The notes under the pieces: model-generated
Database searches by the model: none
What the model was told of the DNA's origin: nothing
What the model saw: only the letters and a program-made list of their open reading frames with translations
Virus record (IMG/VR): IMGVR_UViG_3300028393_000019
Coordinates: 186,001-250,000 of that record
DNA: 64,000 nucleotides
Reading direction: 5' to 3' (one strand)
Shown: in pieces, positions 1 to 64,000 of the stretch
How the letters are laid out: each line of letters opens with the position of its first letter
How positions within the stretch are numbered: the stretch's first letter is position 1
Position numbers and translations under genes: made by a program

Positions 1-743
1 TGAGCCATTAGATCCCATTCCCACCATAATTTTCTAGTGTTCCAATCTCCGGGATTAGCATGATGGTTATTGTGCCAACCGTCTCCCAGACTCACAAGAT
101 TAGCAATCCAGCTGTTAGTACTTCGATCCTTGGTTTCAAAGTTTCTATAACCATGCCCGTGCCCAAATACATTGACTACTCCGATAAGGTGCACAGTCAT
201 GCTGGCAGGTACGACGTAGACAAATAACCAAAGTATAGGATCGATCACCACCAGCACCAACGAAAATACAAAAATAATTTTAAAATAATTATTAAAGATA
301 AATTTGTGTACAGGTTTTTTCATTAGATCTTTAACATAGGCCACTGGGATATTAGGGATAGCCCAATCATAGCCCCACCACACTTTTAAAGCCTGTGTAA
401 TATCAAGTTTATCATTAATATATGGACTGTGCGGATCACCTTCCTTGTCTGATCTAGCATGATGCTGTCGATGCAATCCTACCCAACTTATAGTAGGGCC
501 TATTGTCGATATTACACTAATCAGACTTAGTGCATTTTCAAGCCATGGATGTGTAGTAAAACTCTTGTGTGTTAATAGTCTATGCAATGTTACTACACTA
601 CTGATAGGACCAATAATAAGCCATGATACAAATGCAATACCTAGGAGATAGTACTGTGCCGTCACTAATGCATACACTATTGCAGGGACAGCCGCTATAT
701 GATTAAACGCTTGTAGTAGTCTAATTTTTGTATTTAAATTCAT
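1..743 (-). CDS. Membrane fatty acid desaturase (delta-9/OLE1-like), runs off the window edge
   Basis: Not in ORF track; translated by hand from ATG at 743 (MNLNTKIRLLQAFNH...). Three His boxes HRLLTH, HRQHH and WHNNHH plus hydrophobic segments. Confidence 0.9.
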   Translation of the reverse strand, partial: MNLNTKIRLLQAFNHIAAVPAIVYALVTAQYYLLGIAFVSWLIIGPISSVVTLHRLLTHKSFTTHPWLENALSLISVISTIGPTISWVGLHRQHHARSDKEGDPHSPYINDKLDITQALKVWWGYDWAIPNIPVAYVKDLMKKPVHKFIFNNYFKIIFVFSLVLVVIDPILWLFVYVVPASMTVHLIGVVNVFGHGHGYRNFETKDRSTNSWIANLVSLGDGWHNNHHANPGDWNTRKLWWEWDLMA

Positions 744-1354
744 TTACCTTGTTCCAGTTGTTGCCACTCGTTGTCGTCGATAATTTTAGTATTCCAATTT
801 ACAAAAGCGCCGGGCGTTGTTTCATAGTATACAAAATTCTGCCAACATTTTTGTACAGGCCATGGGCATGTTTGTATATAACCGGCACCCAACGTCCATT
901 TATTATCGCTTGCAATGGCCATTTGATTGACCCAAGTATCCCACCAACGCTTTCCGCCTCGGTTGCGATTTTGCATAGTAATCAAATATAAATCGTAGTT
1001 GTTTACTTTTTCTAATGCATCGATTAACTTACAGGTTACTCTAAACCCATCAGTCATATCCGTAGGCTTCATGCGAAACTCAGGAAATGTATAAAGCCTG
1101 TTAATCATCTTTGCTACGTTTTTTGGGTAACGATCGTCTCTGAATACTCCGCCCATTACCATAGGTTTGCCTGTGCTGGTTTGATAGACTACCCCATACC
1201 CTGTGTGATGCTCTACCACTAAATTTTCCTCAGTATAGTTATGTCGTAACCAGTTGTCTTCCTTTAGGCAAAGCTGTCTAGCTTCTTCAAATTTTGGAAG
1301 AGACTTGTAGTATATAACTATGTGGGTATCTTGTACATCATATCTGTTTTGCAT
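740..1354 (-). CDS. Putative GNAT-fold acyltransferase
   Basis: RLYTFPEFR resembles GNAT motif A (RLYVxPExR); ATGA overlap with the desaturase gene. Confidence 0.4.
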   Translation of the reverse strand: MQNRYDVQDTHIVIYYKSLPKFEEARQLCLKEDNWLRHNYTEENLVVEHHTGYGVVYQTSTGKPMVMGGVFRDDRYPKNVAKMINRLYTFPEFRMKPTDMTDGFRVTCKLIDALEKVNNYDLYLITMQNRNRGGKRWWDTWVNQMAIASDNKWTLGAGYIQTCPWPVQKCWQNFVYYETTPGAFVNWNTKIIDDNEWQQLEQGK

Positions 1355-1360
1355 GAAGTA

Positions 1361-1376
1361 ATATTTACTTAAATAT
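1361..1376. promoter_or_regulatory. Back-to-back late-type promoter motifs (ATATTTA-CT-TAAATAT)
   Basis: TAAATA on both strands in the divergent gap between 1354 and 1394. Confidence 0.65.
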
Positions 1377-1393
1377 GCGTAGGTGGGAAAAAA

Positions 1394-2023
1394 ATGTTAG
1401 ATAACGCAGTAACCAAGTTAAACTTCACAATTAAATTAGATAGTTTAAGAGAATACTATCATATTCTAGCGGCTGAGTATGACCATTTAAAATGGAATTG
1501 GGAACGTCACGGTAATGATATAACTGAAGAATGGCGCAACCGTATGATGTCAGACAAGGGCACATTACTTCCGTATGGATGGGCTATACAGAGTAATTTA
1601 GTTGATATAACTATCCCATGTCCACCATATAACATTAGTACCCATGATCGATGCGACTATAGAAATACTGAATTAGCATTTGGACTTGTGACTAAACTAC
1701 AGGAACTAATGCCGTATACATACCGTTGGAGTTTAGTAGTACAGCCACCTGGCGGTAAGGTGACTAGGCATACTGATCAGGGTGATGAATACACTGCACA
1801 CATTCCAATATACGAGGCACCTGCCGCAGTTTTTAAATTTTGGGATACAGACGAATCTCAACGATTATTTAATATGGATGCCGACGGCACTGTTTATCTA
1901 GTAGATACTATTATTCCTCACGAAACAGAAAACTATGATACTACAGATAGAATAGGACTAGTGTTTAGATTTAAAAGAGATGACTTGCCCAAGTTACTAA
2001 ACATTACTGGCGAAATATCATGA
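1394..2023 (+). CDS. Asp/Asn beta-hydroxylase-like Fe(II)/2OG oxygenase
   Basis: HxD (RHTD) and distal His (PHETEN) followed by R-x-x-L-V strand of a cupin fold. Confidence 0.7.
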   Translation: MLDNAVTKLNFTIKLDSLREYYHILAAEYDHLKWNWERHGNDITEEWRNRMMSDKGTLLPYGWAIQSNLVDITIPCPPYNISTHDRCDYRNTELAFGLVTKLQELMPYTYRWSLVVQPPGGKVTRHTDQGDEYTAHIPIYEAPAAVFKFWDTDESQRLFNMDADGTVYLVDTIIPHETENYDTTDRIGLVFRFKRDDLPKLLNITGEIS

Positions 2024-2661
2024 CTGTAATATATACTCCTATAGATATAGAATTTGATGTACCTAATGAACAAGATGTAATTGACTGGTTTCATGCTAAT
2101 AAAATAACCGACAACGACTATTGGGAATATAAAGAAGGCCGACACGAATGGTGTTATGTAGCATTGCGCGAAGAACCCAAGGATTGGCGATCATATCGTG
2201 CATGGTTAGATTGGGCTGAAGAACGCAAGCCAATTGACAATCCTGGCATATTCTTTTATCCTGGATTTGAAGAAAAGTTTCCAGGGCTGGCAAAGTGCGT
2301 TCGAGAATTGCCGTTCGATCAAATAGGCACTAGCGGATTTATTATGCAAATAGGCACTATCCCTCCACACCAAGATGCTACCTATGATATGACCGAGCCT
2401 CGCCGCTATATTATCTATATAACTGATCCTGCATATAACACATTTCATCTTCTACACAAAGGTAAAAAGATTTGGCCGCAAATAGATCCTAAATATCGAT
2501 GCTTTGCGTTCAACAATACAGACGTTGAACATGCCGCAGACCCTACCAGTAGAACTAAAATATTGTTAAGTACTGTTGGTATAATGAATAAAGAAAAGCA
2601 CGAAGCTTTATTAAAACGCAGTATAGAAAAATTTAAAGACAAGGTGATATATGGAGTTTGA
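2020..2661 (+). CDS. Fe(II)/2OG-type cupin oxygenase
   Basis: IPPHQD ... EHAA motif pair. Confidence 0.65.
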   Translation: MTVIYTPIDIEFDVPNEQDVIDWFHANKITDNDYWEYKEGRHEWCYVALREEPKDWRSYRAWLDWAEERKPIDNPGIFFYPGFEEKFPGLAKCVRELPFDQIGTSGFIMQIGTIPPHQDATYDMTEPRRYIIYITDPAYNTFHLLHKGKKIWPQIDPKYRCFAFNNTDVEHAADPTSRTKILLSTVGIMNKEKHEALLKRSIEKFKDKVIYGV

Positions 2662-3340
2662 ATATTATTATAATCATGTACCCGGTGAAGAGCCTAGCAG
2701 GAATAATTTAATTTATACTAGTCTTATAGATAAAAAGAAAAAGGTGTTTGTACAATGGTACTATAATGATACGGATTATCATCAAGGACAAAATGAAGTT
2801 GTTGATCCTAAACTGATGGAAGAAAAGTTTCATAGAGAATTACATTTTTTGAGCAACATGGCTTGGCGCAATCCACATATGGTTCCAAAGATTATAGAAG
2901 TTAATGTTCCAGAGCGTAAAATATATTTGGCTATCAATGGCGAGGATTTTTGGAATCAAGCAAAATGTAGCGTTGAAAATTATGACAACGTATTGCCTGA
3001 CTGGCAAGAGCAAATGTTAGCAATACTTCAAGCACACAAAGACAGAGGTTGGTATAAATTTAGTTTACATCCTAGCAGTTACTTTATTGTAGACGGTAAA
3101 TTAAAAAGTATAAATTATTTTTTTACATACAGTAGCAATGAAGGCCCTATTAGCATCGCAGATCATGCAAGTCATATATACAGTGCAAGACAAGATATTA
3201 TGCGAAAACAAGTTGACGCGATGGGGTTAGACTGGGATGCTCCACAACCGCTAGATAAATTACAGCAGTTATGTTTTGAAAGTTTTAGAACAAATTATCC
3301 AGATGACTTTATAGCAAAGGCCAAAGCAATATATGATTAA
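2651..3340 (+). CDS. Protein-kinase-like fold protein with degenerate catalytic residues
   Basis: FHRELHFL (alphaC), VPKIIEV, and KFSLHPSSYFIVDGKLKSINYFF aligning with HxDLHPxN...LKxIDF. Confidence 0.5.
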   Translation: MEFEYYYNHVPGEEPSRNNLIYTSLIDKKKKVFVQWYYNDTDYHQGQNEVVDPKLMEEKFHRELHFLSNMAWRNPHMVPKIIEVNVPERKIYLAINGEDFWNQAKCSVENYDNVLPDWQEQMLAILQAHKDRGWYKFSLHPSSYFIVDGKLKSINYFFTYSSNEGPISIADHASHIYSARQDIMRKQVDAMGLDWDAPQPLDKLQQLCFESFRTNYPDDFIAKAKAIYD

Positions 3341-4127
3341 AGGAATTAATGGACAGCCGTATATAGACATGTCTCCATATATTGATATGTGTGCATTTGA
3401 TCGTTTGCAACCTGAAATACTAAGAGGCTTTGCAGATGCACGTGAATATGCTAAAGAAGGCACTTGGATGAAACCTGCTTTTAAAATAGAGGATATGAGT
3501 TACATTCCAAATTGGAAACCTATCTATAAAGCAATTGAAGAATTTTTGGCATTGCCGGATGACAATCCGATTAAACAAGGCGGCATTGACTTGTACAGAG
3601 ATTTCCAAGATTTTACAATACGCAATAGATTTACGCGATATATCAAGATGGCTATGGGCGCATACGATCCTTACATCTATTATTTCCTATGGGAACAAGG
3701 TAGTTGGGACGATCGTGACTCACCGCGCAAACTCACACCCGAAGCTGAATATTTTCCGGGAGTAGTCAAATGGATTGAGGATATGATCGAACATCGTATT
3801 TTTGAAAGCATTGGCAGAGTTATTTTCTTTCACTGCGAAGCCGGTGGTATTCCGTTTGAACATAGAGATCTAGATGGCGAAAAAGGATTACAACAAGGGT
3901 ATACCGATAATGTAAATGAATTCATACACATACGCCCTAACACAAAGAAACCTTTTTACCTGTGGGATCCCGAAACACGTAATCACACATATATTAATAG
4001 TCGTGCCGCATGGTGGAATGACCAAGACTGGCATGGTGGTAATCCTATTATGGAGCAAAGTTACGGTTTACGTATTGACGGAAAATTTACAGAAGAATTT
4101 AAATTAACGATAGCCAGTAAAGGTTAG
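3333..4127 (+). CDS. Fe(II)/2OG-type oxygenase
   Basis: PFEHRD ... DWHGG ... LRIDG. Confidence 0.65.
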   Translation: MIKGINGQPYIDMSPYIDMCAFDRLQPEILRGFADAREYAKEGTWMKPAFKIEDMSYIPNWKPIYKAIEEFLALPDDNPIKQGGIDLYRDFQDFTIRNRFTRYIKMAMGAYDPYIYYFLWEQGSWDDRDSPRKLTPEAEYFPGVVKWIEDMIEHRIFESIGRVIFFHCEAGGIPFEHRDLDGEKGLQQGYTDNVNEFIHIRPNTKKPFYLWDPETRNHTYINSRAAWWNDQDWHGGNPIMEQSYGLRIDGKFTEEFKLTIASKG

Positions 4128-4649
4128 CAAGTATTTGGGAACTAGTCCTATATTAGTTCCAGCATGCCAGCTGTGTATGTGGTTGTACTGATAGATGATT
4201 CCCTGCGGTTCATTATAATAAGCATCCTGTTCGGTAACGAATACATGTCCCGGCGCAGGTTTACTTAAGAAACAAAAAAATCTCACTAGTTCGCCTAACT
4301 GCTTGTGCTCTTCTTCCCATGGATTGATATCCCAATGCCATGGTGTACATTTACCAGGACGTAGCTCACTGACCCAACACATCAAAGGGTTGGCATTAAC
4401 AGACATACTGATGGCAAGTTCATAGTTTTTATGGAAATGCAAACCAGATTGGTAATGTCGATATTCCACTGTATGTTCATTATATCCTGCAGAGGTCAGT
4501 GCGGCGGTTTGACTAATATACTCATTGTAGTAAGGATTAGATTCTTCCAGTGTCATGTGACCGTGACTGGGTTCAACTTTGCGTGTTTTTATTTCAGCGA
4601 TTAGACTTTCACACAAAGCCCCAGTGAGCGTAGCTACATATTTTTTCAT
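4104..4649 (-). CDS. Fe(II)/2OG-type cupin oxygenase, paralog of the 17.2-20.9 kb array
   Basis: PWHWD, PGHVF, SWHAGTNIG shared with the array. Confidence 0.65.
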   Translation of the reverse strand: MKKYVATLTGALCESLIAEIKTRKVEPSHGHMTLEESNPYYNEYISQTAALTSAGYNEHTVEYRHYQSGLHFHKNYELAISMSVNANPLMCWVSELRPGKCTPWHWDINPWEEEHKQLGELVRFFCFLSKPAPGHVFVTEQDAYYNEPQGIIYQYNHIHSWHAGTNIGLVPKYLLTFTGYR

Positions 4650-5311
4650 ATTATTTTAAACTCATTAGGTAAGATGCATTTCAACGAATTTAACTTGTCT
4701 TTTTCTATATTAAAATTTATTGTCACATTGCCGTATGAAAATTTGTTTATAAATCCTAGTTTATTTGCTTTGTTAAGCCAGGTGCTTATAGTGTTATCAA
4801 AAATAAATCTAGCATCGTCGGCATTTGCCACAGTTGAAGCTAAAGCCACGCTGACTGGATCTGTCAATTTATTCCTTTTTAGTAACTGTCTAACTACCAA
4901 CTGTACTCTAGCACGACGACCAAAGTTAGTAGCAGTATGTAAAACTCCTGCATCCATGTCGTACCATATTCCGTCTTGTACTAATTTGTGTAGTTGTGGT
5001 GTCACTAGGTCGATCAAGTAACATTGCTCGCCCAATATATTAAGATGATATCTATCATCTATATCTGCATGTGTTTGATAGCATTGATTAGGATCCAAAA
5101 TAATAATCCTCGCTTCGCCCTTCGGTACTGGCAACGAGTCATACAAAGTTTGCCAAACTGTATCTTTGTACTCATCCTTTAATACCCACGAGTCGTAGAA
5201 GAAATCACCTGTTGACTGGTTAATCGTAGTTTTCATACCACCAGTGGGCAACGAACTACAAGCCTCTTGAAATAACTTTGAATCTACTGTATAATCTGTT
5301 TGAGTAAGCAT
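4646..5311 (-). CDS. Asp/Asn beta-hydroxylase-like oxygenase
   Basis: THADIDDRYHLNI ... LHTATNFG..R; start moved to ATG 5311 (MLTQTDY), 4 nt after TAAATA. Confidence 0.65.
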   Translation of the reverse strand: MLTQTDYTVDSKLFQEACSSLPTGGMKTTINQSTGDFFYDSWVLKDEYKDTVWQTLYDSLPVPKGEARIIILDPNQCYQTHADIDDRYHLNILGEQCYLIDLVTPQLHKLVQDGIWYDMDAGVLHTATNFGRRARVQLVVRQLLKRNKLTDPVSVALASTVANADDARFIFDNTISTWLNKANKLGFINKFSYGNVTINFNIEKDKLNSLKCILPNEFKII

Positions 5312-5315
5312 GAAA

Positions 5316-5345
5316 TATTTATGTGCTACTATTATAGTGTAAATA
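5316..5345. promoter_or_regulatory. Divergent late-type promoter pair
   Basis: TAAATA on minus (5316-5321) and plus (5340-5345), each 4 nt before an ATG. Confidence 0.65.
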
Positions 5346-5349
5346 AAAC

Positions 5350-6207
5350 ATGGAACGTATACGCATCGCAGAATCCTATGACGAAAAATGGCTAGAGTCC
5401 GAGCGGCCACAGCCGTTGATAGATAATCATATCGAAGCATTAACTGCACAAGTTGTTAAGGGTGGAGTATTTAAGGATATTACAGATCAAGTATATATAG
5501 ATTATAAAAAGGAAATGACCAGGTGGTTATTACAGTCTAAAATTAATACAGTTACAGGATTAGATGATTTTAATCGTGTAGATATTATAAACGGTTGTAC
5601 ACAGTTTATAGACACAGCATATATGAACGGACCTGTACAAGTCTTAGCCGGTGACTATAGATATCATGCTAGACTAGGTAATTGTTATATACATCCTGGA
5701 TTCCTAAGTGAAGAAAAGCAATTAGTAATTGCTTGGCCATTTCCTAGTACAGGTGACACTCACCCAAAGATGAAGGAGATATTAGATGAAGCGCAAGACA
5801 AGGGAATTGGTGTACATGTGGACGGTGCTTGGCTTACTTGCTGCCGCGGAATTGACTTTGATTTATCACATCCATCTATTAAGTCAGTTGCTATAAGTTT
5901 GAGCAAAGGACTGGGACTGGGATGGAACAGAATTGGCTTACGTTGGACTAAGAGTAAGGATGCTGATGCTGTTACAATACAAAATGACTTCAATATGAAT
6001 CTTCGGGCTCCTGCTATGATCGGACTACATTTTTTACGGAATCTAGAACCGGATTACTTATGGAACACCCACAGCGATAGATACTATAAAATATGTCATG
6101 ACTTTGTACTCAAACCGACTAGAAGTATATACCTAGCACTACGCAACGGACAACCGGTTGGTGTTAGCCCATTGATAAGGTATTTAGAAAATGCAAACAT
6201 TTCATGA
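5350..6207 (+). CDS. PLP-dependent fold-type I enzyme (aminotransferase/aldolase-like)
   Basis: VHVDGAW (PLP Asp) and SLSKGLG (Schiff-base Lys). Confidence 0.75.
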   Translation: MERIRIAESYDEKWLESERPQPLIDNHIEALTAQVVKGGVFKDITDQVYIDYKKEMTRWLLQSKINTVTGLDDFNRVDIINGCTQFIDTAYMNGPVQVLAGDYRYHARLGNCYIHPGFLSEEKQLVIAWPFPSTGDTHPKMKEILDEAQDKGIGVHVDGAWLTCCRGIDFDLSHPSIKSVAISLSKGLGLGWNRIGLRWTKSKDADAVTIQNDFNMNLRAPAMIGLHFLRNLEPDYLWNTHSDRYYKICHDFVLKPTRSIYLALRNGQPVGVSPLIRYLENANIS

Positions 6208-6919
6208 TATAGACAGTGTGCGTATTCATTTGCGCGACGACTGGAAAAATGTTGCTATCAGTGTAAGTGGGGGGGCAGACTCTGCGCTATTAGCATACCT
6301 AATATGTTCGTTAGTAACAGATCAAACTGTACATATAATTTCTCACAACCGAATGTGGAAGACTCGTCCATGGCAAAGCTATGATAGTTTTAATGTATAT
6401 ACTTGGCTGTTAACAAGATTTCCAAATATTAGATTTGTAAGACATATTAATTTTATAGCACCAGACATCGAGTACGGAAATATAGGCCCTAATCTAACTG
6501 ACGAGTATGGCAAAAAGGTCAGCGGTGATAATATACAACAACGTGCTTACGCAGAATTTGTTTGTCACACTAACGACGTAGATGCATACTATAATGGTGT
6601 TACACGTAATCCTCGTCTAGCACAGTTCAATGGCATGCTAGAACGCGACATTGAACGTACCAACGATAATGAACATTTGGAATACATGATTCACATGGGA
6701 AGAGTTGCATGCCATCCGTTTCGATTTGTAGACAAATCATGGGTTGTAAACAAATACAAAGAGTTAGGCATTATGGATTTGTTTGACATTACACGCAGTT
6801 GCGAGGGTGAGTTTGAAGATATAAATTACACAAATTACAAAGCCGGGCAATACGTTCCCATATGTGGCGAATGTTTCTGGTGTAAAGAAAGGACCTGGGC
6901 AATTGAACAAAGCAAGTAA
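6191..6919 (+). CDS. QueC-like PP-loop ATPase
   Basis: SVSGGADS PP-loop; C-terminal SC...CGECFWCKER zinc site. Confidence 0.7.
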   Translation: MQTFHDIDSVRIHLRDDWKNVAISVSGGADSALLAYLICSLVTDQTVHIISHNRMWKTRPWQSYDSFNVYTWLLTRFPNIRFVRHINFIAPDIEYGNIGPNLTDEYGKKVSGDNIQQRAYAEFVCHTNDVDAYYNGVTRNPRLAQFNGMLERDIERTNDNEHLEYMIHMGRVACHPFRFVDKSWVVNKYKELGIMDLFDITRSCEGEFEDINYTNYKAGQYVPICGECFWCKERTWAIEQSK

Positions 6920-8168
6920 AACATTTTGTATGCACCCTTTTACAGGATTGGCTACTAGAGAAGACGGCGCCATACAGGCTTGCTGTCGTAGCCACCCTGT
7001 TGGTTTTATACAGCAGAACAGTTTGGAAGAAATTTGGAACAATGACACAATGAAACGTATACGTAAGTCAGTGCTTACTAACATACGTCCGCCAGAGTGC
7101 GAGCCATGTTTTAGACTAGAAGATCAGGGCGTCGAATCCTTGCGAGAACGTCATATAAGCGGTGTAATCCCCGAAGCACGGGTCAACTTGTACCCCAATG
7201 CGTTAAATGCGTTAAAAGACGATTACACTATGCCTTTTGAAATTCCTACGATGGAACTAAAGTTAAACAATCTGTGTAACCTCAAATGCCGCATGTGTCA
7301 CCCAGGAGACAGCACTAGTTGGAACGATTGGGATGTAGTAAAAAAGTACTATCAAGGTGAAGGTCAAGTTATTTTTAACATGGTTGAAGAACACGACTTA
7401 GAACGCAAGCCATTACTCGACAAGTTCAAAGATAATAAAGACTGGTGGACAAGTTTAGAAAAGAATTTGCCATATTTTAGACGTGTTGAGTTTGCCGGCG
7501 GCGAGCCTTTAATGGATCCACAGCATTATCGTATATTGGACATGCTCAAGCCATACGGGCATCAAATTGAAATCAAGTATGCTACCAATGGCACAACATT
7601 GGGAATCAAAGGTGGAAGGAATATACATGACTATTGGCCTCATTTTAGAAGTGTTGCCGTTAACGTCAGCATTGACGGCATTGACAATGTTTACAATTAC
7701 ATTCGCGGCAACGGTGATTGGAATCAGATTGTTACAAATATAAAAGAAATACAAACTATTCCAAATGTGAGTAGAGTAGTCGGCGCTGTAGCTGTACAAG
7801 TTGGTAATATTATGCATCTCGATAAAATGCTGAAATACTTTTTAGATGATTTAGGAATTGTATTTTATACCAATATGGTTAATCATCCCACGGTGCTGTC
7901 AACACAGGTACTACCTGCTCATCTCAAAGAACAAGCTACTATTAATTTAAATTTTGCTAAACTCTATGTACAAGATTACAAATTGGTAAAACAACATCCT
8001 ATGTTATTAGATCTTACTCTAAAACAGATAGACGGTGTTATTAATTATATGTGGGCAAATGATCATAGCGACCGATGGCAAGATTGCATAGCATTTAATC
8101 AAGCATTGGATAAAACACGCAATCAAAGTTTCTTTGATGTTATACCGGATTTTATAGATTATGCTTAA
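6864..8168 (+). CDS. Radical SAM protein with N-terminal twitch/SPASM-like domain
   Basis: N-terminal FCMHPF...ACC...SLEEIWN...CEPC; CNLKCRMC; FAGGEP. Start may be TTG 6903. Confidence 0.9.
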   Translation: MANVSGVKKGPGQLNKASKTFCMHPFTGLATREDGAIQACCRSHPVGFIQQNSLEEIWNNDTMKRIRKSVLTNIRPPECEPCFRLEDQGVESLRERHISGVIPEARVNLYPNALNALKDDYTMPFEIPTMELKLNNLCNLKCRMCHPGDSTSWNDWDVVKKYYQGEGQVIFNMVEEHDLERKPLLDKFKDNKDWWTSLEKNLPYFRRVEFAGGEPLMDPQHYRILDMLKPYGHQIEIKYATNGTTLGIKGGRNIHDYWPHFRSVAVNVSIDGIDNVYNYIRGNGDWNQIVTNIKEIQTIPNVSRVVGAVAVQVGNIMHLDKMLKYFLDDLGIVFYTNMVNHPTVLSTQVLPAHLKEQATINLNFAKLYVQDYKLVKQHPMLLDLTLKQIDGVINYMWANDHSDRWQDCIAFNQALDKTRNQSFFDVIPDFIDYA

Positions 8169-9057
8169 GGTAACTAGTCGCTGGCCTCATCAGAACTCTG
8201 TCAAGATTGAATGGAATCTTGGAAAACGTTGCAACTACGATTGCAGTTATTGCCCGAGTGAGATACACGACAACTCCAGTCAGCATACTGACATAGAAAT
8301 ACTTAAGAGTTCTGTGGATCAATTAATGAAACTAGGAAAACCTATTCGTATTAGTTTTACAGGAGGCGAGCCTACTGTGCATCCCAAGTTCGAAGAGTTG
8401 GTGAACTACTGTAAGAATCAAGGCGTAAGTTGGGTGAGCGTTACTACCAATGGCACACGCAAAGATGATTGGTATGCTAATCTACGTGCAGATCAGATTG
8501 TGTTTAGTGTACACATGGAGTACGATGTCCGACGAGTTTTAAATACAATCGTAAATGTTAACGAATACTTTGCAGGAAAAGTAATGGTACATGTCATGGC
8601 GCATCAGGATCATATGAAGCGCACTAGATATATTGCAGGTGCATTGGCCGCAAGTGCTGTTCCACACGCTGTCCGTAGAGTACGTTGGACACAAGGTGAT
8701 CATGATCTGTTTGACGATATGCGGTATGGAGCGGACGACCTAGCATGGGTCAAAGAATACGAGACCACTGTAGAAGGTAATTGTATCATTGATGATACTA
8801 AAAAGATGCATGCCAACGATGTTATTAAACTGCATCTAAACAAGTACAAAGATTGGACTTGTAACGCAGGTATAGAAAGTCTAATGATAAATTGGGATGG
8901 CGATGTACACAGAGCCACTTGTAGAGTTGGCGGTAGTTTGGGCAATATTTATGATGGTAGTTTTGTTGTGCCTAGTCAACCTGTAGTTTGTGATCGTAAC
9001 TTCTGTACCTGTGCGGCAGACATTCCACTTACAAAATATGCGTCTAACAAATCTTAA
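8161..9057 (+). CDS. Radical SAM protein with C-terminal twitch-like domain
   Basis: CNYDCSYC, FTGGEP, WTCNAG...C...CDRNFCTC. Confidence 0.9.
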   Translation: MLKVTSRWPHQNSVKIEWNLGKRCNYDCSYCPSEIHDNSSQHTDIEILKSSVDQLMKLGKPIRISFTGGEPTVHPKFEELVNYCKNQGVSWVSVTTNGTRKDDWYANLRADQIVFSVHMEYDVRRVLNTIVNVNEYFAGKVMVHVMAHQDHMKRTRYIAGALAASAVPHAVRRVRWTQGDHDLFDDMRYGADDLAWVKEYETTVEGNCIIDDTKKMHANDVIKLHLNKYKDWTCNAGIESLMINWDGDVHRATCRVGGSLGNIYDGSFVVPSQPVVCDRNFCTCAADIPLTKYASNKS

Positions 9058-9847
9058 TCCTTCTAAGTACAAAAGGTTCTTTGCCTTTGGTTGTAGTTTT
9101 ACGAAATATTCATGGCCAACTTGGGCAGATATTATAGGCCAAGATGTGCCTGTTTATCAAAATTGGGCTACACCCGGTGCTGGCAATCATTATATATTTA
9201 ATAGCATTATGGAAGCCGATGCACGATATAAATTTAATAACAATGACTTAGTGATAGTAATGTGGAGTTGTAAAGAGCGAGAAGATCGATACTCTAATAA
9301 CAAATGGCTGAGTGACACAAATTTATCACAAGAAAAAACTTACGGTAAAAAATGGGTTAAAAACTTTGGTACAGATTTGCGCGGCTTTCTAATTAGAGAT
9401 CTCGGTTACATAGCAGGAGCACAAAGTACAATACAAAAAGCTAGTTGGGAACAGTTTTGTCTGAACCCGTTAACAAACATCGATGATACTAAAGCAGTAT
9501 TAGATGGAGTTGACTTAGATTCTATTACTGAAGAGATTGGAAGAGAATATTGGATTAAGGCATTTGATAAACTATGCACCGGCAGTGATATTGATCCATA
9601 CCTTGATAATGCAGATGTTATAGAAACTTATAAGGATTTATTTTTAAATATTAACAAATCGCTTGAAGGTAGATGGACTTTTGAGTATGTTAAAAATCGT
9701 GTAGCACCAAACAATGATAACCATCCCACTCCTTTAGAAGCATTGGAATTTTTAAATAATGTATGGCCTGGCAATTCGTTAAGTATTGAAGCACAGAACC
9801 ATGCAAGACAATGGAACGTTAATCATTCGTTAATTACAAGACTTTAG
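9038..9847 (+). CDS. SGNH/GDSL-like hydrolase
   Basis: FAFGCSFT block I and NDNHP block V; start moved to ATG 9038. Confidence 0.55.
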   Translation: MRLTNLNPSKYKRFFAFGCSFTKYSWPTWADIIGQDVPVYQNWATPGAGNHYIFNSIMEADARYKFNNNDLVIVMWSCKEREDRYSNNKWLSDTNLSQEKTYGKKWVKNFGTDLRGFLIRDLGYIAGAQSTIQKASWEQFCLNPLTNIDDTKAVLDGVDLDSITEEIGREYWIKAFDKLCTGSDIDPYLDNADVIETYKDLFLNINKSLEGRWTFEYVKNRVAPNNDNHPTPLEALEFLNNVWPGNSLSIEAQNHARQWNVNHSLITRL

Positions 9848-10820
9848 ATTTAGTAATATGAGTATCCGATTGACAACTACAATAATTTAATGGACAAATG
9901 ATTTGCTCTGGGGTAACATCTGCATCAAACCCTTCACTAAAAAGATTTAAAGTTTTGCCACCAAATGCGTTTAATTGGCAAGATCCTGCTAGTAAATCTC
10001 CGGACGCATTTATACTAATAGATTCGTAACCAACATTACATTTCCAGTCTTTAAATTTATTCCATCCATTAGTTATTAGTGTATGTGGACGAGCAGTTAC
10101 CGCAGTATCATCATTAAATAAAACAACACTTTCGTGAAATTTAATTTCATTTATTCTTTTAAATATCCAAGTACTGTCCGGTATGCGTTTAAGGCTGTTA
10201 TTAACATAATCAAACTGTTCTGGAGTATATACATCTATACCGTGTCCTGGAGCATCGATAATTTCTTTAGTTTGTATGTACCAAGGATGTTTACTAGTCA
10301 TCATTCGATCAACATAACTAATACATTTGTCCCATTGTTTGGCATCCATCAGCATTAACGCAGTTACTTTCAAACCTGCTTCAAATAATAAATCACCCAC
10401 AGCAATATGATGATCAATATCCACATACTCGCTATGACAACTAAGAACTGCATCATCAAAATACGCAGAATTATCATTCCACCATCTTAAAGTTCTCGAT
10501 GCGTTTGTAACAATAGTAATATAAACATCGTGACTTTCTTTAAGTTCTTTGCAAAATTGTTCTATGTGTGGCCACATAGTGGGCTCGCCACCGCCCGCTA
10601 TAGTAAGATGAAATTTCTGTTTATTGAGCTTCTTTGTATATGCATCAAATAATTTTTTAAAATTTTTAATTACTAAATCTACATTTTTTGGGTATCGATA
10701 ACGTTCATCATGCGATCCTGGAAAACAATAGCTACAATTAAAATTACAGATATCTGTAGGGAAGAATACAACCTTTACTAAGTTTGTTTCTTGTGTAGAA
10801 ATAACTTTAATAGGTATCAT
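9834..10820 (-). CDS. Radical SAM protein with C-terminal twitch-like domain
   Basis: CNFNCSYC, GGGEP, WKCNVGYES...C...CPLNYCSC. Confidence 0.9.
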   Translation of the reverse strand: MIPIKVISTQETNLVKVVFFPTDICNFNCSYCFPGSHDERYRYPKNVDLVIKNFKKLFDAYTKKLNKQKFHLTIAGGGEPTMWPHIEQFCKELKESHDVYITIVTNASRTLRWWNDNSAYFDDAVLSCHSEYVDIDHHIAVGDLLFEAGLKVTALMLMDAKQWDKCISYVDRMMTSKHPWYIQTKEIIDAPGHGIDVYTPEQFDYVNNSLKRIPDSTWIFKRINEIKFHESVVLFNDDTAVTARPHTLITNGWNKFKDWKCNVGYESISINASGDLLAGSCQLNAFGGKTLNLFSEGFDADVTPEQIICPLNYCSCQSDTHITKSKVL

Positions 10821-12229
10821 AGTAGGTGTTCCAACTCAGGAAATACTTTCTTAGCCGTTAACTTGCGAATAGCATCCAAGTTAACAACATATTCTTTGAA
10901 ATCTGGCAGCAAGTGTGTATGGTCTTCTGCTTGTATAAATTTTAAAATAGCTTCCCAGCGTTTCCATCCGTAAGGATTATCTTTCCAGAAGTTGTCGTCC
11001 TGTCGGTAGTTGTCCCAAAGCCATTGTTTAAAGTCTGCAAACTGTTGCACGATTTCATCTTTGTCTGACTGTGGCAATATCCTAGCACTTAGAAATGTTG
11101 GAATATACAACAAGTGTAGGTTGATAATGCCACCGCCGGTTTCATAGTCGTCTAGTTTAAACTTATTAATTTTCTTAAAGCCTTGTGATAATTTCCATTT
11201 AGCAAAATCGATGATGTGTTTTACATTAAACACCTGTACTGCACATGCAATAGCACAGTGTATGGTATCAGGGGCATTGTCCATTAACCATAAACTACGT
11301 TCAATGTCGGCCCAGTCGGTAGGATATCGAATGTAATTGTTGCGTTCCATAACTGCATCTATACTAAAAGCATAACGTACTTGCTTGAACTGAGCCCATA
11401 CTGCAATAATATCTTCGTTGACAAATATACCATTGCTGTTGTATCGTAAACTAATGTTCTTAGCATAGCCGCGCTTGATAATTTCATCTAAAAATCTACG
11501 ATGCTCTTTTATCATCAAAGGCTCGCCACCGGCAAAGTATAATTGTGTTATGTTAGGAATCTGTTCAAAAACATCGTCCCAAAACTCTGGCTTTTCGTAC
11601 CACGTGTTATTGAATTCCTCTTTGTCAAAACCTACCTGCTTCAACACAATAGTACTTTTTGTTTTGGCAACTAGTTTATCATAATCTTGTAACCATCGAC
11701 TGCTGTCATGTGGACTGCACATGACACATTTTAAATTGCAAGTGTGTCCAAGTCTCAAGTCTAGATATCGGATAATAGGAGGCACAGCTCCAGTAGCATC
11801 GGTGTCAGCTACAAGTTTATTAAAATCAAGGCCGTCATGATTCCACTCGTACATTTCCCATAAGCGTTTGCTTACAACACCGTTGGACTCTTCTTCAAAG
11901 CACTTTGTACAGCTGGCAGGTATCTTGCCTTCTAACATGGTTAACCTTACACTGCGCATGTATTGATTATTGAATGCCTCTAATGGTGTTTCACGTCCAA
12001 AGTTTGCAGGTTTGCCATCTTCTTTCTTAACTAGTCCCACTTCGTGATCACCTGTTGACGCTCCACTGGCATTAGTTACACAGCATAATCTAGCATCACC
12101 ATTCGGTCGGGTAGCTACATGTATCCAGGGCAATGCACAAAAACTATAGCTACCTGTTTTTTGTTTTATAAGTTGTTGACCTGCTCCGATACGTGTATGT
12201 TCAGGTTGTAGCCAATATATGTTATTCAT
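10817..12229 (-). CDS. Radical SAM protein with N-terminal twitch/SPASM-like domain
   Basis: FCALPW...LCC...CTKC, then CNLKCVMC and FAGGEP. Confidence 0.9.
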   Translation of the reverse strand: MNNIYWLQPEHTRIGAGQQLIKQKTGSYSFCALPWIHVATRPNGDARLCCVTNASGASTGDHEVGLVKKEDGKPANFGRETPLEAFNNQYMRSVRLTMLEGKIPASCTKCFEEESNGVVSKRLWEMYEWNHDGLDFNKLVADTDATGAVPPIIRYLDLRLGHTCNLKCVMCSPHDSSRWLQDYDKLVAKTKSTIVLKQVGFDKEEFNNTWYEKPEFWDDVFEQIPNITQLYFAGGEPLMIKEHRRFLDEIIKRGYAKNISLRYNSNGIFVNEDIIAVWAQFKQVRYAFSIDAVMERNNYIRYPTDWADIERSLWLMDNAPDTIHCAIACAVQVFNVKHIIDFAKWKLSQGFKKINKFKLDDYETGGGIINLHLLYIPTFLSARILPQSDKDEIVQQFADFKQWLWDNYRQDDNFWKDNPYGWKRWEAILKFIQAEDHTHLLPDFKEYVVNLDAIRKLTAKKVFPELEHLL

Positions 12230-13313
12230 TAAACTCTCTAAGTTCTAAAAATTGATCTCTGCACTGGCTGACTTCTACTTCTGGAAATTTACCACATACC
12301 CTAGCGCACATTAGGATAGATTTGTCTTCAAATCTTTTGTTCCACATAGTTTGCCATGTTTCACTATCGACAATTTCTTGCATAGTATGGATTCGTAGAT
12401 CCAGCCCATCTATCCCGCCAAACTCTGTAATTGCCGTCAACAGTGAAGCTGTACTGTCGTTCATAAAATTATACACTAACTTGTCCGGAGTGGCGTATTG
12501 ATACGGCACACTGGCTAGGAAACAACAAGGCCATAGGTGCCCTTGTGCATCTATGTATATACTGCGTTCATCTTCTACTTGACAACTGATAGTGGCAGTC
12601 TTGATAACTTCTCTATAGTTTTCTACGGTCTTGCGATCAATAAAGGCGATCTTTTGCTCTCCAGGCGGCAATAGAGTATGCGTTACCGTGCCATCCTTAC
12701 CAAATACTTTAAATTCTTTGCTACCAATAAATCTACTAGTTTGCTTTTCGTGAAAACTTTCAAATCCCAAATCGTTAGCCATTTGTCTGCAAGTTTCTAA
12801 TTGATGCTCGTTATGTTGGAATGTAATAAAGTTCCAACGTGCTCTTCCGCCTGCCTCGATAAATGCTTGAGCATTGCGTATGATCATATCAAAGTCTGTA
12901 CCCACACGATATAAACTGTGTGTATCTGCTAGTCCATCGATCCCAAACAATACCAAATGATTCTTTGGCAATACCTGAGCAAGCTCTTGCCACCACTTGA
13001 CTGTCCTAGCACTGGCATTGGTATGTATGTGAATGTCAATTTTGGGATTCTCTGCCACAGTGTATCTGAGCATGGGGATCAAATCATTGTTCATAATTGG
13101 ATCACCAAAATTGCCACACATAGAGATACTACCTAATTGTGCTAGTAGACTAGGAATCATAGTATTCTTATAAAACTCTAAATCCATATTTCGTTCTATC
13201 AAATTTGGATTAGTCAATCCGCCGTGGTTATTCCTAGCACACATTGGGCATGATGCTTGGCATAGAGTTGATATCTCTAGGTGTATTTGACGAATCTCAT
13301 TATATTTGTACAT
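12222..13313 (-). CDS. Radical SAM/SPASM-type protein
   Basis: CQASCPMC, CGNFGDP, C-terminal WPCC...CARVCG. Confidence 0.9.
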   Translation of the reverse strand: MYKYNEIRQIHLEISTLCQASCPMCARNNHGGLTNPNLIERNMDLEFYKNTMIPSLLAQLGSISMCGNFGDPIMNNDLIPMLRYTVAENPKIDIHIHTNASARTVKWWQELAQVLPKNHLVLFGIDGLADTHSLYRVGTDFDMIIRNAQAFIEAGGRARWNFITFQHNEHQLETCRQMANDLGFESFHEKQTSRFIGSKEFKVFGKDGTVTHTLLPPGEQKIAFIDRKTVENYREVIKTATISCQVEDERSIYIDAQGHLWPCCFLASVPYQYATPDKLVYNFMNDSTASLLTAITEFGGIDGLDLRIHTMQEIVDSETWQTMWNKRFEDKSILMCARVCGKFPEVEVSQCRDQFLELREFNE

Positions 13314-13327
13314 GTGTGCAGGGTGGT

Positions 13328-13333
13328 TAAATA
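13328..13333 (+). promoter_or_regulatory. Late-type promoter motif TAAATA
   Basis: 4 nt before ATG 13338; a minus-strand copy lies at 13341-13346. Confidence 0.55.
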
Positions 13334-13337
13334 TACC

Positions 13338-14483
13338 ATGTATTTACAAAAACAAGATATTGCCTACTGCATTATAGACAACACTAATACTTACTCGTCA
13401 AATTGGGTTAAGTCATTAATGATCAACCAGGCCGACTATACTGTCACTAACATAGTGTCAAAAGGCTACAAGGTATTTTGGGAAACAAATGAAGACCGCG
13501 TGTTAAAACAAGTGGCAGATTTGGGATATAAACTTGCCATAGTGTTTAGCACAGGAACTGAATTTATCAATGGTGATGATTTCTTTGATCAAATACAAGT
13601 AAAAGCACTGGCTGACTTTTTCATTGCAGGCCATGTACTAGACAGAGCCGATGCCTATTACGAACTGCATCACCAGTGCTACGCAATCAATTTAAAAATG
13701 TATGCAACATTGGGATATCCTACTATTGGTAAATTTGAGCCCGGTAGACAACATACTGAATTCGAACCGTTGCGTAGTCAAGAAACATTCCATGATGCAC
13801 ACACTCCATTCTGGGTCAAACCTGGTACTAAAGAAAAATTGTATCAGCATTGCTGTCATGGCTGGAACATATTACGAACAGCATTTGAAAACAACTTGCC
13901 TGTAATAGTATTTGATACGCCTATTAGAAATTCTAAGAAACATTTTTATCCAGAAAATTTACAAGAGTTTTACAAACATTTGCCCTGGGCATATAAGCGA
14001 CAAGACTTTTGTCAAAATGAATTTATACACACTGAAAGCACAGATACTGCTTTGCCCAAGTTGACAAATATTTTGCAAGTGTTTACTCCCGCAAGTGGCA
14101 CAGCATGGACAGAAATAATTCATAAGACAGAACCTGTTAGTGTAGTATTTTATGACTACAGCGACAAAGCATTAGAATACTGGAAATCGCATGCTCCGCA
14201 GTTAGATAACGTTACATATTCATTTGCTAAAATAAATCTGTTACACGATGAGCTAGTGCTGTCTAGATATCTCGATACTAGCATCAAAGAAACATTTATT
14301 AATTTGACAAATGTATTTGCATACGAAGGCACTGCTTTTTTTAATAGTTTAGGTTATAGGACCATTCGAGAAAAACAATTAATAGATAATATTAAACAAG
14401 TTTTACCTGATGCTGTTATCTATCAGTCAGTTACAGCTAGTACAGGATTTGACAACACTCCACCGTGGCATACATATGATTGA
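13338..14483 (+). CDS. Hypothetical protein, possibly two domains
   Basis: Long ORF in operon; start moved to ATG 13338; no motif securely recognised. Confidence 0.6.
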   Translation: MYLQKQDIAYCIIDNTNTYSSNWVKSLMINQADYTVTNIVSKGYKVFWETNEDRVLKQVADLGYKLAIVFSTGTEFINGDDFFDQIQVKALADFFIAGHVLDRADAYYELHHQCYAINLKMYATLGYPTIGKFEPGRQHTEFEPLRSQETFHDAHTPFWVKPGTKEKLYQHCCHGWNILRTAFENNLPVIVFDTPIRNSKKHFYPENLQEFYKHLPWAYKRQDFCQNEFIHTESTDTALPKLTNILQVFTPASGTAWTEIIHKTEPVSVVFYDYSDKALEYWKSHAPQLDNVTYSFAKINLLHDELVLSRYLDTSIKETFINLTNVFAYEGTAFFNSLGYRTIREKQLIDNIKQVLPDAVIYQSVTASTGFDNTPPWHTYD

Positions 14484-15216
14484 TCAAGAAACATTAGACT
14501 TTTATAACCGCAACAAAAATCTCATTTGGGAGTTGCCGCCTATTCCATATAATCTTACAACTGATTACGAAATAGCCTATTGGGCTATGCACAATCCTAA
14601 AATAGGATGGATTGAACTAGATTTAAATTTAGACTTACCGGCCTGGAAAGCAGACTGTCGAGTAGCCAATGACTATTTTGTAGATCATCGAGGTCTAGAT
14701 CACCCCGGATGGAATAGCTGTTGCATACACGGGATAGATGTAGATAAAACAGGTAGCTACGATACATACGGTTATACTGATGAATCGCAAGTAAATTATC
14801 ACTGGACAGAACTAGCAGACAAAGTGCCAACTATTGCAAATTTCTGGCGCAACTTTCCAGTAGAGCAATATCGTAGAATACGCTTTATGGAGTTAGAGCC
14901 TAGAGGATATATTGCGCCACACAGTGACAACCCAGGCAACGTTGATGCACTAGAGCACGGCGCACCCTTAAACATAGCAGTTATTCACCCTAGTAATTGT
15001 CACATGGTTTTGGAAGGATTTGGAACTGTTCCTTGGGCAGAAGGGAAAGCGTTTATTGTTAATATTAGAAATCGTCATAGCGTGATAAATTTTAGCAATC
15101 AGCAACGTATACACGTTATAGGGCATGGAAAATACGGTAGTAGGCTAGCTGATTTTTGCAGTCTAGTAGCAAATAATTACAAGAAAAACTTTGATAAATA
15201 CCATGATAGGAGTTGA
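14476..15216 (+). CDS. Asp/Asn beta-hydroxylase-family oxygenase
   Basis: RIRFMELEPRGYIAPHSD ... RHSVIN...RIHVI; start moved to 14476. Confidence 0.75.
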   Translation: MIDQETLDFYNRNKNLIWELPPIPYNLTTDYEIAYWAMHNPKIGWIELDLNLDLPAWKADCRVANDYFVDHRGLDHPGWNSCCIHGIDVDKTGSYDTYGYTDESQVNYHWTELADKVPTIANFWRNFPVEQYRRIRFMELEPRGYIAPHSDNPGNVDALEHGAPLNIAVIHPSNCHMVLEGFGTVPWAEGKAFIVNIRNRHSVINFSNQQRIHVIGHGKYGSRLADFCSLVANNYKKNFDKYHDRS

Positions 15217-15911
15217 ACATGACAACATTTACTGAAACAGATATTAAAAAAGCTATTATAAAAAGCCAGCATTGCCAGCGTAATTGGGATTTAACTAAAG
15301 AAATTCCCGAAGAACATTTAGAGTTACTAAAGACCTCAGTTACACAAGCCCCAAGTTTGCAGAATGTAGCATTTTATAGAGTACACTGGATTCAGGATCG
15401 TGAAACTATTGAGAAAGTTCACGCTTGTACACACGGTGCTCCTTACAAAAATACCGAGAAGGGCAAAATGGTTGATCCACATCCTAGAGAAGATGATCAT
15501 CTTTACGAAATGGGAGATACTACCCAACCACAGACACTTGCTAATTTAGTAGTAGTGTTTGAAAAATATTTCAACCCAGAAGAATATTTTAAAGAAAAAA
15601 GAATCTTTAATACATCGTATGGCAGAACAGTAGAACATGGCGGAGAAGACTTTGATACAGTAACAGCACTAGGAATCGCATCTGGATACCTTAATTTAGT
15701 TTCTAGTTTATTGGGATATAAAACAGGATGCTGTATTAGCTTTAAACATTCTGAATTAAAAGAAGCATTAAACTTAGAAGGTGAACCATTACTTATTATG
15801 GGTGTAGGATTTAAAGATCCCGAAGTAAATCGTCGCTTACATCAAACTGACCACGATATAGTGTTCCCAACAAACCCAAGGCAAGAGGTTCCGGTTGTTG
15901 AGTACAAATAA
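15213..15911 (+). CDS. Nitroreductase-family flavoprotein
   Basis: SQHCQRNWD...APSLQN, LGIASGYLNLVSSLLGYKTGCC, LLIMGVG. Confidence 0.75.
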   Translation: MNMTTFTETDIKKAIIKSQHCQRNWDLTKEIPEEHLELLKTSVTQAPSLQNVAFYRVHWIQDRETIEKVHACTHGAPYKNTEKGKMVDPHPREDDHLYEMGDTTQPQTLANLVVVFEKYFNPEEYFKEKRIFNTSYGRTVEHGGEDFDTVTALGIASGYLNLVSSLLGYKTGCCISFKHSELKEALNLEGEPLLIMGVGFKDPEVNRRLHQTDHDIVFPTNPRQEVPVVEYK

Positions 15912-16479
15912 GTCTTATCACTCTCTAAATTTAAAAAACTGGGATAAGATAAAACAAAGATACTCGTCATACATTGCAGACGACATAACCGGTCAAGAGC
16001 TCATTATTTTTCAACAAGGTAATGAGGAACTTGACTGGTTAGAAGACAACATACTAGAAGATATCTGTAACTACACAGGTAAAGAACATAAAATAAAATT
16101 TGCCGCGCTTGGCGGCCTATGTGCTAACAATACTCTCAAAGAGCATATAGATGGTTTTTACCCTCCTCGACTAGGTTCGTCAAAATGGTCATTAAACATA
16201 CCAATTAAAAATTACGACAATTTTGAAATGCTCTGGTATGATGGTGACTATGAACATCAAGAAAGAACAGACCCCCCTGATTTAACTTCACCGTTAAAAG
16301 CAGATGAAATGCAGGTTATTAGGCCAAAATGGATTGGTGCCAAAAATCTTAAAGATTCCAGACTCATTAAAGGACCAACGATTGTCCAAATAAATATCCC
16401 ACACGTAGTACACAACTATAGCGATAGCACAAGGGTAGTACTTGCTGTAAGGTTTACACCCGACGTAGAAATAAAATGA
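15895..16479 (+). CDS. Fe(II)/2OG-type cupin oxygenase
   Basis: EHIDG...LNIP ... IPHVVHN...RVVLAVRF. Confidence 0.6.
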   Translation: MLSTNKSYHSLNLKNWDKIKQRYSSYIADDITGQELIIFQQGNEELDWLEDNILEDICNYTGKEHKIKFAALGGLCANNTLKEHIDGFYPPRLGSSKWSLNIPIKNYDNFEMLWYDGDYEHQERTDPPDLTSPLKADEMQVIRPKWIGAKNLKDSRLIKGPTIVQINIPHVVHNYSDSTRVVLAVRFTPDVEIK

Positions 16480-17240
16480 AAACACTTTGGATATTTGGAG
16501 ATTCTTTTAGCACTAGTAGAGACCCTGACGAACATGTTGCTTGGTCTAATCTTCTTTCCAACAAATTAAACGCACAAGTTAAAATCATAGCCGAAGGTGG
16601 TAGCTCTATTGGATGGTTAATGTATCAATCATTTTTAATGAAAGATCAATTTAAAAAAGATGATTATGTTATCTTTCAAACGTCGACGCTAGTTAGAGCG
16701 TTCCTTAATAAAAATAAACCAGGAATGACAGAGTTTTGGAAAGATTGTCCTTATTGGAACTCCTTGAGCAAAAGAGAAAAAGACGGGTATGCCTTTCATG
16801 TGACAAATATTCACGATGAAGAAATATTGCAACAACAAATACAGCTCTGGATATGGGGGATGGCACACTACACCTCTCATTTAATTACTAAGCCTGTATT
16901 ATCTAGAGGATGGGATATTGGCCCGTTAGAAGTGCCGGAAGACTGGACATTAAGCCAAGGATTCTTATTAGATGCTAGCCTTGACGAATTTGATAAATCA
17001 AGAGATGAAAGCATAGACTGGATGTTGCGTGTAGGAGGTGATCCAAGGAACAATCACCTTAGCGAGGTCAATCATTACATACTTGCAGAAATGTATTATG
17101 ATGCGCTGGTAAACAACTCTGTTCCAGATTTTAAAAAATTAAAAACAAAACTGTACAAGACATATTCTGAATTAGGAAATGAAAATCAAATACGTAATGA
17201 TATAGAAGATGAAAGTTTTGGTAAACGTTGGATAGCATGA
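16476..17240 (+). CDS. SGNH/GDSL-like hydrolase
   Basis: IFGDSFS and RNNHL. Confidence 0.6.
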   Translation: MKTLWIFGDSFSTSRDPDEHVAWSNLLSNKLNAQVKIIAEGGSSIGWLMYQSFLMKDQFKKDDYVIFQTSTLVRAFLNKNKPGMTEFWKDCPYWNSLSKREKDGYAFHVTNIHDEEILQQQIQLWIWGMAHYTSHLITKPVLSRGWDIGPLEVPEDWTLSQGFLLDASLDEFDKSRDESIDWMLRVGGDPRNNHLSEVNHYILAEMYYDALVNNSVPDFKKLKTKLYKTYSELGNENQIRNDIEDESFGKRWIA

Positions 17241-17944
17241 TAAAATACATTGGAAATTTTAAAGACTGGATCAAACCCGAGTGGATTGAGGAAGTCATGT
17301 CCAAACCGGGGTTTGATATGCCTAAACACGGTCTTAGAAATGAAGCAAGATTTAATCCAATACTATTTGACTACCTAGGCGGAGATGTAACTCGAGTACA
17401 CACTAAAGAAGAATACTTGCAATTTGTCAAAGAACTGTCAGAGATGGATGAAATTGATCCTGTTGTAAAACATGCTAGAACACACGTTGCATATTTAGAT
17501 CCAGACTTTCCAGTCGATGATGAATATAACATGTATAGAAATTCAGGATACGACATATGGGGTGTGTATTTTAGATTGCTAGAAAAATTTGATGTTAGTT
17601 TTGATATACTAAAAGATCCACCACCATTCTTAGATTATAAAGACAAACACATAACATGGTGGTTTAGTAAAATGAATCCTGGACAACGTATGCCAGTCCA
17701 CGTTGATAGAGCTAAGCCGGAAATAGAGATACACAAGTACTGGATGCCGTGGACCGATTACCAGCCCGGGCATATTTTTACCATAGGTGATAAAGTTATA
17801 ACTGACTACAAACAAGGTGATGTATATGAATTTGACTATGCTGGCGAATGGCATGGAGCATGCAACATAGGTCATACACCGAGAGTTGTGTTACAAATAA
17901 CTGACTACAAACCATCGAGAAATATAAATGAAACTTCTAGCTAA
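17237..17944 (+). CDS. Fe(II)/2OG-type cupin oxygenase, array copy 1
   Basis: MPVHVD, PGHIF, WHGACNIG..PR. Confidence 0.7.
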   Translation: MIKYIGNFKDWIKPEWIEEVMSKPGFDMPKHGLRNEARFNPILFDYLGGDVTRVHTKEEYLQFVKELSEMDEIDPVVKHARTHVAYLDPDFPVDDEYNMYRNSGYDIWGVYFRLLEKFDVSFDILKDPPPFLDYKDKHITWWFSKMNPGQRMPVHVDRAKPEIEIHKYWMPWTDYQPGHIFTIGDKVITDYKQGDVYEFDYAGEWHGACNIGHTPRVVLQITDYKPSRNINETSS

Positions 17945-18467
17945 TTATAAAGATTGGATTAAGCCTAAGTGGGTTGAGGAAGCCCTTGCATTAGATGGCT
18001 ATAAAGTCCCACACGATTTTTTTAAAGATAATAAACTTACGCTTGAAGAACAAGCAGGATTGCGAGAAGCAATGGATCCTTCAGAACGTGAGATATATGA
18101 TGTGTACGGTACTGATGGAGTGTTTTTTCATTTGCTTGAAAGCAGTTTGTTTAGCTTCGAAGTTGATCAACCACCATGGATTGCGCCCAGTGAAACATTC
18201 TGTTGGGAAGTAATAAAAATGCACACTGGAGAATTTATTCCAGTACACAGAGATATACTAAAACATCAAGATCCTAACTCAAAAAGATTTTGGGTTCCAA
18301 TGCTAGATTGGAAGGAAGGACATATTTTTATGTACGAAGACCTTTATGTACATAACTATAAAGCAGGTGATGTGTTTTTGTATGACGACCCTCGAGCATT
18401 ACACAGCGCAATTAATATTGGAGCAGATATTAGGTTAATTATGCAAGTAACAACTTACAAGGAATGA
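17928..18467 (+). CDS. Fe(II)/2OG-type cupin oxygenase, array copy 2
   Basis: IPVHRD, EGHIF, LHSAINIG. Confidence 0.7.
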   Translation: MKLLANYKDWIKPKWVEEALALDGYKVPHDFFKDNKLTLEEQAGLREAMDPSEREIYDVYGTDGVFFHLLESSLFSFEVDQPPWIAPSETFCWEVIKMHTGEFIPVHRDILKHQDPNSKRFWVPMLDWKEGHIFMYEDLYVHNYKAGDVFLYDDPRALHSAINIGADIRLIMQVTTYKE

Positions 18468-18988
18468 TCATGGAGTATGTGGGAAATTTAAAAGACTTGA
18501 TAGATACAAGTTGGGTGGAACCTTTATTAAAAGAAGTGTTAGGTAAGACTGGAATCTTAAGACCTAAAGAGGGAGGTAAACCTGACGGAGCAGAAGGCAA
18601 TGCAGAATGGCAGAAAGCTATTGATGCTGGGTACAGTCCCGATGCTGTGTATTTCCAAATGTTTAATCAATCTAATCTAACTACAGAAATACCCGAGTTT
18701 CATACTTGCGGAAGAGCAAGGCACTGGTGGATTACAAAAATGATGCCAGGGGATTTTATGCCCATGCACATTGACCCGCATACTAAACAAGAAAAAAATG
18801 TAGATCGTTTTTGGATTCCATTACAAGATTGGGAACAAGGACATATTTTTATGTACGAGGACGATGTTGTGACTAACTATAAAGCAGGTGACGTTTACAA
18901 GTATTCGTCTGCACAAGCATTACATGGTGCGGCAAACATAGGACTAGTTCCTAGATTAGTTTTGCAAGTAACCCTTTACGAGGAATAA
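18464..18988 (+). CDS. Fe(II)/2OG-type cupin oxygenase, array copy 3
   Basis: MPMHID, QGHIF, LHGAANIG..PR. Confidence 0.7.
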   Translation: MIMEYVGNLKDLIDTSWVEPLLKEVLGKTGILRPKEGGKPDGAEGNAEWQKAIDAGYSPDAVYFQMFNQSNLTTEIPEFHTCGRARHWWITKMMPGDFMPMHIDPHTKQEKNVDRFWIPLQDWEQGHIFMYEDDVVTNYKAGDVYKYSSAQALHGAANIGLVPRLVLQVTLYEE

Positions 18989-18990
18989 AA

Positions 18991-19545
18991 ATGGAATTTA
19001 TAGGAAACTACAAAGAATGGTTGAAGCCAGAGTGGGTTGAATATGTTCTAAATAATGATGGCTATGAAATGCCTAAATGGGAGTTTGAACAGAACGGAAT
19101 ACTTGAAGCCATCGAGCGAGGTGATCGCGCAGAGTTTTGTGAGTTTCAAAAGAAGTATGAAGAAGTAGGATTCAAACACAATTCTCTACTTTACTATTTG
19201 TTTGAGGAAGATAATTTTCCGTTTGAAGTGCCCTTGCCCCCTTTTATAAATTTAAAAGAAGGGCAAGGATATTATTGGAATTTATTTAAATACAAACCAG
19301 GAAACTTACTACCAGTGCATAGTGACCGAGTAACTAAGTTTGAAAAAAATTGTAAACGTTACTGGATGAGTTGGCTTGACTGGCAGGACGGCCATATTTT
19401 AATTTACGAAAATCAAATGATTGCACCGTATAAGGCTGCTGATACTTACATCTTTACTAATCCATTCGGAACACACGGCGCCGCTAACATTGGCTTAACA
19501 CCAAGAATATCATTTCAGATTACTATCTACGATGAGCAACATTAA
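18991..19545 (+). CDS. Fe(II)/2OG-type cupin oxygenase, array copy 4
   Basis: LPVHSD, DGHIL, THGAANIG..PR. Confidence 0.7.
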   Translation: MEFIGNYKEWLKPEWVEYVLNNDGYEMPKWEFEQNGILEAIERGDRAEFCEFQKKYEEVGFKHNSLLYYLFEEDNFPFEVPLPPFINLKEGQGYYWNLFKYKPGNLLPVHSDRVTKFEKNCKRYWMSWLDWQDGHILIYENQMIAPYKAADTYIFTNPFGTHGAANIGLTPRISFQITIYDEQH

Positions 19546-20323
19546 AAGAATAGTAGCGTTTGGATGCAGTTACACTGCCGGAGAAGAGTTGTTATACCAT
19601 CAACTTGGAGACCTCGACGAATATAGAAAAAGTACATCACACAATCCCCGATTATTTTTTCAAAAACTATCAAAGGATCCTGTTGCACAAGAAACTTTGA
19701 AAACCATACGATCTGATCAATTGAAATTAGCATGGCCGGCAAAACTTGCCGCATTATTGAATATTGACTATGTCAACTTTGCAGAAGCTGGCAACAGTAT
19801 GGATAAAATACTATGGCAAGTAGAACAGAAGAAATTAGAAAAATTCTTCCAACTCGGAGATGTAATATTTGTAGGTGCCACTAATCCTGATAGGAATATA
19901 TTCTTTAAGGACACTGGTCCTATGTCGTTTCAATTACCATCATTACATTGGGCGTCTGAAGAATCGCTAATAGGTGTTGATAGTGTCGGCAACATCGATG
20001 TTGTTATAAGCAAAAATGCAGATAAAGAGTTACTCAACTGGTTTACTGATGATCGAATTGTTTGGGATTATCTTAAATCGTTAAGGTCGTTAGCATCTCT
20101 GGGTGCTGCCATTGTAAATGCTATGTCGTGCGATATAAATTTAAATGTGCAATCATATAATGTTGAACTATTTAAAAACATAAAAGATAGCATACAATAT
20201 CTTCAAAGTAATGATATGGATTCGTTCGCAGGAAAAGATGATTACTTGGCATGGGGTCACCCTAATGAGCAAGTGCATCAACGATTTGCGGAAAGCATAT
20301 ATGAAATACTGCGGAAATTATAA
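19532..20323 (+). CDS. SGNH/GDSL-like hydrolase
   Basis: AFGCSYT and WGHP. Confidence 0.55.
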   Translation: MSNIKRIVAFGCSYTAGEELLYHQLGDLDEYRKSTSHNPRLFFQKLSKDPVAQETLKTIRSDQLKLAWPAKLAALLNIDYVNFAEAGNSMDKILWQVEQKKLEKFFQLGDVIFVGATNPDRNIFFKDTGPMSFQLPSLHWASEESLIGVDSVGNIDVVISKNADKELLNWFTDDRIVWDYLKSLRSLASLGAAIVNAMSCDINLNVQSYNVELFKNIKDSIQYLQSNDMDSFAGKDDYLAWGHPNEQVHQRFAESIYEILRKL

Positions 20324-20855
20324 ACACTTAATCAATCCAGAATGGATAGAGTTATTGTTATCAACAAAAGGTATCCCTATCAGCCCTTGGAAAGATCATA
20401 AAGTAGACGAGGTTAAAGAAGAAATTGATTTTGATCAATTGTTGACATCTACACAAGATGAACGAGATTTGTTTGTGACTGGACCGTATGGGGAAAGTCT
20501 CATCATGGCTGAGATGTTCACTGAAGAGAATATACCGTTTGTACTAGATTTCAAAGAAGTTCAACATCTATTTGCAGGTGACTGGTGGATCATAAAACAA
20601 CTGCCAGGGCAGTATATGCCGATACATAGAGATACTGCATTATTCTACCAAGAAAATAATAGAATATGGATGCCGCTTATAGACTATCAACAAGGTCACA
20701 TTTTTATTCATGAAGGTAATTTTATAAAAGATTACAAGGCCGGTGACATGTTTAAATATTTCAAAGATAACGATTTGCATGGTAGTATAAATTTAAGCTC
20801 GACCCCCAGAATTGTTTTGCAAATAAGCCAGAAACCTATACCATATGATCGTTAA
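20301..20855 (+). CDS. Fe(II)/2OG-type cupin oxygenase, array copy 5
   Basis: MPIHRD, QGHIF, LHGSINL..PR; start moved to 20301 (MKYCGNYK). Confidence 0.7.
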   Translation: MKYCGNYKHLINPEWIELLLSTKGIPISPWKDHKVDEVKEEIDFDQLLTSTQDERDLFVTGPYGESLIMAEMFTEENIPFVLDFKEVQHLFAGDWWIIKQLPGQYMPIHRDTALFYQENNRIWMPLIDYQQGHIFIHEGNFIKDYKAGDMFKYFKDNDLHGSINLSSTPRIVLQISQKPIPYDR

Positions 20856-21354
20856 TAATTTAAAAGTTGCTATAACAGGGCATACCGGAGAGGTAGGTTC
20901 TGCGTTATCTAAAGTGTTTACCGATGCTGGACATAGTATAGTCGGCATATCAAGATCTACTGGGTTTGATTTAAACAACAATGAAAACTACAAAGATATT
21001 ATTTCCACAATTGATCAATGCGATGTGTTTATCAATTGTTGTCAAATAGGTCAAGATGCACTACTACGGAATGTTTGGAATTTATGGCAGGGCTGTGAAT
21101 ACAAACGGATTATCAACATCAGTGCAATCAGCGCATCTGACCCTGCTGAGAATAAAGAGTATTATCAAAATAAAAGAAACTTAGAATCAACGTTCTGGGA
21201 ATTACTTAAAATAAATCAGTTCCCACCTATGACTATCGTTAGAGCAGGCCTAAGAGAACATGACCCTAGTTACGATAACTGGGCAAAGTTCTTAATGAAA
21301 TTGCTAAATGAACCTGAATATCATTTTTTAGAAGTGAGTTATTTTAAATTATGA
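20845..21354 (+). CDS. Short-chain dehydrogenase/reductase-like protein
   Basis: VAITGHTGEVG Rossmann motif, DVFINC, IINIS, YxxxK (YYQNK). Confidence 0.7.
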   Translation: MIVNNLKVAITGHTGEVGSALSKVFTDAGHSIVGISRSTGFDLNNNENYKDIISTIDQCDVFINCCQIGQDALLRNVWNLWQGCEYKRIINISAISASDPAENKEYYQNKRNLESTFWELLKINQFPPMTIVRAGLREHDPSYDNWAKFLMKLLNEPEYHFLEVSYFKL

Positions 21355-22136
21355 TTACTAATTTAAAACTTATACTCGAAAATAAATGTGCAACATTTGA
21401 AAGTTGGACCAATACGTTTGACAATTTTATAAACCATCAACCGAGAGATTCCGATAGTGTACTAGAAAAATATAAAAATTCTCCTGATTTCTGTACTTGG
21501 GAAATAGACGAAGACATTACAACTATTAGCTATCGTTATGTACATAGATTATGCAGTAATGGGGACATGCATTGTTTACAATCATACACTGAAGAAAAAT
21601 ATCAATCGTTAATAAATTACAAAACATTAGGTCTAGAACTTCCTATTTTAGAAATAATGTCTGTTGAGAATGATTTGTTGTATACAAAATTTACCAGCCC
21701 CACTGGGGACTTAGGATATCCACCACCCTATGTGTTATTGAACATAATGTATAACAGCAGTAATGTTATAGAGGAATTCCGTAACTATATTACTGTTATA
21801 ATTGATAATTATATAGAATTAACTAAGAAATGTATACAACACAATATACCATTTTTTAGCCCGGCTCGGACTATGACTAGCCATTACTTTGATAATATGT
21901 TTTATTTTAAAGATACTGTATTCTTTTCTAGCAACAAAGAGCTAACGGTTGAAGATATAGCAGATATCATTAGTAGTAACATTGACGGGTTTAGAAGAGC
22001 AAAAGGAATAATATCAGCATATCAAGGCAGAGCTGATTCACATCCGGATACTGTTGATTTGATTTATAAAGAAATAGAAAATCTAAAAAGTTATGCGAGG
22101 ACGCAATGTCTAAATTTAAAGAATGTAACTCTGTAA
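21351..22136 (+). CDS. Hypothetical protein
   Basis: 261-aa ORF coupled by ATGA overlap. Confidence 0.55.
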   Translation: MITNLKLILENKCATFESWTNTFDNFINHQPRDSDSVLEKYKNSPDFCTWEIDEDITTISYRYVHRLCSNGDMHCLQSYTEEKYQSLINYKTLGLELPILEIMSVENDLLYTKFTSPTGDLGYPPPYVLLNIMYNSSNVIEEFRNYITVIIDNYIELTKKCIQHNIPFFSPARTMTSHYFDNMFYFKDTVFFSSNKELTVEDIADIISSNIDGFRRAKGIISAYQGRADSHPDTVDLIYKEIENLKSYARTQCLNLKNVTL

Positions 22137-22287
22137 TAGCACACTACAAACACAATAAAAAATACATAGAGCTTGTTACTAGCCTATATGTATTTTCTGA
22201 AGCACAATCTACAGGGTCACCTACCCATTACGATGCAACTACTTGGCAATGGGGTGACAAAACTATTTTAATTCAAGAAGTAGGAAT

Positions 22288-23259
22288 TCATCCTGAGATT
22301 GAATAAGAAGGTATAGCTCTAGTTTGTCCGTTAATTGTAACTTTGATATATTTGACATCGTCAAAATTTACATTTTCTTTGCCTACTTCTTCTAACTCTA
22401 ATTCTAGAGTCGATGAAATCTTAGCACCATAGTAAGCATACAGTTTTCCGCTATTGGAAATCTTAACTCTTACCTCTGGCATAGCACCCGGGGTAGTACG
22501 TGTCACCCAATTCATTGCAGTTGGTAGGAATTCCTCAGTCGGATTACCGTCAACTGTAGCTGTCTGAGCCATGCCCCATTCCCATGGATCGTCACCGGCT
22601 TTACCTAACCAATCAAACGCATATATAAAATCGCCATCTTGCAATGGTAACGGATTTTCTGGGGTTCCTCTAAATCTGTTAAACGCCGTCCAACCTGCTT
22701 TATAAGGATTATTATCATAGCTGTCAAATCTCAATGCTGGCTGTTTAAAATTACCTTGCTGAGTGATTAATATACCTGTTGATTTTGTATCAATTGTAAG
22801 AGGCACTGGGTAATCAAATCTACATCCGCCCGACATCCACCAATCTTGCGATTTGTCTCGATCTTCAACAGCATTGTTATTGTTTACAATCTTTATACCT
22901 TTGGCAGATAAAACTCCTCTAGAGTCGATAGATACATACTCTTCTGTAAAGATTCCCTTAGTTGCTCCCAATATCAAACTAGCGTCTACGACGTCTTGAC
23001 CATCAACAACATCTTGTGTTACAATAGCACTTACAAATGCCGCATTAACATATGACGAATCGTTACCGCCTTTAGAGTATGCAGTAAATTTGAGCACACC
23101 GAGCTGATCCCCATTTTGGCAATTCTCAGGGGCATCAAGTGTTCCCCTTGAACTACCAATTTTAAGGCTAGGTTGGTTCTTTTTGAAGCCGCCGGTTATT
23201 CCACGAATGAATAGTGGAGTATCGAAGCCGTCTGTTTCAAGTATTTTCTCGTTGTTCAT
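22288..23259 (-). CDS. Fibre-like virion structural protein
   Basis: Two RGTxxxP...xGDxL motifs of the kind seen in phage tail fibres; start moved to ATG 23259, downstream of TATAAATA. Confidence 0.5.
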   Translation of the reverse strand: MNNEKILETDGFDTPLFIRGITGGFKKNQPSLKIGSSRGTLDAPENCQNGDQLGVLKFTAYSKGGNDSSYVNAAFVSAIVTQDVVDGQDVVDASLILGATKGIFTEEYVSIDSRGVLSAKGIKIVNNNNAVEDRDKSQDWWMSGGCRFDYPVPLTIDTKSTGILITQQGNFKQPALRFDSYDNNPYKAGWTAFNRFRGTPENPLPLQDGDFIYAFDWLGKAGDDPWEWGMAQTATVDGNPTEEFLPTAMNWVTRTTPGAMPEVRVKISNSGKLYAYYGAKISSTLELELEEVGKENVNFDDVKYIKVTINGQTRAIPSYSISG

Positions 23260-23278
23260 AGTATAAGTAATGTAAGCA

Positions 23279-23286
23279 TATTTATA
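23279..23286 (-). promoter_or_regulatory. T4-type late promoter TATAAATA
   Basis: Exact consensus on minus strand upstream of the fibre-like gene. Confidence 0.65.
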
Positions 23287-23299
23287 GTGGAAATTAATA

Positions 23300-24868
23300 A
23301 TGAAAATTTTAATCATCGGTGGTGGAACAGCAGGATGGATGACTGCCGGATATTTGGCCAAATATCGGGGCGGTGAAAATATTACACTTGTAGAGTCAGC
23401 AACTATACCTAAAATTGGTGTTGGGGAAAGTGTAACTCCGCACGTTTGTAACTTTTTTAAAGAAATCGGAATTGACGAATTTGACTGGATGAAAGTTACA
23501 GGTGCTGTACACAAATATGCCAATAAATTTGTCAATTGGCAGGGCACCGGTGATGAACAATATTTCAGTTTCAACTACACAGTACCTACCGAAAACTTTT
23601 ATAAAGATATACCAGTGAACAAAACGCAAGAAGATTTCACTAGAGTTGTTGATGCCCCTAGGAGCATTGACACAGTTAGCGAACTTTGCCAATCTAAAAT
23701 TTTTAATAGATTTGACAAATATTTTAATCCACAGTTTCACTACATGGAACAAAATGTAATGCCCTATAAAGATGGTCAAGATTTGTTGAACCAGCCATTT
23801 AGCCATGCGCACCATATCAATGCAGAATTAGCAGGCCCTTACATTAAAGATAAAATAGCAATACCTGCAGGTGTAAAACACGTTGTCAACGATGTTGTTA
23901 AAGTAAATATTGAAGGTAATCGCATAACATCAGTTTTGTTAGGTGATGGTACAGAATTAACCGCAGACTTGTACATAGACTGTTCTGGTTTTGCACGAGT
24001 ACTTTCAAATGCGCTTGGGTGGAAATTAGTAGAAAAAAATACACCAATTGACCGTGCATGGGTCTGTCAAACAGAGTATGTCGATCCAGAGACTGAGATG
24101 GTTAACTATACTCAAAGCATTGCTGAACCCTATGGCTGGCGATTTAAAATAGGTGTGTATCATCGTATGGGTAATGGCTATTGCTTTAGCAGTAAGCACA
24201 CCACTGAAGAAGAAGCACTAGATCACTTTATAAAACAAATTGGTCCGCAACGTAGACCACCTCGATTGATTAAATGGACTCCAACTAGATTAGAAAAATT
24301 CGGAGATGGTAACTGTGCGGCTATCGGACTAAGTTGCGGATTCACTGAGCCGTTAGAAGCCAATGCACTCTACACTATTATTACAAGCATACGTAGGCTG
24401 AATAATGTACTAGATGAAAGTACGTTAGATTTCAGTACCTACAATGAAAAAATGGCGTATACTATTGACGACATATCAGATTTTATTCTAGTACACTATA
24501 CATTGAGCAATAGATCAGATACTAAATTTTGGACTGACATGCAAGAATTAGGTAAAAAATTAAAACATCGAGAACTAGTTGTTAAAAAGATATACGAAGA
24601 AAAAAACACAATGAAATCAGCTGTTGAAGGCTACACAATGTTTCCGGACTATATGTGGGCACAATTAGCAGTATCATGGGGAATACCCTTTGACACGAAG
24701 TCAACAAGTGCTATAGAAAAAGAATTGTCTAAACAATATTTTGAATACAGCGAACACAAGCACCGGCTAGTATCTTCAATATGCAAAAATAATTATCAAT
24801 GGCATAAAGAAAATATCTTTAATAACATGCCAAACACTGAATGGGAGAAACAATGGATTTCGAAATAA
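23300..24868 (+). CDS. Tryptophan-halogenase-family flavoprotein
   Basis: GGGTAGW, IGVGES, GAVHKYANKFVNW, LYIDCSGF, GFTEPLE. Confidence 0.9.
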   Translation: MKILIIGGGTAGWMTAGYLAKYRGGENITLVESATIPKIGVGESVTPHVCNFFKEIGIDEFDWMKVTGAVHKYANKFVNWQGTGDEQYFSFNYTVPTENFYKDIPVNKTQEDFTRVVDAPRSIDTVSELCQSKIFNRFDKYFNPQFHYMEQNVMPYKDGQDLLNQPFSHAHHINAELAGPYIKDKIAIPAGVKHVVNDVVKVNIEGNRITSVLLGDGTELTADLYIDCSGFARVLSNALGWKLVEKNTPIDRAWVCQTEYVDPETEMVNYTQSIAEPYGWRFKIGVYHRMGNGYCFSSKHTTEEEALDHFIKQIGPQRRPPRLIKWTPTRLEKFGDGNCAAIGLSCGFTEPLEANALYTIITSIRRLNNVLDESTLDFSTYNEKMAYTIDDISDFILVHYTLSNRSDTKFWTDMQELGKKLKHRELVVKKIYEEKNTMKSAVEGYTMFPDYMWAQLAVSWGIPFDTKSTSAIEKELSKQYFEYSEHKHRLVSSICKNNYQWHKENIFNNMPNTEWEKQWISK

Positions 24869-25461
24869 TCAAAGTCCGTAACAACTTATGTAAAATTAAG
24901 TTAACGACACCGTATAGTTACGCACAGTTGTTAGCCGAATTTGAAAAAGAAGAATGGGTTAACCATGCTGACTATGAAGAACGTGCTGGTGATCCACACC
25001 TGTGCAGGTCGGCACTTCCTTATCCTAAAAGTATTATCTTACAGGAAATTGTAAACTACTTGTCGTCAGACGAAGTTAAAAGAAAGATCATAGACACTAT
25101 GTATGAGCTATTTCCAGGAATACAAAATATGTGGGATGGTTGGTCGAACAATAAAATGTTTAATTCAACGCTTTGGGGAGGACAATTTCTCAAAGACGAA
25201 CCTGGTTTTATAATTGAACCGCATATTGATACTAGACTACAAATATTAACATCACTAGTCTATTTTATAGAAGACAACGATCCTAAACAAGCAACTGTGT
25301 TTTACACAGACAAGAATCGTTCCGATCCGTGGACAGCTGAAACAGGTGTTGGGGTGGGGACTTTGCATATTAACGATTATGATGTATGGCACGAAGGTTC
25401 TAACAGATCGGATAAAGATCGATACCTCATGAGCTTAGGACTAATTGTAAATGTTAAATGA
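24841..25461 (+). CDS. Prolyl-hydroxylase-like Fe(II)/2OG oxygenase
   Basis: IEPHIDTR ... VWHEG...DRY. Confidence 0.7.
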   Translation: MGETMDFEIIKVRNNLCKIKLTTPYSYAQLLAEFEKEEWVNHADYEERAGDPHLCRSALPYPKSIILQEIVNYLSSDEVKRKIIDTMYELFPGIQNMWDGWSNNKMFNSTLWGGQFLKDEPGFIIEPHIDTRLQILTSLVYFIEDNDPKQATVFYTDKNRSDPWTAETGVGVGTLHINDYDVWHEGSNRSDKDRYLMSLGLIVNVK

Positions 25462-25867
25462 ATGGATATCTAGAATTTCAACACCTAAGGAAGAACTAGG
25501 TGGAATGAGTGTGTGTCCTTATGCTAAAAGTGCAGAGTATGAATTAATCGAAACTGACGGTAGTGATATAAATCCCCCACCCTGGGACTTTGAACTTATT
25601 GTATATAAACTACCCGATAGTTATTCTATAGAAGAGCTCAACGATATAGCAGTAGAATACAATAACTTATTTCCGGAGATGGTGTTTTTGCCCGATCATA
25701 AAGATAAAGCAACATTTATAAACGGCATTCCTACTAACAACGGTGTATATAATCTTATGCTATGTCAATGGCGTGATAATTTATCAAAGGCTCGAGAAAA
25801 ATTATCTAATACTGCCTATTATACCTACTGGGCAGAAGACTATTTGAAAGAAATATTAAACACATGA
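25451..25867 (+). CDS. DUF1415-like hypothetical protein
   Basis: N-terminal W...CPYAK resembling DUF1415 (LCPFA). Confidence 0.4.
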   Translation: MLNEWISRISTPKEELGGMSVCPYAKSAEYELIETDGSDINPPPWDFELIVYKLPDSYSIEELNDIAVEYNNLFPEMVFLPDHKDKATFINGIPTNNGVYNLMLCQWRDNLSKAREKLSNTAYYTYWAEDYLKEILNT

Positions 25868-26868
25868 TCTGGACTGAATGGGATCCTTTAGAGTCAATTA
25901 TTGTCGGTGACTGTTTTACCGATAGCGACCATCCTGGATTAAAAACGATCTTAAAAGAAACTAAAGAAGATCTAAATACTCTAGCAAATTACTTAACTAG
26001 TTTAGGTATAAAAGTCTATCGACCTAACGTTGCGCATAACTCTGCAATGGCTCCTATTGTTCCAAGAGATCAATACCTAGTGTATGGCGAAACAATATAT
26101 CAAACATACACATCAATGCCTGATAGATTCAATGATAGTTTAAACTACTTAGGCATATTTAGAGAGCTATTTCAACAAGGTCATAACTGGATCAGTCAAC
26201 CGCCGCCTGTGCTTGCACCTTTAAACTCTACAGACAAGTGGTGGAATGATGGTAAGCACATCTATCACGATCTAAACAAAGATAAAATACTGTGGCATAC
26301 TGCCACCATGTTTAAATGTGGAGATGCATTAATAACTAACAAACAAGGTCCAGGAACGCTACTTGGACTAGAATGGATGAAGCGTAACTTGCCCGGTACA
26401 CGTATTATTGAAAACAATAAGTGGGGCCACATTGATCACGGGTTTTTTATGATTGACGATGATACTGTTATTTGTATCAACCAGTCTTGGGTTCCCGAAG
26501 TGTTACAATCTAAAACACTTATTGAAATTGAAGAATATATTGAAGTTTTAGATTATAGTAAAATTGTAGAATCTTTTTCTACTACCAGTGGTACACTAAG
26601 TCAAGAGTGGATAGACAAATGGCTCAACGAGTGGAAGGGGTATGTGCAAGATGTTGCGTTTGACAGTAATGTGCTGGTAATAGATTCTAAGAATATCTTG
26701 TTCTCTAGTGAACAACCTAAGCTGTTTAATTTTTTAAAACAAAAAGGTATTACATGCCACGTAGTAAACATGCGTCATAGCATGTTTTGGGAAGGCGGAA
26801 TACATTGCCTAACACTAGATGTTAGTCGACGTGGAGAGAAGCGGCGAGTCGTTCCTGTAACTTTGTAA
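25864..26868 (+). CDS. Amidinotransferase (glycine/inosamine-phosphate amidinotransferase family)
   Basis: WTEWDPLESIIVG, PRD, GHID, GGIHCLT catalytic Asp/His/Cys. Confidence 0.9.
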   Translation: MIWTEWDPLESIIVGDCFTDSDHPGLKTILKETKEDLNTLANYLTSLGIKVYRPNVAHNSAMAPIVPRDQYLVYGETIYQTYTSMPDRFNDSLNYLGIFRELFQQGHNWISQPPPVLAPLNSTDKWWNDGKHIYHDLNKDKILWHTATMFKCGDALITNKQGPGTLLGLEWMKRNLPGTRIIENNKWGHIDHGFFMIDDDTVICINQSWVPEVLQSKTLIEIEEYIEVLDYSKIVESFSTTSGTLSQEWIDKWLNEWKGYVQDVAFDSNVLVIDSKNILFSSEQPKLFNFLKQKGITCHVVNMRHSMFWEGGIHCLTLDVSRRGEKRRVVPVTL

Positions 26869-27976
26869 AATATTCTGTATCAGCAATCAAAGGCAGTACT
26901 AACATAAGGTTATCCTGCCCATTATTCCATACTCCTATATGCAAACCGTTGTCATAGAATGTTTGTTCAGGAGTTGACTTAATATCTATATCAAACATTA
27001 ATCCGTAGTTTCTAAAAGTTAACCCCATACTAGTAAAAAGTCTGGTCGCAGTATCGACAGTTGCAGTGTATTGATTTAATAAATCTTCTGTTTCTAATAT
27101 TTCTAAATATTTTAAAGTTGAATAAATTCCACTTAATGAAAATGTATAGGTGAACCCGTGTCCCAAAAACTCATGCTTTACTACTTCGTTAACACGATCG
27201 CTTACTAGCGTAGCACTTAAAGGAAAGTATCCCCCAGTCAATGCCTTGCCCATGGTAAAAATATCAGGATCCAACTCAGTATCGAATCCAACAAACTTAC
27301 CTGTCTTGCCACCACACATGGCAATATCATCTAAAATAAAAATCACATCGTGATCTCTGCATGTTTGTCTAAGTTCTCGCCAAAAATCTTTAGTATACTG
27401 TTTAAGACCCTTATTCCACGAGCATGTTTCCATAACTAGGCAACAGGCTGTTTTAGTTTTAACAGCGTCTATTAATTCTTCTTGATTCAAAGCAATACAA
27501 TTTTCAACAGGATGTTTGGTCATATACTCTAATTGGCCGATGCCGGATGTTAGGTAAGTACTTCCGTGGTAAGAATTTTTAACACCGAGTATAGTGTGCC
27601 TAGGGTTACCTTTAGCTTCGTGATATATTTTGGCTAATTTAATTGCACCCTCGACTGCGTCACTTCCACTTAGGGCAAATATACTTCTATAACCACCAGT
27701 GATATCATATAGTTTATTTGTTAGATCTATAACTGCCTGATTAGTGGTCATGTATTCGCCGCCAGCGAATGGATTGTCTAACATTTTATCAGCAACATAG
27801 TGTATAATGTCTTTACGATCAAATCCTAGTAAAAAACAGCCGCAGGATCCTAGACTTAAATCTATTAAATCTTTGCCGTTTTCTACAAATCCAAATCTTG
27901 TATAATTATCAATCTTTCTTGCGTTAGAATGATCGTAGTTGTAGTTAAAAGGGAACAAGAGCTTTAAATTTTTCAT
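26822..27976 (-). CDS. Class III PLP aminotransferase (BioA-like)
   Basis: SGSDAVEGA, SYHGST, DDIAMCGGKTG, MGKALTGGYFPLSA. Confidence 0.9.
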   Translation of the reverse strand: MKNLKLLFPFNYNYDHSNARKIDNYTRFGFVENGKDLIDLSLGSCGCFLLGFDRKDIIHYVADKMLDNPFAGGEYMTTNQAVIDLTNKLYDITGGYRSIFALSGSDAVEGAIKLAKIYHEAKGNPRHTILGVKNSYHGSTYLTSGIGQLEYMTKHPVENCIALNQEELIDAVKTKTACCLVMETCSWNKGLKQYTKDFWRELRQTCRDHDVIFILDDIAMCGGKTGKFVGFDTELDPDIFTMGKALTGGYFPLSATLVSDRVNEVVKHEFLGHGFTYTFSLSGIYSTLKYLEILETEDLLNQYTATVDTATRLFTSMGLTFRNYGLMFDIDIKSTPEQTFYDNGLHIGVWNNGQDNLMLVLPLIADTEYFTKLQERLAASLHVD

Positions 27977-27980
27977 ACAG

Positions 27981-27998
27981 TATTTAACAAGGTAAATA
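27981..27998. promoter_or_regulatory. Divergent late-type promoter pair
   Basis: TAAATA on minus (27981-27986, 4 nt to ATG) and plus (27993-27998, 7 nt to ATG). Confidence 0.65.
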
Positions 27999-28005
27999 TG
28001 GTGTC

Positions 28006-29922
28006 ATGAAAAATGTCTATCTTATACAAACTGAAATTACTTCCGGACCCTCTAATGAGCACTACCTACCATTCAGTGTAGGATGTATTTGGGCCTATGC
28101 AAACCAATTTGATTATGTGAAAAATAACTATAAATTGCAAGATGTTATTTGGCGGAGAGATAGACAAAAAAATGTAATTGAAAAGATCATCGACCCTAGT
28201 ATCATTGGATTTAGTTGCTACGTATGGAATCATAAATGGAATCTAACCTTAGCTAAGAAATTAAAAGAACGTTTTCCAAACTGTCTAATAGTGTTTGGTG
28301 GTCCTAGTGTTAATGAAGAATGGCTCAAATACGATTTTATCGATGTTGCAATGTTTGGCGAGGGAGAAGTTGCATGGGCTAATCTTTTAAAGATGAATCT
28401 TAATAACGAGACTATTCCGAGATATTGGAATAACCCGAGACAAACAGATATTGAAAATTATCCTAGCCCTTACACTACAGGGTTCTTTGATAAAATTATT
28501 GCAGACAATCCAGATATTAGTTGGTTTATGATGCTAGAAACTAACAGAGGATGTCCTTATCACTGTACGTTTTGCGGCTGGGGAGCCGACTATCTTAACA
28601 AACTAAAAAACTTTAACCTACATAGGGTTGAGGAAGAAATCAAATGGGCTATAACACATAACATACATTGGATGTTTGTGATCGATGCTAACTCAGGTAT
28701 AATGAAAGAACGTGATGTCGAAGTAGCGTGGATGATCCGCAGAGCTATAGAAGCACCCAACAGCAAAATTAGACGTGTAACCTTTAACCATGCTAAAAAT
28801 TTAAATGAGCATTGTTTTGAAATGGAAAAGATTATTCAAGCATGGACTTACGGTTTAGAAATGGCTATACAAAGCATGCACCAGCCCACACTAGATGCTG
28901 TGAAAAGAATTAACATGGGTATGAACAATTTAGAACGTGCTTATGCCTTATGCCGTAAACACGGTATTAGATACTACACAGAGATGGTTTTAGGTTTACC
29001 TTTAGAAACCAAGGACACTTATATTAATGGCCTAATGAGATTAATGGAATTAGGACAACACGACAGCGTTAAAACTTATCCTGCTACTGTTATTCCTAAT
29101 AGTGAAATGGACAGTGAAGAGTATAGAAACAAATACGGAATTAAGTTGATATATCCTAAAGATATGTATCGTAGTCCCGAAGAACGCATATGGGACGACG
29201 AAGATAGTAGTCATGAAAATATTGCCATGGTGTCGAGCACAAATACTGCTACCAGCCAAGATATTGCAGATTCATTAGCGTACAGTTGGATGATGAGTCA
29301 ATTTCATTATTTAGGAATAACACAACTTACTTCACGGTACTTGTATGAAATGCATAATGTTCCATACCGTCAATATTATGATGCATTATACAACGCAATT
29401 AAGAACGACATTATAGGCGGTCCTATACTAAATGATGTAGAAGAAATATTTGTAAATTATTTCACTTACGGTGAAATGCCTGTAGGTGAAAAATGGAAGA
29501 ACGTAGTTGCATTGACTATGCCCGAAAGTTACGGTATGGACGATATATTTGAAAACAAGAATCATTTTATAGACCTCGGAGTTACCGTTGGAAACTTATT
29601 TCATACTATAGATCCAAGTGTCATAGAATTACAGTATGCTTTTATGTTGGATGAAAGCAAATCATATCCATTCATTCTAGAATCAGATATAGATATTGAT
29701 AGATGGGAACGTTTATCATGCTCATATTCGGTTAATAGGCGTTACATGGTTAGTCACATGCATGACCAAATGTATCAAAAATATTTGCTTAAAACTGATA
29801 TTGCAAATATTAATAATCCTTATGTTGAAACCGACATAGAAGATTCATATAAAGGCAATAAGATCTCAGTCATTCCTATTTTACCTATACCTACAACTAC
29901 CGCTAGTGGGAGAGTTATGTAA
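28006..29922 (+). CDS. Cobalamin-binding (class B) radical SAM protein
   Basis: N-terminal B12 domain (IGFSCYVWN, VFGGP, GEGE) and ETNRGCPYHCTFCGW. Confidence 0.9.
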   Translation: MKNVYLIQTEITSGPSNEHYLPFSVGCIWAYANQFDYVKNNYKLQDVIWRRDRQKNVIEKIIDPSIIGFSCYVWNHKWNLTLAKKLKERFPNCLIVFGGPSVNEEWLKYDFIDVAMFGEGEVAWANLLKMNLNNETIPRYWNNPRQTDIENYPSPYTTGFFDKIIADNPDISWFMMLETNRGCPYHCTFCGWGADYLNKLKNFNLHRVEEEIKWAITHNIHWMFVIDANSGIMKERDVEVAWMIRRAIEAPNSKIRRVTFNHAKNLNEHCFEMEKIIQAWTYGLEMAIQSMHQPTLDAVKRINMGMNNLERAYALCRKHGIRYYTEMVLGLPLETKDTYINGLMRLMELGQHDSVKTYPATVIPNSEMDSEEYRNKYGIKLIYPKDMYRSPEERIWDDEDSSHENIAMVSSTNTATSQDIADSLAYSWMMSQFHYLGITQLTSRYLYEMHNVPYRQYYDALYNAIKNDIIGGPILNDVEEIFVNYFTYGEMPVGEKWKNVVALTMPESYGMDDIFENKNHFIDLGVTVGNLFHTIDPSVIELQYAFMLDESKSYPFILESDIDIDRWERLSCSYSVNRRYMVSHMHDQMYQKYLLKTDIANINNPYVETDIEDSYKGNKISVIPILPIPTTTASGRVM

Positions 29923-31082
29923 TGTTAATGGGCTTTAATCAAACTAACATAGACCGATTACTAGCAAGTATAAATGGTACAGTTTTAGATCCAACAGTAA
30001 GCCTATGCCATCATTGCCATAGACATATACCAGCATGGCGCTACCATAAAGATAATCAGGTGTTTATAGCCAAGTCATGTCCCATACATGGTATTAGCCA
30101 TCATATGATCGAATCTGACTATGAGTTTTATGCTAATCTATATTACACCCAGGATAATCCAGATTTTAATTTTAATGGCGGAGTACTTATCGAAGGTAGT
30201 GACCGCTGTAATTTAGAATGCCCACATTGTTACCATTTACCAGAAAACGATGCCCGCGACCCTTCTATAGAAGAATTGCTCGATCAAATACGAGATATGC
30301 CGGTAGGCGAGGATGGAGTACATAGAATCATCCTCGCCGGTGCTGAAAGTACCTTACGCAAAGACTTTCCAGAATTGATAACAGCTATCCGTGAGTTAGA
30401 TCCCGAAATGGATGTTAGTGTAATGACTAATGGCATACGTTTCAATGACAGCGATTTTATTCATAAATGTGTTGAAGCTGGACTTGCAGGTGTTAACATT
30501 GGGCTTAATCATCCAAGTTACATCGATCACGAAACTGTAAGACGTAAACAAGTTAGTGCTATTGAAAACATGCACCGTGAAGATATCAAGATAGGTTACA
30601 TTAGTTATACTATGGTAGACTTCAGTGAGCTTGATTACATACTAACTGAGATTACTAGTAATCCTTGGACTCCTAAAAATTTCCGCATACGTAATGGTGC
30701 AGAAATAGGACGTAATGCCAGCACCGAACAACCGTTTGTTAGCAACTTATACAAACGTGCGGAGCAATGGTGCAAGGATCATAGTAAACAGTTTGAACGA
30801 ATCATAGAAGCAGACAATAATATCTATCATGTTATGGTTAAGATTGAAGATAAAATTGTGCGATTAATCAGCTGGTGCGATGAAACCAATATTGATATGG
30901 AAGAATTGCGTAGCGGACCTTGGTGTAACTTTGTACCCGACGGTATTACAAACTTCTTACATCAGATTATACGCAGAGATGTGTTTAAAAATAAAGGACT
31001 AGCCTTACCGGATAGCCCTCCTAGTCGATATAAATTTAATCGCACACCCGATAAGTCAAAACTTAATTTGCTAAATCTATAA
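29922..31082 (+). CDS. Radical SAM protein with Tes/MJ0619 (COG1964)-like N-terminal metal site
   Basis: SLCHHCHRHIPA...KSCPIHG, CNLECPHC, TNGIRF, C-terminal PDG. Confidence 0.8.
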   Translation: MLMGFNQTNIDRLLASINGTVLDPTVSLCHHCHRHIPAWRYHKDNQVFIAKSCPIHGISHHMIESDYEFYANLYYTQDNPDFNFNGGVLIEGSDRCNLECPHCYHLPENDARDPSIEELLDQIRDMPVGEDGVHRIILAGAESTLRKDFPELITAIRELDPEMDVSVMTNGIRFNDSDFIHKCVEAGLAGVNIGLNHPSYIDHETVRRKQVSAIENMHREDIKIGYISYTMVDFSELDYILTEITSNPWTPKNFRIRNGAEIGRNASTEQPFVSNLYKRAEQWCKDHSKQFERIIEADNNIYHVMVKIEDKIVRLISWCDETNIDMEELRSGPWCNFVPDGITNFLHQIIRRDVFKNKGLALPDSPPSRYKFNRTPDKSKLNLLNL

Positions 31083-31419
31083 AGCCATTTGACCTATCAA
31101 GGAATTTAGTTTTAATATTTAAAATATTAAACTTATTCAAAACTTTAACAACATCTGGTACATTAAATTTTTTACAACTATAAACATCTAGTTGTATTAG
31201 ACCAGTATCCCAAGTGTGCATGACAATATGACTAGTAGTTATAGCCATGAGTGCTGTGTATCCTTCGTTATCTAAAACTTCTGATCTATAGACATATGGC
31301 CCTCCTAGTATTTCCATGTCAATAGTTGATACAATATCTAGTAGAATGTTTTTAACATCTAATTCAGACAATTGTGTTTCAGCAGTACCTTGTATTAATA
31401 GGTGCAAATGATCTAACAC
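31063..31419 (-). CDS. speD: S-adenosylmethionine decarboxylase proenzyme (pyruvoyl-dependent)
   Basis: GYTALMAITTSHIVMHTW and DVYSC; GTG start. Confidence 0.8.
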   Translation of the reverse strand: MLDHLHLLIQGTAETQLSELDVKNILLDIVSTIDMEILGGPYVYRSEVLDNEGYTALMAITTSHIVMHTWDTGLIQLDVYSCKKFNVPDVVKVLNKFNILNIKTKFLDRSNGFIDLAN

Positions 31420-32013
31420 TTAAGGCTTCCTTCCTATGATCATGTAACGTGTGTACAGGGGTAATTTCATTTCGCCGCCCCAAAGAAAATGTAATCCACA
31501 AGTTTCCTTAAATTCATCAAATGATTTATGCCACCGCACATGCTCGGGGATATTATAATCATTACTTTGGATAATAATCAAACTACCGTTAGGCATTCTA
31601 TCCAACCATTTATCGTATTGTGCTTGTGTTAAGTGTTCACAGCTAGTATTAATAATAATATCTGCAACAGAAATTACATCGCACATATCTGCCGTATACG
31701 CTTTGAACCGACCTTCAATTTCTTCACCCTTGTTCATTAGCGTAGCAATAGGTTCGCAGGTTGGATCAATGTCAATACTGCGAATAGTAGTAATGGGAAT
31801 GTTGCTCTGAAATAACATGCTGGCAAGTGTACCAACCCAGCCGCCGAAGATGTCTATGCTAGATGCAAAATGCACATGCTCATCTAGACAATCAATCAAC
31901 CATTCTTTGCTTTTTAATTGCCCCGACCAAAAGGCATCCATAGTACGCATAGGGTCCGGGCTTTGACGGATGGCCTGCATCCAATGGTGTAAATGGTTTG
32001 TATCTATCTGCAT
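31420..32013 (-). CDS. Class I SAM-dependent methyltransferase-like protein
   Basis: IDIFGGWVG glycine motif, IRSIDID, TADM, IINTSCEH. Confidence 0.65.
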   Translation of the reverse strand: MQIDTNHLHHWMQAIRQSPDPMRTMDAFWSGQLKSKEWLIDCLDEHVHFASSIDIFGGWVGTLASMLFQSNIPITTIRSIDIDPTCEPIATLMNKGEEIEGRFKAYTADMCDVISVADIIINTSCEHLTQAQYDKWLDRMPNGSLIIIQSNDYNIPEHVRWHKSFDEFKETCGLHFLWGGEMKLPLYTRYMIIGRKP

Positions 32014-32960
32014 TTTGGTATCTTGCTGTCCGCACTACTAACACATCTAGTAGTCACGCATTTTTGTGGCACAGAAAACAAAGTAAATTTTTCTATCGTG
32101 CCCAGTGCGGCTTCGTGGCAACTGTAAGCACGTTTGACTTCCGTACCTTTTATTATAACACTCTGATAACCTGCATTACAAGTCCAATTGGCAAATTGAT
32201 TAAACCCCAGTGCATTAAACCGTTCTGCTTGATCTATAAAATAATTTTTATCACCATCCATTAAACGGATTTGATAACCTTCCTGCTGTTCAAAATCGTT
32301 TTGCATTATATCAACCATCTCAGCTGTGTAGCCTTCCACTATGGCGGTGGCACTGTCATTGCTTTGTGGTTTAAGTGTTACATTAATTCCACGAGCTCGA
32401 AATCGTTCACAGCGTTCTAGTGTTTCAAAGAACAGTTCTGGCACCATAACTTGATTAACAGTTACATGAACCCGCTCGTTCATTAACTGTAAACACTTGT
32501 CACCGAACTCGTGCTCCTTGGCGAACTCTGCATGAAAGCTGGCTGTAATACTGCGGCGCTGTAGACAATCAGTGATGCTACACCAGTTTTTCCACCAGCT
32601 GGGTCCCGGACTCAAATTGGTAGTCATATGTATACTTTGGTAGGGACTTTCTAATTCATCTATATGTTTGATCAATTCGGGCAACTGTTTGTACGCAGTA
32701 GGTTCACCTCCTGAGAAGCTCCAGTGAAATTGGGTGAATCCGTTCAAACGAGCTTGACGTTTTATCTCGTCGACTGTAGTCTTATAGACTTCTAAACTTT
32801 GGTAATCCAAATTGTCGCTTCGGGCATAGGGCCAACAATAGCTACATTTGTAATTACAAAATCTACCTAGGATCCAACTTATGTTAAATAATGGGCGATC
32901 CAACATTGTTTGTTGCCCAAAATGCGTTATGTCTTTGAAAGGAATGATTGCGAAGTTCAT
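32004..32960 (-). CDS. Radical SAM protein with C-terminal twitch-like domain
   Basis: CNYKCSYC, FSGGEP, WTCNAGYQS...C...CVTTRC. Confidence 0.9.
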   Translation of the reverse strand: MNFAIIPFKDITHFGQQTMLDRPLFNISWILGRFCNYKCSYCWPYARSDNLDYQSLEVYKTTVDEIKRQARLNGFTQFHWSFSGGEPTAYKQLPELIKHIDELESPYQSIHMTTNLSPGPSWWKNWCSITDCLQRRSITASFHAEFAKEHEFGDKCLQLMNERVHVTVNQVMVPELFFETLERCERFRARGINVTLKPQSNDSATAIVEGYTAEMVDIMQNDFEQQEGYQIRLMDGDKNYFIDQAERFNALGFNQFANWTCNAGYQSVIIKGTEVKRAYSCHEAALGTIEKFTLFSVPQKCVTTRCVSSADSKIPKCR

Positions 32961-32966
32961 TGACAG

Positions 32967-32972
32967 TATTTA
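32967..32972 (-). promoter_or_regulatory. Late-type promoter motif TAAATA
   Basis: 6 nt before ATG 32960. Confidence 0.55.
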
Positions 32973-32994
32973 CAAATGATAGTATAATATACAT

Positions 32995-33090
32995 GTAGAC
33001 GTGAGTGGAACTTGGTATACCTCCAGCTTGCTGGGACTGGGCCTGGCCCTTAGGGTGGCTTTGTAGGTTCGAATCCTACCGTCTACACCA
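32995..33090 (+). tRNA. Class II tRNA-like gene with Leu-type body and irregular anticodon arm (anticodon undetermined, possibly GCT)
   Basis: 7-bp acceptor GTAGACG/CGTCTAC, A73 and encoded CCA, T-arm GTAGG-TTCGAAT-CCTAC, D-loop GGAACTTGGTA, long variable arm. Confidence 0.8.
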
Positions 33091-33119
33091 TTTTACAACT
33101 TAGGCAAAGAAAGAGGCAA

Positions 33120-33455
33120 GTGATGAAGAAAGTACTTTTTATGTTGTTGTTAGCGGCATCTAGTGCTCAGGCAGAATATCGTGATGAGCCATTCAAAGAG
33201 TTCGATGCCACACGCAACCAAGTTAACCAGGCAACGATCATTTGGCGTCAAGAAGCCAATGTGACAGCGGCATGTGATTTTGAAAGCAAGCGCCGTGGTA
33301 ACAGCGGATTTGGTTTCAACGTTTTGGGTTGTGAATTTCATTATGATGTGAACAAGACAAGAGTCTGTACTATAATTACACCACTAAACACCACTTTGAC
33401 CAATCTAGGACACGAAGTGCGACACTGCTTCCAGGGAAGCTGGCACGGCTTTTAA
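33120..33455 (+). CDS. Secreted small protein with HExxH motif
   Basis: Signal peptide (LLLAASSAQA) and LGHEVRHC. Confidence 0.55.
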   Translation: MMKKVLFMLLLAASSAQAEYRDEPFKEFDATRNQVNQATIIWRQEANVTAACDFESKRRGNSGFGFNVLGCEFHYDVNKTRVCTIITPLNTTLTNLGHEVRHCFQGSWHGF

Positions 33456-33456
33456 T

Positions 33457-34014
33457 ATGAATAAACCAGTAGCAAGTAGCCCTGATCGACATACCTTTCA
33501 AAAGGAACGTAGCATCAAACGGGCAGAAGAAGCGGGCGAAGAGCCTAATCAAGCATACATCGAAATGTGGGAACAGGTTAAAATTGATGATGCCAACAAG
33601 ATCCACGATCCAGTTTGGCAACGAAACAATATGGAATACGATTTGCGCTCTAGTAAAGAACTATGCGATAAAGTCAAAGCCAGTGACAACTATGCTCAAA
33701 ACTTATACGCCGCAATGTGCAACATGACTTGGCAAAGCAGAGAGTTTTGGCAAGAGCTAAAAGGTGAAACTTGGAGTTGCAGTTGGCGTCACAGTGGTGG
33801 TATAATTGCTGATATGCGTGAACAAGGTGACTACATTGATTGGTACTGTAGCGGCATTGGTAATGCAGAATTGGGCAACGGATTAGACGGTACTGTGCCA
33901 GACACCACTGATGGTCGAGACTATGTACCAGAAGGTGTAGTGACTGAAGAAATTGAACTGGATCTAAATCGATTGGGTTGGCGTCCAGTTCCTTGGAGTG
34001 ATGATGAAGATTGA
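33457..34014 (+). CDS. Hypothetical protein
   Basis: 185-aa ORF in co-oriented run. Confidence 0.6.
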   Translation: MNKPVASSPDRHTFQKERSIKRAEEAGEEPNQAYIEMWEQVKIDDANKIHDPVWQRNNMEYDLRSSKELCDKVKASDNYAQNLYAAMCNMTWQSREFWQELKGETWSCSWRHSGGIIADMREQGDYIDWYCSGIGNAELGNGLDGTVPDTTDGRDYVPEGVVTEEIELDLNRLGWRPVPWSDDED

Positions 34015-34199
34015 GATTAAATAGAATTATGACACATTGGACTATAACAGTTGAAGAAGCAGATGACGGTAGCGGAGATCTAGTTCTCCCACTGCCGCAG
34101 GAGATGTTGGATTTGCAAGGATGGAAAGAAGGAGACACATTGGAATGGAACGATCTAGGTGACGGCTCGTGGACCATTTCAAAGGCAACAAATGGCTAA
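34011..34199 (+). CDS. AbrB/MazE-like DNA-binding protein
   Basis: DLVLPLPQEM...GWKEGDTLEW swapped-hairpin pattern. Confidence 0.6.
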   Translation: MRLNRIMTHWTITVEEADDGSGDLVLPLPQEMLDLQGWKEGDTLEWNDLGDGSWTISKATNG

Positions 34200-34410
34200 A
34201 GACGATATTATAGAATTGACAGGTTCAGTAGAAGAAGTATTGCCAGGCAACATGTTTAGAGTTAAAGTTGAGAACATGCCCAACCCGTTGCTGTGTTACA
34301 TGGGTGGCAAATTGAAGCAAAACAAAATTAGGATCATTCTGGGTGACAACGTTCGTTTAGAAGTTAGTCCATATGATCTTACCAAGGGCAGAGTAACGTA
34401 TAGGTTGTAA
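34192..34410 (+). CDS. infA: Translation initiation factor IF-1
   Basis: MAKDDIIELTGSVEEVLP...IRIILGDNVRLEVSPYDLTKGRVTYR. Confidence 0.95.
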   Translation: MAKDDIIELTGSVEEVLPGNMFRVKVENMPNPLLCYMGGKLKQNKIRIILGDNVRLEVSPYDLTKGRVTYRL

Positions 34411-34412
34411 AT

Positions 34413-35075
34413 ATGAACATCATTCTCGAACGTGTGTATAATGTATGTAAAAAAGTTCGAGAAGATAGTCCCGAACAGACCAATTTTAGAAACCTTATAG
34501 GTCGCACCCGCAACACATTCAAATTGCACAATTTTGATATTGCAATCAAAAGTAAAAAAGATAAAACTCTAGATCCAGACAAATGGTATGTTGTGGCTTA
34601 CTATGACAGTGAGAACGACTTCAATATGGACACTGCTATTGAAGTTGTGGTACAACACAATCTGCAAGGTACTGAACTATTTGGCCCACATCAAGTAACC
34701 AGTTTCCTCACTGAAATATTTGATGCCACAGTGCATGAGTTCCGACATCAGTATCAAAGTATGCGCAGAGATCATAATCAGTACGGTGAGCATTTTGATA
34801 CACCATATGAACTGTACCTTGCCGACGATGATGAGTTAGATGCGTATGCGTTTAGCATAGCCATTGAACTGCTACGTACTATGGATGCTGAACGTGCCAA
34901 ACGGCGTTTATCCAAAATCAGTGTGTTAAGTAAAATGCGTACAGGCGCCCAATATTCTAGCCCGCAGTTGAGAGCCTACATCGGACATTTTGGGCTCAGC
35001 ACTCTAACTAAAAAGTTAGCCAAAAAGGTCTATTTGCACCTACAAACTATTGACAAGCGATTTGTTTTCATGTAA
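34413..35075 (+). CDS. HExxH...E putative zinc metallopeptidase
   Basis: VHEFRHQYQ...DELDAYAF. Confidence 0.5.
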   Translation: MNIILERVYNVCKKVREDSPEQTNFRNLIGRTRNTFKLHNFDIAIKSKKDKTLDPDKWYVVAYYDSENDFNMDTAIEVVVQHNLQGTELFGPHQVTSFLTEIFDATVHEFRHQYQSMRRDHNQYGEHFDTPYELYLADDDELDAYAFSIAIELLRTMDAERAKRRLSKISVLSKMRTGAQYSSPQLRAYIGHFGLSTLTKKLAKKVYLHLQTIDKRFVFM

Positions 35076-35078
35076 AAT
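35050..35078 (+). promoter_or_regulatory. Sigma70 promoter
   Basis: TTGACA-17 nt-TAAAAT. Confidence 0.75.
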
Positions 35079-35104
35079 AACTGTACAATGAAAGGGCGAC
35101 CACT

Positions 35105-35356
35105 ATGAGTAAAGCGAAACATATTCCCAAACTATTTATTGACGGTGAAACTGCTGATCGTATTACAAGTTTAACGTTGAGAGACTACCGTGCGTATCTC
35201 AAGAAAGAATTAAAGCAGTGGAAGAAGAATCCCAAAAGTGATTCAAACCCAGACGGTTATTGGTTACATCCACACGATGTGGGACTCAATGTGCAAACCA
35301 TTGCCGCATTGGATTTGATTATCAGTCATTATGCAGAAGTACCGGAGATCAACTGA
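35105..35356 (+). CDS. Hypothetical protein
   Basis: ORF after promoter with SD-like GGGCG. Confidence 0.55.
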   Translation: MSKAKHIPKLFIDGETADRITSLTLRDYRAYLKKELKQWKKNPKSDSNPDGYWLHPHDVGLNVQTIAALDLIISHYAEVPEIN

Positions 35357-35577
35357 TGTACAAAACAATTTACACCGAAGTAGAAGTTGATGTTGACTTG
35401 AGTGAGTTTGATACAGATGATTTGATTGAAGAATTAGAGTCACGTGGGTCTGGTGTTATGGACTATGGTGACGGCAAGGAAGTGCTACAGTCCATATACG
35501 AAAAACGCAGGTTAGGGCAGGACTATCAACTAGAATTAGAAACATTGATCTATTTGGGATTAGGACGTATCATATGA
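35356..35577 (+). CDS. Small acidic hypothetical protein
   Basis: Start moved to ATG 35356 (MYKTIYTEVEVDVD). Confidence 0.55.
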   Translation: MYKTIYTEVEVDVDLSEFDTDDLIEELESRGSGVMDYGDGKEVLQSIYEKRRLGQDYQLELETLIYLGLGRII

Positions 35578-35789
35578 ATCAATGGATCCTGATCATTGCA
35601 ATGTACAGCCCCGGCGGAGACTTTATAGACAAAAACACTATTGAGTTTAGATCTAAAAAAGATTGTGAAGCAGTAAAAGTACAGTTGGTGCAATTGGATA
35701 GTCCAATGCGTGTAAAGCATAAAGGGCTGTGTGTGACACGAGATCATTGGGAAGGCAAAAAGAAAATGCCCGGTGTTGATTACGATTAA
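35574..35789 (+). CDS. Hypothetical protein
   Basis: ATGA-coupled ORF. Confidence 0.5.
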   Translation: MNQWILIIAMYSPGGDFIDKNTIEFRSKKDCEAVKVQLVQLDSPMRVKHKGLCVTRDHWEGKKKMPGVDYD

Positions 35790-35797
35790 GGAACGAT

Positions 35798-36403
35798 ATG
35801 AAACAAGAAAACGACGAGTACCTGTGCAAGGTTTACCCAAAGATGATGGTGAACCGCAACCGGGATATGAAAGAAACTTGCATGTGTTGGGGGTTTGAAT
35901 GTGGTGATGGCTGGTTCCAAATCCTAAATCAACTTATGGGTAATATTCAGCATCACATTGATTGGAAGATTAGACAGCGTGAAGTCGCTATCAAATTTAA
36001 TCAGATGGCTGAACAACTCAAAGCTGGTGACTCTACACTGTTCGATGAAGATATGAAAGACATGCTAAATCGAGATTACGTAGAAAAACGCAAGCAAGAA
36101 CTTATTGAAGATCCCCTGCGTGAAATTCCTGCAGAGATTCCGCAAGTAACATTGGATCAGGTTAAAGAGAAGTTTGGTACGCTACGCTTCTACTACACAG
36201 GTGGTGATGAATATATCTCTGGGCTGGTTAGCATGGCAGAATCTATGTCAGGTGTAACATGTGAAGAGTGTGGCAAGCCTGGCACACAGACTTCAGGTGG
36301 ATGGATCAAGACAGTGTGCAAAGAGCACGGTGGTGTAGATTATGACACTCCGGAAGATGAACTGACAGAAGACCAATTAATTAAACAAGGATTTGAACAA
36401 TGA
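35798..36403 (+). CDS. Phage hypothetical protein with zinc ribbon
   Basis: GFECGDGW, QVKEKFGTLRFY, CEECG...C. Confidence 0.6.
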   Translation: MKQENDEYLCKVYPKMMVNRNRDMKETCMCWGFECGDGWFQILNQLMGNIQHHIDWKIRQREVAIKFNQMAEQLKAGDSTLFDEDMKDMLNRDYVEKRKQELIEDPLREIPAEIPQVTLDQVKEKFGTLRFYYTGGDEYISGLVSMAESMSGVTCEECGKPGTQTSGGWIKTVCKEHGGVDYDTPEDELTEDQLIKQGFEQ

Positions 36404-37032
36404 TTACACTTAAAGAATGGATGGAACTAGTCGACTATAAGATTACCGAAGGTAGTGATTATGGTTGGGGTTGCTATGGCCCAAACAGCTTTACACTAGA
36501 TTCATGGAATGGCGTTCATGGCAAAGGTGGATACAGTTTCAGTATTGTATTCTCAACCAAAAGCCAAAAGATTTATGAAGTCACTATGTGCGACTATACC
36601 AACGACCGTGCGTACAGAATGATCAATCCCAAGTTCCAAGAAAAACATCGCAAAGAAGCAGAGACTCGCGGTGTCAATCTGAACGAAGCATGGGATAGTG
36701 TTGACTACGTTGATTTGGATGTGTTAGACGACTTTGTCCAAAAAGCCCTAGCCATTCGGGCAGGGGAATCTTATGATACCCGTGTGCAAGTACAGGTTGA
36801 CTTTTCGGATGAAGATCTGTTACAATATATGAAACTGGCACATGAACGTGACGTTACTTTCAATCAATTGATTGAAGAAGCACTGCGCAATGCTATTGAA
36901 GAAGTTGAGGCAGGACAGCTTACCAAAGAAGATGCCAAAAATTGGTTAGCAAGAAACGACTTGCCAAAATTTCCAACCGACTATAAAATAGTAGACTACA
37001 AGATAGTAGACGACGATTCAACAGAGGACTAA
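36400..37032 (+). CDS. Hypothetical protein
   Basis: 210-aa ORF in operon. Confidence 0.6.
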   Translation: MITLKEWMELVDYKITEGSDYGWGCYGPNSFTLDSWNGVHGKGGYSFSIVFSTKSQKIYEVTMCDYTNDRAYRMINPKFQEKHRKEAETRGVNLNEAWDSVDYVDLDVLDDFVQKALAIRAGESYDTRVQVQVDFSDEDLLQYMKLAHERDVTFNQLIEEALRNAIEEVEAGQLTKEDAKNWLARNDLPKFPTDYKIVDYKIVDDDSTED

Positions 37033-37893
37033 ATGAAAATTAAATTGGTGTCAGATCTCCATTTAGAGTTTGACGACATTAACATTCAAAATGATCAAGA
37101 CTATGATGTGTTGATCCTAGGTGGCGATATTATGATCGCCCAGGATCTTCACGATCATCCAGAGTCAACTAATACTAGTGATCAAGCGGCAATTGCCAAC
37201 GGTACTGGCTTGGGCAAGCGTCAGCAACGAGCACAGCGATTCCGTGATTTTTTCAAGCGTTGTAGTTTTCAATTTCCTCATGTGATCTACATCATGGGCA
37301 ATCACGAATTTTACAATGGCAAGTTCTACGCCAGCGTTGATCATATGCGTGAAGAATGTGCCAAGCATCCCAACGTGTATATGTTGGAACAAGATACAAA
37401 GATCATCGATGATGTTGTGTTTGTAGGCGGAACACTTTGGACCAACATGAACCGGCGTGATCCGCTGACCATGCATGCCATTGAAGGTATGATGAACGAC
37501 TTCCGTATCATCCGCAACGACTTTAGAAGTTATGCTACTATGAGTGCGTTGGATGTGGCTATCCGCCACGACAAAACTTTGGCTTACATCAAGCACATTA
37601 TCCAAGAACACAAGGACAAGAAGTGCGTTGTGGTGGGACATCATAGTCCCAGTTTCCAAAGTGTACACCCAATGTATGCTCACGAAACTTTGATGAACGG
37701 TGGATATCACAGCGACTTGAGTGAGTTCATTTTAGATCACCCACAGATTAAATTGTGGACACATGGTCACACGCATCATCCGTTTGATTATCAAATCGGT
37801 GAAACAAGAGTTGTATGTAACCCACGTGGTTACGAAAGTCCAGGCTACAGTGAAGACACTGGCTGGAACCCTAACATTTTATTGGAGATTTAA
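37033..37893 (+). CDS. Calcineurin-like metallophosphoesterase
   Basis: SDLH, GGD, GNHEFY, GHH, HGHTH. Confidence 0.9.
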   Translation: MKIKLVSDLHLEFDDINIQNDQDYDVLILGGDIMIAQDLHDHPESTNTSDQAAIANGTGLGKRQQRAQRFRDFFKRCSFQFPHVIYIMGNHEFYNGKFYASVDHMREECAKHPNVYMLEQDTKIIDDVVFVGGTLWTNMNRRDPLTMHAIEGMMNDFRIIRNDFRSYATMSALDVAIRHDKTLAYIKHIIQEHKDKKCVVVGHHSPSFQSVHPMYAHETLMNGGYHSDLSEFILDHPQIKLWTHGHTHHPFDYQIGETRVVCNPRGYESPGYSEDTGWNPNILLEI

Positions 37894-38067
37894 ATGACTG
37901 AAGAACTTAAAAACACAGTAACCGTTGCAGAAATGCTACGAACCACTGGCAAAAACACAGCCGAGTTTATGGAACAAGTGGCTTCCCATATTGAGAAATT
38001 AGAGGAAGGCATTGTACAGTTGCAGGCTCGAGTGTCTGGATTAGAGAACGCATCCAAATCAGAATGA
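37894..38067 (+). CDS. Small coiled-coil hypothetical protein (57 aa, not in ORF track)
   Basis: MTEELKNTVTVAEML...SKSE fills the gap exactly, with SD GGAG and ATGA overlap. Confidence 0.55.
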   Translation: MTEELKNTVTVAEMLRTTGKNTAEFMEQVASHIEKLEEGIVQLQARVSGLENASKSE

Positions 38068-38474
38068 AGTTCTTTGAACCTCTTCGTGACGATCTGATGG
38101 TGCAACAACAGATCAACAATGCCTGGGAACATATGGTGGGTGTCATCATGCTTAACCAAACTGGTCGCAAACCAGTCAAGATGACCTTACCAGAATTCCT
38201 TTATTGGTTTCCTACCCCGCAGGCCTTGCTCAACGCTGACGAGGACTTTGTCAAAACGATTTTGGCTCCTTTGGGCATGCTGAATGTGCGTTATCAAAGA
38301 TTGATTGGAATGAGTCGAGATTACTTGACTTGGGACGGAGAAGATGCTACAATGTTGTATGGCATTGGCAAGTACGGCAGTGACAGTTATGAAATATTTT
38401 TTAAACGCAACTATGCGGTCGAGCCCAAAGACAAAGAGCTTGTCCGTTATCTACGGGAGGAAGTAAATGTTTGA
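38064..38474 (+). CDS. MBD4-like HhH-GPD DNA glycosylase
   Basis: VIMLNQT and GIGKYGSDSY, matching the MBD4 catalytic domain. Confidence 0.75.
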   Translation: MKFFEPLRDDLMVQQQINNAWEHMVGVIMLNQTGRKPVKMTLPEFLYWFPTPQALLNADEDFVKTILAPLGMLNVRYQRLIGMSRDYLTWDGEDATMLYGIGKYGSDSYEIFFKRNYAVEPKDKELVRYLREEVNV

Positions 38475-38868
38475 CTGTTTAATTGTAGGAGATAGTATTG
38501 GAGTTGGCGTTGCCAACATTCGCAAAGAATGTGTAGCCTATGTTAAAGGTGGAATCAATTCTAAGCAGTGGTTGGATAAGAATATCCAAAATACTCCGCT
38601 GATTGCTAGCCATGTGATCATATCGCTTGGCTCAAATGATCATCAGTATATTAAAACTGAACAAGAGTTACGCACTATTAGACAGCTGACCAAAGCTGAT
38701 CGAGTTTACTGGGTTATGCCCAGTAACAAGTTTCCAGTACAGCGTGATGCTATTTGGCGAATCGCAAATGAATATCACGATACCGTACTTAAAACTGAAC
38801 GTATGCAAGCAGACAACGTTCATCCAAGTTGGGCAGGTTATAAAGAAATTGCAGAGGCATCAAAATGA
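38467..38868 (+). CDS. SGNH/GDSL hydrolase
   Basis: VGDSIG, SLGSND, DNVHP. Confidence 0.75.
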   Translation: MFDCLIVGDSIGVGVANIRKECVAYVKGGINSKQWLDKNIQNTPLIASHVIISLGSNDHQYIKTEQELRTIRQLTKADRVYWVMPSNKFPVQRDAIWRIANEYHDTVLKTERMQADNVHPSWAGYKEIAEASK

Positions 38869-39305
38869 AAATCGGACTAAGTTATAGTCGTTGTGTTCGA
38901 GATATTGTAGACGGCAAGGTAGACATCGACGATGTGCTAGTCTTAATTACTCGTACGGATTTTGATCCGCACGATGACGAACAATGGTCGGGCATTTGGA
39001 TTGGATACGGTGGCGGTACTGACAATGCTTACAGTAGCGGCTTCTTTAGCCAATCCAATCCAGAATGGGCAGGTTACCACGACGAGGATCAATTCCGTAG
39101 TGTCAGCATTGAACTTTGGGAGTCTGGCAAGATGCATCAGCCCCGTAAGTTTGGCGCACACCCAAAACGCCGTCCAGAAATTTGGCTAGAAGCTGTGTTG
39201 CCCAGCAGTGAATTGGCAAACAATCCTGCCGCAAAGACCGCTTGGGATAAATTCCAAACAGTGGCAGGCCTCACTAATGTAGAACTTAATGACAAATACC
39301 AATGA
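38865..39305 (+). CDS. Hypothetical protein
   Basis: 146-aa coupled ORF. Confidence 0.55.
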   Translation: MKIGLSYSRCVRDIVDGKVDIDDVLVLITRTDFDPHDDEQWSGIWIGYGGGTDNAYSSGFFSQSNPEWAGYHDEDQFRSVSIELWESGKMHQPRKFGAHPKRRPEIWLEAVLPSSELANNPAAKTAWDKFQTVAGLTNVELNDKYQ

Positions 39306-39706
39306 AACTTTTACCTGCACTTTTGGTTATCTTGCTGGCGGGTTGCAATAACTCGCCCATTCCTGTGGCTACAGCAGAGCCCATTCAAGAAGCACGGGTA
39401 GACAAGCCGCAAGGTTGCGTTATAGATACCAGCACTCGTTTGGTTACTCAACACCGAGTTGGCAACATCACAAACTTAACCAAAGAAGAAGTAGCCAACG
39501 GTTGGGAAAACTCATGCACTGTGCATTTTGATATAGAAGTCAATGGTGTTGTGCATCATTTGGACGAAACCGAAAAGGGACTTGAACAAATGGCCAGTAT
39601 CTGCTACTATGCCAAACAAAAGGCAAGAGAGAATCTATTGCTGGGATTGGGTGGTGAATTCAAGAGTGAAGCCAAAATCGATTGTGTTATTAAAGATCGA
39701 GGTTGA
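39302..39706 (+). CDS. Lipoprotein
   Basis: Lipobox LLAGC. Confidence 0.7.
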   Translation: MKLLPALLVILLAGCNNSPIPVATAEPIQEARVDKPQGCVIDTSTRLVTQHRVGNITNLTKEEVANGWENSCTVHFDIEVNGVVHHLDETEKGLEQMASICYYAKQKARENLLLGLGGEFKSEAKIDCVIKDRG

Positions 39707-39731
39707 CATTCCAGTCTAACTGCTGTATAAT
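39703..39731 (+). promoter_or_regulatory. Consensus sigma70 promoter
   Basis: TTGACA-17 nt-TATAAT. Confidence 0.85.
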
Positions 39732-39769
39732 AGTAACATGTTCAACAAACACACACAGAAAGGTTTAAT

Positions 39770-39898
39770 ATGTTGAAGTACATTGTGGTTTTTATCGCAG
39801 GCGGTATTTTCTTTACAGTTGGGTTTGGCGGTGTTGCTCGCATGCTGGACAAAGGCGTAGACACAGTTAAAACACAATCAGTGGAGTTGGCAAAATGA
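39770..39898 (+). CDS. Small membrane peptide (42 aa, not in ORF track)
   Basis: MLKYIVVFIAGGIFFTVGFGGVARMLDKGVDTVKTQSVELAK; SD GAAAGG. Confidence 0.6.
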   Translation: MLKYIVVFIAGGIFFTVGFGGVARMLDKGVDTVKTQSVELAK

Positions 39899-40044
39899 AC
39901 CAATACAGAATCAAAAATATCATGTGGACAGTTATCATTATGACATTCTTGATGCTGTTCCTACTCAGTGGTTGTAGCACAGTTTCAGGTATTGGCAAAG
40001 ACATTTCGTCAACTGCCGAATGGACTAAGGAAAAAATGAAATGA
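39895..40044 (+). CDS. Entericidin EcnA/B-like lipoprotein (49 aa, not in ORF track)
   Basis: LLSGCSTVSGIGKDISSTAEW matches the entericidin pattern LSGCxTxxGxGKDI. Confidence 0.65.
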   Translation: MNQYRIKNIMWTVIIMTFLMLFLLSGCSTVSGIGKDISSTAEWTKEKMK

Positions 40045-40592
40045 AAAAGACTCTATTACTATTACCCATTGTTGCTGTCTTAGCCGCTTGTGGTACAACT
40101 GATGTGTATCAAAAACGTGCTGATCAAGAACGTGAACGCCAAGAACGATATGTTGAACGTGCTATCGACAAGGCTCCGGATTGGATGACCAAAGTTCCAT
40201 TGAGTAACAGTGCAGTGTTTGAAGCTGGCTCTGCGGTAAGTGGAGACTTTAGCATGGCAGACATCAAAGCCAAAGCAGATGCCTATGGCAAGATCTGTAT
40301 GCTGGCAGGTGGTACTGCAACGCAACAAACCAAGATCTATCGTACAGACTCGGCCGTTGCCAGCACTGAAATGAGCGAAATGGCTCTGCGTACAAACTGC
40401 AAGGAAGTTGACCTTACTGGTGTAGAAGTACGTGACATCAAGCGCATCGCAGAAGGTGGACGCTTTCGTGTGTTCGTTCTAGTTGCTTTGCCCACAGGTG
40501 ATGCCAATCTTTTGAAGAAGGCCAAACTGGCACAGGCTCAACAAGATTTTGCTACTAAACGTGCTCCGGAAGCATTTAAAGAACTTAACTAA
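40041..40592 (+). CDS. Lipoprotein (LPP20-like)
   Basis: Lipobox LAAC. Confidence 0.65.
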   Translation: MKKTLLLLPIVAVLAACGTTDVYQKRADQERERQERYVERAIDKAPDWMTKVPLSNSAVFEAGSAVSGDFSMADIKAKADAYGKICMLAGGTATQQTKIYRTDSAVASTEMSEMALRTNCKEVDLTGVEVRDIKRIAEGGRFRVFVLVALPTGDANLLKKAKLAQAQQDFATKRAPEAFKELN

Positions 40593-40603
40593 AAGGAAAA
40601 AAT

Positions 40604-41302
40604 ATGTTTGGAACAAATTATTCAGCTGACGGAATCGTTAGTTATCGTTCGGCAGGCGAAGTCAATCAAGCTATGGGCCGTGTGTACGGTTACATGGGGC
40701 TTGCCACACTGGTAAGTATGCTGGTCAGTTTCTTCGTAGGAACTGATCCAGAACTTGTGAAGTTTTTCTTTACAGGTGCAATGCATTGGGTAGTAATTTT
40801 TGCCCCACTAGTTGCTGTATTTGGAATTAGCATTGCACTCAACGCTAATCCTCCAAAAGAAACTGCTGTACTATTGTTGGCAGGCTTTGCGGCCATTATG
40901 GGATTGAGCTTTGCTGTAATCTTTGCTGTCTATACTATGGCTAGTATCTTTAGTGCGTTCATGGGTGCCAGTGTGTTGTTTGGAACTATGAGCTTCTATG
41001 GATACTTTACCAAGAAAGATTTGGACAGTCTAGGTAAGTTTATGTTTGTGGGATTGATTGCTATTATCATTGCCAGCATTATCAATATCTTTATCGGTAG
41101 CTCAGTAATGCAGATGGTTATCTCAGCCCTGGCTATCGTAATCTTCATGGGTCTAACTGCTTACGACACACAGCAGATTCGTGAAATGGTCAGTACCGAT
41201 TCTAGCCCTGCCGCAGAAGTGATAGGTGCGTTAACTCTGTACTTGGATTTTATCAATATCTTCCTCAGTTTGCTACAGTTGTTCGGAGACAAGAAAGACT
41301 AA
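40604..41302 (+). CDS. yccA: Bax inhibitor-1/YccA family membrane protein
   Basis: About 7 TM helices; TAYDTQQI and ALTLYLDFINIFLSLL. Confidence 0.9.
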   Translation: MFGTNYSADGIVSYRSAGEVNQAMGRVYGYMGLATLVSMLVSFFVGTDPELVKFFFTGAMHWVVIFAPLVAVFGISIALNANPPKETAVLLLAGFAAIMGLSFAVIFAVYTMASIFSAFMGASVLFGTMSFYGYFTKKDLDSLGKFMFVGLIAIIIASIINIFIGSSVMQMVISALAIVIFMGLTAYDTQQIREMVSTDSSPAAEVIGALTLYLDFINIFLSLLQLFGDKKD

Positions 41303-41303
41303 T

Positions 41304-41756
41304 ATGAAGTTGTTTGAACGCTCAGGCGGGTATTGGTTGTTTTGGTGGAGTGCTGTTTACTTCATCATTGGCATGCTAGATCTCTTTGTGCTCAAAACAG
41401 ATTTGTTTCCATTGACACAGTTAGCATGGTTATGTATAATTGCATTACCGTTGGTTTGTAATCCGCTGGCTCGCTGGCTCAATATGAAAGAAAATACCAT
41501 GTTTGATTTGTTTAAGAAAAATAAAATGCCAAAAAATGTAGTACCGTTTCCTGCTCCTCGAGCCGTAGCACCAGTTGAACCGCCTGCTCCTAAAGAAAAG
41601 GATCCAACTACATACTACGAAATTGGGCATACCTCTGACAACCGTGTATCTCTAAAAATGGGTTATACCACACTTACTATGAACTATCAAGGTGTTCAAA
41701 ATCTTATAGATCAGCTGGAGTTATATCAAAGCCAATTACACCAGGAAACAGAATGA
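41304..41756 (+). CDS. Membrane-anchored hypothetical protein
   Basis: Two N-terminal hydrophobic segments and a Pro-rich linker. Confidence 0.5.
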   Translation: MKLFERSGGYWLFWWSAVYFIIGMLDLFVLKTDLFPLTQLAWLCIIALPLVCNPLARWLNMKENTMFDLFKKNKMPKNVVPFPAPRAVAPVEPPAPKEKDPTTYYEIGHTSDNRVSLKMGYTTLTMNYQGVQNLIDQLELYQSQLHQETE

Positions 41757-42040
41757 AATTTAGAAAAAAACCCGTAGTGATCGAAGCAGTTCGATTTATC
41801 TATGATGAACAGGGAATGATTGCTGTCAAATCTTTTTGTGGCACAGCATTGGGTAATGTGAGCAAGGATCGTCATCCTAGCGCACTAGCAGAAGCAGAAA
41901 TTGGAACATTGGAAGATGGTGTTCATTTGACTGTGAAACACATTGCCACAGAAGGGGATTGGATTATCAAAGGTGTGCAGGGCGAGTTCTATGCTTGCAA
42001 GCCAGACATCTTTGAACAAACATACGAGCCAGCAGAATGA
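41753..42040 (+). CDS. Conserved phage hypothetical protein
   Basis: MKFRKKPVVIEA...GDWIIKGVQGEFYACKPDIFEQTYE. Confidence 0.7.
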   Translation: MKFRKKPVVIEAVRFIYDEQGMIAVKSFCGTALGNVSKDRHPSALAEAEIGTLEDGVHLTVKHIATEGDWIIKGVQGEFYACKPDIFEQTYEPAE

Positions 42041-42414
42041 CCAATCCATTTAGAGATCAAGAAAAGTTTATGAAAGCCTGTGATCAAGTCGCAGGTGGTG
42101 AGTTTAATCGAGATCAGTTTGCAATGTATCTCAGACTCATTGAAGAAGAATACAAAGAGCTTTGGGAAGCTGTCAACAACAATAATCAGTTAGAAACGTT
42201 AGATGCACTTATAGATATTCTAGTAGTCACTATCGGTGCCATTCATAGTACAGGTAGCGATGCCGAGGGTGCATGGAAAGAAGTTATGCGCACTAACTTT
42301 GCCAAGATCGATCACGAAACAGGCAAGGTGCGCAAGCGTGAAGACGGCAAGGTTCTAAAGCCAATTGGCTGGACTCCGCCAGAATTAAAACAATTTATTA
42401 AGGAACAATTATGA
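42037..42414 (+). CDS. MazG-like/PRA-PH family NTP pyrophosphohydrolase
   Basis: LIEEEYKEL...DALIDILVV, KVRKREDGKVLKP. Confidence 0.75.
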   Translation: MTNPFRDQEKFMKACDQVAGGEFNRDQFAMYLRLIEEEYKELWEAVNNNNQLETLDALIDILVVTIGAIHSTGSDAEGAWKEVMRTNFAKIDHETGKVRKREDGKVLKPIGWTPPELKQFIKEQL

Positions 42415-42938
42415 CACAACTAGTACCAAATGTAACATTTGCATTTCGCCAAGGCGATCTAGCACCCGAGGGCGGTGGTTGCCCAATCGGTGGAGAATTT
42501 GTATTCAAGACTACAGCAGAGCTGTTTGACAACAAGCGAGTAGTGGTATTCAGCTTGCCGGGAGCATTTACCCCAACTTGTTCAACATACCAACTACCCG
42601 GCTTTGAAGAGCAGTATGAAGACTTTAGAGCACAAGGTATTGATGATATCTATTGTGTCAGTGTTAATGATGCGTTCGTTATGAACGAGTGGGCTCGTAG
42701 TTTGAACATTCAAAATGTACATCCTATTCCAGACGGAGCAGGAGTGTTTACAGAAGGTATGGGCATGTTGATAGATATGAGTGCAATTGGTTTTGGAAAA
42801 CGCAGTCGCCGTTATGCGGCCATCATCGATAATGGGCAAGTACAGCACATGTTCATCGAACCCGAAGCTAGCGACACTGATCCAGATCCCTACGGCGTAT
42901 CAAGCCCAGAAAACGTAATGAAGCATCTTAAAGGATAA
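42411..42938 (+). CDS. Peroxiredoxin (Prx5/type II)
   Basis: [17 protein letters not shown]. Confidence 0.92.
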
Positions 42939-42940
42939 AA

Positions 42941-43531
42941 ATGCCAAACCTAGTACCAATGGTGATCGAGCAAGAAGCTCGTGGAGAACGTAGTTATGAT
43001 ATTTACAGTCGCTTGCTCAAGGACCGTATTGTTATGCTGGACACAGATGTTAATGAACATTCGGCAAGTTTGCTGGTAGCACAGCTACTATTTTTGGAGA
43101 GTCAAGGAAATGAAGACATTACTTTTTTCATCAATAGTCCTGGGGGTGTGGTTACTGCCGGCATGGCTATCTATGACACAATGCAATTTATTAAACCAGA
43201 CGTCTGTACCGTCGTTATGGGTCAGGCTTGCAGTATGGGTTCCTTGCTCGCTACTGCTGGGGCTCCTGGCAAACGCAAAATGCTTCCAAACGCTCGCCAC
43301 ATGATTCACCAGCCAAGCGGTGGTGCAGGTGGACAAGCTACAGACATGGAAATCCAAGTAAACGAAATCATTAAAATGAAAAAGAACTTGACCCAAATTT
43401 ATGTAGACCATAACAGCAAGGGCAAGACGTTTGAGCAGTTCCACTCTGCTATGGAACGTGATAACTTTATGAGTGCGCAAGAAGCACTAGATTTTGGATT
43501 AATTGACGAGATCATAACAAAACGCCCATAA
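42941..43531 (+). CDS. clpP: ATP-dependent Clp protease proteolytic subunit
   Basis: [34 protein letters not shown]; triad intact. Confidence 0.97.
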
Positions 43532-43562
43532 AGTGCGTATATAATTGGTTGCTGTAGTAAAC

Positions 43563-43570
43563 TATAAATA
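43563..43570 (+). promoter_or_regulatory. T4-type late promoter TATAAATA
   Basis: Exact consensus, followed by AGGAG SD and ATG 43591. Confidence 0.65.
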
Positions 43571-43590
43571 GCTATGTCTAGGAGTTTACT

Positions 43591-44316
43591 ATGGCCCAAC
43601 TACCATTCGATTGGTCGGAATTAACCCGCAGTAATCTGTACTCTATGTTCTATTCGCTCAACAGCGAAATAGTGGGCAAAGAGCTATCTCCCAGTCAAAT
43701 CCAAAAACGCATTATTCGCCACATTAAGGCGCACCTGCCTGTTAAACTCAAAAAGTGTTTGTATGCTCCTACTACACCTGGATTTGTATTCATGGGCGGA
43801 GTTTACTACAGCGATTTGGATCACAAAGGCAAGCCTGCGATTGAAGTCAATTTCAACTACAATCCAAACGATCGAAAGTTACGATTAACCAATCATCGTT
43901 TTAAACGTATGGCTATCCGATTTGCTGATGTAGTACTGCATGAAATTGTACATCAGCGCCAATTCCGTGCCCGTAACTTTAAAAACATTCCCGGATACGA
44001 AAGCACTGCCTATTATGCTACTGATCGTAAAAAGCAAGAGTACTATGGTGACAGAGACGAAATGGGCGCACATGCGTTCAATTGTGCCTGTGAATTGATT
44101 GATCGATTTGGATACGATCCTACAACAATTGGACGATACCTAGATTCAAATCAATGCCGTAGACATAAAAATTCAACTTGGAATGATTATTTGAAGTCAT
44201 TTGATTGGAATCACAATCATCCAATTATACGCAGAATGCGTAATTTGATCTTGCGCCAATTGGAAAATGCCTATTACGGCAAGCCATTTAAGACCACAAA
44301 CCACTTGACATACTAG
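43591..44316 (+). CDS. HExxH...E putative zinc metallopeptidase, paralog of 34413
   Basis: LHEIVHQRQ...YYGDRDEMGAHAF. Confidence 0.5.
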   Translation: MAQLPFDWSELTRSNLYSMFYSLNSEIVGKELSPSQIQKRIIRHIKAHLPVKLKKCLYAPTTPGFVFMGGVYYSDLDHKGKPAIEVNFNYNPNDRKLRLTNHRFKRMAIRFADVVLHEIVHQRQFRARNFKNIPGYESTAYYATDRKKQEYYGDRDEMGAHAFNCACELIDRFGYDPTTIGRYLDSNQCRRHKNSTWNDYLKSFDWNHNHPIIRRMRNLILRQLENAYYGKPFKTTNHLTY

Positions 44317-44333
44317 CAGTTAGGCTGTATAAT
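44305..44333 (+). promoter_or_regulatory. Consensus sigma70 promoter
   Basis: TTGACA-17 nt-TATAAT. Confidence 0.85.
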
Positions 44334-44366
44334 ATAAACTTATACAGCAACTTATAGGAGTCAAAC

Positions 44367-45692
44367 ATGAGCGTTTGTGCCAGTCACATTTGGGCCCTAG
44401 AAACCCATCCAAGCCGTTTAAACAAAGAAGCCATAATCCTAGCCATAGCTGAAGAAGGCAATAAAGAATTCTTTGAAGGTTGTCGTCTTGCGCTAGATCC
44501 AATGATCACTTTTGGACTCAAACAGATACCTGAGAAAACAGATGCGGATGGTGCTGGCTTACCTTGGGACAGTTTTACTCTCGCTCTTACTGGTTTTGTT
44601 ACACGTCAAGTTACTGGTAATACAGCACGTGATATGATTGCCGCCATGATGAAGTCAGCAACCAAAGCAGAATGGAATGGTTGGTATCGTAGGATTTTAA
44701 TCAAAGACTTGCGCTGTGGTGTAAGCGAAAAAACAATTAACAAAGTAGTGGAGAAGAAGTATGCTGACTATGCTATTCCTGTATTCGGTTGTCAGCTTGC
44801 TCATGATAGTGCTAATCATGAGTCGAAGGTATCGGGCAAAAAACTTATTGAAGTTAAACTCGACGGAGTTAGAGTTATTACTATTGTACGTAGTGACGGT
44901 CGGGTGGATATGTTCAGTCGCAATGGTAAAGAACTTGCTAACTTTCCTCACATAGCACAACAGATTTCAAACGTGATTCAACTCAAAGGCGCCAGCAAGA
45001 GTATGGACATTGTACTGGATGGAGAAATTATGTCCAGCAGTTTCCAAGACTTGATGAAGCAAGTACATCGCAAGGACAATGTAGAAGCGGGTGATGCTGT
45101 GCTTAACCTGTTTGATGTGGTGCCATTGGAAGATTTTGAAAAAGGCATTTACAACAAGGATCAAACTACTCGAAGTAGCATGGTCAAATTTTGGGTTGAA
45201 CAAAATCAAGACATGATGCCCAATGTGACTTATGTGGCCAATGAGCTTGTTGATTTGGACACTGAAGCAGGACAAGTTCGCTACAAAGAGATCAATGCAA
45301 AAGCGATTGCAGGCGGATACGAAGGCATCATGCTTAAGGATCCTGCCGCTGGATATGAGTGTAAACGCAGTGTTGCATGGTTGAAGCTCAAGCCATTCAT
45401 TGAAGTTAGTCTTACTGTGGTTGCCACAGAAGAAGGTACAGGTCGTAACGTAGGTAAATTAGGTGCATTAGTTTGCGAAGGAGAAGATGATGGAAAAAGT
45501 ATTAAAGTTAACGTGGGCAGTGGTTTCAGCGACAGCGACCGCGATAGTTATTGGAGTGGCCGCGATCATGTTGTCGGAACTGTTGTTGAAGTAAGGGCAG
45601 ACGCTGTAACGCAAAATCAAGACGGTACTTATTCGTTGAGATTTCCTAGATTCTTAAAATTTAGAGGATTCGAAGCGGGTGAAAAGATTTAA
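44367..45692 (+). CDS. ATP-dependent DNA ligase
   Basis: EVKLDGVR, LDGEI, EGIMLK, WLKLK, SLRFPRF. Confidence 0.95.
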   Translation: MSVCASHIWALETHPSRLNKEAIILAIAEEGNKEFFEGCRLALDPMITFGLKQIPEKTDADGAGLPWDSFTLALTGFVTRQVTGNTARDMIAAMMKSATKAEWNGWYRRILIKDLRCGVSEKTINKVVEKKYADYAIPVFGCQLAHDSANHESKVSGKKLIEVKLDGVRVITIVRSDGRVDMFSRNGKELANFPHIAQQISNVIQLKGASKSMDIVLDGEIMSSSFQDLMKQVHRKDNVEAGDAVLNLFDVVPLEDFEKGIYNKDQTTRSSMVKFWVEQNQDMMPNVTYVANELVDLDTEAGQVRYKEINAKAIAGGYEGIMLKDPAAGYECKRSVAWLKLKPFIEVSLTVVATEEGTGRNVGKLGALVCEGEDDGKSIKVNVGSGFSDSDRDSYWSGRDHVVGTVVEVRADAVTQNQDGTYSLRFPRFLKFRGFEAGEKI

Positions 45693-45936
45693 GAACACTG
45701 TACTGTTTGTTATATTAACGATACTCATTATGGCCTTGTGGCCATTCCGCAACCTGCTAAGTATTGAGGAAGATGTTCATACACGCAGATTCTGTGCTTA
45801 TGGACAGGTGTATGTAGAGTTTGAACATGCAGGTAAGACCTGGGGTACTACTTTTTTAGGTGTAAGTGGTAAACCTGTAGCATGTAATGAAAATGACACA
45901 CTATCAACACCAGCATTACACAAGGAAATTATATGA
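45679..45936 (+). CDS. Membrane-anchored hypothetical protein
   Basis: N-terminal TM segment. Confidence 0.45.
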   Translation: MKRFKNTVLFVILTILIMALWPFRNLLSIEEDVHTRRFCAYGQVYVEFEHAGKTWGTTFLGVSGKPVACNENDTLSTPALHKEII

Positions 45937-46769
45937 GATCACACTATTGGACATGTTCGAAATTTGCAGACTGGTTACGTGGCACACCAAAACCAGGAGC
46001 CCAAACCAGTGAAGGCTGGGATGAGTGGACTGAAAAAGCCAAGTCAGCACATCCTGTTCGTTGGTGGATTGCCGAAGAAGGATTAGATCACCTTCAAAAA
46101 TTTGTTTATTATATTCCGGATCGACTAAATGACATACGCTATTATATTAACAATCGCTGGGTTAGTTACAGCCATGCTCTTACCGCACATCCTCGAGACA
46201 TACAACCGGGTAACTGGAGTGATGTTGGCAATCGCTTTCTTCCTTGTATGTTCAATGAGCTTGTGGACTTTGTTGAAATAGAACAAGCATGGCATCACTG
46301 CATGTGGAGTGATGAAGCCAAAACCAAATTTGATGTGCCTTGGTGGCGCAGTGGCTGGCTACGTTTGCGTACATGGCGCAATGCCGAAGCAGGTATGGAA
46401 TATCTCAAATGGGCTAGCGAGCTTGTCGTTGGTGAAGACATGGGTGCTACTCCTGGGGACAAAGGATTCGGCGAGCCCACCTATCAAGCCAAATCCGCTA
46501 AAGAAATCATCGAGCTTTACACTTGGTGGACTGTTACATATCGCAATCGTCCTGACCCATACGAAGCAAGTGGCTGGACTGCGGCATGCGAAGCCAGTCG
46601 TTTGGCCAACGGTGGCCGACTGAGTTTCAGCGGTGAGAAAGATCCTACACTTAAAAAAGCCAGCGACAAGGCTCACAAGCTACTTCAAAAGATTGAAAAG
46701 GCTTATGAAGCAGAAGACGAAGCTATGATGATTCGCCTTATCAAAATCCGTCAGAGTCTATGGACATAA
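45933..46769 (+). CDS. Trp-rich hypothetical protein
   Basis: 278-aa ORF with SD AAGGA. Confidence 0.6.
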   Translation: MRSHYWTCSKFADWLRGTPKPGAQTSEGWDEWTEKAKSAHPVRWWIAEEGLDHLQKFVYYIPDRLNDIRYYINNRWVSYSHALTAHPRDIQPGNWSDVGNRFLPCMFNELVDFVEIEQAWHHCMWSDEAKTKFDVPWWRSGWLRLRTWRNAEAGMEYLKWASELVVGEDMGATPGDKGFGEPTYQAKSAKEIIELYTWWTVTYRNRPDPYEASGWTAACEASRLANGGRLSFSGEKDPTLKKASDKAHKLLQKIEKAYEAEDEAMMIRLIKIRQSLWT

Positions 46770-48121
46770 ACAAGTTTAGAGATGAACTTAATAGTGTCAG
46801 TCCATCATTTTGTGCCGCTAAGTGGAAGCAGGTAACGCTTCATCTCCAAACTGGGCATAACCATAGTTGCCATCATCCGGCACCTCACAAGATACCGTTA
46901 GAAGAACTGTCAGCCAATCCATCAGCGTTACACAATACCAAGTTTAAAAAACTACAACGTAAGATGATGCTGAGTGGCGAACGTCCGGCAGAGTGTGACT
47001 ACTGCTGGCGTGTTGAAGACAACAGTAACTCACTAAGTGATAGAATTTTTAAAAGTGCCGACAAGTGGGCGGCACCTCATATTCAAGACATAGCCAGTAA
47101 ACCCTGGGACCATGATGTTGTACCCAGCTACGTAGAAGTTAGCTTTGGTAATGTGTGTAATTTTAAATGCAGTTATTGTGCGCCCAATGTCAGCTCACGT
47201 TGGATGGAAGAAATTGAAAAGTTTGGACCATATCCCACATCGGGCAAGTTCAACAACCTGGAGTGGCTGAAACAAACAGATCAGATGCCCATACCACACA
47301 AGGACGACAATCCCTATGTTGATGCATTTTGGGAATGGTGGCCTACTGCTTATCGTGAGCTAGAGCATTTTCGTATCACTGGCGGTGAACCTTTACTGAA
47401 CAAAAATACATTTAAGATTCTAGATTACATAATTGCTAATCCCAATCCAAACTTGGACTTTAGTATTAATGCCAACATGTGTCCACCGAGTGACATACTA
47501 GATAAGTTTATTGAAAAGATTAAACTGTTGGAAGGCAAAGTAAAAAGATTCAAAATCTTTACTAGTGCAGAGGCATATGGCGCTCAGGCAGAGTATATAC
47601 GCAATGGTATGGACTATGCTCAATGGATCGATAATATTGAACGTGTGCTAAAAGAAGTACCAAGTGTAGGGTTTACAATCATGAGCACCTACAATGCCCT
47701 AAGCGTTCCCAGCTATACCAAATTCTTGCAAGATGTATTGAGACTCAAAACACAATATTACAAACCAGAATATAAGCAAACTGCTGTACTATTAGACATA
47801 CCGTATCTGCGGTGGCCTCCACATCAGTCAATCTTTATTCTAACAAAGGACTTTGCCACAACAATCAAAGAGCATGTGGACTTTGTGCAGTCTTATGCAG
47901 AAGGCACTGCAACAGAAACATACCAAGGATTTGATCGTCTTGAAGTCGAACGTATGAAACGAATATACGAAATATTTCAATCACACGATGAACCAGATAC
48001 TGTAAAGAATCAAAAAGACTTTGTAGCGTTTGTTGACGAGCATGATCGCAGACGTGGCACAAACTTCTCGGCTACATTTCCCGAGATGGTAAAATTTTAC
48101 AATTACTGTCAACAGCTATGA
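46760..48121 (+). CDS. Radical SAM protein with N-terminal twitch-like domain
   Basis: FCAAKW...SCHH...CDYCW, then CNFKCSYC and TGGEP. Confidence 0.9.
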   Translation: MDINKFRDELNSVSPSFCAAKWKQVTLHLQTGHNHSCHHPAPHKIPLEELSANPSALHNTKFKKLQRKMMLSGERPAECDYCWRVEDNSNSLSDRIFKSADKWAAPHIQDIASKPWDHDVVPSYVEVSFGNVCNFKCSYCAPNVSSRWMEEIEKFGPYPTSGKFNNLEWLKQTDQMPIPHKDDNPYVDAFWEWWPTAYRELEHFRITGGEPLLNKNTFKILDYIIANPNPNLDFSINANMCPPSDILDKFIEKIKLLEGKVKRFKIFTSAEAYGAQAEYIRNGMDYAQWIDNIERVLKEVPSVGFTIMSTYNALSVPSYTKFLQDVLRLKTQYYKPEYKQTAVLLDIPYLRWPPHQSIFILTKDFATTIKEHVDFVQSYAEGTATETYQGFDRLEVERMKRIYEIFQSHDEPDTVKNQKDFVAFVDEHDRRRGTNFSATFPEMVKFYNYCQQL

Positions 48122-49527
48122 AATATCAATTGCATTTTTTCTACGACTACGTATTTCCTAACTACATCTTGCCAAATGCATTGATGCCAGAATACGCTAT
48201 CTTAAATTACTTTAACAGTCAATATTCAAACAAAGACAGAGAAAATTGTTTTACAGATCCAGGTGCCAGTGATGTAACACGATCTGTCTTTAATAAAAAA
48301 TTCGGTGATTGGCCAAACAGTATTAGACACAACGGCTCGCATCTTGATAGGGGAGTATACTCTAATAAGGTACAAATAATTGAAAACTCTTTGTACCTTG
48401 GCAAGCATCAGGTCAATCGATATATCTACCCTATAAAACTAGGGCCGCATCTGCATGAATTTGTAGGAGTTAATTTAAGGCCAGGCAACAAACTAAATGG
48501 CGAATACTTTTGGAAACACATGAGTGAAGAAGCCTTACAAGATGCACAATCAAGAAGAGCTATCATATTCATAGATTATGGACAAGAGAACTTTATAGAA
48601 AAAGAAACTTATATAAATTTACATGAAGTTCTTAGATACAGCGGAATACCTAAGGAACAAGTTATCCTAGCGTTTAACACGTTCAATGGTCGAGAAGTAT
48701 ACGAATCATGGTTTAGACCCGACGAACGTAGACTAGAAGTACACAACTGGTGCTATGTAATGAGCGAAGCATCTATGTTTTACTTTGAGAACCCTAGCTT
48801 CCGTCTGAGCGTTGAGCAATTTAGAAACAGCAGATATTTTAAAAGACCAAATCATTTCTTATTTAAAATTAGAAACTCTCGAAATCATAGACTGGCTCTG
48901 CTGTATAAGATGGCCACAGATGGATTATTAAGTCAGGGAGATTGGTCTTGCTTGACTAAACTACAAGTTAATGATCGTATGCTAGATTATTATAGGAATC
49001 TTTATCAGTTTGACATAAACACTGACACAGTAAAAGAGCTATGCAATTCAACGCCGCATGTCCTACAAAGTGAAAGAGACAATCGTCATGAGCTAGTAAG
49101 CGCATGGACTGACAAAGATGCCAAGCCACATGCTGACAGTTATTTCTATATCTGCACAGAAACTTTTGTACACGGAGAGCACAAGTCACTTACTGAAAAA
49201 GTGTTTAAGCCAATTGCAAATTTCCAACCGTTTTTATTTGTAGCATATCCAGGCGCATTAGCTTTGTTAAGAAGTTTGGGATTCAAAACCTTTAGTCCGT
49301 TTATAGACGAAAGCTACGATATTGAATCTGACGAAGGTCGTCGTGTACATATGATCTATAAAGAAATTGCCAGACTATGTGCTATGACTCAAGACCAACT
49401 GCATGATTGGTATTGGCAGATGGAGTCTATATTAGAACACAATCATAATCTGTTGTTGACACTACACAAGAACGATCCTAGCAGTATTGAATTAATAAAA
49501 TATCTGCACCAACGAACCAACGAATAA
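48118..49527 (+). CDS. Putative glycosyltransferase (GT10/GT-B-like C-terminal motif)
   Basis: TET...LTEKVFKPIANFQPF...GFKTFSPFIDESYD. Confidence 0.5.
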   Translation: MKYQLHFFYDYVFPNYILPNALMPEYAILNYFNSQYSNKDRENCFTDPGASDVTRSVFNKKFGDWPNSIRHNGSHLDRGVYSNKVQIIENSLYLGKHQVNRYIYPIKLGPHLHEFVGVNLRPGNKLNGEYFWKHMSEEALQDAQSRRAIIFIDYGQENFIEKETYINLHEVLRYSGIPKEQVILAFNTFNGREVYESWFRPDERRLEVHNWCYVMSEASMFYFENPSFRLSVEQFRNSRYFKRPNHFLFKIRNSRNHRLALLYKMATDGLLSQGDWSCLTKLQVNDRMLDYYRNLYQFDINTDTVKELCNSTPHVLQSERDNRHELVSAWTDKDAKPHADSYFYICTETFVHGEHKSLTEKVFKPIANFQPFLFVAYPGALALLRSLGFKTFSPFIDESYDIESDEGRRVHMIYKEIARLCAMTQDQLHDWYWQMESILEHNHNLLLTLHKNDPSSIELIKYLHQRTNE

Positions 49528-49530
49528 ATA
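49525..49530 (+). promoter_or_regulatory. Late-type promoter motif TAAATA
   Basis: 5 nt before ATG 49536; includes the upstream TAA stop. Confidence 0.55.
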
Positions 49531-49535
49531 TTTCC

Positions 49536-50081
49536 ATGAATTACAAAGACAGTAACTGGCAAACAGTAGACACAGCATATCTAAATACCTTTGGTAAAGA
49601 AGTCCCTGTGTACTCGCCTGCTGTTTATAGAGAGTACAGGGGAGAGATATTTACTACCTATCATTCTACTGCGCACCCTGTTAACCAAATATTACCAAAC
49701 GATGTGCAAGTTCATACTAGATTTTCAAAATCATATCAAGGTGTACTGCGTGGACTACACTATGATGACAAAACTTGGAAGCTGGTTCAAGCTCTAGTCG
49801 GCGATATCTATCTAGTAGTGCTTGATGTAAGACAAGACAGCGATACATTTGGCAAATGGGAATCTTACATCATAAGTGAAAAGACCAGAGACCAAGTACT
49901 GGTACCCCCGGGATTTGCTAACGGGCACTATGCACTGACAGATTGCATTTTTCACTACAGCCTATTTTATCAAGGCGACTATGTTAATGAAAATAATCAG
50001 GGTGTAATAAAATGGAATGACCCGGCTTACAATATAGAATGGCCTACTAAAGATCCTATAATACAAGGGCGTGACAAATGA
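49536..50081 (+). CDS. rmlC: NDP-4-keto-6-deoxyhexose 3,5-epimerase (RmlC family)
   Basis: GVLRGLHY, KLVQALVG.IY.V.LDVR.DS.TFGKW, VPPGFANGH. Confidence 0.9.
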   Translation: MNYKDSNWQTVDTAYLNTFGKEVPVYSPAVYREYRGEIFTTYHSTAHPVNQILPNDVQVHTRFSKSYQGVLRGLHYDDKTWKLVQALVGDIYLVVLDVRQDSDTFGKWESYIISEKTRDQVLVPPGFANGHYALTDCIFHYSLFYQGDYVNENNQGVIKWNDPAYNIEWPTKDPIIQGRDK

Positions 50082-50707
50082 TAACTAATTTAGACCAGTA
50101 TCCCGTCGTGCGAGATATCGATCATACACCAGATAGTTTGATCAAGTTTGAAGATTCGATCATAGCTCTATGGGAAGGTGCTCGAGTTCGAGGACCTATA
50201 CACTTGTCAAACGGCAATGAACACAGTTTGATCGAAATATTTAAACGTGTTAATACAACTGATTGGGTGTTCAGTACCTGGCGCAGTCATTATCATGCAC
50301 TGCTTAAAGGCCTAGATCCTCAATGGATAACTGCAGAAATTCTCAAAGGAAAGTCAATTAGTATTTGCAATGTTGATGAAAAATTTTACAGCAGTGCCAT
50401 AGTTGGCGGAACACTGCCCGTTGCACTGGGTGTTGCTCAGCAAATCAAACGTGCAGGTTCTACAGATAAAGTATGGTGCTTTATTGGTGACATGAGTTTT
50501 GAAAGCGGTATATTCTACGAGATACACAAGTATGCTAGAAACTTTGATTTACCATTATACTTTGTAGTGGAAGACAATGCAGTATCAACATATACTCCAA
50601 CAGATACCACATGGAATGGTAAACGTAGCGTACCCCATGATGTAGTACACTACCATTACAAATCTAAGTATCCGCATTACGGCACAGGCAAATGGATAGT
50701 ATTCTAA
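50078..50707 (+). CDS. TPP-dependent dehydrogenase E1 alpha-like subunit (short)
   Basis: HLSNGNE, STWRSHYHAL, SAIVGG, GD...EDN TPP motif. Confidence 0.85.
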   Translation: MITNLDQYPVVRDIDHTPDSLIKFEDSIIALWEGARVRGPIHLSNGNEHSLIEIFKRVNTTDWVFSTWRSHYHALLKGLDPQWITAEILKGKSISICNVDEKFYSSAIVGGTLPVALGVAQQIKRAGSTDKVWCFIGDMSFESGIFYEIHKYARNFDLPLYFVVEDNAVSTYTPTDTTWNGKRSVPHDVVHYHYKSKYPHYGTGKWIVF

Positions 50708-52050
50708 AAATAGTTTATGACAATTGGTATCAATCTGTACCGCTGTCCAACGGACTTCATCCCATACTGGCCAATCATATCAAAAGTTCTATACCAAGTA
50801 TCGATTCTGTAGAAAGTACAGCTACTAGTCTAATGAATAGTGACATGTTCCCATTCAGGTGGCATAACAACTTTTTTAAATATTTTAAAAATCATGCTAT
50901 GGTTGATCCGGATCAAATTGTGGACGATGCTGATATCTACATCTACCCGATTGAAATACGCACTTCACTAAATTCACTATTTCAAGATCACTCATTTAAC
51001 ATAGGAGGAAATAGTTGTACTTACAATATCAGCGATACCATCTCCCCCAAAGTGTTAAACCATCTGCGATCTGGCAAAGTAAAACTGGTTATAAATTACA
51101 TTCATGATCCTGTCTCCAACGAAGAAGACCTACTGAAGTTTGATTCATTATTGCAATCAATAGGTATTAACGGCAAGAATGTAATAGTAGTTGCGGGAAA
51201 CGAATTCGCTGTGTCTGGTTGTAGTATAAGAGTAGTTGGTGGACCTTTGTTATTTCCTAGAGAAGATGCTGAAAGAATAACATCAAGGCCTCGACCAGGT
51301 CGACTTGGCTACATGAACGATTTTGTCAAACAGCATGAGTTGAATCCTGATAAAATACGCCCTCACAAATTCATGTGCTTCAATAGACAATTAAGTAATC
51401 GCGCACACAGAATATCACTGGCATACCTAGCATTGAAATACAATCTGCTAGATCATAATGTGTTCAGTTTCCTTGAACAGATAACTGAGCGACAGGTGCT
51501 GGACAGTTCCAGGGCGTGGAGTACCTATTACAAAGATGTAGACCTGTCAGAAATGGCTAGACAAATTGTAAAGATACTGCCTTGGGAAGTTGACACGCAT
51601 CTTTTGAGTCAGTCTGAAAAAACTAACTTTTCAACACACAACAACAAAAAAGAACTTTATCTCAACACTTATATTCATATTGTATCTGAAACAAGATTTC
51701 ACGATGGTGATAGTCCCTTTATGTCGGAAAAGACATATAGGCCTATAGCAAACTTTCAACCGTTTTTATATGTAGGTAATTATAATTCTTTGAAAGACCT
51801 GCATGAATTAGGGTTTAGAACATTTCATCCTTATATTAACGAGGAATACGATCTTGAACAAGATCCCGAATTGCGCATGGCGCTGATAGAACACGAATTA
51901 AAAAAATTAAATGATTTAACACTTGAACAAATTCACGAATTGTATTTTAGTGTAAAAGATATATTGATCCATAATCGAAACCATCTGACTACATTTATCA
52001 ATGCACAACCTTACCAAAATTTAATAAGAGACCTTCAACATGGAATTTAA
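50692..52050 (+). CDS. Putative glycosyltransferase, paralog of 48118
   Basis: SET...MSEKTYRPIANFQPF...GFRTFHPYINEEYD. Confidence 0.5.
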   Translation: MDSILKIVYDNWYQSVPLSNGLHPILANHIKSSIPSIDSVESTATSLMNSDMFPFRWHNNFFKYFKNHAMVDPDQIVDDADIYIYPIEIRTSLNSLFQDHSFNIGGNSCTYNISDTISPKVLNHLRSGKVKLVINYIHDPVSNEEDLLKFDSLLQSIGINGKNVIVVAGNEFAVSGCSIRVVGGPLLFPREDAERITSRPRPGRLGYMNDFVKQHELNPDKIRPHKFMCFNRQLSNRAHRISLAYLALKYNLLDHNVFSFLEQITERQVLDSSRAWSTYYKDVDLSEMARQIVKILPWEVDTHLLSQSEKTNFSTHNNKKELYLNTYIHIVSETRFHDGDSPFMSEKTYRPIANFQPFLYVGNYNSLKDLHELGFRTFHPYINEEYDLEQDPELRMALIEHELKKLNDLTLEQIHELYFSVKDILIHNRNHLTTFINAQPYQNLIRDLQHGI

Positions 52051-53023
52051 AAATAAAAATATAGTCGTTACAGGTGCCAACGGACTAGTGGGATTACCTG
52101 CGGTTCGCAAGTGCTTAGAAGAAGGTGCTCATGCAGTTTATGCAGTGGACATTAATATAGGAGAAGGATTGATTTCCTTAAGAGAACAATACTCTAATCT
52201 AATACTGGTAATGAAAGACCTAACATATTTGGACAACTGCGAGTCACTGTTTGAAGAACAACCGATTGATATTGTACTGCATATTGCAGGAATAAAAGGA
52301 TCGCCAGCACGTAGTAGCAAACAACCTGCAGACTACTTGTTTCCTATGTTGATGTTCAATACCAACATGATCAAGGCCGCATTTGATGCCAAGGTCGGTT
52401 GGTTTGTTTATCTTTCAAGTGTAGGTGTTTACCAACCTACAGAGATCATGCGTGAAGAAGATGTATGGGTCACTGTGCCCAGTAAGAATGATTGGTATCC
52501 GGGGTGGACCAAACGTATGGGTGAAGCTACATTAGAAAGCCTACAAGTACAGTATGGATGGGACAACTGGACTGTGATACGTCCCAGCAACATCTACGGA
52601 CTCAATGACAACTTTGCACAAGACGCTACTGTGATCAGTAGCAACGTCTGGAAGTTGTACAACGTTGAGGGCAAAGATATAGTGTGTTGGGGTAACGGCA
52701 GTGCAAGGCGTGACTTTGTGTTCGGCGATGATGTTGCACAGGCTAGTGTTGATGTGGTCAAGAAAGAAGTAAAAGATATTATCAACTTTGGTTGTGCAGA
52801 AGCCATCACTATCAAAGAAACCATTGAGACTATAGTTGACTGCTATAAAGAAATATCAGGTGAAACTAAGAACATTGTCTGGGACGAAACAAAAATGAAT
52901 GGAGATCCTGTTCGTTGTCTAAGTCCAGATCGTCAAAAGAAATACGGTATACTTCCGCAAACAACCTTGCGTGATGGTATCAAGCAGACCATCCTAGCAT
53001 ACAAACAAAGGTTAGGCCAATGA
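52040..53023 (+). CDS. Extended SDR, GDP-fucose synthase (Fcl)-like epimerase/reductase
   Basis: VTGANGLVG, RPSNIYGLNDNF, WGNGSARRDF. Confidence 0.85.
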   Translation: MEFKNKNIVVTGANGLVGLPAVRKCLEEGAHAVYAVDINIGEGLISLREQYSNLILVMKDLTYLDNCESLFEEQPIDIVLHIAGIKGSPARSSKQPADYLFPMLMFNTNMIKAAFDAKVGWFVYLSSVGVYQPTEIMREEDVWVTVPSKNDWYPGWTKRMGEATLESLQVQYGWDNWTVIRPSNIYGLNDNFAQDATVISSNVWKLYNVEGKDIVCWGNGSARRDFVFGDDVAQASVDVVKKEVKDIINFGCAEAITIKETIETIVDCYKEISGETKNIVWDETKMNGDPVRCLSPDRQKKYGILPQTTLRDGIKQTILAYKQRLGQ

Positions 53024-54012
53024 AAACTACAGATAAGATTTTGGTAACAGGGGCAAGCGGATTCATTGGCTCCAATGTGCTTCGAGTGCTGTATCAACAA
53101 GGGTTCACTAATCTACGTGCTAGCACACTACAGAGAGGCTTACGGAATGACTTTAACGGATCGGAAACTATCGAACTAGTTAAGGGTGATCTGCGTGATG
53201 CAGACTTTGCTAAATTTGTGTCGCAAGACATTGATGTGGTAATACACTGCGCGGCTAACACTAGTAATGCACTGGATACTAAGTTCAATCCGTTATTACA
53301 TGTTACTCCCAATGTTGAGATGAATAACAACATAATGGAACAAAGCTGGAAGAACAAGGTGCGTAAATTTATCTTTATCAGCACAGCAAACGTCAATGGC
53401 GACCTTGGTTCAGTGTATGCTGTAGAAGACGCCAACTTTATGAACTTGCCGCTAGTACCTGTGTACAAAGCAGTGGGTGCTATGAAACGCTTTGGCGAGA
53501 TGATGTGCGACTTCTTTAGTAATCAAATACATGATCCAATGCAGTGCGTCATTATTCGTCCAAGCAACGCATTTGGGCCCAATGACAAGTATGACTTTGA
53601 GAAATGCCATGTTACACCTGCAAACATTCGCAAAGTGGCGGACAGGCTGAATCCAATTCCTGTTTGGGGTGATGGTACAGAAATACGTGATGTGCTACAC
53701 GCAGACGACATGGCCGGAGGCATTGTGTATGTTGCAGAGCATGTGGACACCTATGATATCTACAATGTGTGCTACGGTCAAGGCTACAGCGTTAACCAAT
53801 TACTTGAGTGGATGAAAGAAGCCGACGGCAATACTAACCCAATTGAGTACGTTAACAATCGAGCACCTATGATTCCAGTTCGTCTAGTATCTAGTGAAAA
53901 GATTAATGCGCTAGGCTGGAAACCAAAGCGTGAGATTAAACAAGCACTAAAGGATACTATCGAATGGTATCGTGCGCACAAAGAACAATTTGATCCAAAT
54001 AGCAAGCCATGA
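53020..54012 (+). CDS. Extended SDR, Fcl-like epimerase/reductase
   Basis: VTGASGFIG, RPSNAFGPNDKY, WGDGTEIRD. Confidence 0.85.
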   Translation: MKTTDKILVTGASGFIGSNVLRVLYQQGFTNLRASTLQRGLRNDFNGSETIELVKGDLRDADFAKFVSQDIDVVIHCAANTSNALDTKFNPLLHVTPNVEMNNNIMEQSWKNKVRKFIFISTANVNGDLGSVYAVEDANFMNLPLVPVYKAVGAMKRFGEMMCDFFSNQIHDPMQCVIIRPSNAFGPNDKYDFEKCHVTPANIRKVADRLNPIPVWGDGTEIRDVLHADDMAGGIVYVAEHVDTYDIYNVCYGQGYSVNQLLEWMKEADGNTNPIEYVNNRAPMIPVRLVSSEKINALGWKPKREIKQALKDTIEWYRAHKEQFDPNSKP

Positions 54013-54947
54013 AGCGAGTACTAATCACAGGCGGTGCTGGCTACCTAGGCTCTACACTAGCTGAACATTTACTAACACAGGGCTACAGTGTAACTGTATT
54101 TGATAACTTGTTGTACAAACAGTTATCCTTGTTGCATCTATTTAACAGACAGGGCTTTAAATTTGTCTTAGGTGATGTTAGAGATACTAGACAACTACAG
54201 GCATTGGTTAAAGAACATGATATCATTATTCCCCTAGCCGCAATCGTGGGAATGCCTGCTTGCCGAGCCAATCCCGAACTGGCCAGAGATGTAAACTACA
54301 AGCATATAAGATACATAGTGGAAGTACTGGCCAGTGATCAAAAGCTGATCATTCCCAACACCAACAGCCAATACGGATCAAGTGACGAAATCATTACCGA
54401 AGATAGTCCATTCAAACCTTTGAGTTTATATGCCGAAACCAAATGCGATGCAGAAGATGCTGTGCTGTATCATGGCAACGGTGTTGCACTAAGACTGGCC
54501 ACAGTGTTTGGTGTCAGTCCACGTATGCGTCAAGACTTGCTGGTAAATGACTTTGTTTATAAAGCAGTTACTGATGGATACTTGGTATTGTTTGAAGCGC
54601 ACTTTAAACGCAATTACATTCATGTACAGGACATTGCCCAAACGTTTCAGTTTATAATTGAAAACTACGACCAGTGTCGAGGGCAGGCTTATAATGTAGG
54701 ATTGTCTACTGCTAACCTAAGCAAGCTGGAACTTGCAGAGTGCATTAAAAAGTATGTGCCTAAACTGGCAATCAAGCAGGACGAGTTTGCCAAAGACTTT
54801 GATCAGCGCAATTACATAGTGAGCAATGCCAAATTGGAAGCATTAGGATGGAATCCCACTTTTAGTTTAGACTACGGCATTGAACAACTAATTACAGCAT
54901 ATCAGATGACAATAGTCCACAACAACCGGAACTTTACAAACCTATGA
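54009..54947 (+). CDS. NAD-dependent epimerase/dehydratase
   Basis: ITGGAGYLG, PLAAIVG, YAETK, RLATVFGVSPRMR. Confidence 0.9.
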   Translation: MKRVLITGGAGYLGSTLAEHLLTQGYSVTVFDNLLYKQLSLLHLFNRQGFKFVLGDVRDTRQLQALVKEHDIIIPLAAIVGMPACRANPELARDVNYKHIRYIVEVLASDQKLIIPNTNSQYGSSDEIITEDSPFKPLSLYAETKCDAEDAVLYHGNGVALRLATVFGVSPRMRQDLLVNDFVYKAVTDGYLVLFEAHFKRNYIHVQDIAQTFQFIIENYDQCRGQAYNVGLSTANLSKLELAECIKKYVPKLAIKQDEFAKDFDQRNYIVSNAKLEALGWNPTFSLDYGIEQLITAYQMTIVHNNRNFTNL

Positions 54948-55390
54948 CCGAACGCAGATACCTACAGACATTTAGCGAGCTGATCGATAGATTGAGCATC
55001 GTACAGCTTAAAGAAGTATTCATTACAGATTACAAAAAAGAGTACGGTGAAGAGATCGCCGATATCGTGCATGACATACAGTTGATTATGGACCAGCATC
55101 CGGATGCCAAAGTGGATGCAGAAACTATTCGAGCCATTGTGGTGTTGGCTCAAATGAACTTGCATATTTGGCACAACGAATCAAACTACCGCAGAGGAAT
55201 CAAAGACGGCAACAATTTGGAATTGACACACGGCTTGAACGGAATCCGCAACACTAGCAAAAATATCATTCAAGAAGTTGTGGGCGGACGCAAAGACTAC
55301 AAAGTTGATTGTTTGGCTGCAGACTTCCAGGGTTGGGAAATCAGCTGGAACAAAGATGTTTCACAAGACAACAAGCCATCAGTGCCATGA
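54944..55390 (+). CDS. Helical hypothetical protein
   Basis: LIDRLSIVQLKE; coupled within the sugar operon. Confidence 0.55.
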   Translation: MTERRYLQTFSELIDRLSIVQLKEVFITDYKKEYGEEIADIVHDIQLIMDQHPDAKVDAETIRAIVVLAQMNLHIWHNESNYRRGIKDGNNLELTHGLNGIRNTSKNIIQEVVGGRKDYKVDCLAADFQGWEISWNKDVSQDNKPSVP

Positions 55391-55926
55391 CCAAACCACA
55401 AACATCAATTTACAAAGACGCTTTGACTGAAGCTATGACCTATTTGGGTGAGCAAATCGATACTGTATTCATTGGACAGCAGATTGTGTATCCGGGTAAC
55501 CCGATGAGTACTACTTTAGTAAACGTAGCCAAAGACAAGATGATCGAAGTTCCAGTAATGGAAGAAACACAAATGGGCATGAGTTTGGGCATGAGTATGA
55601 TGGGCCAAACTGTGATCAGCTTTTATCCTCGCTGGAACTTTTTGATCTGCGCGGCTAATCAATTGATCAATCATGTGGACAAGTACGAGGAAATGACTGG
55701 CAAACAAGCCAATATAATCATTCGAGTGGCCAAAGGTGCAGACGAGCCGTTGGATCCGGGTCCACAGCACAAAGCCAATTTCATTGCAGAGTTTACCAGC
55801 ATGTGTCCAAATACTCGATTTTACGATCTAAAATCTGCAGATAGCATTTTGGACACTTATAAAAATGCTTACAAAACGGGCGGAATCCACATTGTGGCAG
55901 AATACCCACAGTTATATATTGCTTGA
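55387..55926 (+). CDS. TPP enzyme E1 beta/transketolase pyrimidine-binding domain (no C-terminal domain)
   Basis: FIGQQI, PVMEETQMGMSLGMS, QLINH, GPQH; start moved to 55387. Confidence 0.8.
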   Translation: MTKPQTSIYKDALTEAMTYLGEQIDTVFIGQQIVYPGNPMSTTLVNVAKDKMIEVPVMEETQMGMSLGMSMMGQTVISFYPRWNFLICAANQLINHVDKYEEMTGKQANIIIRVAKGADEPLDPGPQHKANFIAEFTSMCPNTRFYDLKSADSILDTYKNAYKTGGIHIVAEYPQLYIA

Positions 55927-55951
55927 CATAGCATCAATTTGGTGCTATAAT
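55923..55951 (+). promoter_or_regulatory. Consensus sigma70 promoter with extended -10
   Basis: TTGACA-17 nt-TATAAT, with TGn before the -10 box. Confidence 0.85.
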
Positions 55952-55983
55952 ATAAGTATTGTTTAACTAGTTAGGAGCATGAA

Positions 55984-57183
55984 TTGGCTAAAGTCGCTAC
56001 AAAACCCCGTGTTACAAAAAAGCAGGTAATTGCACATCGTACACGAGCTGTAAAAGATCACAGCCCAGTTTGGGAAGGTTGTGAGTCTTGGGACGCAGAT
56101 ACATTCCACCGCTTCTTTAAGAAGGCAATGGACTACTACCGCTTAGAAAGCGATATCAAAACTTACAAGCCCGCTGTGATTCGTTGGATGGAATCAGTTG
56201 GCTGTACTAAAGCAGACATTACAGCGTTTAAGAAAGTCAAAGATTCGCGTATTGGTACCACAATGGGTGCTGTGGCTTGCTGTTTGAATCGCGGAATGAC
56301 AGCTAATCGTGCAGACTTCAATCAAGGTCGTGACACTGCCGCTTGGTTGCGATCAGAGATTGTCAAAGTTATTGCGGCAGGCAAGCATGACGTTGATCCA
56401 GAAGAAACAAAATTGCTGGAAGCAAGCAAACCTGTAGTGATTCAACCCACTATCCAAGAGCGTGTGCGTGAAACTGCCATGAAGATGACAGAAGAAATTG
56501 AAGACGCAATTGAAGGCTTCCAAACTGACCCAGACACATTTGATCCAAAAGCATTCAAGATGCTGAACTTGCTCAAAGGCAAAGAAGTCAAAGCCGCACA
56601 TGCTAGAATCATCAAAACGTTTTATGCTCGAGATTTAGCAGAACTTGAAGAACTTGCAAGCGGTAGCAAAGATGAGCAGTTGATCGAAGGCTACAGTCAT
56701 CGTACTAAGAAGCAGATTCGTAATTTGATTGCGTTTTATCAAGAGATCATGAGTGCGTGTGACATGCTAGCGCAAGAAGCTAAAGTTAATCGTGCGCCAC
56801 GTGCTAAGAAAGCACAACCTAAAGAAAAGGTTGTGGCCAAGTTGAAGTATAAGAAGAGTGACGAGCCCATGAAGCTAGTGTCTATCAATCCTGTAGACAT
56901 CATTGGTGCTAAGGAACTTTGGATCTACAATACCAAGACTCGTAAGTTAGGCAAGTACGTGGCTAACGAGTACATGGAACTTGGAGTCAAGGGTACTACT
57001 ATTACAGGCTTCAACGAAAATACTAGCGTTTGCAAAACACTACGCAAGCCCGAAGACAAGCTAAAAGAGTTCAAAGCCGCTGGTAAGGTACAACTACGCA
57101 AGTTCTTAGAAGACATTAATGCTACAGACACTAAGATGAATGGACGCATTAACGAAGAAACTATCCTAGTTAAAGTAGCTTAA
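55984..57183 (+). CDS. Basic hypothetical protein
   Basis: 399-aa ORF, TTG start after AGGAG SD. Confidence 0.7.
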   Translation: MAKVATKPRVTKKQVIAHRTRAVKDHSPVWEGCESWDADTFHRFFKKAMDYYRLESDIKTYKPAVIRWMESVGCTKADITAFKKVKDSRIGTTMGAVACCLNRGMTANRADFNQGRDTAAWLRSEIVKVIAAGKHDVDPEETKLLEASKPVVIQPTIQERVRETAMKMTEEIEDAIEGFQTDPDTFDPKAFKMLNLLKGKEVKAAHARIIKTFYARDLAELEELASGSKDEQLIEGYSHRTKKQIRNLIAFYQEIMSACDMLAQEAKVNRAPRAKKAQPKEKVVAKLKYKKSDEPMKLVSINPVDIIGAKELWIYNTKTRKLGKYVANEYMELGVKGTTITGFNENTSVCKTLRKPEDKLKEFKAAGKVQLRKFLEDINATDTKMNGRINEETILVKVA

Positions 57184-59423
57184 TTGATGTTAACGGTTGT
57201 CCCCGATGTAGCAGTTGGGGCAATCCTAACAGCATTAAATGTTGGAATACCGTTAGCATCAGTATTGTTTAGCCCCTGTGCATCTGCGGCGCTAGATTGT
57301 ACTTGTATATAAATTGTATAAGGATAAGTTTGTCCAGTAGGCATGTTTACTATCCATTCTGGCGCACATAATAAATTGAAAAAACTTTGTCCACTAGTCT
57401 GCGCAATACGTTCAACTAACATTCTTTCTTGAGCCACACCACTGTTCAAAAGTTCCCCAGTTCCTGATGTACCGCTACTGAATAGTCCGCATTTAATGAA
57501 TTCTGCGGCACCGCTTGCCCTAATACGTAAATTAGCCCACACACGCCATATACCCGAGCTTGGTATTACTATACTACCTAAACTGACCCAAGTTGTTGAA
57601 GTAAATGCCACAGCGGACAAGTTAGCGGTTACATAGGACAAGTTAGGTGTATAGTTGTTGATAGTAGTAGCACCACCGCCTGTACTTGAACCAATAGTAA
57701 TGTTTGTAGTTGATCCGCTTACACCTCCAGTACCAATGTTTATGGCTTTGGTGGTCGCTGAAAGTGTTGCACCTGTGGCAAAATTATATGTACTTGCACC
57801 AGTTGATGCTGTAAACATGTTTACAGTTTGAGCACCTGTTGCTGTATTTGCCAAACTGTATGTTGTTGCCGCGCCAAATTCAGCAACAGTTGTTGCCGCA
57901 TTTGCTAAGTTAAGAGTAGTTGCGGCTCCTAATAATGCTACAGTGCCATTCGGAGTAGCAAATGCGCTAGTCAATCCTGTAGTACCATCTATACTTGTTA
58001 GTCCAGCTAAGGTAGTTGATGATCCACCTAACGAAACCGCAGTGCTACCAAATGTCACTGAGCTATTGGCCAACATGGTGTTTGATACTGTGCCTGTATC
58101 ACCAGTGCCAATTAGTGTGCCTGTTGTGATTGGTAAGGATAAAGTTGGAGTACCTGCTGTAGCTGTTGCTTGTACTGTTACCGTACCGCTGGTACTGCCG
58201 GGAAACGCTACTGAACTGATACCGGTCAAAGCCAGATTGGCCGTAGCTCTATTGATAGCCACACTGGTTGTACCTATGAACATTGTTTGATTATTCAAAG
58301 GCACAGTACCAGTTGTGCTTGGTAATGTAATTGTTGTTGAATCAGTACCGGCTAGCGTAATAGTGTTACTAACTGAAAATGTTTTACCATCTGCCACTGC
58401 CAGTGTTGAACCGGTAGCTGGTGCAGTAATTGCCATCTTGTTGACACTGGTAGCAGTAGCTACTCCTAGTGTGGGAGTGGTCAATGATGGACTTGTTGCC
58501 AGTACCACATTACCTGTACCAGTTGAACTGGTCAATGTAGGCGCTTGAGCAACAGAACCAGTACCAGTTGATGTTAAGAACTGCGGTGTTGTTGATGTGT
58601 TGCCAGTAACAAACAATGTGGTATTTGCGGCTGACTGATATGGAATATAGCCGACTGCTCCGCCAGTTATGCCCGCGGCATAGCCATCAATACTGGTAAT
58701 ACCAGTCAATGCCAAACTTGCACTGGCACGATTGATAGCCACACTGGTTGAACCTATGAAAAATGTTTGGTTGTTTAACGGCACTGTACCAGTTGTGCCG
58801 GGCAATGTTATTGTTGTTGAATCAGTGCCAGCTAAGGTAATTGTGTTTTGCACTGCAAATGTTTTAAGATTGGTCAGTGTAAATGTACCTGTACTAGATG
58901 TAATTGTTAGTCCGTTCAAACTGGTAGCAGTTGCAACACCTAATGTAGGAGTTACTAGCGAAGGACTTGTTCCAAATACTACGTTACCTGTTCCGGTAAC
59001 ACCGGTTGATGTTATTCCATCTAGAGAAAATGTACCGGCTGCACCTAGCACCAAGTTGTTTACATTAAGTGTACCAGTTCCCGGATTATAACTCAACGGA
59101 GTAGTTGTGCTTTCATAGTAGAGTGTACTACTAGTATAGGTGCCTGTAGCAGGATTAAATGTTCCAGGTGCTGTGGTGAACACAGGGTAATAAGTACCAG
59201 CTGAGTTCTGTGCTGTAATCGTTGTTAGTGCGCCTGTACCGTTACCAGTGTTTGTAATGGTGATTTTACGGTTTGCAGTATCTGAAGTAAGCGTAATACC
59301 GAACCCGCCCACTATGGTAAGTGTACCGCCCACGCCGGGTGCTGTTAATGTTCCGTCAACTTCCCCTGCGTTTGTGCCGCTGGTTGCGACATAACGGAAA
59401 GCATCTGCAATGGCTACTGACAT
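57180..59423 (-). CDS. Gly/Thr/Ser-rich tail fibre-like protein
   Basis: Low-complexity beta-rich repeats (TPTLGVATAT) and an internal duplication. Confidence 0.7.
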   Translation of the reverse strand: MSVAIADAFRYVATSGTNAGEVDGTLTAPGVGGTLTIVGGFGITLTSDTANRKITITNTGNGTGALTTITAQNSAGTYYPVFTTAPGTFNPATGTYTSSTLYYESTTTPLSYNPGTGTLNVNNLVLGAAGTFSLDGITSTGVTGTGNVVFGTSPSLVTPTLGVATATSLNGLTITSSTGTFTLTNLKTFAVQNTITLAGTDSTTITLPGTTGTVPLNNQTFFIGSTSVAINRASASLALTGITSIDGYAAGITGGAVGYIPYQSAANTTLFVTGNTSTTPQFLTSTGTGSVAQAPTLTSSTGTGNVVLATSPSLTTPTLGVATATSVNKMAITAPATGSTLAVADGKTFSVSNTITLAGTDSTTITLPSTTGTVPLNNQTMFIGTTSVAINRATANLALTGISSVAFPGSTSGTVTVQATATAGTPTLSLPITTGTLIGTGDTGTVSNTMLANSSVTFGSTAVSLGGSSTTLAGLTSIDGTTGLTSAFATPNGTVALLGAATTLNLANAATTVAEFGAATTYSLANTATGAQTVNMFTASTGASTYNFATGATLSATTKAINIGTGGVSGSTTNITIGSSTGGGATTINNYTPNLSYVTANLSAVAFTSTTWVSLGSIVIPSSGIWRVWANLRIRASGAAEFIKCGLFSSGTSGTGELLNSGVAQERMLVERIAQTSGQSFFNLLCAPEWIVNMPTGQTYPYTIYIQVQSSAADAQGLNNTDANGIPTFNAVRIAPTATSGTTVNIN
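58221..58998 (-). repeat. Internal duplication of about 100 aa, period about 480 nt
   Basis: TGTGNVV...TITLAGTDSTTITLP.TTGTVPLNNQT.FIG.TSVAINRA at about 58701-58998 and 58221-58524. Confidence 0.85.
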
Positions 59424-59443
59424 AAAAAGTCCTCTTTATATGA

Positions 59444-59474
59444 TATTTAGTGTAATTTGGGCTTAAGATAAATA
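59444..59474. promoter_or_regulatory. Divergent late-type promoter pair between the two fibre genes
   Basis: TAAATA on minus (59444-59449) and plus (59469-59474). Confidence 0.6.
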
Positions 59475-59492
59475 CTTGAAAGAGAACCCTAT

Positions 59493-60944
59493 ATGGCCCA
59501 ACTATTAAATGTAACAGAAGACGGCACCGTCATAATGGACAAAGTAGCCCTGAAATACACATCAGGGAGCATAATCCATTCTGGAAGTCTTGAAGTAATC
59601 AACTCTGTACAGATCGACAACAATCTAGTTGTTGCTGGAACCATCACGGCCGACACGTTCAATGTTAAGAATTTAATCACAGAAAACGGCAGTCTAGCAT
59701 CTGTAGGCAATTGGATTTACAACTCAGAAGCTGAACTAAACGGCAAAGGTTTTACCTGGAGCTGGGGTACTGGACAAACACAACTGGTGTATCGTTCGGG
59801 TAGCAGAATTTGGGCCAACGCTAGTTTTGACATCACAGCAGAATCCAGTTACCGTATTGACAACATTGCTGTGCTTACCAGTAACAGTTTGGGTGCCACT
59901 ATTACCAACAGTAGCCTGACCAGTATAGGCACTCTAAATTCACTTGCAGTGTCCGGCAGTAGCACATTTGCAGACTTTGTTTACATTGACAGCGACAGTA
60001 ATAGAATTGGTATAGGCACACCCGAGCCCAACAGTTCGCTCAGTATTTTAGACAACAACGTGGAACTCACTATAGGCAGTCCGCAGATCAGTCTAGGTGC
60101 CATTGGTACACACAGCAGTCACGATCTTGCTATTGTTACAGACAATATTCCACGTATCACAGTCAAGAATATGGGCGAAGTGCAGATAGGCAACGCTCAA
60201 AGCAACGGTGCTGTGCTACGTGTTTACGGTACTATCTATGCTGATCGTATCGAATCAGCTGGCAGCACAGGCATACCAAAAAGCGTAGAATTCGTATCCA
60301 CGCAAGAATCCAGTATGTTTGGTACAGGTCTAGTATGGACCAGTGGTGCTTTATCACATCAGTTGGTCATGATGGATCATCCTCGCAGACTTTGGACTAC
60401 AGAAAACTTTGATCTTGACAAAGATCGCTCGTATCATATCAACGGTGAAGTGGCCCTTAGCGCCGGCACCCTGGGATCATCTATCACTATCAGCAATTTG
60501 ACCAAATTAGGCATACTGAGTGATCTGCACGTGAGCGGTCCTGCAGTGGTAAAATCAATCACAGCTGGATCTCTAACAGTGGATAACACAGTGTATGGAT
60601 CCGGTGGCTTCTCATATGAAGGACAACCAGTGATCACAGCCTATGGCAATCAAACTATCATAGGCAATAGAGATGTACAAACTGCTCCGGTCAAGATATT
60701 TGGACCGTTGAGCGTGAATGTAAACAATCCAGAACCGGGTGTACAGTTCAGCGTCAACGGTGATGTCAGTATCGGCGGCAAAAAGTTTACCAATGGTATA
60801 GGTGTTCCAAGTAGTGGTACATTTACACAGGGCGACATTTGCTGGAACATAGGACCGCAGCCAGGCGGATATGCGGGTTGGATTTGTACAGCCAGTGGAA
60901 CCCCAGGAGCATGGGCGCCGTTTGGATTGATTGCTAGCCAATAG
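59493..60944 (+). CDS. Virion fibre/structural protein
   Basis: Two SxLTxxGxLxxLxVSG repeats, IGIGT motif, C-terminal PGGYAGWICTASGTPGAW. Confidence 0.6.
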   Translation: MAQLLNVTEDGTVIMDKVALKYTSGSIIHSGSLEVINSVQIDNNLVVAGTITADTFNVKNLITENGSLASVGNWIYNSEAELNGKGFTWSWGTGQTQLVYRSGSRIWANASFDITAESSYRIDNIAVLTSNSLGATITNSSLTSIGTLNSLAVSGSSTFADFVYIDSDSNRIGIGTPEPNSSLSILDNNVELTIGSPQISLGAIGTHSSHDLAIVTDNIPRITVKNMGEVQIGNAQSNGAVLRVYGTIYADRIESAGSTGIPKSVEFVSTQESSMFGTGLVWTSGALSHQLVMMDHPRRLWTTENFDLDKDRSYHINGEVALSAGTLGSSITISNLTKLGILSDLHVSGPAVVKSITAGSLTVDNTVYGSGGFSYEGQPVITAYGNQTIIGNRDVQTAPVKIFGPLSVNVNNPEPGVQFSVNGDVSIGGKKFTNGIGVPSSGTFTQGDICWNIGPQPGGYAGWICTASGTPGAWAPFGLIASQ

Positions 60945-60946
60945 AG

Positions 60947-60974
60947 TTGACCTTTACAGTTAAATCTGTATAAT
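60947..60974 (+). promoter_or_regulatory. Sigma70 promoter of queD
   Basis: TTGACC-16 nt-TATAAT. Confidence 0.65.
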
Positions 60975-60980
60975 TACTAT

Positions 60981-61053
60981 ATGCGGACTTAGGCATTCAT
61001 CCCGCAATATAAACTCTGCATGCCATTGCTTAATCAAGGAGATTACAATGGCA
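60981..61053 (+). ncRNA. Candidate riboswitch-like 5' leader (H-type pseudoknot plus start-codon-sequestering hairpin)
   Basis: P1 TGCGG/CCGCA, P2 GGCAT/ATGCC, A-rich linker; competing hairpin TGCCATTG/CAATGGCA plus TAATC/GATTA. Confidence 0.5.
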
Positions 61054-61533
61054 AAATTTTACTCAACAAAAACTTACGGAAACGACCGCGGCTTATCATG
61101 CTGTTTTAGACAATGGCGTGCCACACACAGCCACTGCTCGACACTACATGGTTACTCAATCGGCATCAAGCTAATCTTTGAATGCGATACACTAGATGAC
61201 AAAAACTGGTGTATGGACTTTGGTGGGCTTAAAGAATTTAAAGCGTGGGCAGACTATATGTTTGATCACACGTTAGTAATCGCAGAAGATGATCCTCACT
61301 TAGAAACATTCCAAAAACTAAATGCAATTAAGGGCGGTTTTGAAGACAGCGGAATATGTGATCTACGCATTGTGCCCGGAGTAGGCTGTGAAATGTTTGC
61401 TAAAATAGCCTACGATAAAATGGCTGAACTTTTGGCAAGTGGTGATATGCGTTATCCAATTAATCCAACAGTAAGAATCAAATCGGTCGAGGTGTTCGAA
61501 CATGGCGCAAATTCGGCTACCTACGAAGGTTGA
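61048..61533 (+). CDS. queD: 6-carboxytetrahydropterin synthase / PTPS family
   Basis: SCCFRQWRATHSHCSTLHGY, MDFGGLK, FDHT, VEVFEH. Confidence 0.85.
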   Translation: MAKFYSTKTYGNDRGLSCCFRQWRATHSHCSTLHGYSIGIKLIFECDTLDDKNWCMDFGGLKEFKAWADYMFDHTLVIAEDDPHLETFQKLNAIKGGFEDSGICDLRIVPGVGCEMFAKIAYDKMAELLASGDMRYPINPTVRIKSVEVFEHGANSATYEG

Positions 61534-61747
61534 TTTTTATATTGAGTGGCTCGCTACTGTATCATTTTTATGTTCAGTGGCGTTGACCTCTCTTAACTAC
61601 TATCCAACTTATCTATATATCAGTCTATTAACCAATGTACTTTGGTTAATAGTAGGTATTATCTGGCGCAAATGGTCGCTCATAACAGTTGAATTTGTCG
61701 TCTGTTTCATGTATACTATAGGTATTATAAACTACTGGCTACACTAA
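61502..61747 (+). CDS. Small multi-pass membrane protein
   Basis: Three hydrophobic segments; true start probably slightly downstream. Confidence 0.5.
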   Translation: MAQIRLPTKVDFYIEWLATVSFLCSVALTSLNYYPTYLYISLLTNVLWLIVGIIWRKWSLITVEFVVCFMYTIGIINYWLH

Positions 61748-62772
61748 TGAAACGTCTCGGCTTTGCCTGCAAGTGGATCGATCGTCCAGATCAAGTGGAC
61801 GGTATCAGTCCAAAAGACGATGCAAAAAAATACAACACTGGTTCGACTACAGTTTCTTGGTTAAATAGACAATCGAGAGATCAAGCGGAACAAAAGTTAT
61901 GGGACCTAATGGTAGGCAATATCGAGGCAACTCGAAAGTTGGTAGAACGTGTCAGCACACTTGACCCTCATCTTAGGATGGTTAGGATTAGCAGTGACAT
62001 TCTCCCTGTTTATACTCACGCTGACTTTGCTGATTATTGGCGTAAACCTGACGTGGTTTCATACGCCGAAACCGCGTTTAAAAGAGTGGGCGATCTTGCT
62101 CGCAATAGCAATGTTCGGTTGTCTATGCATCCTGGGCAGTTTACTGTCCTGGCAAGCGATAACCCAGGCATTGTCGAACGCTCAATCGCAGAGTTCGAAT
62201 ATCACACAGACATGGCCCGCTGGATGGGCTATGGAAAGTCGTTTCAAGACTTTAAAATCAATGTACACATATCAGGTAAACAAGGTCCCGAAGGTATCAG
62301 ACGAGCCTACGGAAAACTAACACCCGAAGCTCGAAACTGTATTACAATCGAAAACGAAGAAAACTCATGGGGGCTAGATGATTGTCTCACTATTAGCGAT
62401 ATTATACCTATTGTTCTTGACGTTCATCATTTTTGGATTCGAGAAGGAAGTTACTTAGATCCTAGCGATATCCGAGTTACACGGGTTGTTGACAGCTGGC
62501 GCGGCCTTCGTCCTACTATGCATTACTCCATATCAAGAGAAGACTATCTTGTTGGACACGATCCAATGGTTCCACCAGACCATAAACAGCTTCTTTTAGA
62601 CGGTTACAAAAAGCAAAAGCTCAGAGCCCACTCTGACTTTTATTGGAATACAAAAGTTAGTGAATGGGCCTTGAGCTTTTTAGAAACACACGATATTATG
62701 TGCGAATCTAAGGGTAAGAACTTGGCTAGCTTTGCTCTATACGAGCAAGCTAAACTACTTAAACTGCTTTAG
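61747..62772 (+). CDS. uvsE: UV-damage endonuclease (UvsE/UvdE)
   Basis: RLGFAC, RISSDILP, RLSMHPGQFTVLAS, IENEE, VLDVHH, AHSD, MCESKGK. Confidence 0.93.
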   Translation: MKRLGFACKWIDRPDQVDGISPKDDAKKYNTGSTTVSWLNRQSRDQAEQKLWDLMVGNIEATRKLVERVSTLDPHLRMVRISSDILPVYTHADFADYWRKPDVVSYAETAFKRVGDLARNSNVRLSMHPGQFTVLASDNPGIVERSIAEFEYHTDMARWMGYGKSFQDFKINVHISGKQGPEGIRRAYGKLTPEARNCITIENEENSWGLDDCLTISDIIPIVLDVHHFWIREGSYLDPSDIRVTRVVDSWRGLRPTMHYSISREDYLVGHDPMVPPDHKQLLLDGYKKQKLRAHSDFYWNTKVSEWALSFLETHDIMCESKGKNLASFALYEQAKLLKLL

Positions 62773-62974
62773 GCTTACGTGGAGCACGTGGCTTTTTAAC
62801 AGCTGGTGCTTTCTTAGCCGCTGGCTTTTTCTTAGCTGGTGCCATAGATTCTACAACTGCTTGTGTAGCTTGTTCAGCAACTGCTGTAGGTGCAGGAGTT
62901 TCCACTTTATAAGGAACTTCTGCTTCTACTGCTTTAGGCTTAATACCAAATAGTTTTTTAATGTGATGTAACAT
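62759..62974 (-). CDS. Small protein with histone-H1-like Lys/Ala/Pro tail
   Basis: AKKKPAAKKAPAVKKPRAPRKPKAV; start 62974 after SD AGGAG. Confidence 0.65.
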   Translation of the reverse strand: MLHHIKKLFGIKPKAVEAEVPYKVETPAPTAVAEQATQAVVESMAPAKKKPAAKKAPAVKKPRAPRKPKAV

Positions 62975-62994
62975 AGTTAAATCTCCTAGTCCAA

Positions 62995-63009
62995 TATTTA
63001 TAATAAATA
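62995..63009. promoter_or_regulatory. Back-to-back late promoter pair
   Basis: TATAAATA on minus (62995-63002) and TAAATA on plus (63004-63009, 5 nt to ATG). Confidence 0.65.
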
Positions 63010-63014
63010 TCATT

Positions 63015-63575
63015 ATGTATAACTTTATTAGGTACGTTAGTTTAAATGAGGGCTACTCTCCCAAAACATTGGAGCAATCTCCCTTGCCATACGCCAAGGA
63101 TGATTTAGAGCCAGTCAAAAGTGAAGATACTATAAACTATCATTATGGAACACTGTACAAAGGATATGTAGATCGCTACAACAAAGGTGAAGGAGATCCC
63201 GACTTCAACGAAGCAGGTGCTTTTTTACATGACATTTATTTCAAACAGTTTCATAAACCCACAGGTAACAATCATCCCGATCACATAGCTTTGAATTTTA
63301 TCAACAAACACTTTAAGACTTTTGAAAATTTCCGAGACAAAGTGCAAAAGTCAGCTATGGGTATACAGGGGTCTGGTTGGGTATACCTGGCTCGTGATGG
63401 GTCAATCAAAACTATCAAGAATCATGAGATTCGAATGGATATCATACTGCTGATTGACTGGTGGGAACATGCTTGGGCTTTGGATTATCAAGCTGACAAA
63501 AAAGCCTACTTGCGAAACATCTACAAAATAATCAACTGGAATGTGATTGGCTCTAGAGTTGGTCGAGTGTCTTAA
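63015..63575 (+). CDS. Fe/Mn superoxide dismutase
   Basis: LPYAKDDLEP, HY, LHD, GSGWVYL, DWWEHAW. Confidence 0.92.
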   Translation: MYNFIRYVSLNEGYSPKTLEQSPLPYAKDDLEPVKSEDTINYHYGTLYKGYVDRYNKGEGDPDFNEAGAFLHDIYFKQFHKPTGNNHPDHIALNFINKHFKTFENFRDKVQKSAMGIQGSGWVYLARDGSIKTIKNHEIRMDIILLIDWWEHAWALDYQADKKAYLRNIYKIINWNVIGSRVGRVS

Positions 63576-63840
63576 GACTGCTGGCCGGCATTGACCATAC
63601 TTTTCTAGCTTCCACGCCCTTGAGCTGGGCAAACTTTTTAGCGTCACAATCACCACACACATGGTATACATTGTTGCTTAGTCGCTTGGGATCCATTGAT
63701 CCCCTATCTCGTGTAAACACTTCCTGACAACAGTCGCATCTGAACACAAGTACTTGCTTTTCTCGCACATAGGTGTGAGTAAATCCCCGATTACTGGTTC
63801 TTACATAGTGGTTTTGTCGCTGTTCTGTTCTGATATACAT
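63553..63840 (-). CDS. Zinc-ribbon hypothetical protein
   Basis: CDCC...CGDC; start moved to ATG 63840, 5 nt after TAAATA. Confidence 0.6.
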   Translation of the reverse strand: MYIRTEQRQNHYVRTSNRGFTHTYVREKQVLVFRCDCCQEVFTRDRGSMDPKRLSNNVYHVCGDCDAKKFAQLKGVEARKVWSMPASSLKTLDQL

Positions 63841-63845
63841 TAATG

Positions 63846-63881
63846 TATTTACATTAAGGTTATAAAATTCTATGCTAAATA
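63846..63881. promoter_or_regulatory. Divergent late-type promoter pair
   Basis: TAAATA on minus (63846-63851) and plus (63876-63881). Confidence 0.55.
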
Positions 63882-63898
63882 TTACAACAAGGGACAAC

Positions 63899-64000
63899 AT
63901 GATCACTATTTCTGCTTCGGCCAAGACTAAAATTAAAGATTTGATCTACGAAGAGGGCAATCCTAACCTAGCACTGCGTACATTTGTACAGGGCGGCGGG
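63899..64000 (+). CDS. A-type Fe-S carrier (ErpA/IscA/HesB), 5' part only
   Basis: MITISASAKTKIKDLIYEEGNPNLALRTFVQGGG. Confidence 0.85.
   Translation, partial: MITISASAKTKIKDLIYEEGNPNLALRTFVQGGG

What the first reader, a model, noticed from the sequence alone, without database searches (positions are those of the whole stretch)
28006..31082. Coupled B12-radical SAM and Tes/MJ0619-like radical SAM pair
Seen: the genes overlap by 1 nt, and the second has the SLCxxCxxxIPA...KxCPxHG N-terminal site. Known: this N-terminus characterises the COG1964/MJ0619 family, which includes the lipid C-C coupling enzyme Tes/GDGT-MAS, and GDGT ring synthases are B12-binding rSAMs. The phage protein is shorter (386 aa) and seems to lack part of the C-terminal Cys set. 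Inference: C-C bond formation or methylation on alkyl chains, possibly linked to the desaturase; a phage-encoded version would be unusual.
Basis: partly seen in the sequence, partly recalled or inferred. Interest (0 to 1): 0.6.

Follow-up and report, generated by a model that had tools for sequence, protein, structure and literature searches.

The report
Phage B12 methylase plus Tes-fold enzyme
A lake phage carries two tightly coupled radical-SAM genes, a TokK-type B12 methylase and a stripped-down relative of the archaeal tetraether lipid synthase, inside a conserved six-gene cassette that looks built to make a methylated, amine/guanidine-bearing compound rather than to modify lipids.

Summary
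Genes 28006-29922 (638 aa) and 29922-31082 (386 aa) overlap by one base (TAATG). The second gene has the C-x2-C-x20-C-x2-H site and a CxxxCxxC motif.

The pairing is not chance. In all 25 related viral loci that hold both genes, the stop and start overlap by 1 or 4 nt.

Gene 1 is a TokK/ThnK/CysS-type cobalamin radical-SAM C-methyltransferase (TokK E 6e-72; both signature Trp kept).

Gene 2 has the GDGT-MAS/Tes fold (Z 31 against 18 for the next solved structure). It lacks the ligands of both auxiliary [4Fe-4S] clusters that Tes uses for C-C coupling. It scores 75 bits against the Tes cut-off of 450 and sits in a clade apart from Tes/TrsS-like proteins. It is a short form that I found only on virus-like contigs.

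The conserved partners are an amidinotransferase, an omega-type aminotransferase, a class-I SAM methyltransferase and a further radical-SAM enzyme. A pyruvoyl decarboxylase and a halogenase are variable extras. The fatty-acid desaturase lies 27 kb away and is not part of the module.

The most likely product is a C-methylated amino/guanidino small molecule or appended group. The lipid reading is not supported. The product itself is unknown.

The parts
28006..29922 (+). P0001, 638 aa: cobalamin-dependent radical-SAM C-methyltransferase of the TokK/ThnK/CysS/KedN5 type. It has an N-terminal B12-binding Rossmann domain and the cluster motif C183-x3-C187-x2-C190.
   Evidence: Pfam B12-binding plus Radical_SAM. 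NCBIfam KedN5 family E 2e-45. PDB TokK 7KDX E 6e-72 over residues 18-493 and CysS E 9e-30. W74 and W192 align with TokK W76 and W215, which are conserved only in TokK/ThnK/CysS.
29920..29924 (+). TAATG stop/start overlap that couples the two genes.
   Evidence: A 1-nt or 4-nt overlap is kept in 25 of 25 related loci.
29922..31082 (+). P0002, 386 aa: short-form, auxiliary-cluster-free radical-SAM enzyme with the GDGT-MAS fold. It has a rubredoxin-like site C29-x2-C32-x20-C53-x2-H56 and a SAM cluster C96-x3-C100-x2-C103.
   Evidence: AF2 model pLDDT 94.8. Foldseek 7TOL E 5e-18. VIA Z 31.3 with 337 residues aligned. Tree.
25864..26868 (+). P0283, 334 aa: amidinotransferase (pentein fold) with the catalytic-type Cys315 in G-I-H-C-L-T-L-D. 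Conserved module member.
   Evidence: Profile against PDB: HsvA polyamine amidinotransferase E 6e-32, StrB1 9e-28, AGAT and SxtG 1e-22. Atlas lead. Synteny.
26822..27976 (-). 384-aa class-III (omega/amine) aminotransferase, divergent from P0001 with 29 bp between the start codons. Conserved module member.
   Evidence: Pfam Aminotran_3 E 2e-44. Nearest PDB matches are omega-transaminases, putrescine and polyamine:pyruvate transaminases and BioA. Synteny.
31420..32013 (-). P0281, 197 aa: class-I SAM-dependent methyltransferase fold. Conserved module member.
   Evidence: No Pfam, NCBIfam or PDB sequence hit. AF2 model pLDDT 87.6. Foldseek finds the small-molecule methyltransferases TleD, AtmM and NodS at about 1e-9. 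Synteny.
32004..32960 (-). P0282, 318 aa: radical-SAM enzyme (C35-x3-C39-x2-C42) with four invariant C-terminal Cys (C261, C281, C301, C306), a possible auxiliary cluster. Conserved module member.
   Evidence: Pfam Radical_SAM E 1.6e-12. Only weak generic hits to viperin, anSME and QueE. Invariant Cys from alignment A6. Synteny.
31063..31419 (-). 118-aa AdoMet_dc-family (pyruvoyl-type) decarboxylase homolog whose 3' end overlaps the 3' end of P0002 by 20 nt. Variable accessory.
   Evidence: Pfam AdoMet_dc E 2e-12. Present in only some loci. In L042 it follows the P0002 homolog directly, with a 4-nt overlap, and precedes the amidinotransferase.
25451..25867 (+). P0554, 138 aa, unknown function (phrog_10325). 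It usually sits immediately upstream of the amidinotransferase.
23300..24868 (+). 522-aa flavin-dependent halogenase (PrnA/RebH/VirX1-like). Variable accessory next to the module.
   Evidence: Pfam Trp_halogenase E 3e-93. PDB PrnA E 2e-56 and VirX1 E 9e-53. Present in only some loci.

Best explanation
The two genes are a real, translationally coupled enzyme pair at the centre of a conserved six-gene tailoring cassette found on tailed-phage contigs. Shown: P0001 is a TokK/ThnK/CysS-type cobalamin radical-SAM enzyme. P0002 has the GDGT-MAS (Tes) fold with the rubredoxin-like Cys3His site and the SAM-binding [4Fe-4S] motif, but none of the ligands of the two auxiliary clusters. The conserved neighbours are an amidinotransferase, an omega-type amine transaminase, a class-I SAM methyltransferase and a second radical-SAM enzyme with four extra Cys. 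Inferred: the cassette builds or decorates a polar, nitrogen-rich compound. A carbonyl (possibly made by the second radical-SAM enzyme) is transaminated to a primary amine. The amidinotransferase turns an amine into a guanidine, using arginine as donor. P0001 adds one or more methyl groups to an unactivated sp3 carbon through methylcobalamin. P0002 uses a 5'-deoxyadenosyl radical for a single-cluster step on the same intermediate, such as epimerisation, rearrangement, dehydration/decarboxylation or adenosylation. P0002 cannot carry out the cluster-sulfur-mediated C-C coupling of Tes. The scaffold is most likely a small amine of the polyamine, agmatine or amino-acid-derived kind, given the HsvA-like amidinotransferase, the polyamine-type transaminase relatives and the recurrent AdoMet-decarboxylase-like partner. 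The product and its target are unknown.
For: Coupling and synteny: the 1- or 4-nt overlap is present in 25 of 25 loci. The six genes co-occur down to 54% identity of P0002. In L022-L024 the amidinotransferase, B12 and Zn-ribbon genes form one co-directional run. In L042 the P0002 homolog, an AdoMet_dc gene, a P0554-like gene and the amidinotransferase form one overlapping operon without the B12 gene. P0001: TokK E 6e-72, CysS E 9e-30, KedN5 family E 2e-45, and both TokK-class signature Trp conserved. P0002: the metal-site spacing is identical to that of GDGT-MAS, C9x2C12x20C33x2H36. GDGT-MAS is the top structural match at Z 31.3 against 18.4 for MoaA. No other conserved Cys exists in 115 representatives. 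Neighbours: amidinotransferase profile hits to HsvA, StrB1, AGAT and SxtG with the catalytic Cys aligned; amine, putrescine and polyamine transaminase relatives; a class-I methyltransferase fold. Two lake metatranscriptome libraries hold contigs 100% identical to pieces of the module, and one of them spans the gene junction.
Against: No substrate or product was observed, so every chemical step is inferred from homology and gene order. The amidinotransferase scores almost as well against the inosamine-phosphate enzyme StrB1 as against HsvA, so the scaffold could equally be a sugar or cyclitol. The AdoMet_dc-like gene and the halogenase are not universal. P0001 scores far below the KedN5 family cut-off (155 against 700 bits), and its last 145 or so residues do not align with TokK. 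The RNA-library contigs could derive from carried-over viral DNA. A lipid or membrane substrate for P0002 is not excluded by any direct test, because the model's pocket was not analysed.
Confidence: 0.55

Rival explanations
1. One reading: the pair acts on lipid alkyl chains, doing Tes-like C-C coupling or Grs/Hpn-like methylation, in concert with the phage fatty-acid desaturase.
For: GDGT-MAS is the closest solved structure to P0002. The record encodes two FA desaturases. An FA_desaturase lies 2 kb from a 41%-identical P0002 homolog in another phage contig, L059. B12 radical-SAM enzymes are known to methylate hopanoids.
Against: Both auxiliary clusters of GDGT-MAS are missing, including the one that forms the carbon-sulfur intermediate. 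The Tes HMM scores 75 bits against 450 and covers only the N-terminal 230 residues. P0002 falls in a separate clade from Tes/TrsS-like long forms. The desaturase is 27 kb away and absent from the conserved module. P0001 is much closer to TokK, CysS and KedN5 than to lipid B12 radical-SAM families. The conserved partners carry out amine and guanidine chemistry.
Confidence: 0.08
2. The same cassette, but the scaffold is a sugar, cyclitol or nucleotide-sugar. This would follow aminoglycoside logic (oxidise, transaminate, amidinate, C-methylate) and give an amino/guanidino sugar for a glycan on the virion, the host surface or DNA.
For: StrB1, the inosamine-phosphate amidinotransferase, scores E 9e-28. 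More distant homologs of P0001 (38% identity) sit between an SDR epimerase/dehydratase and DegT-like genes in another phage. The window holds an SDR-like fragment at 20845-21354 and a separate nucleotide-sugar block at 46.7-55.9 kb. Oxidation by a radical-SAM dehydrogenase followed by transamination is known from 2-deoxystreptamine pathways (my own knowledge of BtrN).
Against: The module contains no glycosyltransferase, kinase or nucleotidyltransferase. The record shows no GT2 or NTP_transferase and only one GT1, about 47 kb from the pair. The transaminase is of the omega/polyamine type, not the DegT sugar type. The best amidinotransferase hit is the polyamine enzyme HsvA.
Confidence: 0.15
3. 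The cassette sculpts a group already attached to phage DNA (base hypermodification), giving a cationic, methylated side chain that protects the DNA or helps package it.
For: Phages are known to tailor amino acids appended to 5-hmdU using radical-SAM isomerases, PLP enzymes and flavoenzymes (PMC8989533). Cationic side chains are typical of such bases. The module is confined to large phages.
Against: No TGT/DpdA, TET/JBP or ThyA-type hydroxymethylase was found in the 265-kb record, although the record is only 72% complete and the TET search had no positive control. No kinase- or transferase-type hallmark gene lies next to the module. TokK-class enzymes and amidinotransferases are known only from small-molecule pathways.
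Confidence: 0.12
4. The enzymes modify a ribosomal peptide or a virion protein (RiPP-like maturation).
For: The window is rich in radical-SAM/SPASM genes, Asp/Arg-hydroxylase-like and 2OG oxygenases and a halogenase. P0001 also hits the RiPP C-methyltransferase model TIGR03975 (E 9e-19), and the transaminase hits the daptide aminotransferase model (E 1e-28).
Against: P0001 is far closer to TokK and KedN5. P0002 has no SPASM, twitch or RRE-type element. I did not see a conserved small precursor gene in the module, but I did not search for one systematically. Amidinotransferases are not known to act on peptides.
Confidence: 0.08

Closest known systems
GDGT-MAS / Tes (MJ0619), archaeal tetraether lipid synthase (PDB 7TOL/7TOM)
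   Same: It shares the N-terminal rubredoxin-like Cys3His site with identical spacing, the CX3CX2C radical-SAM core and the overall fold, including much of the C-terminal part (Z 31.3, rmsd 3.7 A, 337 residues aligned).
   Different: P0002 is about 110-140 residues shorter. The linker that carries the [Fe4S4]N ligands is 22 residues shorter and has no Cys. No conserved C-terminal Cys remains for [Fe4S4]C. Identity is about 21%, and the HMM score is 75 bits against a cut-off of 450. P0002 lies in a separate clade and in a phage context with amine and guanidine enzymes instead of lipid genes.
TrsS-like / long-form bacterial relatives (e.g. Chitinophaga, Burkholderiales; NF045646)
   Same: They belong to the same superfamily and share the N-terminal site and radical-SAM core. 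They are the best relatives that the scan of cellular genomes found.
   Different: These proteins are 470-480 aa long and score about 330 bits to TrsS and 270-290 bits to Tes over their full length. P0002 matches them only over residues 18-232 or so, at 26-33% identity.
TokK / ThnK (carbapenem C6 alkylation) and CysS, KedN5: iterative cobalamin radical-SAM methylases
   Same: P0001 shares the B12 Rossmann domain, the radical-SAM core and both class-specific Trp residues. It aligns with TokK over 476 residues at E 6e-72.
   Different: The C-terminal substrate-recognition domain diverges. P0001 is below the KedN5 family cut-off, is encoded by a phage, is always fused by gene overlap to a Tes-fold enzyme, and lies in no beta-lactam or enediyne context.
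HsvA (phevamine pathway), StrB1 (streptomycin) and AGAT/SxtG amidinotransferases
   Same: The neighbour P0283 shares the pentein fold signature and the catalytic Cys motif with them.
   Different: Identity is low, there is no ATP-grasp, PKS or kinase partner, and P0283 is instead partnered with three radical-SAM enzymes.

Membership tests
Tes / GDGT-MAS tetraether lipid synthase (NF045702) | N-terminal mononuclear rubredoxin-like site C-x2-C-x20-C-x2-H | tested here: met
   P0002 has C29, C32, C53 and H56 with the same spacing as C9, C12, C33 and H36 of GDGT-MAS. Pfam PF23545 E 4.9e-13.
Tes / GDGT-MAS tetraether lipid synthase (NF045702) | Radical-SAM CX3CX2C cluster in a partial TIM barrel | tested here: met
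   C96, C100 and C103. Radical_SAM E 9e-18. The barrel is modelled at pLDDT 94.8.
Tes / GDGT-MAS tetraether lipid synthase (NF045702) | N-terminal auxiliary [4Fe-4S] cluster (C73, C77, C80 plus His) | tested here: not met
   P0002 has no Cys between residues 54 and 95. Its linker is 17 residues long against 39 in GDGT-MAS.
Tes / GDGT-MAS tetraether lipid synthase (NF045702) | C-terminal auxiliary [4Fe-4S] cluster that forms the substrate carbon-sulfur intermediate | tested here: not met
   No Cys after C103 is conserved in 115 family representatives. C284, C319 and C335 (numbering as) are each Cys in only 4-18 of 116 rows.
Tes / GDGT-MAS tetraether lipid synthase (NF045702) | Score at or above the curated HMM cut-off (450 bits), full length | tested here: not met
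   75.4 bits, covering only residues 90-222 of P0002; 47 bits in the genome scan.
Tes / GDGT-MAS tetraether lipid synthase (NF045702) | Groups with Tes homologs in a phylogeny | tested here: not met
   P0002 lies in a 52-row short-form set with 99% support. The Tes-like P0412 and the TrsS-like long forms lie in a separate 31-row clade behind a branch with 100% support and length 0.77. Caveat: no biochemically proven Tes sequence was available for the tree.
Tes / GDGT-MAS tetraether lipid synthase (NF045702) | Hydrophobic lipid-binding pockets, and lipid coupling activity | not tested
   The model's coordinates could not be analysed for cavities with the tools at hand, and activity needs experiments.
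Rubredoxin-site radical-SAM superfamily (PF23545 + PF04055; COG1964-type) | Zn_ribbon_HMPTM domain followed by a radical-SAM core | tested here: met
   Both domains score above the gathering thresholds, and all listed homologs carry the same pair of domains.
TokK/ThnK/CysS-type cobalamin radical-SAM methylases (P0001) | N-terminal B12-binding Rossmann domain plus CX3CX2C | tested here: met
   PF02310 at 35.8 bits against a cut-off of 32.1. C183, C187 and C190 align with the TokK cluster motif.
TokK/ThnK/CysS-type cobalamin radical-SAM methylases (P0001) | Class-specific Trp under the corrin (TokK W76) and Trp after the third Cys (TokK W215) | tested here: met
   P0001 W74 and W192 align with them. 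The TokK paper states that these two residues are conserved in TokK, ThnK and CysS only.
TokK/ThnK/CysS-type cobalamin radical-SAM methylases (P0001) | NCBIfam KedN5-family cut-off (700 bits); C-terminal substrate domain | tested here: not met
   155 bits over residues 19-380. Residues 494-638 do not align with TokK. P0001 is therefore a relative of the class, not a member of the named equivalog-level family.
TokK/ThnK/CysS-type cobalamin radical-SAM methylases (P0001) | Cobalamin binding and (iterative) methyl transfer to sp3 carbon | not testable with these tools
   Needs purified protein.
Amidinotransferases (pentein; P0283, module partner) | Homology over both halves and the catalytic Cys near the C-terminus | tested here: met
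   Profile hits to HsvA (6e-32), StrB1, AGAT and SxtG. The invariant C315 in G-I-H-C-L-T-L-D aligns with the F-H-C-A-T-L-D motif of HsvA.

The most novel reading that the evidence does not exclude
Freshwater and marine tailed phages carry a virus-specific offshoot of the tetraether-synthase fold. It has lost both auxiliary clusters and acquired a new single-cluster radical reaction. Working hand in hand with a TokK-type iterative B12 methylase, an amine transaminase and an amidinotransferase, it makes a previously unknown branched, guanidino-bearing metabolite or macromolecular decoration during infection.
Probability: 0.35. Interest if true: 0.8.

Novelty: new variant of a known kind. Interest (0 to 1): 0.6.

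Why it matters
Cobalamin radical-SAM methylases of the TokK class and Tes-fold enzymes are known from antibiotic pathways and archaeal membranes. They are not known from phages.

Here they form an obligatorily coupled pair in a cassette that recurs in many uncultured phages from lakes and oceans, and it may be transcribed. If the cassette makes a methylated guanidino compound, it would be a new kind of phage-encoded chemistry, with possible roles in DNA condensation, host manipulation or defence evasion.

It would also be a new reaction type for the GDGT-MAS fold. It shows as well that the Tes-like N-terminal motif alone does not predict lipid coupling, which matters when Tes homologs are used as lipid biomarker proxies.

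Tried and rejected
- blastn of 26000-33000 against cultured phages gave no match. tblastn of P0001, P0002, P0282 and P0283 against cultured phages gave only weak generic hits.
- P0281 has a 33% homolog in Ralstonia phage RsoM2USA, but every neighbour there is annotated as hypothetical.
The 10-sequence alignment A2 worked.
- Context look-ups for the distant homologs P0300, P0312 and P0330 returned contigs of only 2-3 kb and were uninformative.
- A profile of P0281 against PDB sequences found nothing. A fold search was needed instead.
- Promoter-like sites in 25.4-33.4 kb are no more frequent than in shuffled sequence, so I could not define a transcription unit.
- Hallmarks of DNA hypermodification (TGT/DpdA, Tet_JBP, ThyA type), GT2 and sugar nucleotidyltransferase were not found in the record. 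The record is 72% complete, and the Tet_JBP search had no positive control.
- I considered and rejected a link to the desaturase. It lies at window 48-635, is not syntenic with the pair, and is absent from the 34 related loci within 10 kb.
- I did not run a complex prediction for P0001 and P0002. The two chains exceed the size limit uncut, and the report does not claim that they bind.
- I could not analyse cavities in the P0002 model, because model coordinates are not exposed to scripts.
Full report
**Setting.** The window is bases 186001-250000 of a 265,680-bp IMG/VR virus record, linear and estimated 72% complete. The record encodes a 1172-aa tail sheath, ribonucleotide reductase and virion proteins, so it is a large myovirus. 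Its sheath is closest, at about 44%, to jumbo phages such as Atu_ph07 and PA5oct. The DNA occurs in freshwater lake metagenomes.

**The observation.** ORFs 28006-29922 (P0001, 638 aa) and 29922-31082 (P0002, 386 aa) are on the + strand.
- The TAA stop of the first gene shares one base with the ATG of the second (TAATG), and a GGGAGAG run precedes it.
- P0002 reads S-L-C29-x-x-C32-x-x-x-I-P-A ... K-x-C53-P-x-H56-G, then C96-x3-C100-x2-C103.
- Pfam calls P0002 Zn_ribbon_HMPTM (E 4.9e-13) plus Radical_SAM (E 9e-18), and P0001 B12-binding plus Radical_SAM.
- I fetched 34 related viral loci holding a P0002 homolog at 52-100% identity. Of these, 25 also hold a P0001 homolog directly upstream, and in all 25 the stop and start overlap by 1 nt (TAATG) or 4 nt (ATGA/TTGA). 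Three loci are cut off upstream, and six (L042-L047) truly lack the B12 gene.

**What P0001 is.**
- Its best curated family is the KedN5 family of methylcobalamin-dependent radical-SAM C-methyltransferases (E 2e-45, 155 bits, below the cut-off of 700). RiPP, ladderane, hopanoid and BchE-type B12 radical-SAM models score only 36-67 bits.
- Among solved structures it matches TokK at E 6e-72 over residues 18-493 and CysS at E 9e-30.
- In that alignment the cluster motif C183/C187/C190 matches that of TokK. P0001 W74 and W192 match TokK W76, which lies under the corrin, and W215.
- These enzymes add one to three methyl groups in sequence to unactivated sp3 carbons.
- The last 145 or so residues of P0001, which in TokK recognise the substrate, do not align. 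The substrate is therefore different.

**What P0002 is.**
- Its nearest curated models are TrsS (84 bits, cut-off 490) and Tes (75 bits, cut-off 450). Both cover only the N-terminal 230 or so residues.
- The only significant PDB sequence relative is GDGT-MAS, 7TOL (E 4e-17).
- An AlphaFold2 model built from 92 homologs is confident (pLDDT 94.8, pTM 0.93).
- Foldseek ranks GDGT-MAS first (E 5e-18) ahead of MoaA (4e-9).
- The second-look aligner gives Z 31.3, rmsd 3.7 A and 337 aligned residues (model 18-359) for GDGT-MAS, against Z 18.4 for MoaA.
- The fold, including most of the C-terminal part, is therefore that of the tetraether synthase.

The GDGT-MAS paper (PMC9433317) describes four metal sites:
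- a rubredoxin-like iron (C9x2C12x20C33x2H36);
- the radical-SAM cluster;
- an N-terminal auxiliary cluster (C73, C77, C80 and a His);
- a C-terminal auxiliary cluster, whose sulfur forms a bond to the lipid carbon during C-C coupling.

P0002 keeps the first site with exactly the same spacing, and it keeps the second. It has no Cys between residues 54 and 95, and its linker there is 22 residues shorter. None of its later Cys is conserved. In 115 full-length representatives of the family, only C29, C32, C53, H56, C96, C100 and C103 are conserved (alignments A1-A3). The Tes mechanism is therefore not available to this protein.

**Family and distribution.**
- The word search found 368 clusters related to P0002 (at 90% clustering; the 120 listed are 61-90% identical to it). 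All listed ones are 380-410 aa long with the same two Pfam domains, and many come from Tara and lake samples.
- The exhaustive search found 2170 representatives at E<1e-3 and 63 at E<1e-30. Full-length matches of 320-390 aa extend down to about 24% identity.
- A scan of one genome per 185,579 prokaryotic species returned only long forms (470-480 aa; Bacteroidota, a Burkholderiales MAG). These match residues 18-232 or so at 25-33% identity and score about 330 bits to TrsS and 270-290 bits to Tes.
- In a maximum-likelihood tree of 118 sequences, P0002 lies in a 52-row set of short forms with 99% support. The Tes-like P0412 (222 bits to the Tes model) and the TrsS-like cellular proteins lie in a different 31-row clade behind a branch with 100% support.
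- Contigs that carry close and distant homologs look like phages.
- P0002 thus belongs to a short, auxiliary-cluster-free branch of the superfamily that appears to be virus-borne. That scan rests on two peptide patterns, so it is not an exhaustive proof of absence from cells.

**The surroundings.** I compared the window's proteins with the 34 loci. Six genes travel together down to the 54%-identity tier (L035-L041).
- 25864-26868, P0283. A profile of P0283 and seven homologs hits the amidinotransferases HsvA (E 6e-32), StrB1 (9e-28), AGAT and SxtG. The invariant C315 in G-I-H-C-L-T-L-D aligns with the catalytic-site motif.
- 26822-27976(-), a class-III aminotransferase. Its nearest structures are omega/amine:pyruvate, putrescine and polyamine transaminases and BioA.
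- P0001 and P0002, the pair described above.
- 31420-32013(-), P0281. It has no sequence-level annotation. It folds confidently (pLDDT 87.6) as a class-I SAM methyltransferase and resembles small-molecule methyltransferases. Its family is very large, about 3989 clusters.
- 32004-32960(-), P0282. It is a radical-SAM enzyme with four invariant extra Cys.

Variable extras are an AdoMet_dc-type decarboxylase (31063-31419), a PrnA/RebH/VirX1-like halogenase (23300-24868), a small protein P0554 that usually precedes the amidinotransferase, and 2OG-oxygenase-like genes.

Gene order supports the functional link:
- In L022-L024 the amidinotransferase, B12 and Zn-ribbon genes are contiguous and co-directional.
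- In L042 the B12 gene is absent. There the P0002 homolog is followed, with overlapping stops and starts, by AdoMet_dc, a P0554-like gene and the amidinotransferase.

**Mechanistic reading.**
- Shown: the enzyme classes and their conserved linkage.
- Inferred: a tailoring pathway for a polar, nitrogen-rich compound.
  - A carbonyl is transaminated to an amine.
  - An amine is amidinated to a guanidine.
  - P0001 adds one or more C-methyl groups through methylcobalamin.
  - P0281 adds a heteroatom methyl group.
  - P0002 performs a single-cluster 5'-deoxyadenosyl-radical step on the same intermediate.
- The polyamine-type relatives of both nitrogen-handling enzymes, and the recurring AdoMet_dc-like gene, make a small amine scaffold the most likely.
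- A sugar or cyclitol scaffold is the main alternative. It is supported by StrB1 similarity and by sugar genes next to distant P0001 homologs in L050.
- Short contigs 100% identical to the module occur in two lake metatranscriptome libraries, and one spans 29844-30059 across the junction. This is consistent with co-transcription but does not exclude viral DNA in the library.

The structural kinship to Tes and the sp3-methylation chemistry of the B12 partner are supported. Lipid coupling is not supported, for these reasons:
- the clusters needed for it are missing;
- the protein fails the family score and the tree test;
- the neighbours are not lipid enzymes;
- the desaturase lies at window 48-635, 27 kb away and outside the conserved module.

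One caveat remains: an FA_desaturase lies 2 kb from a 41% homolog in another phage contig, and I did not analyse the pocket of the model.

**Other rivals.**
- DNA hypermodification is plausible in principle (PMC8989533). However, no DpdA/TGT, TET/JBP or ThyA-type gene was found in the record.
- A RiPP-type role fits the radical-SAM/SPASM- and oxygenase-rich window. P0001 is nevertheless TokK-like, and no SPASM or precursor element accompanies the pair.

**Literature.** I found no paper describing this pair or module in phages. A recent cyanophage paper notes an amidinotransferase, an aminotransferase and a radical-SAM gene as unexplained 'antibiotic synthesis genes' (PMC12801897), which may be a related island.

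**Verdict.**
- The feature is real, conserved and phage-borne.
- P0001 is a new phage member of a known methylase class.
- P0002 is a new, reduced variant of the GDGT-MAS fold, and its reaction is unknown.
- The cassette as a whole has not been described.

Noticed in passing
window 6864-13313: This is a block of five further radical-SAM genes: 6864-8168 with SPASM, 8161-9057, 9834-10820(-), 10817-12229(-), and 12222-13313(-) with weak SPASM. With the genes at 28006, 29922, 32004 and 46760, the window holds at least nine radical-SAM genes.
   Followed up: partly
window 23300-24868: A flavin-dependent halogenase close to PrnA/RebH and to the cyanophage halogenase VirX1 (E 9e-53) lies next to the module. 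It is present in only some related loci.
   Followed up: partly
window 17228-20855 and 4104-4649; also L022-L024, L043, L047: There is an array of mutually related genes of about 180 aa. Their homologs in related loci match 2OG-FeII_Oxy_5, and several window copies match Asp_Arg_Hydrox weakly. The genes are multi-copy in every related phage locus.
   Followed up: partly
window 46760-55926: A separate nucleotide-sugar-type block holds a radical-SAM gene (46760-48121), an RmlC-like isomerase (49536-50081), a split TPP-dependent E1 (50078-50707 and 55387-55926) and three SDR epimerase/dehydratases (52040-54947). It suggests a branched or deoxy sugar pathway.
   Followed up: no
window 48-635(-); G000 169728-170336(-); L059 5840-6619: The record has two FA_desaturase genes, neither near the pair. 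In another phage contig a desaturase lies 2 kb from a 41% homolog of P0002.
   Followed up: partly
L042 2136-5191: This is a variant operon without the B12 gene. The P0002 homolog, an AdoMet_dc homolog (E 6.5e-18), a P0554-like gene and the amidinotransferase follow one another with overlapping stops and starts.
   Followed up: yes
L050 5923-10909: A 38%-identical homolog of P0001 in another phage-like contig sits between an SDR epimerase/dehydratase, a DegT-like fragment and an unrelated 382-aa gene. GTP cyclohydrolase I and PTPS lie nearby. The B12 enzyme family therefore also occurs without the Tes-fold partner.
   Followed up: partly
window 32960-32988 (+): A perfect 12/12 sigma-70 consensus (TTGACA, 17 nt, TATAAT) lies in the 160-bp gap between the module's last gene and the + strand gene at 33120. 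Promoter-like sites overall are at chance level.
   Followed up: no
window 26500-32500: Two lake metatranscriptome libraries contain short contigs 100% identical to parts of the module, and one spans the P0001/P0002 junction (29844-30059). DNA carry-over is not excluded.
   Followed up: partly
window 34159-34410, 40604-41302, 42037-43531, 61048-62772: The window also carries other host-like genes: an eIF-1a/IF1-like small protein, a Bax1-I family membrane protein, MazG-like PRA-PH, peroxiredoxin, ClpP, PTPS (QueD-like) and UvdE.
   Followed up: no
G000 250226-263476, 17130-28235, 8307-17084: The record has giant ORFs of 4416, 3701 and 2925 aa. The first begins 226 bp after the window ends.
   Followed up: no

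What the first reader, a model, noticed from the sequence alone, without database searches (positions are those of the whole stretch)
46760..55926. Nucleotide-sugar cluster with split minimal TPP E1 alpha/beta: candidate branched-chain sugar for virion glycosylation
Seen: RmlC, three extended SDRs, two GT10-like proteins, an N-twitch rSAM, and short E1 alpha (209 aa) and beta (179 aa) genes 4.7 kb apart, with no E2/E3. Two fibre genes follow. Known: TPP enzymes transfer a pyruvate-derived two-carbon unit to NDP-4-keto sugars in branched sugars (YerE for yersiniose; AviB1/B2 E1-like pair for eurekanate). Inference: the phage makes a C-branched deoxysugar and attaches it to virion proteins or host surface as a shield or receptor mask.
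Basis: partly seen in the sequence, partly recalled or inferred. Interest (0 to 1): 0.65.

Follow-up and report, generated by a model that had tools for sequence, protein, structure and literature searches.

The report
Phage GDP-heptose cassette with minimal thiamine enzyme
A freshwater jumbo phage carries a mobile ten-gene operon that reworks a host GDP-heptose- or GDP-mannose-type sugar; it includes a stripped-down two-piece thiamine enzyme that probably adds a carbon branch, and dedicated transferases, and the same uncharacterised enzyme sits in heptose gene clusters of other phages, bacteria and archaea.

Summary
Ten overlapping or abutting + strand genes (46760-55926) encode an N-twitch radical SAM enzyme, two paralogous GT-B transferases whose best structural match is GT10 fucosyltransferase, a cupin epimerase, three extended SDRs, a virus-only 148-aa protein, and short E1 alpha (209 aa) and beta (179 aa) genes 4.68 kb apart. 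No E2, lipoyl or E3 domain is found in the 265-kb record.

The interpretation needs correcting. The sugar chemistry is GDP-manno-heptose-like, not deoxyhexose. SDR3 matches PDB 6vo6 (which I recall as Cj1427) at 340 bits. The cupin is closest to the C. jejuni GDP-4-keto-heptose epimerases. No SDR has dehydratase residues.

Alpha and beta are halves of one enzyme. They are fused in cyanophages S-SM2 and P-TIM68 and in archaeal and Omnitrophota loci, adjacent in the other cellular loci, and modelled to bind (0.85 against 0.02 for the best control).

The cassette is mobile: its flanks differ among 80 viral contigs. It lies between two perfect sigma-70 promoters. No sugar-activating genes are found, even in near-complete relatives.

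C-branching by the thiamine enzyme is plausible by analogy but unproven. Virion glycosylation is untested, and the link to fibre genes is not conserved.

The parts
44305..44333 (+). Perfect sigma-70-type promoter (TTGACA-N17-TATAAT); likely start of the transcription unit that carries the DNA ligase and the sugar cassette
   Evidence: 12/12 match. There are five perfect sites in the window, all on the + strand, against 0.14 expected.
46760..48121 (+). N-twitch radical SAM enzyme (453 aa); tailoring step of unknown chemistry
   Evidence: NF033640 346 bits, cut-off 170. CxxxCxxC at residues 133-140 plus Cys18, Cys37, Cys79 and Cys82. First gene of the cassette in the commonest order; the family occurs in 49 of 80 viral loci.
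48118..49527 (+). GT-B glycosyltransferase, GT10-like (469 aa)
   Evidence: AF2 pLDDT 92, pTM 0.90. VIA-align: 2nzw Z 12.1, 1c3j Z 12.0, FUT9 Z 10.3. Invariant R258, E360, K361. hhalign to a true GT10 aligns the FucT motif, E 0.008.
49536..50081 (+). Cupin C3/C5 epimerase of a GDP-4-keto sugar (181 aa)
   Evidence: PF00908 1e-34. Best PDB matches are C. jejuni DdahB/MlghB and the GDP-4-keto-heptose epimerases, 125-132 bits, against 85 bits for dTDP RmlC.
50078..50707 (+). ThDP enzyme, PP-domain subunit (E1 alpha-like, 209 aa)
   Evidence: PF00676 6e-14, covering profile positions 6-172 of 300. GDM...EDN cofactor/Mg motif. Fused to the beta part in S-SM2 and P-TIM68.
50692..52050 (+). Second GT10-like GT-B glycosyltransferase (452 aa), paralogue of 48118-49527
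   Evidence: 33% identical over 220 aa, E 7e-28. The family has 173 members in 78 loci.
52040..53023 (+). Extended SDR1 (327 aa), GDP-fucose-synthase-like; putative ketoreductase with a non-canonical active-site motif
   Evidence: NF047922 134 bits, below cut-off. PDB: GDP-fucose synthases 76 bits and C. jejuni C4 reductases. The Tyr of YxxxK is displaced and varies as Y/H/F.
53020..54012 (+). Extended SDR2 (330 aa); reductase or epimerase of uncertain step
   Evidence: PF01370 8e-43. PDB best hits are 8rdg, 4zrm and GDP-fucose synthases. Non-canonical Y...MKR motif.
54009..54947 (+). Extended SDR3 (312 aa), Cj1427-like C4 dehydrogenase that should create the 4-keto sugar
   Evidence: PDB 6vo6/6vo8, E 6.5e-101, 340 bits over residues 2-309. 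YxxxK intact.
54944..55390 (+). 148-aa four-helix protein of unknown function, found only in viruses; its stop overlaps the beta start codon
   Evidence: Present in 40 of 80 viral loci. AF2 pLDDT 80, all-helical. Atlas look-alikes are viral hypothetical clusters only.
55387..55926 (+). ThDP enzyme, Pyr-domain subunit (E1 beta-like, 179 aa)
   Evidence: PF02779 29 bits. Activating Glu and active-site His retained in the alignment to human E1 beta. 31% identical to the C-terminal half of S-SM2 gp198. Modelled to bind alpha, ipSAE 0.85 against 0.02 for the best control.
55923..55951 (+). Perfect sigma-70-type promoter that starts the next unit; marks the 3' boundary of the cassette
   Evidence: 12/12 match with TG extension.

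Best explanation
The cassette is a horizontally mobile phage operon that takes a host-made GDP-manno-configured sugar, remodels it and transfers it. [quoted passage not shown] The operon is probably transcribed early.

Proposed steps:
1. SDR3, a close relative of C. jejuni Cj1427, oxidises C4 without 6-deoxygenation (strong homology).
2. The cupin epimerises C3 and/or C5 of the 4-keto sugar (strong homology).
3. The 209-aa and 179-aa E1-like proteins assemble into one thiamine-diphosphate enzyme made only of a PP and a Pyr domain (shown by gene fusions, gene adjacency and a complex model). This enzyme decarboxylates a 2-oxo acid, most likely pyruvate. It then adds the two-carbon unit to the C4 carbonyl, giving a 4-C-acetyl branched sugar (inferred by analogy only).
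4. SDR1 and SDR2 reduce remaining keto groups (inferred; their catalytic motifs are atypical).
5. The N-twitch radical SAM enzyme adds a further, unknown modification.
6. The two GT10-like GT-B enzymes transfer GDP-activated sugar to an acceptor.

The acceptor is unresolved. A phage or virion protein and a host envelope glycan are about equally likely, and DNA is less likely.
For: Gene content and overlaps.

GDP-heptose chemistry:
- SDR3 matches 6vo6 at 340 bits.
- The cupin is closest to DdahB, MlghB and the GDP-4-keto-heptose epimerases.
- SDR1 is closest to GDP-fucose synthase and the C. jejuni C4 reductases.
- GT10 enzymes use GDP donors, and the GT-B model matches GT10 best.
- A true GT10 gene flanks the module in locus L086.

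One enzyme from two genes:
- Alpha and beta are fused in S-SM2, P-TIM68 and in Methanosarcinales, Nanoarchaeota and Omnitrophota loci. They are adjacent in the SAR11-like and Chloroflexota loci.
- The alpha and beta families co-occur in viral loci.
- The complex model scores ipSAE 0.85 against a best control of 0.02. That mark was reached by 51 of 78 solved complexes and 2 of 108 mismatched pairs. Partner pLDDT is 90 and the runs agree.
- Cofactor motifs are retained.

Not a dehydrogenase complex: no E2, lipoyl, E3 or Transketolase_C domain.

Link between the ThDP enzyme and heptose genes across domains of life: GmhA, GHMP or PfkB kinase, nucleotidyltransferase, GT9 and the Cj1427-like SDR are neighbours.

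Precedent for E1-like pairs adding a two-carbon branch to 4-keto sugars: PMC4425429, PMC4753412.

Mobility: flanks are not conserved among 80 loci.

The host supplies the donor: no NTP_transferase or SIS domain in the own record or in 9 large relatives, two of them at least 95% complete.

Early unit: perfect promoters at 44305 and 55923.

Found in nature: freshwater metagenomes from several studies, and identical short contigs in two lake metatranscriptome runs.
Against: - No biochemical data exist for any minimal alpha/beta protein. The branching reaction rests on analogy with full-length E1 pairs (325 and 345 aa) from actinomycetes.
- That 6vo6 is Cj1427 is from my memory. The library text did not confirm the PDB code.
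- SDR1 and SDR2 lack a canonical YxxxK, so their redox role is uncertain.
- SDR3 is missing from about a quarter of the viral loci, some of which are cut by contig ends.
- In the fused-type loci the activation genes look ADP-heptose-like (PfkB plus cytidylyltransferase-like), so the nucleotide may differ between lineages.
- RNA-library contigs do not prove transcription.
- Promoter matches are consensus matches only.
Confidence: 0.5

Rival explanations
1. The cassette makes only an epimerised, unbranched GDP-heptose, as C. jejuni Cj1427/Cj1430/Cj1428 do. The ThDP enzyme then has a side role: for example handling the 2-oxo acid or its products that the ping-pong C4 dehydrogenase needs, or making an acyl or hydroxyethyl group for an O-linked decoration.
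For: The dehydrogenase, epimerase and reductase-like trio is complete without a ThDP step. Cj1427 depends on alpha-ketoglutarate. Related cassettes carry many decorating enzymes: carbamoyltransferase, 2OG oxygenases and PhyH.
Against: No known heptose pathway uses ThDP, and literature searches found none. Alpha/beta is the most conserved element of the cassette. It travels with heptose genes even where the Cj1427-like SDR is weak or absent. E1-type enzymes without E2 have no acceptor for an acyl group other than a carbonyl.
Confidence: 0.2
2. The alpha/beta protein is a minimal transketolase that raises the supply of sedoheptulose 7-phosphate for heptose synthesis.
For: It is annotated 'transketolase central region-containing protein' in S-SM2 and P-TIM68 and sits beside GmhA, a kinase and a nucleotidyltransferase. 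Weak transketolase and DXS model hits.
Against: It scores far better against E1 models (52-86 bits) than against transketolase (20 bits). The window's phage and 9 large relatives have no GmhA or nucleotidyltransferase that could use sedoheptulose 7-phosphate. In viral cassettes alpha/beta is interleaved with enzymes that act on nucleotide sugars.
Confidence: 0.07
3. One reading: the product is attached to virion proteins (fibres, capsid) as a shield or receptor mask.
For: The transferases are soluble GT-B enzymes. No flippase, polymerase or lipid-carrier priming gene is present in the cassette. Fibre-like genes lie 1.3 kb downstream. Related cassettes hold GT7 fused to ConA-like lectin domains. 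Virion glycosylation is known in mycobacteriophages (cited in PMC12619734).
Against: Fibre adjacency is seen in only 2 of 80 loci, both near-identical contigs. The fibre genes have their own promoter and one is on the other strand. The sigma-70-type promoter suggests early rather than late expression. The same module sits in cellular surface-glycan islands with Wzy_C, GT9 and GT4, which points equally to host envelope glycans. No acceptor motif was tested.
Confidence: 0.3
4. The transferases hypermodify phage DNA with the unusual sugar, to evade restriction.
For: T4 beta-glucosyltransferase ties with GT10 as the best structural match (Z 12.0), and T4 alpha-glucosyltransferase also matches (Z 9.5). 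The cassette shares its early unit with a DNA ligase. Virus-encoded transferases that build DNA glycans are known (reference cited).
Against: No thymidylate-synthase-family hydroxymethylase is found in the 265-kb record, so the usual acceptor base is not evident. The conserved Glu-Lys motif is the GT10 GDP-sugar motif. The record is incomplete, so this absence is weak evidence.
Confidence: 0.08

Closest known systems
C. jejuni capsular heptose modification enzymes: Cj1427 (MlghA) C4 dehydrogenase, Cj1430/MlghB/DdahB epimerases, Cj1428/MlghC/DdahC reductases
   Same: SDR3 matches 6vo6 at 340 bits over its full length. The cupin's best matches are these epimerases. SDR1 resembles the GDP-fucose-synthase-like reductases. 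The logic is the same: make a GDP-4-keto sugar, epimerise it, reduce it.
   Different: The phage cassette adds a ThDP enzyme, a radical SAM enzyme and GT10-like transferases. It lacks the GDP-heptose supply genes. SDR1 and SDR2 have atypical catalytic motifs.
AviB1/AviB2 (avilamycin), Pau11/Pau12 (paulomycin): E1 alpha/beta-like pairs proposed to add a pyruvate-derived two-carbon branch at C4 of a 4-keto sugar
   Same: An E1-type alpha/beta pair, with no E2 or E3 partner found in the record, encoded inside a sugar pathway next to a 4-keto-forming step.
   Different: Those subunits are full length (Pau11 325 aa, Pau12 345 aa). They act in actinomycete antibiotic pathways on deoxyhexose or pentose units, possibly after glycosyl transfer. 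Here the subunits are cut down to the PP and Pyr domains (209 and 179 aa) and the context is GDP/ADP-heptose.
YerE (yersiniose A), ThDP-dependent flavoprotein
   Same: The proposed reaction is the same: an acetyl carbanion from pyruvate added to an NDP-4-keto sugar.
   Different: By the cited description YerE is a single ThDP-dependent flavoprotein; that it is of the acetolactate-synthase type and acts on a CDP-3,6-dideoxy sugar is from my own knowledge. It is not an E1-type two-subunit enzyme. Only a weak TPP_enzyme_C hit is seen here.
Cyanophage S-SM2 gp198 and P-TIM68 'transketolase central region-containing protein'
   Same: Homologous: 40-43% identity to alpha and 31-38% to beta. Located in a phage heptose or LPS-type cluster.
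   Different: These are fused into one 381-402-aa protein with a canonical GDG motif. Their neighbours are a Zn-alcohol dehydrogenase and ADP-heptose-type activation genes. Their function is uncharacterised.
GT10 alpha1,3/4-fucosyltransferases (H. pylori FucT, human FUT9)
   Same: Best fold match. The Glu...Thr-Glu-Lys...Pro motif is shared. The implied donor is GDP-linked.
   Different: No Pfam PF00852 hit. The proteins are about 120 residues longer. The match is tied with T4 beta-glucosyltransferase. The family is much expanded in viral cassettes, with 2-5 copies per locus.

Membership tests
2-oxo acid / acetoin dehydrogenase E1 (alpha/beta type) | PP domain with ThDP/Mg motif (GDG-X26-NN) | tested here: met
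   PF00676 6e-14. The motif is present as GDM...EDN. It is GDG in the fused cyanophage homologues.
2-oxo acid / acetoin dehydrogenase E1 (alpha/beta type) | Pyr domain with cofactor-activating Glu | tested here: met
   PF02779 29 bits. The Glu aligns with the Glu of human E1 beta, and the active-site His is also kept.
2-oxo acid / acetoin dehydrogenase E1 (alpha/beta type) | Full-length subunits: alpha C-terminal region and beta Transketolase_C domain | tested here: not met
   Alpha covers only profile positions 6-172 of 300. Beta has no PF02780, and none is found anywhere in the record.
2-oxo acid / acetoin dehydrogenase E1 (alpha/beta type) | Works with E2 (lipoyl acyltransferase) and E3 | tested here: not met
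   No PF00198, PF00364 or PF02852 in the 265-kb record. The record is about 72% complete.
2-oxo acid / acetoin dehydrogenase E1 (alpha/beta type) | Alpha and beta associate | tested here: met
   Natural fusions and adjacency. Complex model 0.85 against best control 0.02. This is a prediction, not a measurement.
AviB1/AviB2-type sugar C-branching E1 pair | E1-like pair encoded in a sugar pathway together with a 4-keto-forming enzyme | tested here: met
   The Cj1427-like SDR3 is in the same operon. Precedent.
AviB1/AviB2-type sugar C-branching E1 pair | Transfers a pyruvate-derived two-carbon unit to C4 of the sugar | not testable with these tools
   Needs enzymology. No sequence signature of this activity is known.
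YerE-type ThDP flavoenzyme | Single acetolactate-synthase-like chain with TPP_enzyme_N/M/C domains | tested here: not met
   Only a weak TPP_enzyme_C hit (24 bits) on alpha. No N or M domain.
Cj1427-type GDP-heptose C4 dehydrogenase | Full-length high-scoring homology to the solved enzyme, with intact Tyr-x3-Lys | tested here: met
   6vo6, 340 bits, residues 2-309. YAETK present. That this entry is Cj1427 is from memory.
Cj1427-type GDP-heptose C4 dehydrogenase | GDP-manno-heptose as substrate, alpha-ketoglutarate as oxidant | not testable with these tools
   No heptose-activation genes in the phage or in 9 relatives. The substrate may be heptose or mannose.
dTDP-4-dehydrorhamnose 3,5-epimerase (RmlC equivalog) | Score above the TIGR01221 cut-off | tested here: not met
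   116.6 bits against a cut-off of 155.75. PDB hits favour the GDP-heptose epimerases.
GT10 fucosyltransferase | Pfam PF00852 membership | tested here: not met
   No hit even at E <= 10.
GT10 fucosyltransferase | GT-B fold closest to GT10 structures and a conserved FucT motif | tested here: inconclusive
   2nzw Z 12.1, but T4 BGT Z 12.0. The hhalign motif alignment has E 0.008 and probability 5%.
N_Twi_rSAM (NF033640) | Score above cut-off; CxxxCxxC plus N-terminal Cys cluster | tested here: met
   346 bits against 170. Cysteines seen in the translation.

The most novel reading that the evidence does not exclude
The minimal PP+Pyr thiamine enzyme defines an undescribed, widespread C-C bond-forming step on 4-keto heptose nucleotides. 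Its product would be a branched nine-carbon sugar that has never been reported. Phages move the pathway between hosts as a cassette and use it early in infection to decorate their own proteins or to repaint the infected cell's surface.
Probability: 0.3. Interest if true: 0.75.

Novelty: new variant of a known kind. Interest (0 to 1): 0.6.

Why it matters
If the minimal alpha/beta enzyme does branch a GDP-4-keto-heptose, three things follow.
- It would be the smallest known E1-type thiamine enzyme.
- It would open a new route to higher-carbon branched sugars.
- It would be a compact carboligase with a defined sugar-nucleotide acceptor, which is of interest for biocatalysis.

Ecologically the family is abundant. 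More than a hundred distinct short alpha sequences at 72-89% identity were listed from metagenomes, and 149 IMG/VR contigs carry it. It links freshwater and marine phages with surface-glycan islands of SAR11-like bacteria, Omnitrophota, Chloroflexota and archaea. This suggests phage-host traffic in cell-surface sugar chemistry, the very trait that decides phage adsorption.

It also gives a testable functional context for the uncharacterised N-twitch radical SAM family.

Tried and rejected
- Megablast of the 9.2-kb region against GenBank phages: no match.
- Pfam, NCBIfam and PHROGs on the two 450-470-aa proteins and on the 148-aa and 278-aa proteins: nothing significant. The weak DUF7164 and DUF4254 hits on the 148-aa protein led nowhere.
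- Atlas feature and fold searches for the 148-aa protein: only viral hypothetical clusters.
- Giant-virus reading: considered because of Bax1-I, ClpP and an ATP-dependent ligase. No NCLDV capsid hit, though that control was silent. Tailed-phage PHROG and jumbo-phage protein matches favour a phage.
- Gp23 capsid search: uninformative, control silent.
- The radical SAM gene beside the fused enzyme in the Methanosarcinales locus is unrelated to the N-twitch family. No conserved rSAM-ThDP partnership can therefore be claimed.
- BLASTP of the GT-like protein against a true GT10: not significant.
- Literature searches for ThDP in heptose pathways, N-twitch rSAM function, or this cassette in jumbo phages: nothing found. 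I could not tell whether the 'moraphage' lineage paper concerns this phage.
- The papers that would confirm the PDB code of Cj1427 are not held.
- The 278-aa and 85-aa ORFs upstream (45679-46769) occur only in the closest contigs, so I do not count them as part of the cassette.
- The large representative-protein search was not used. The word search, viral-contig scan and genome scan answered the question of relatives.
- Read laying was given 5,849 letters.

Full report
**Setting.** The window is bases 186001-250000 of a 265,680-bp linear IMG/VR virus record that CheckV rates about 72% complete. The stretch occurs in freshwater metagenomes from several independent studies. Single proteins resemble those of jumbo myoviruses such as Pseudomonas phage PA5oct and Ralstonia phage RsoM2USA. 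Tailed-phage structural PHROGs hit the genes just downstream. I therefore treat it as a freshwater jumbo phage. Its host is unknown.

**The observation.** From 46760 to 55926 there are ten + strand genes whose ends overlap or abut. Pfam and NCBIfam identify them as follows:
- an N-twitch radical SAM protein (346 bits, cut-off 170);
- an RmlC-type cupin;
- an E1_dh protein of 209 aa that covers only the first 172 of 300 profile positions;
- three extended SDRs;
- a Transket_pyr-only protein.

The beta gene starts at the ATG at 55387, which overlaps the stop of the preceding 148-aa ORF as ATGA. The two proteins of 469 and 452 aa have no family hit but are paralogues. Alpha ends 4,680 bp before beta begins. 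No E2, lipoyl, E3 dimerisation or Transketolase_C domain is found in the whole record.

**What the sugar enzymes resemble.** Searching solved structures by sequence was the most informative step.
- SDR3 matches PDB 6vo6/6vo8 with E 6.5e-101 and 340 bits over residues 2-309. From memory this entry is Cj1427 of Campylobacter jejuni. [quoted passage not shown] The activity is described in PMC10680097 and PMC7949155. I could not confirm the PDB code from held text.
- The cupin's eight best matches (125-132 bits) are the C. jejuni GDP-4-keto-heptose C3 and C3/C5 epimerases. They include DdahB (7ANI) and MlghB (7ANG), as PMC7949155 confirms. dTDP RmlC enzymes score about 85 bits, and the protein falls below the rmlC equivalog cut-off.
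- SDR1 is nearest to GDP-fucose synthases and the C. jejuni C4 reductases.
- SDR2 is less specific.
- None of the three SDRs has the acid pair of 4,6-dehydratases, and all score far below the dehydratase cut-offs.

The chemistry is therefore that of GDP-manno-heptose (or GDP-mannose) oxidised at C4 without 6-deoxygenation. It is not a dTDP or CDP deoxyhexose pathway.

**The transferases.** I aligned 45 homologues from viral contigs. The 469-aa protein then folded with pLDDT 92 and pTM 0.90.
- Foldseek places it among GT-B glycosyltransferases.
- VIA-align ranks H. pylori alpha1,3-fucosyltransferase (GT10) first, Z 12.1 with 275 residues aligned. T4 beta-glucosyltransferase ties at Z 12.0. Human FUT9 follows at Z 10.3.
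- The invariant residues R258, E360 and K361 lie in a Glu...Thr-Glu-Lys...Pro stretch. A profile comparison with a Pfam-certified GT10 from locus L086 aligns exactly this stretch, but weakly: E 0.008, probability 5%.

'GT10-like GT-B' is a fair description. Membership of GT10 is not shown. The family is much expanded in viral cassettes, with 173 members in 78 loci.

**The thiamine enzyme.** Alpha keeps the cofactor/Mg motif as GDM...EDN, which is GDG in cyanophage homologues. Beta keeps the cofactor-activating Glu and an active-site His when aligned with human E1 beta. Several results show that the two genes make one enzyme.
- In cyanophages S-SM2 and P-TIM68 the homologues are one fused protein of 402 and 381 aa.
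- In cellular assemblies beta is always immediately downstream of alpha or fused to it. This holds for SAR11-like single-cell genomes, Chloroflexota, Omnitrophota, Nanoarchaeota and a 969-kb Methanosarcinales contig.
- In 80 IMG/VR loci beta accompanies alpha wherever the contig is long enough to show it.
- A complex model gives ipSAE 0.85 against a best control of 0.02. That mark was reached by 51 of 78 solved complexes and 2 of 108 mismatched pairs. Partner pLDDT is 90 and the three runs agree. Because E1 complexes have been solved, this shows likeness rather than proof.

The 4.7-kb separation is not special. In viral cassettes the alpha-beta distance ranges from 2 bp to 9.3 kb, as GT and SDR genes have been inserted between the two. 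The commonest order is rSAM-GT-cupin-alpha-GT-SDR1-SDR2-SDR3-u148-beta.

**What travels with it.** The flanking ligase and fibre genes are found only in near-identical contigs, whereas the cassette core is shared at 62-100% alpha identity. The cassette is therefore mobile.
- Related cassettes add a carbamoyltransferase, 2OG-Fe(II) and PhyH oxygenases, and GT7 fused to ConA-like lectin domains.
- In cellular loci the neighbours are heptose and surface-glycan genes:
  - L086 has GmhA, a GHMP kinase, Wzy_C, a Gmd-like dehydratase, DegT, NeuB and a true GT10.
  - Four loci have a Cj1427-like SDR at 45-47% identity.
  - The Methanosarcinales locus has a PfkB kinase, a cytidylyltransferase-like protein, GT9 heptosyltransferase and GT4.
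- S-SM2 and P-TIM68 place the fused gene among GmhA, kinase and nucleotidyltransferase genes, next to a Zn-alcohol dehydrogenase.

The association of this minimal enzyme with heptose nucleotide metabolism thus holds across phages, bacteria and archaea. I found no paper that describes it.

**Supply and timing.**
- Neither the own record nor nine large relatives contain an NTP_transferase or SIS (GmhA) domain. Two of those relatives are at least 95% complete, at 238 and 180 kb. The donor sugar nucleotide must therefore come from the host.
- The window has five perfect TTGACA-N17-TATAAT sites, all on the + strand, against 0.14 expected. One is at 44305, upstream of the DNA ligase. One is at 55923, right after beta. 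None lies between them. I infer a single, probably early, host-polymerase-driven unit.
- Two lake metatranscriptome runs from different studies hold 100%-identical short contigs over alpha, the second GT, SDR1-3 and the u148/beta junction. This is compatible with expression but does not prove it.

**Mechanism, with the status of each step.**
- Strong homology: C4 oxidation by SDR3 and C3/C5 epimerisation by the cupin.
- Shown by comparative genomics and modelling: alpha and beta form one enzyme, and no dehydrogenase-complex partner was found in the (incomplete) record.
- Inferred by analogy only: the enzyme decarboxylates pyruvate and adds the two-carbon unit to the C4 carbonyl. This is what is proposed for AviB1/B2 and Pau11/12, and what was reported for the unrelated YerE, cited in the held papers (PMC4425429, PMC4753412).
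- Uncertain: the roles of SDR1 and SDR2. Their Tyr-x3-Lys motif is replaced by DW[YHF]P[GSA]W[TSA]KR in SDR1 and PVY..VG.MKR in SDR2.
- Unknown: the radical SAM step and the 148-aa helical protein.
- Fold-level inference: transfer by the GT-B enzymes from a GDP donor.
- Open: the acceptor.
  - For proteins: the transferases are soluble and there is no lipid-carrier machinery.
  - For host envelope glycans: the cellular homologues sit in surface-glycan islands and the promoter looks early.
  - For DNA: the T4 glucosyltransferase likeness and the shared unit with the ligase. Against DNA: no hydroxymethylase gene is found.

**Verdict.** The finding is real and more interesting than a routine LPS gene cluster, but it needs re-reading. 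It is a GDP-heptose-type remodelling cassette carrying a domain-minimal E1-type thiamine enzyme. That enzyme has fused and adjacent forms which are widespread and uncharacterised.
- The branched-sugar idea is the best available hypothesis, at about even odds.
- 'Deoxysugar' is not supported.
- 'Virion glycosylation' is one of several open targets.
- I rate it a new variant of a known kind, with interest 0.6.

Noticed in passing
window 6864-13313 and 28006-32960: An unusual density of radical SAM genes. There are two more N-twitch paralogues: 6864-8168 (+), 334 bits, and 10817-12229 (-), 378 bits. Four other rSAMs lie at 9834-10820 (-), 12222-13313 (-), 29922-31082 (+, with an HMPTM zinc ribbon) and 32004-32960 (-). 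A B12-binding rSAM at 28006-29922 resembles KedN5-type C-methyltransferases.
   Followed up: partly
window 23300-24868 (+) and 26822-27976 (-): A tryptophan-halogenase-family flavoprotein (PF04820, 3e-93) and a class-III aminotransferase sit in a phage genome between the rSAM genes. This could be a second small-molecule or modification pathway.
   Followed up: no
window 32960, 39703, 41412, 44305, 55923 (+): Five perfect TTGACA-N17-TATAAT promoters, all on the + strand, against 0.14 expected by chance. They mark a block of host-polymerase (early-type) transcription units.
   Followed up: partly
window 40604-43531, 61048-62772: Cell-like accessory genes: a Bax1-inhibitor family membrane protein, a redoxin, a ClpP protease, a QueD-like 6-pyruvoyl-tetrahydropterin synthase (a hint of 7-deazaguanine metabolism) and a UvdE UV endonuclease.
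   Followed up: no
window 32995-33090 (+): A 96-nt tRNA-Pro (anticodon GGG) called by ARAGORN. It is unusually long for a tRNA and lies just downstream of a perfect promoter.
   Followed up: no
window 52040-54012 and homologues in L003-L083: SDR1 and SDR2 form a subfamily that lacks the canonical Tyr-x3-Lys. They share a W/M-x-K-R-x-x-E motif instead. They are the genes most often inserted between alpha and beta.
   Followed up: partly
L086 (alphaproteobacterial single-cell contig, 89.8 kb), L085, L088, L089, L091: Marine Pelagibacteraceae-labelled single-cell assemblies carry adjacent alpha and beta at 49-58% alpha identity. In L085 and L086 they are joined by SDR1-3 homologues. L086 sits in a surface-glycan island with Wzy_C, NeuB, DegT, a Gmd-like gene and GT10.
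   Followed up: partly
L083:17669-19153; L078:3734-5371; L032:14286-14990; L070:17039-17812; L036:686-2122: Related viral cassettes carry extra tailoring genes that this window lacks: a carbamoyltransferase (20 loci), a 2OG-Fe(II) oxygenase (19), a PhyH dioxygenase (15), GT7 fused to a ConA-like lectin domain (11), and two unknown families of about 300 aa (48 and 32 loci).
   Followed up: partly
window 55984-57183 (+): A 399-aa protein of unknown function (phrog_11903). It is conserved in PA5oct-like jumbo phages, Caulobacter Cr30, Sinorhizobium phiM/phiN phages and a Synechococcus phage.
   Followed up: no
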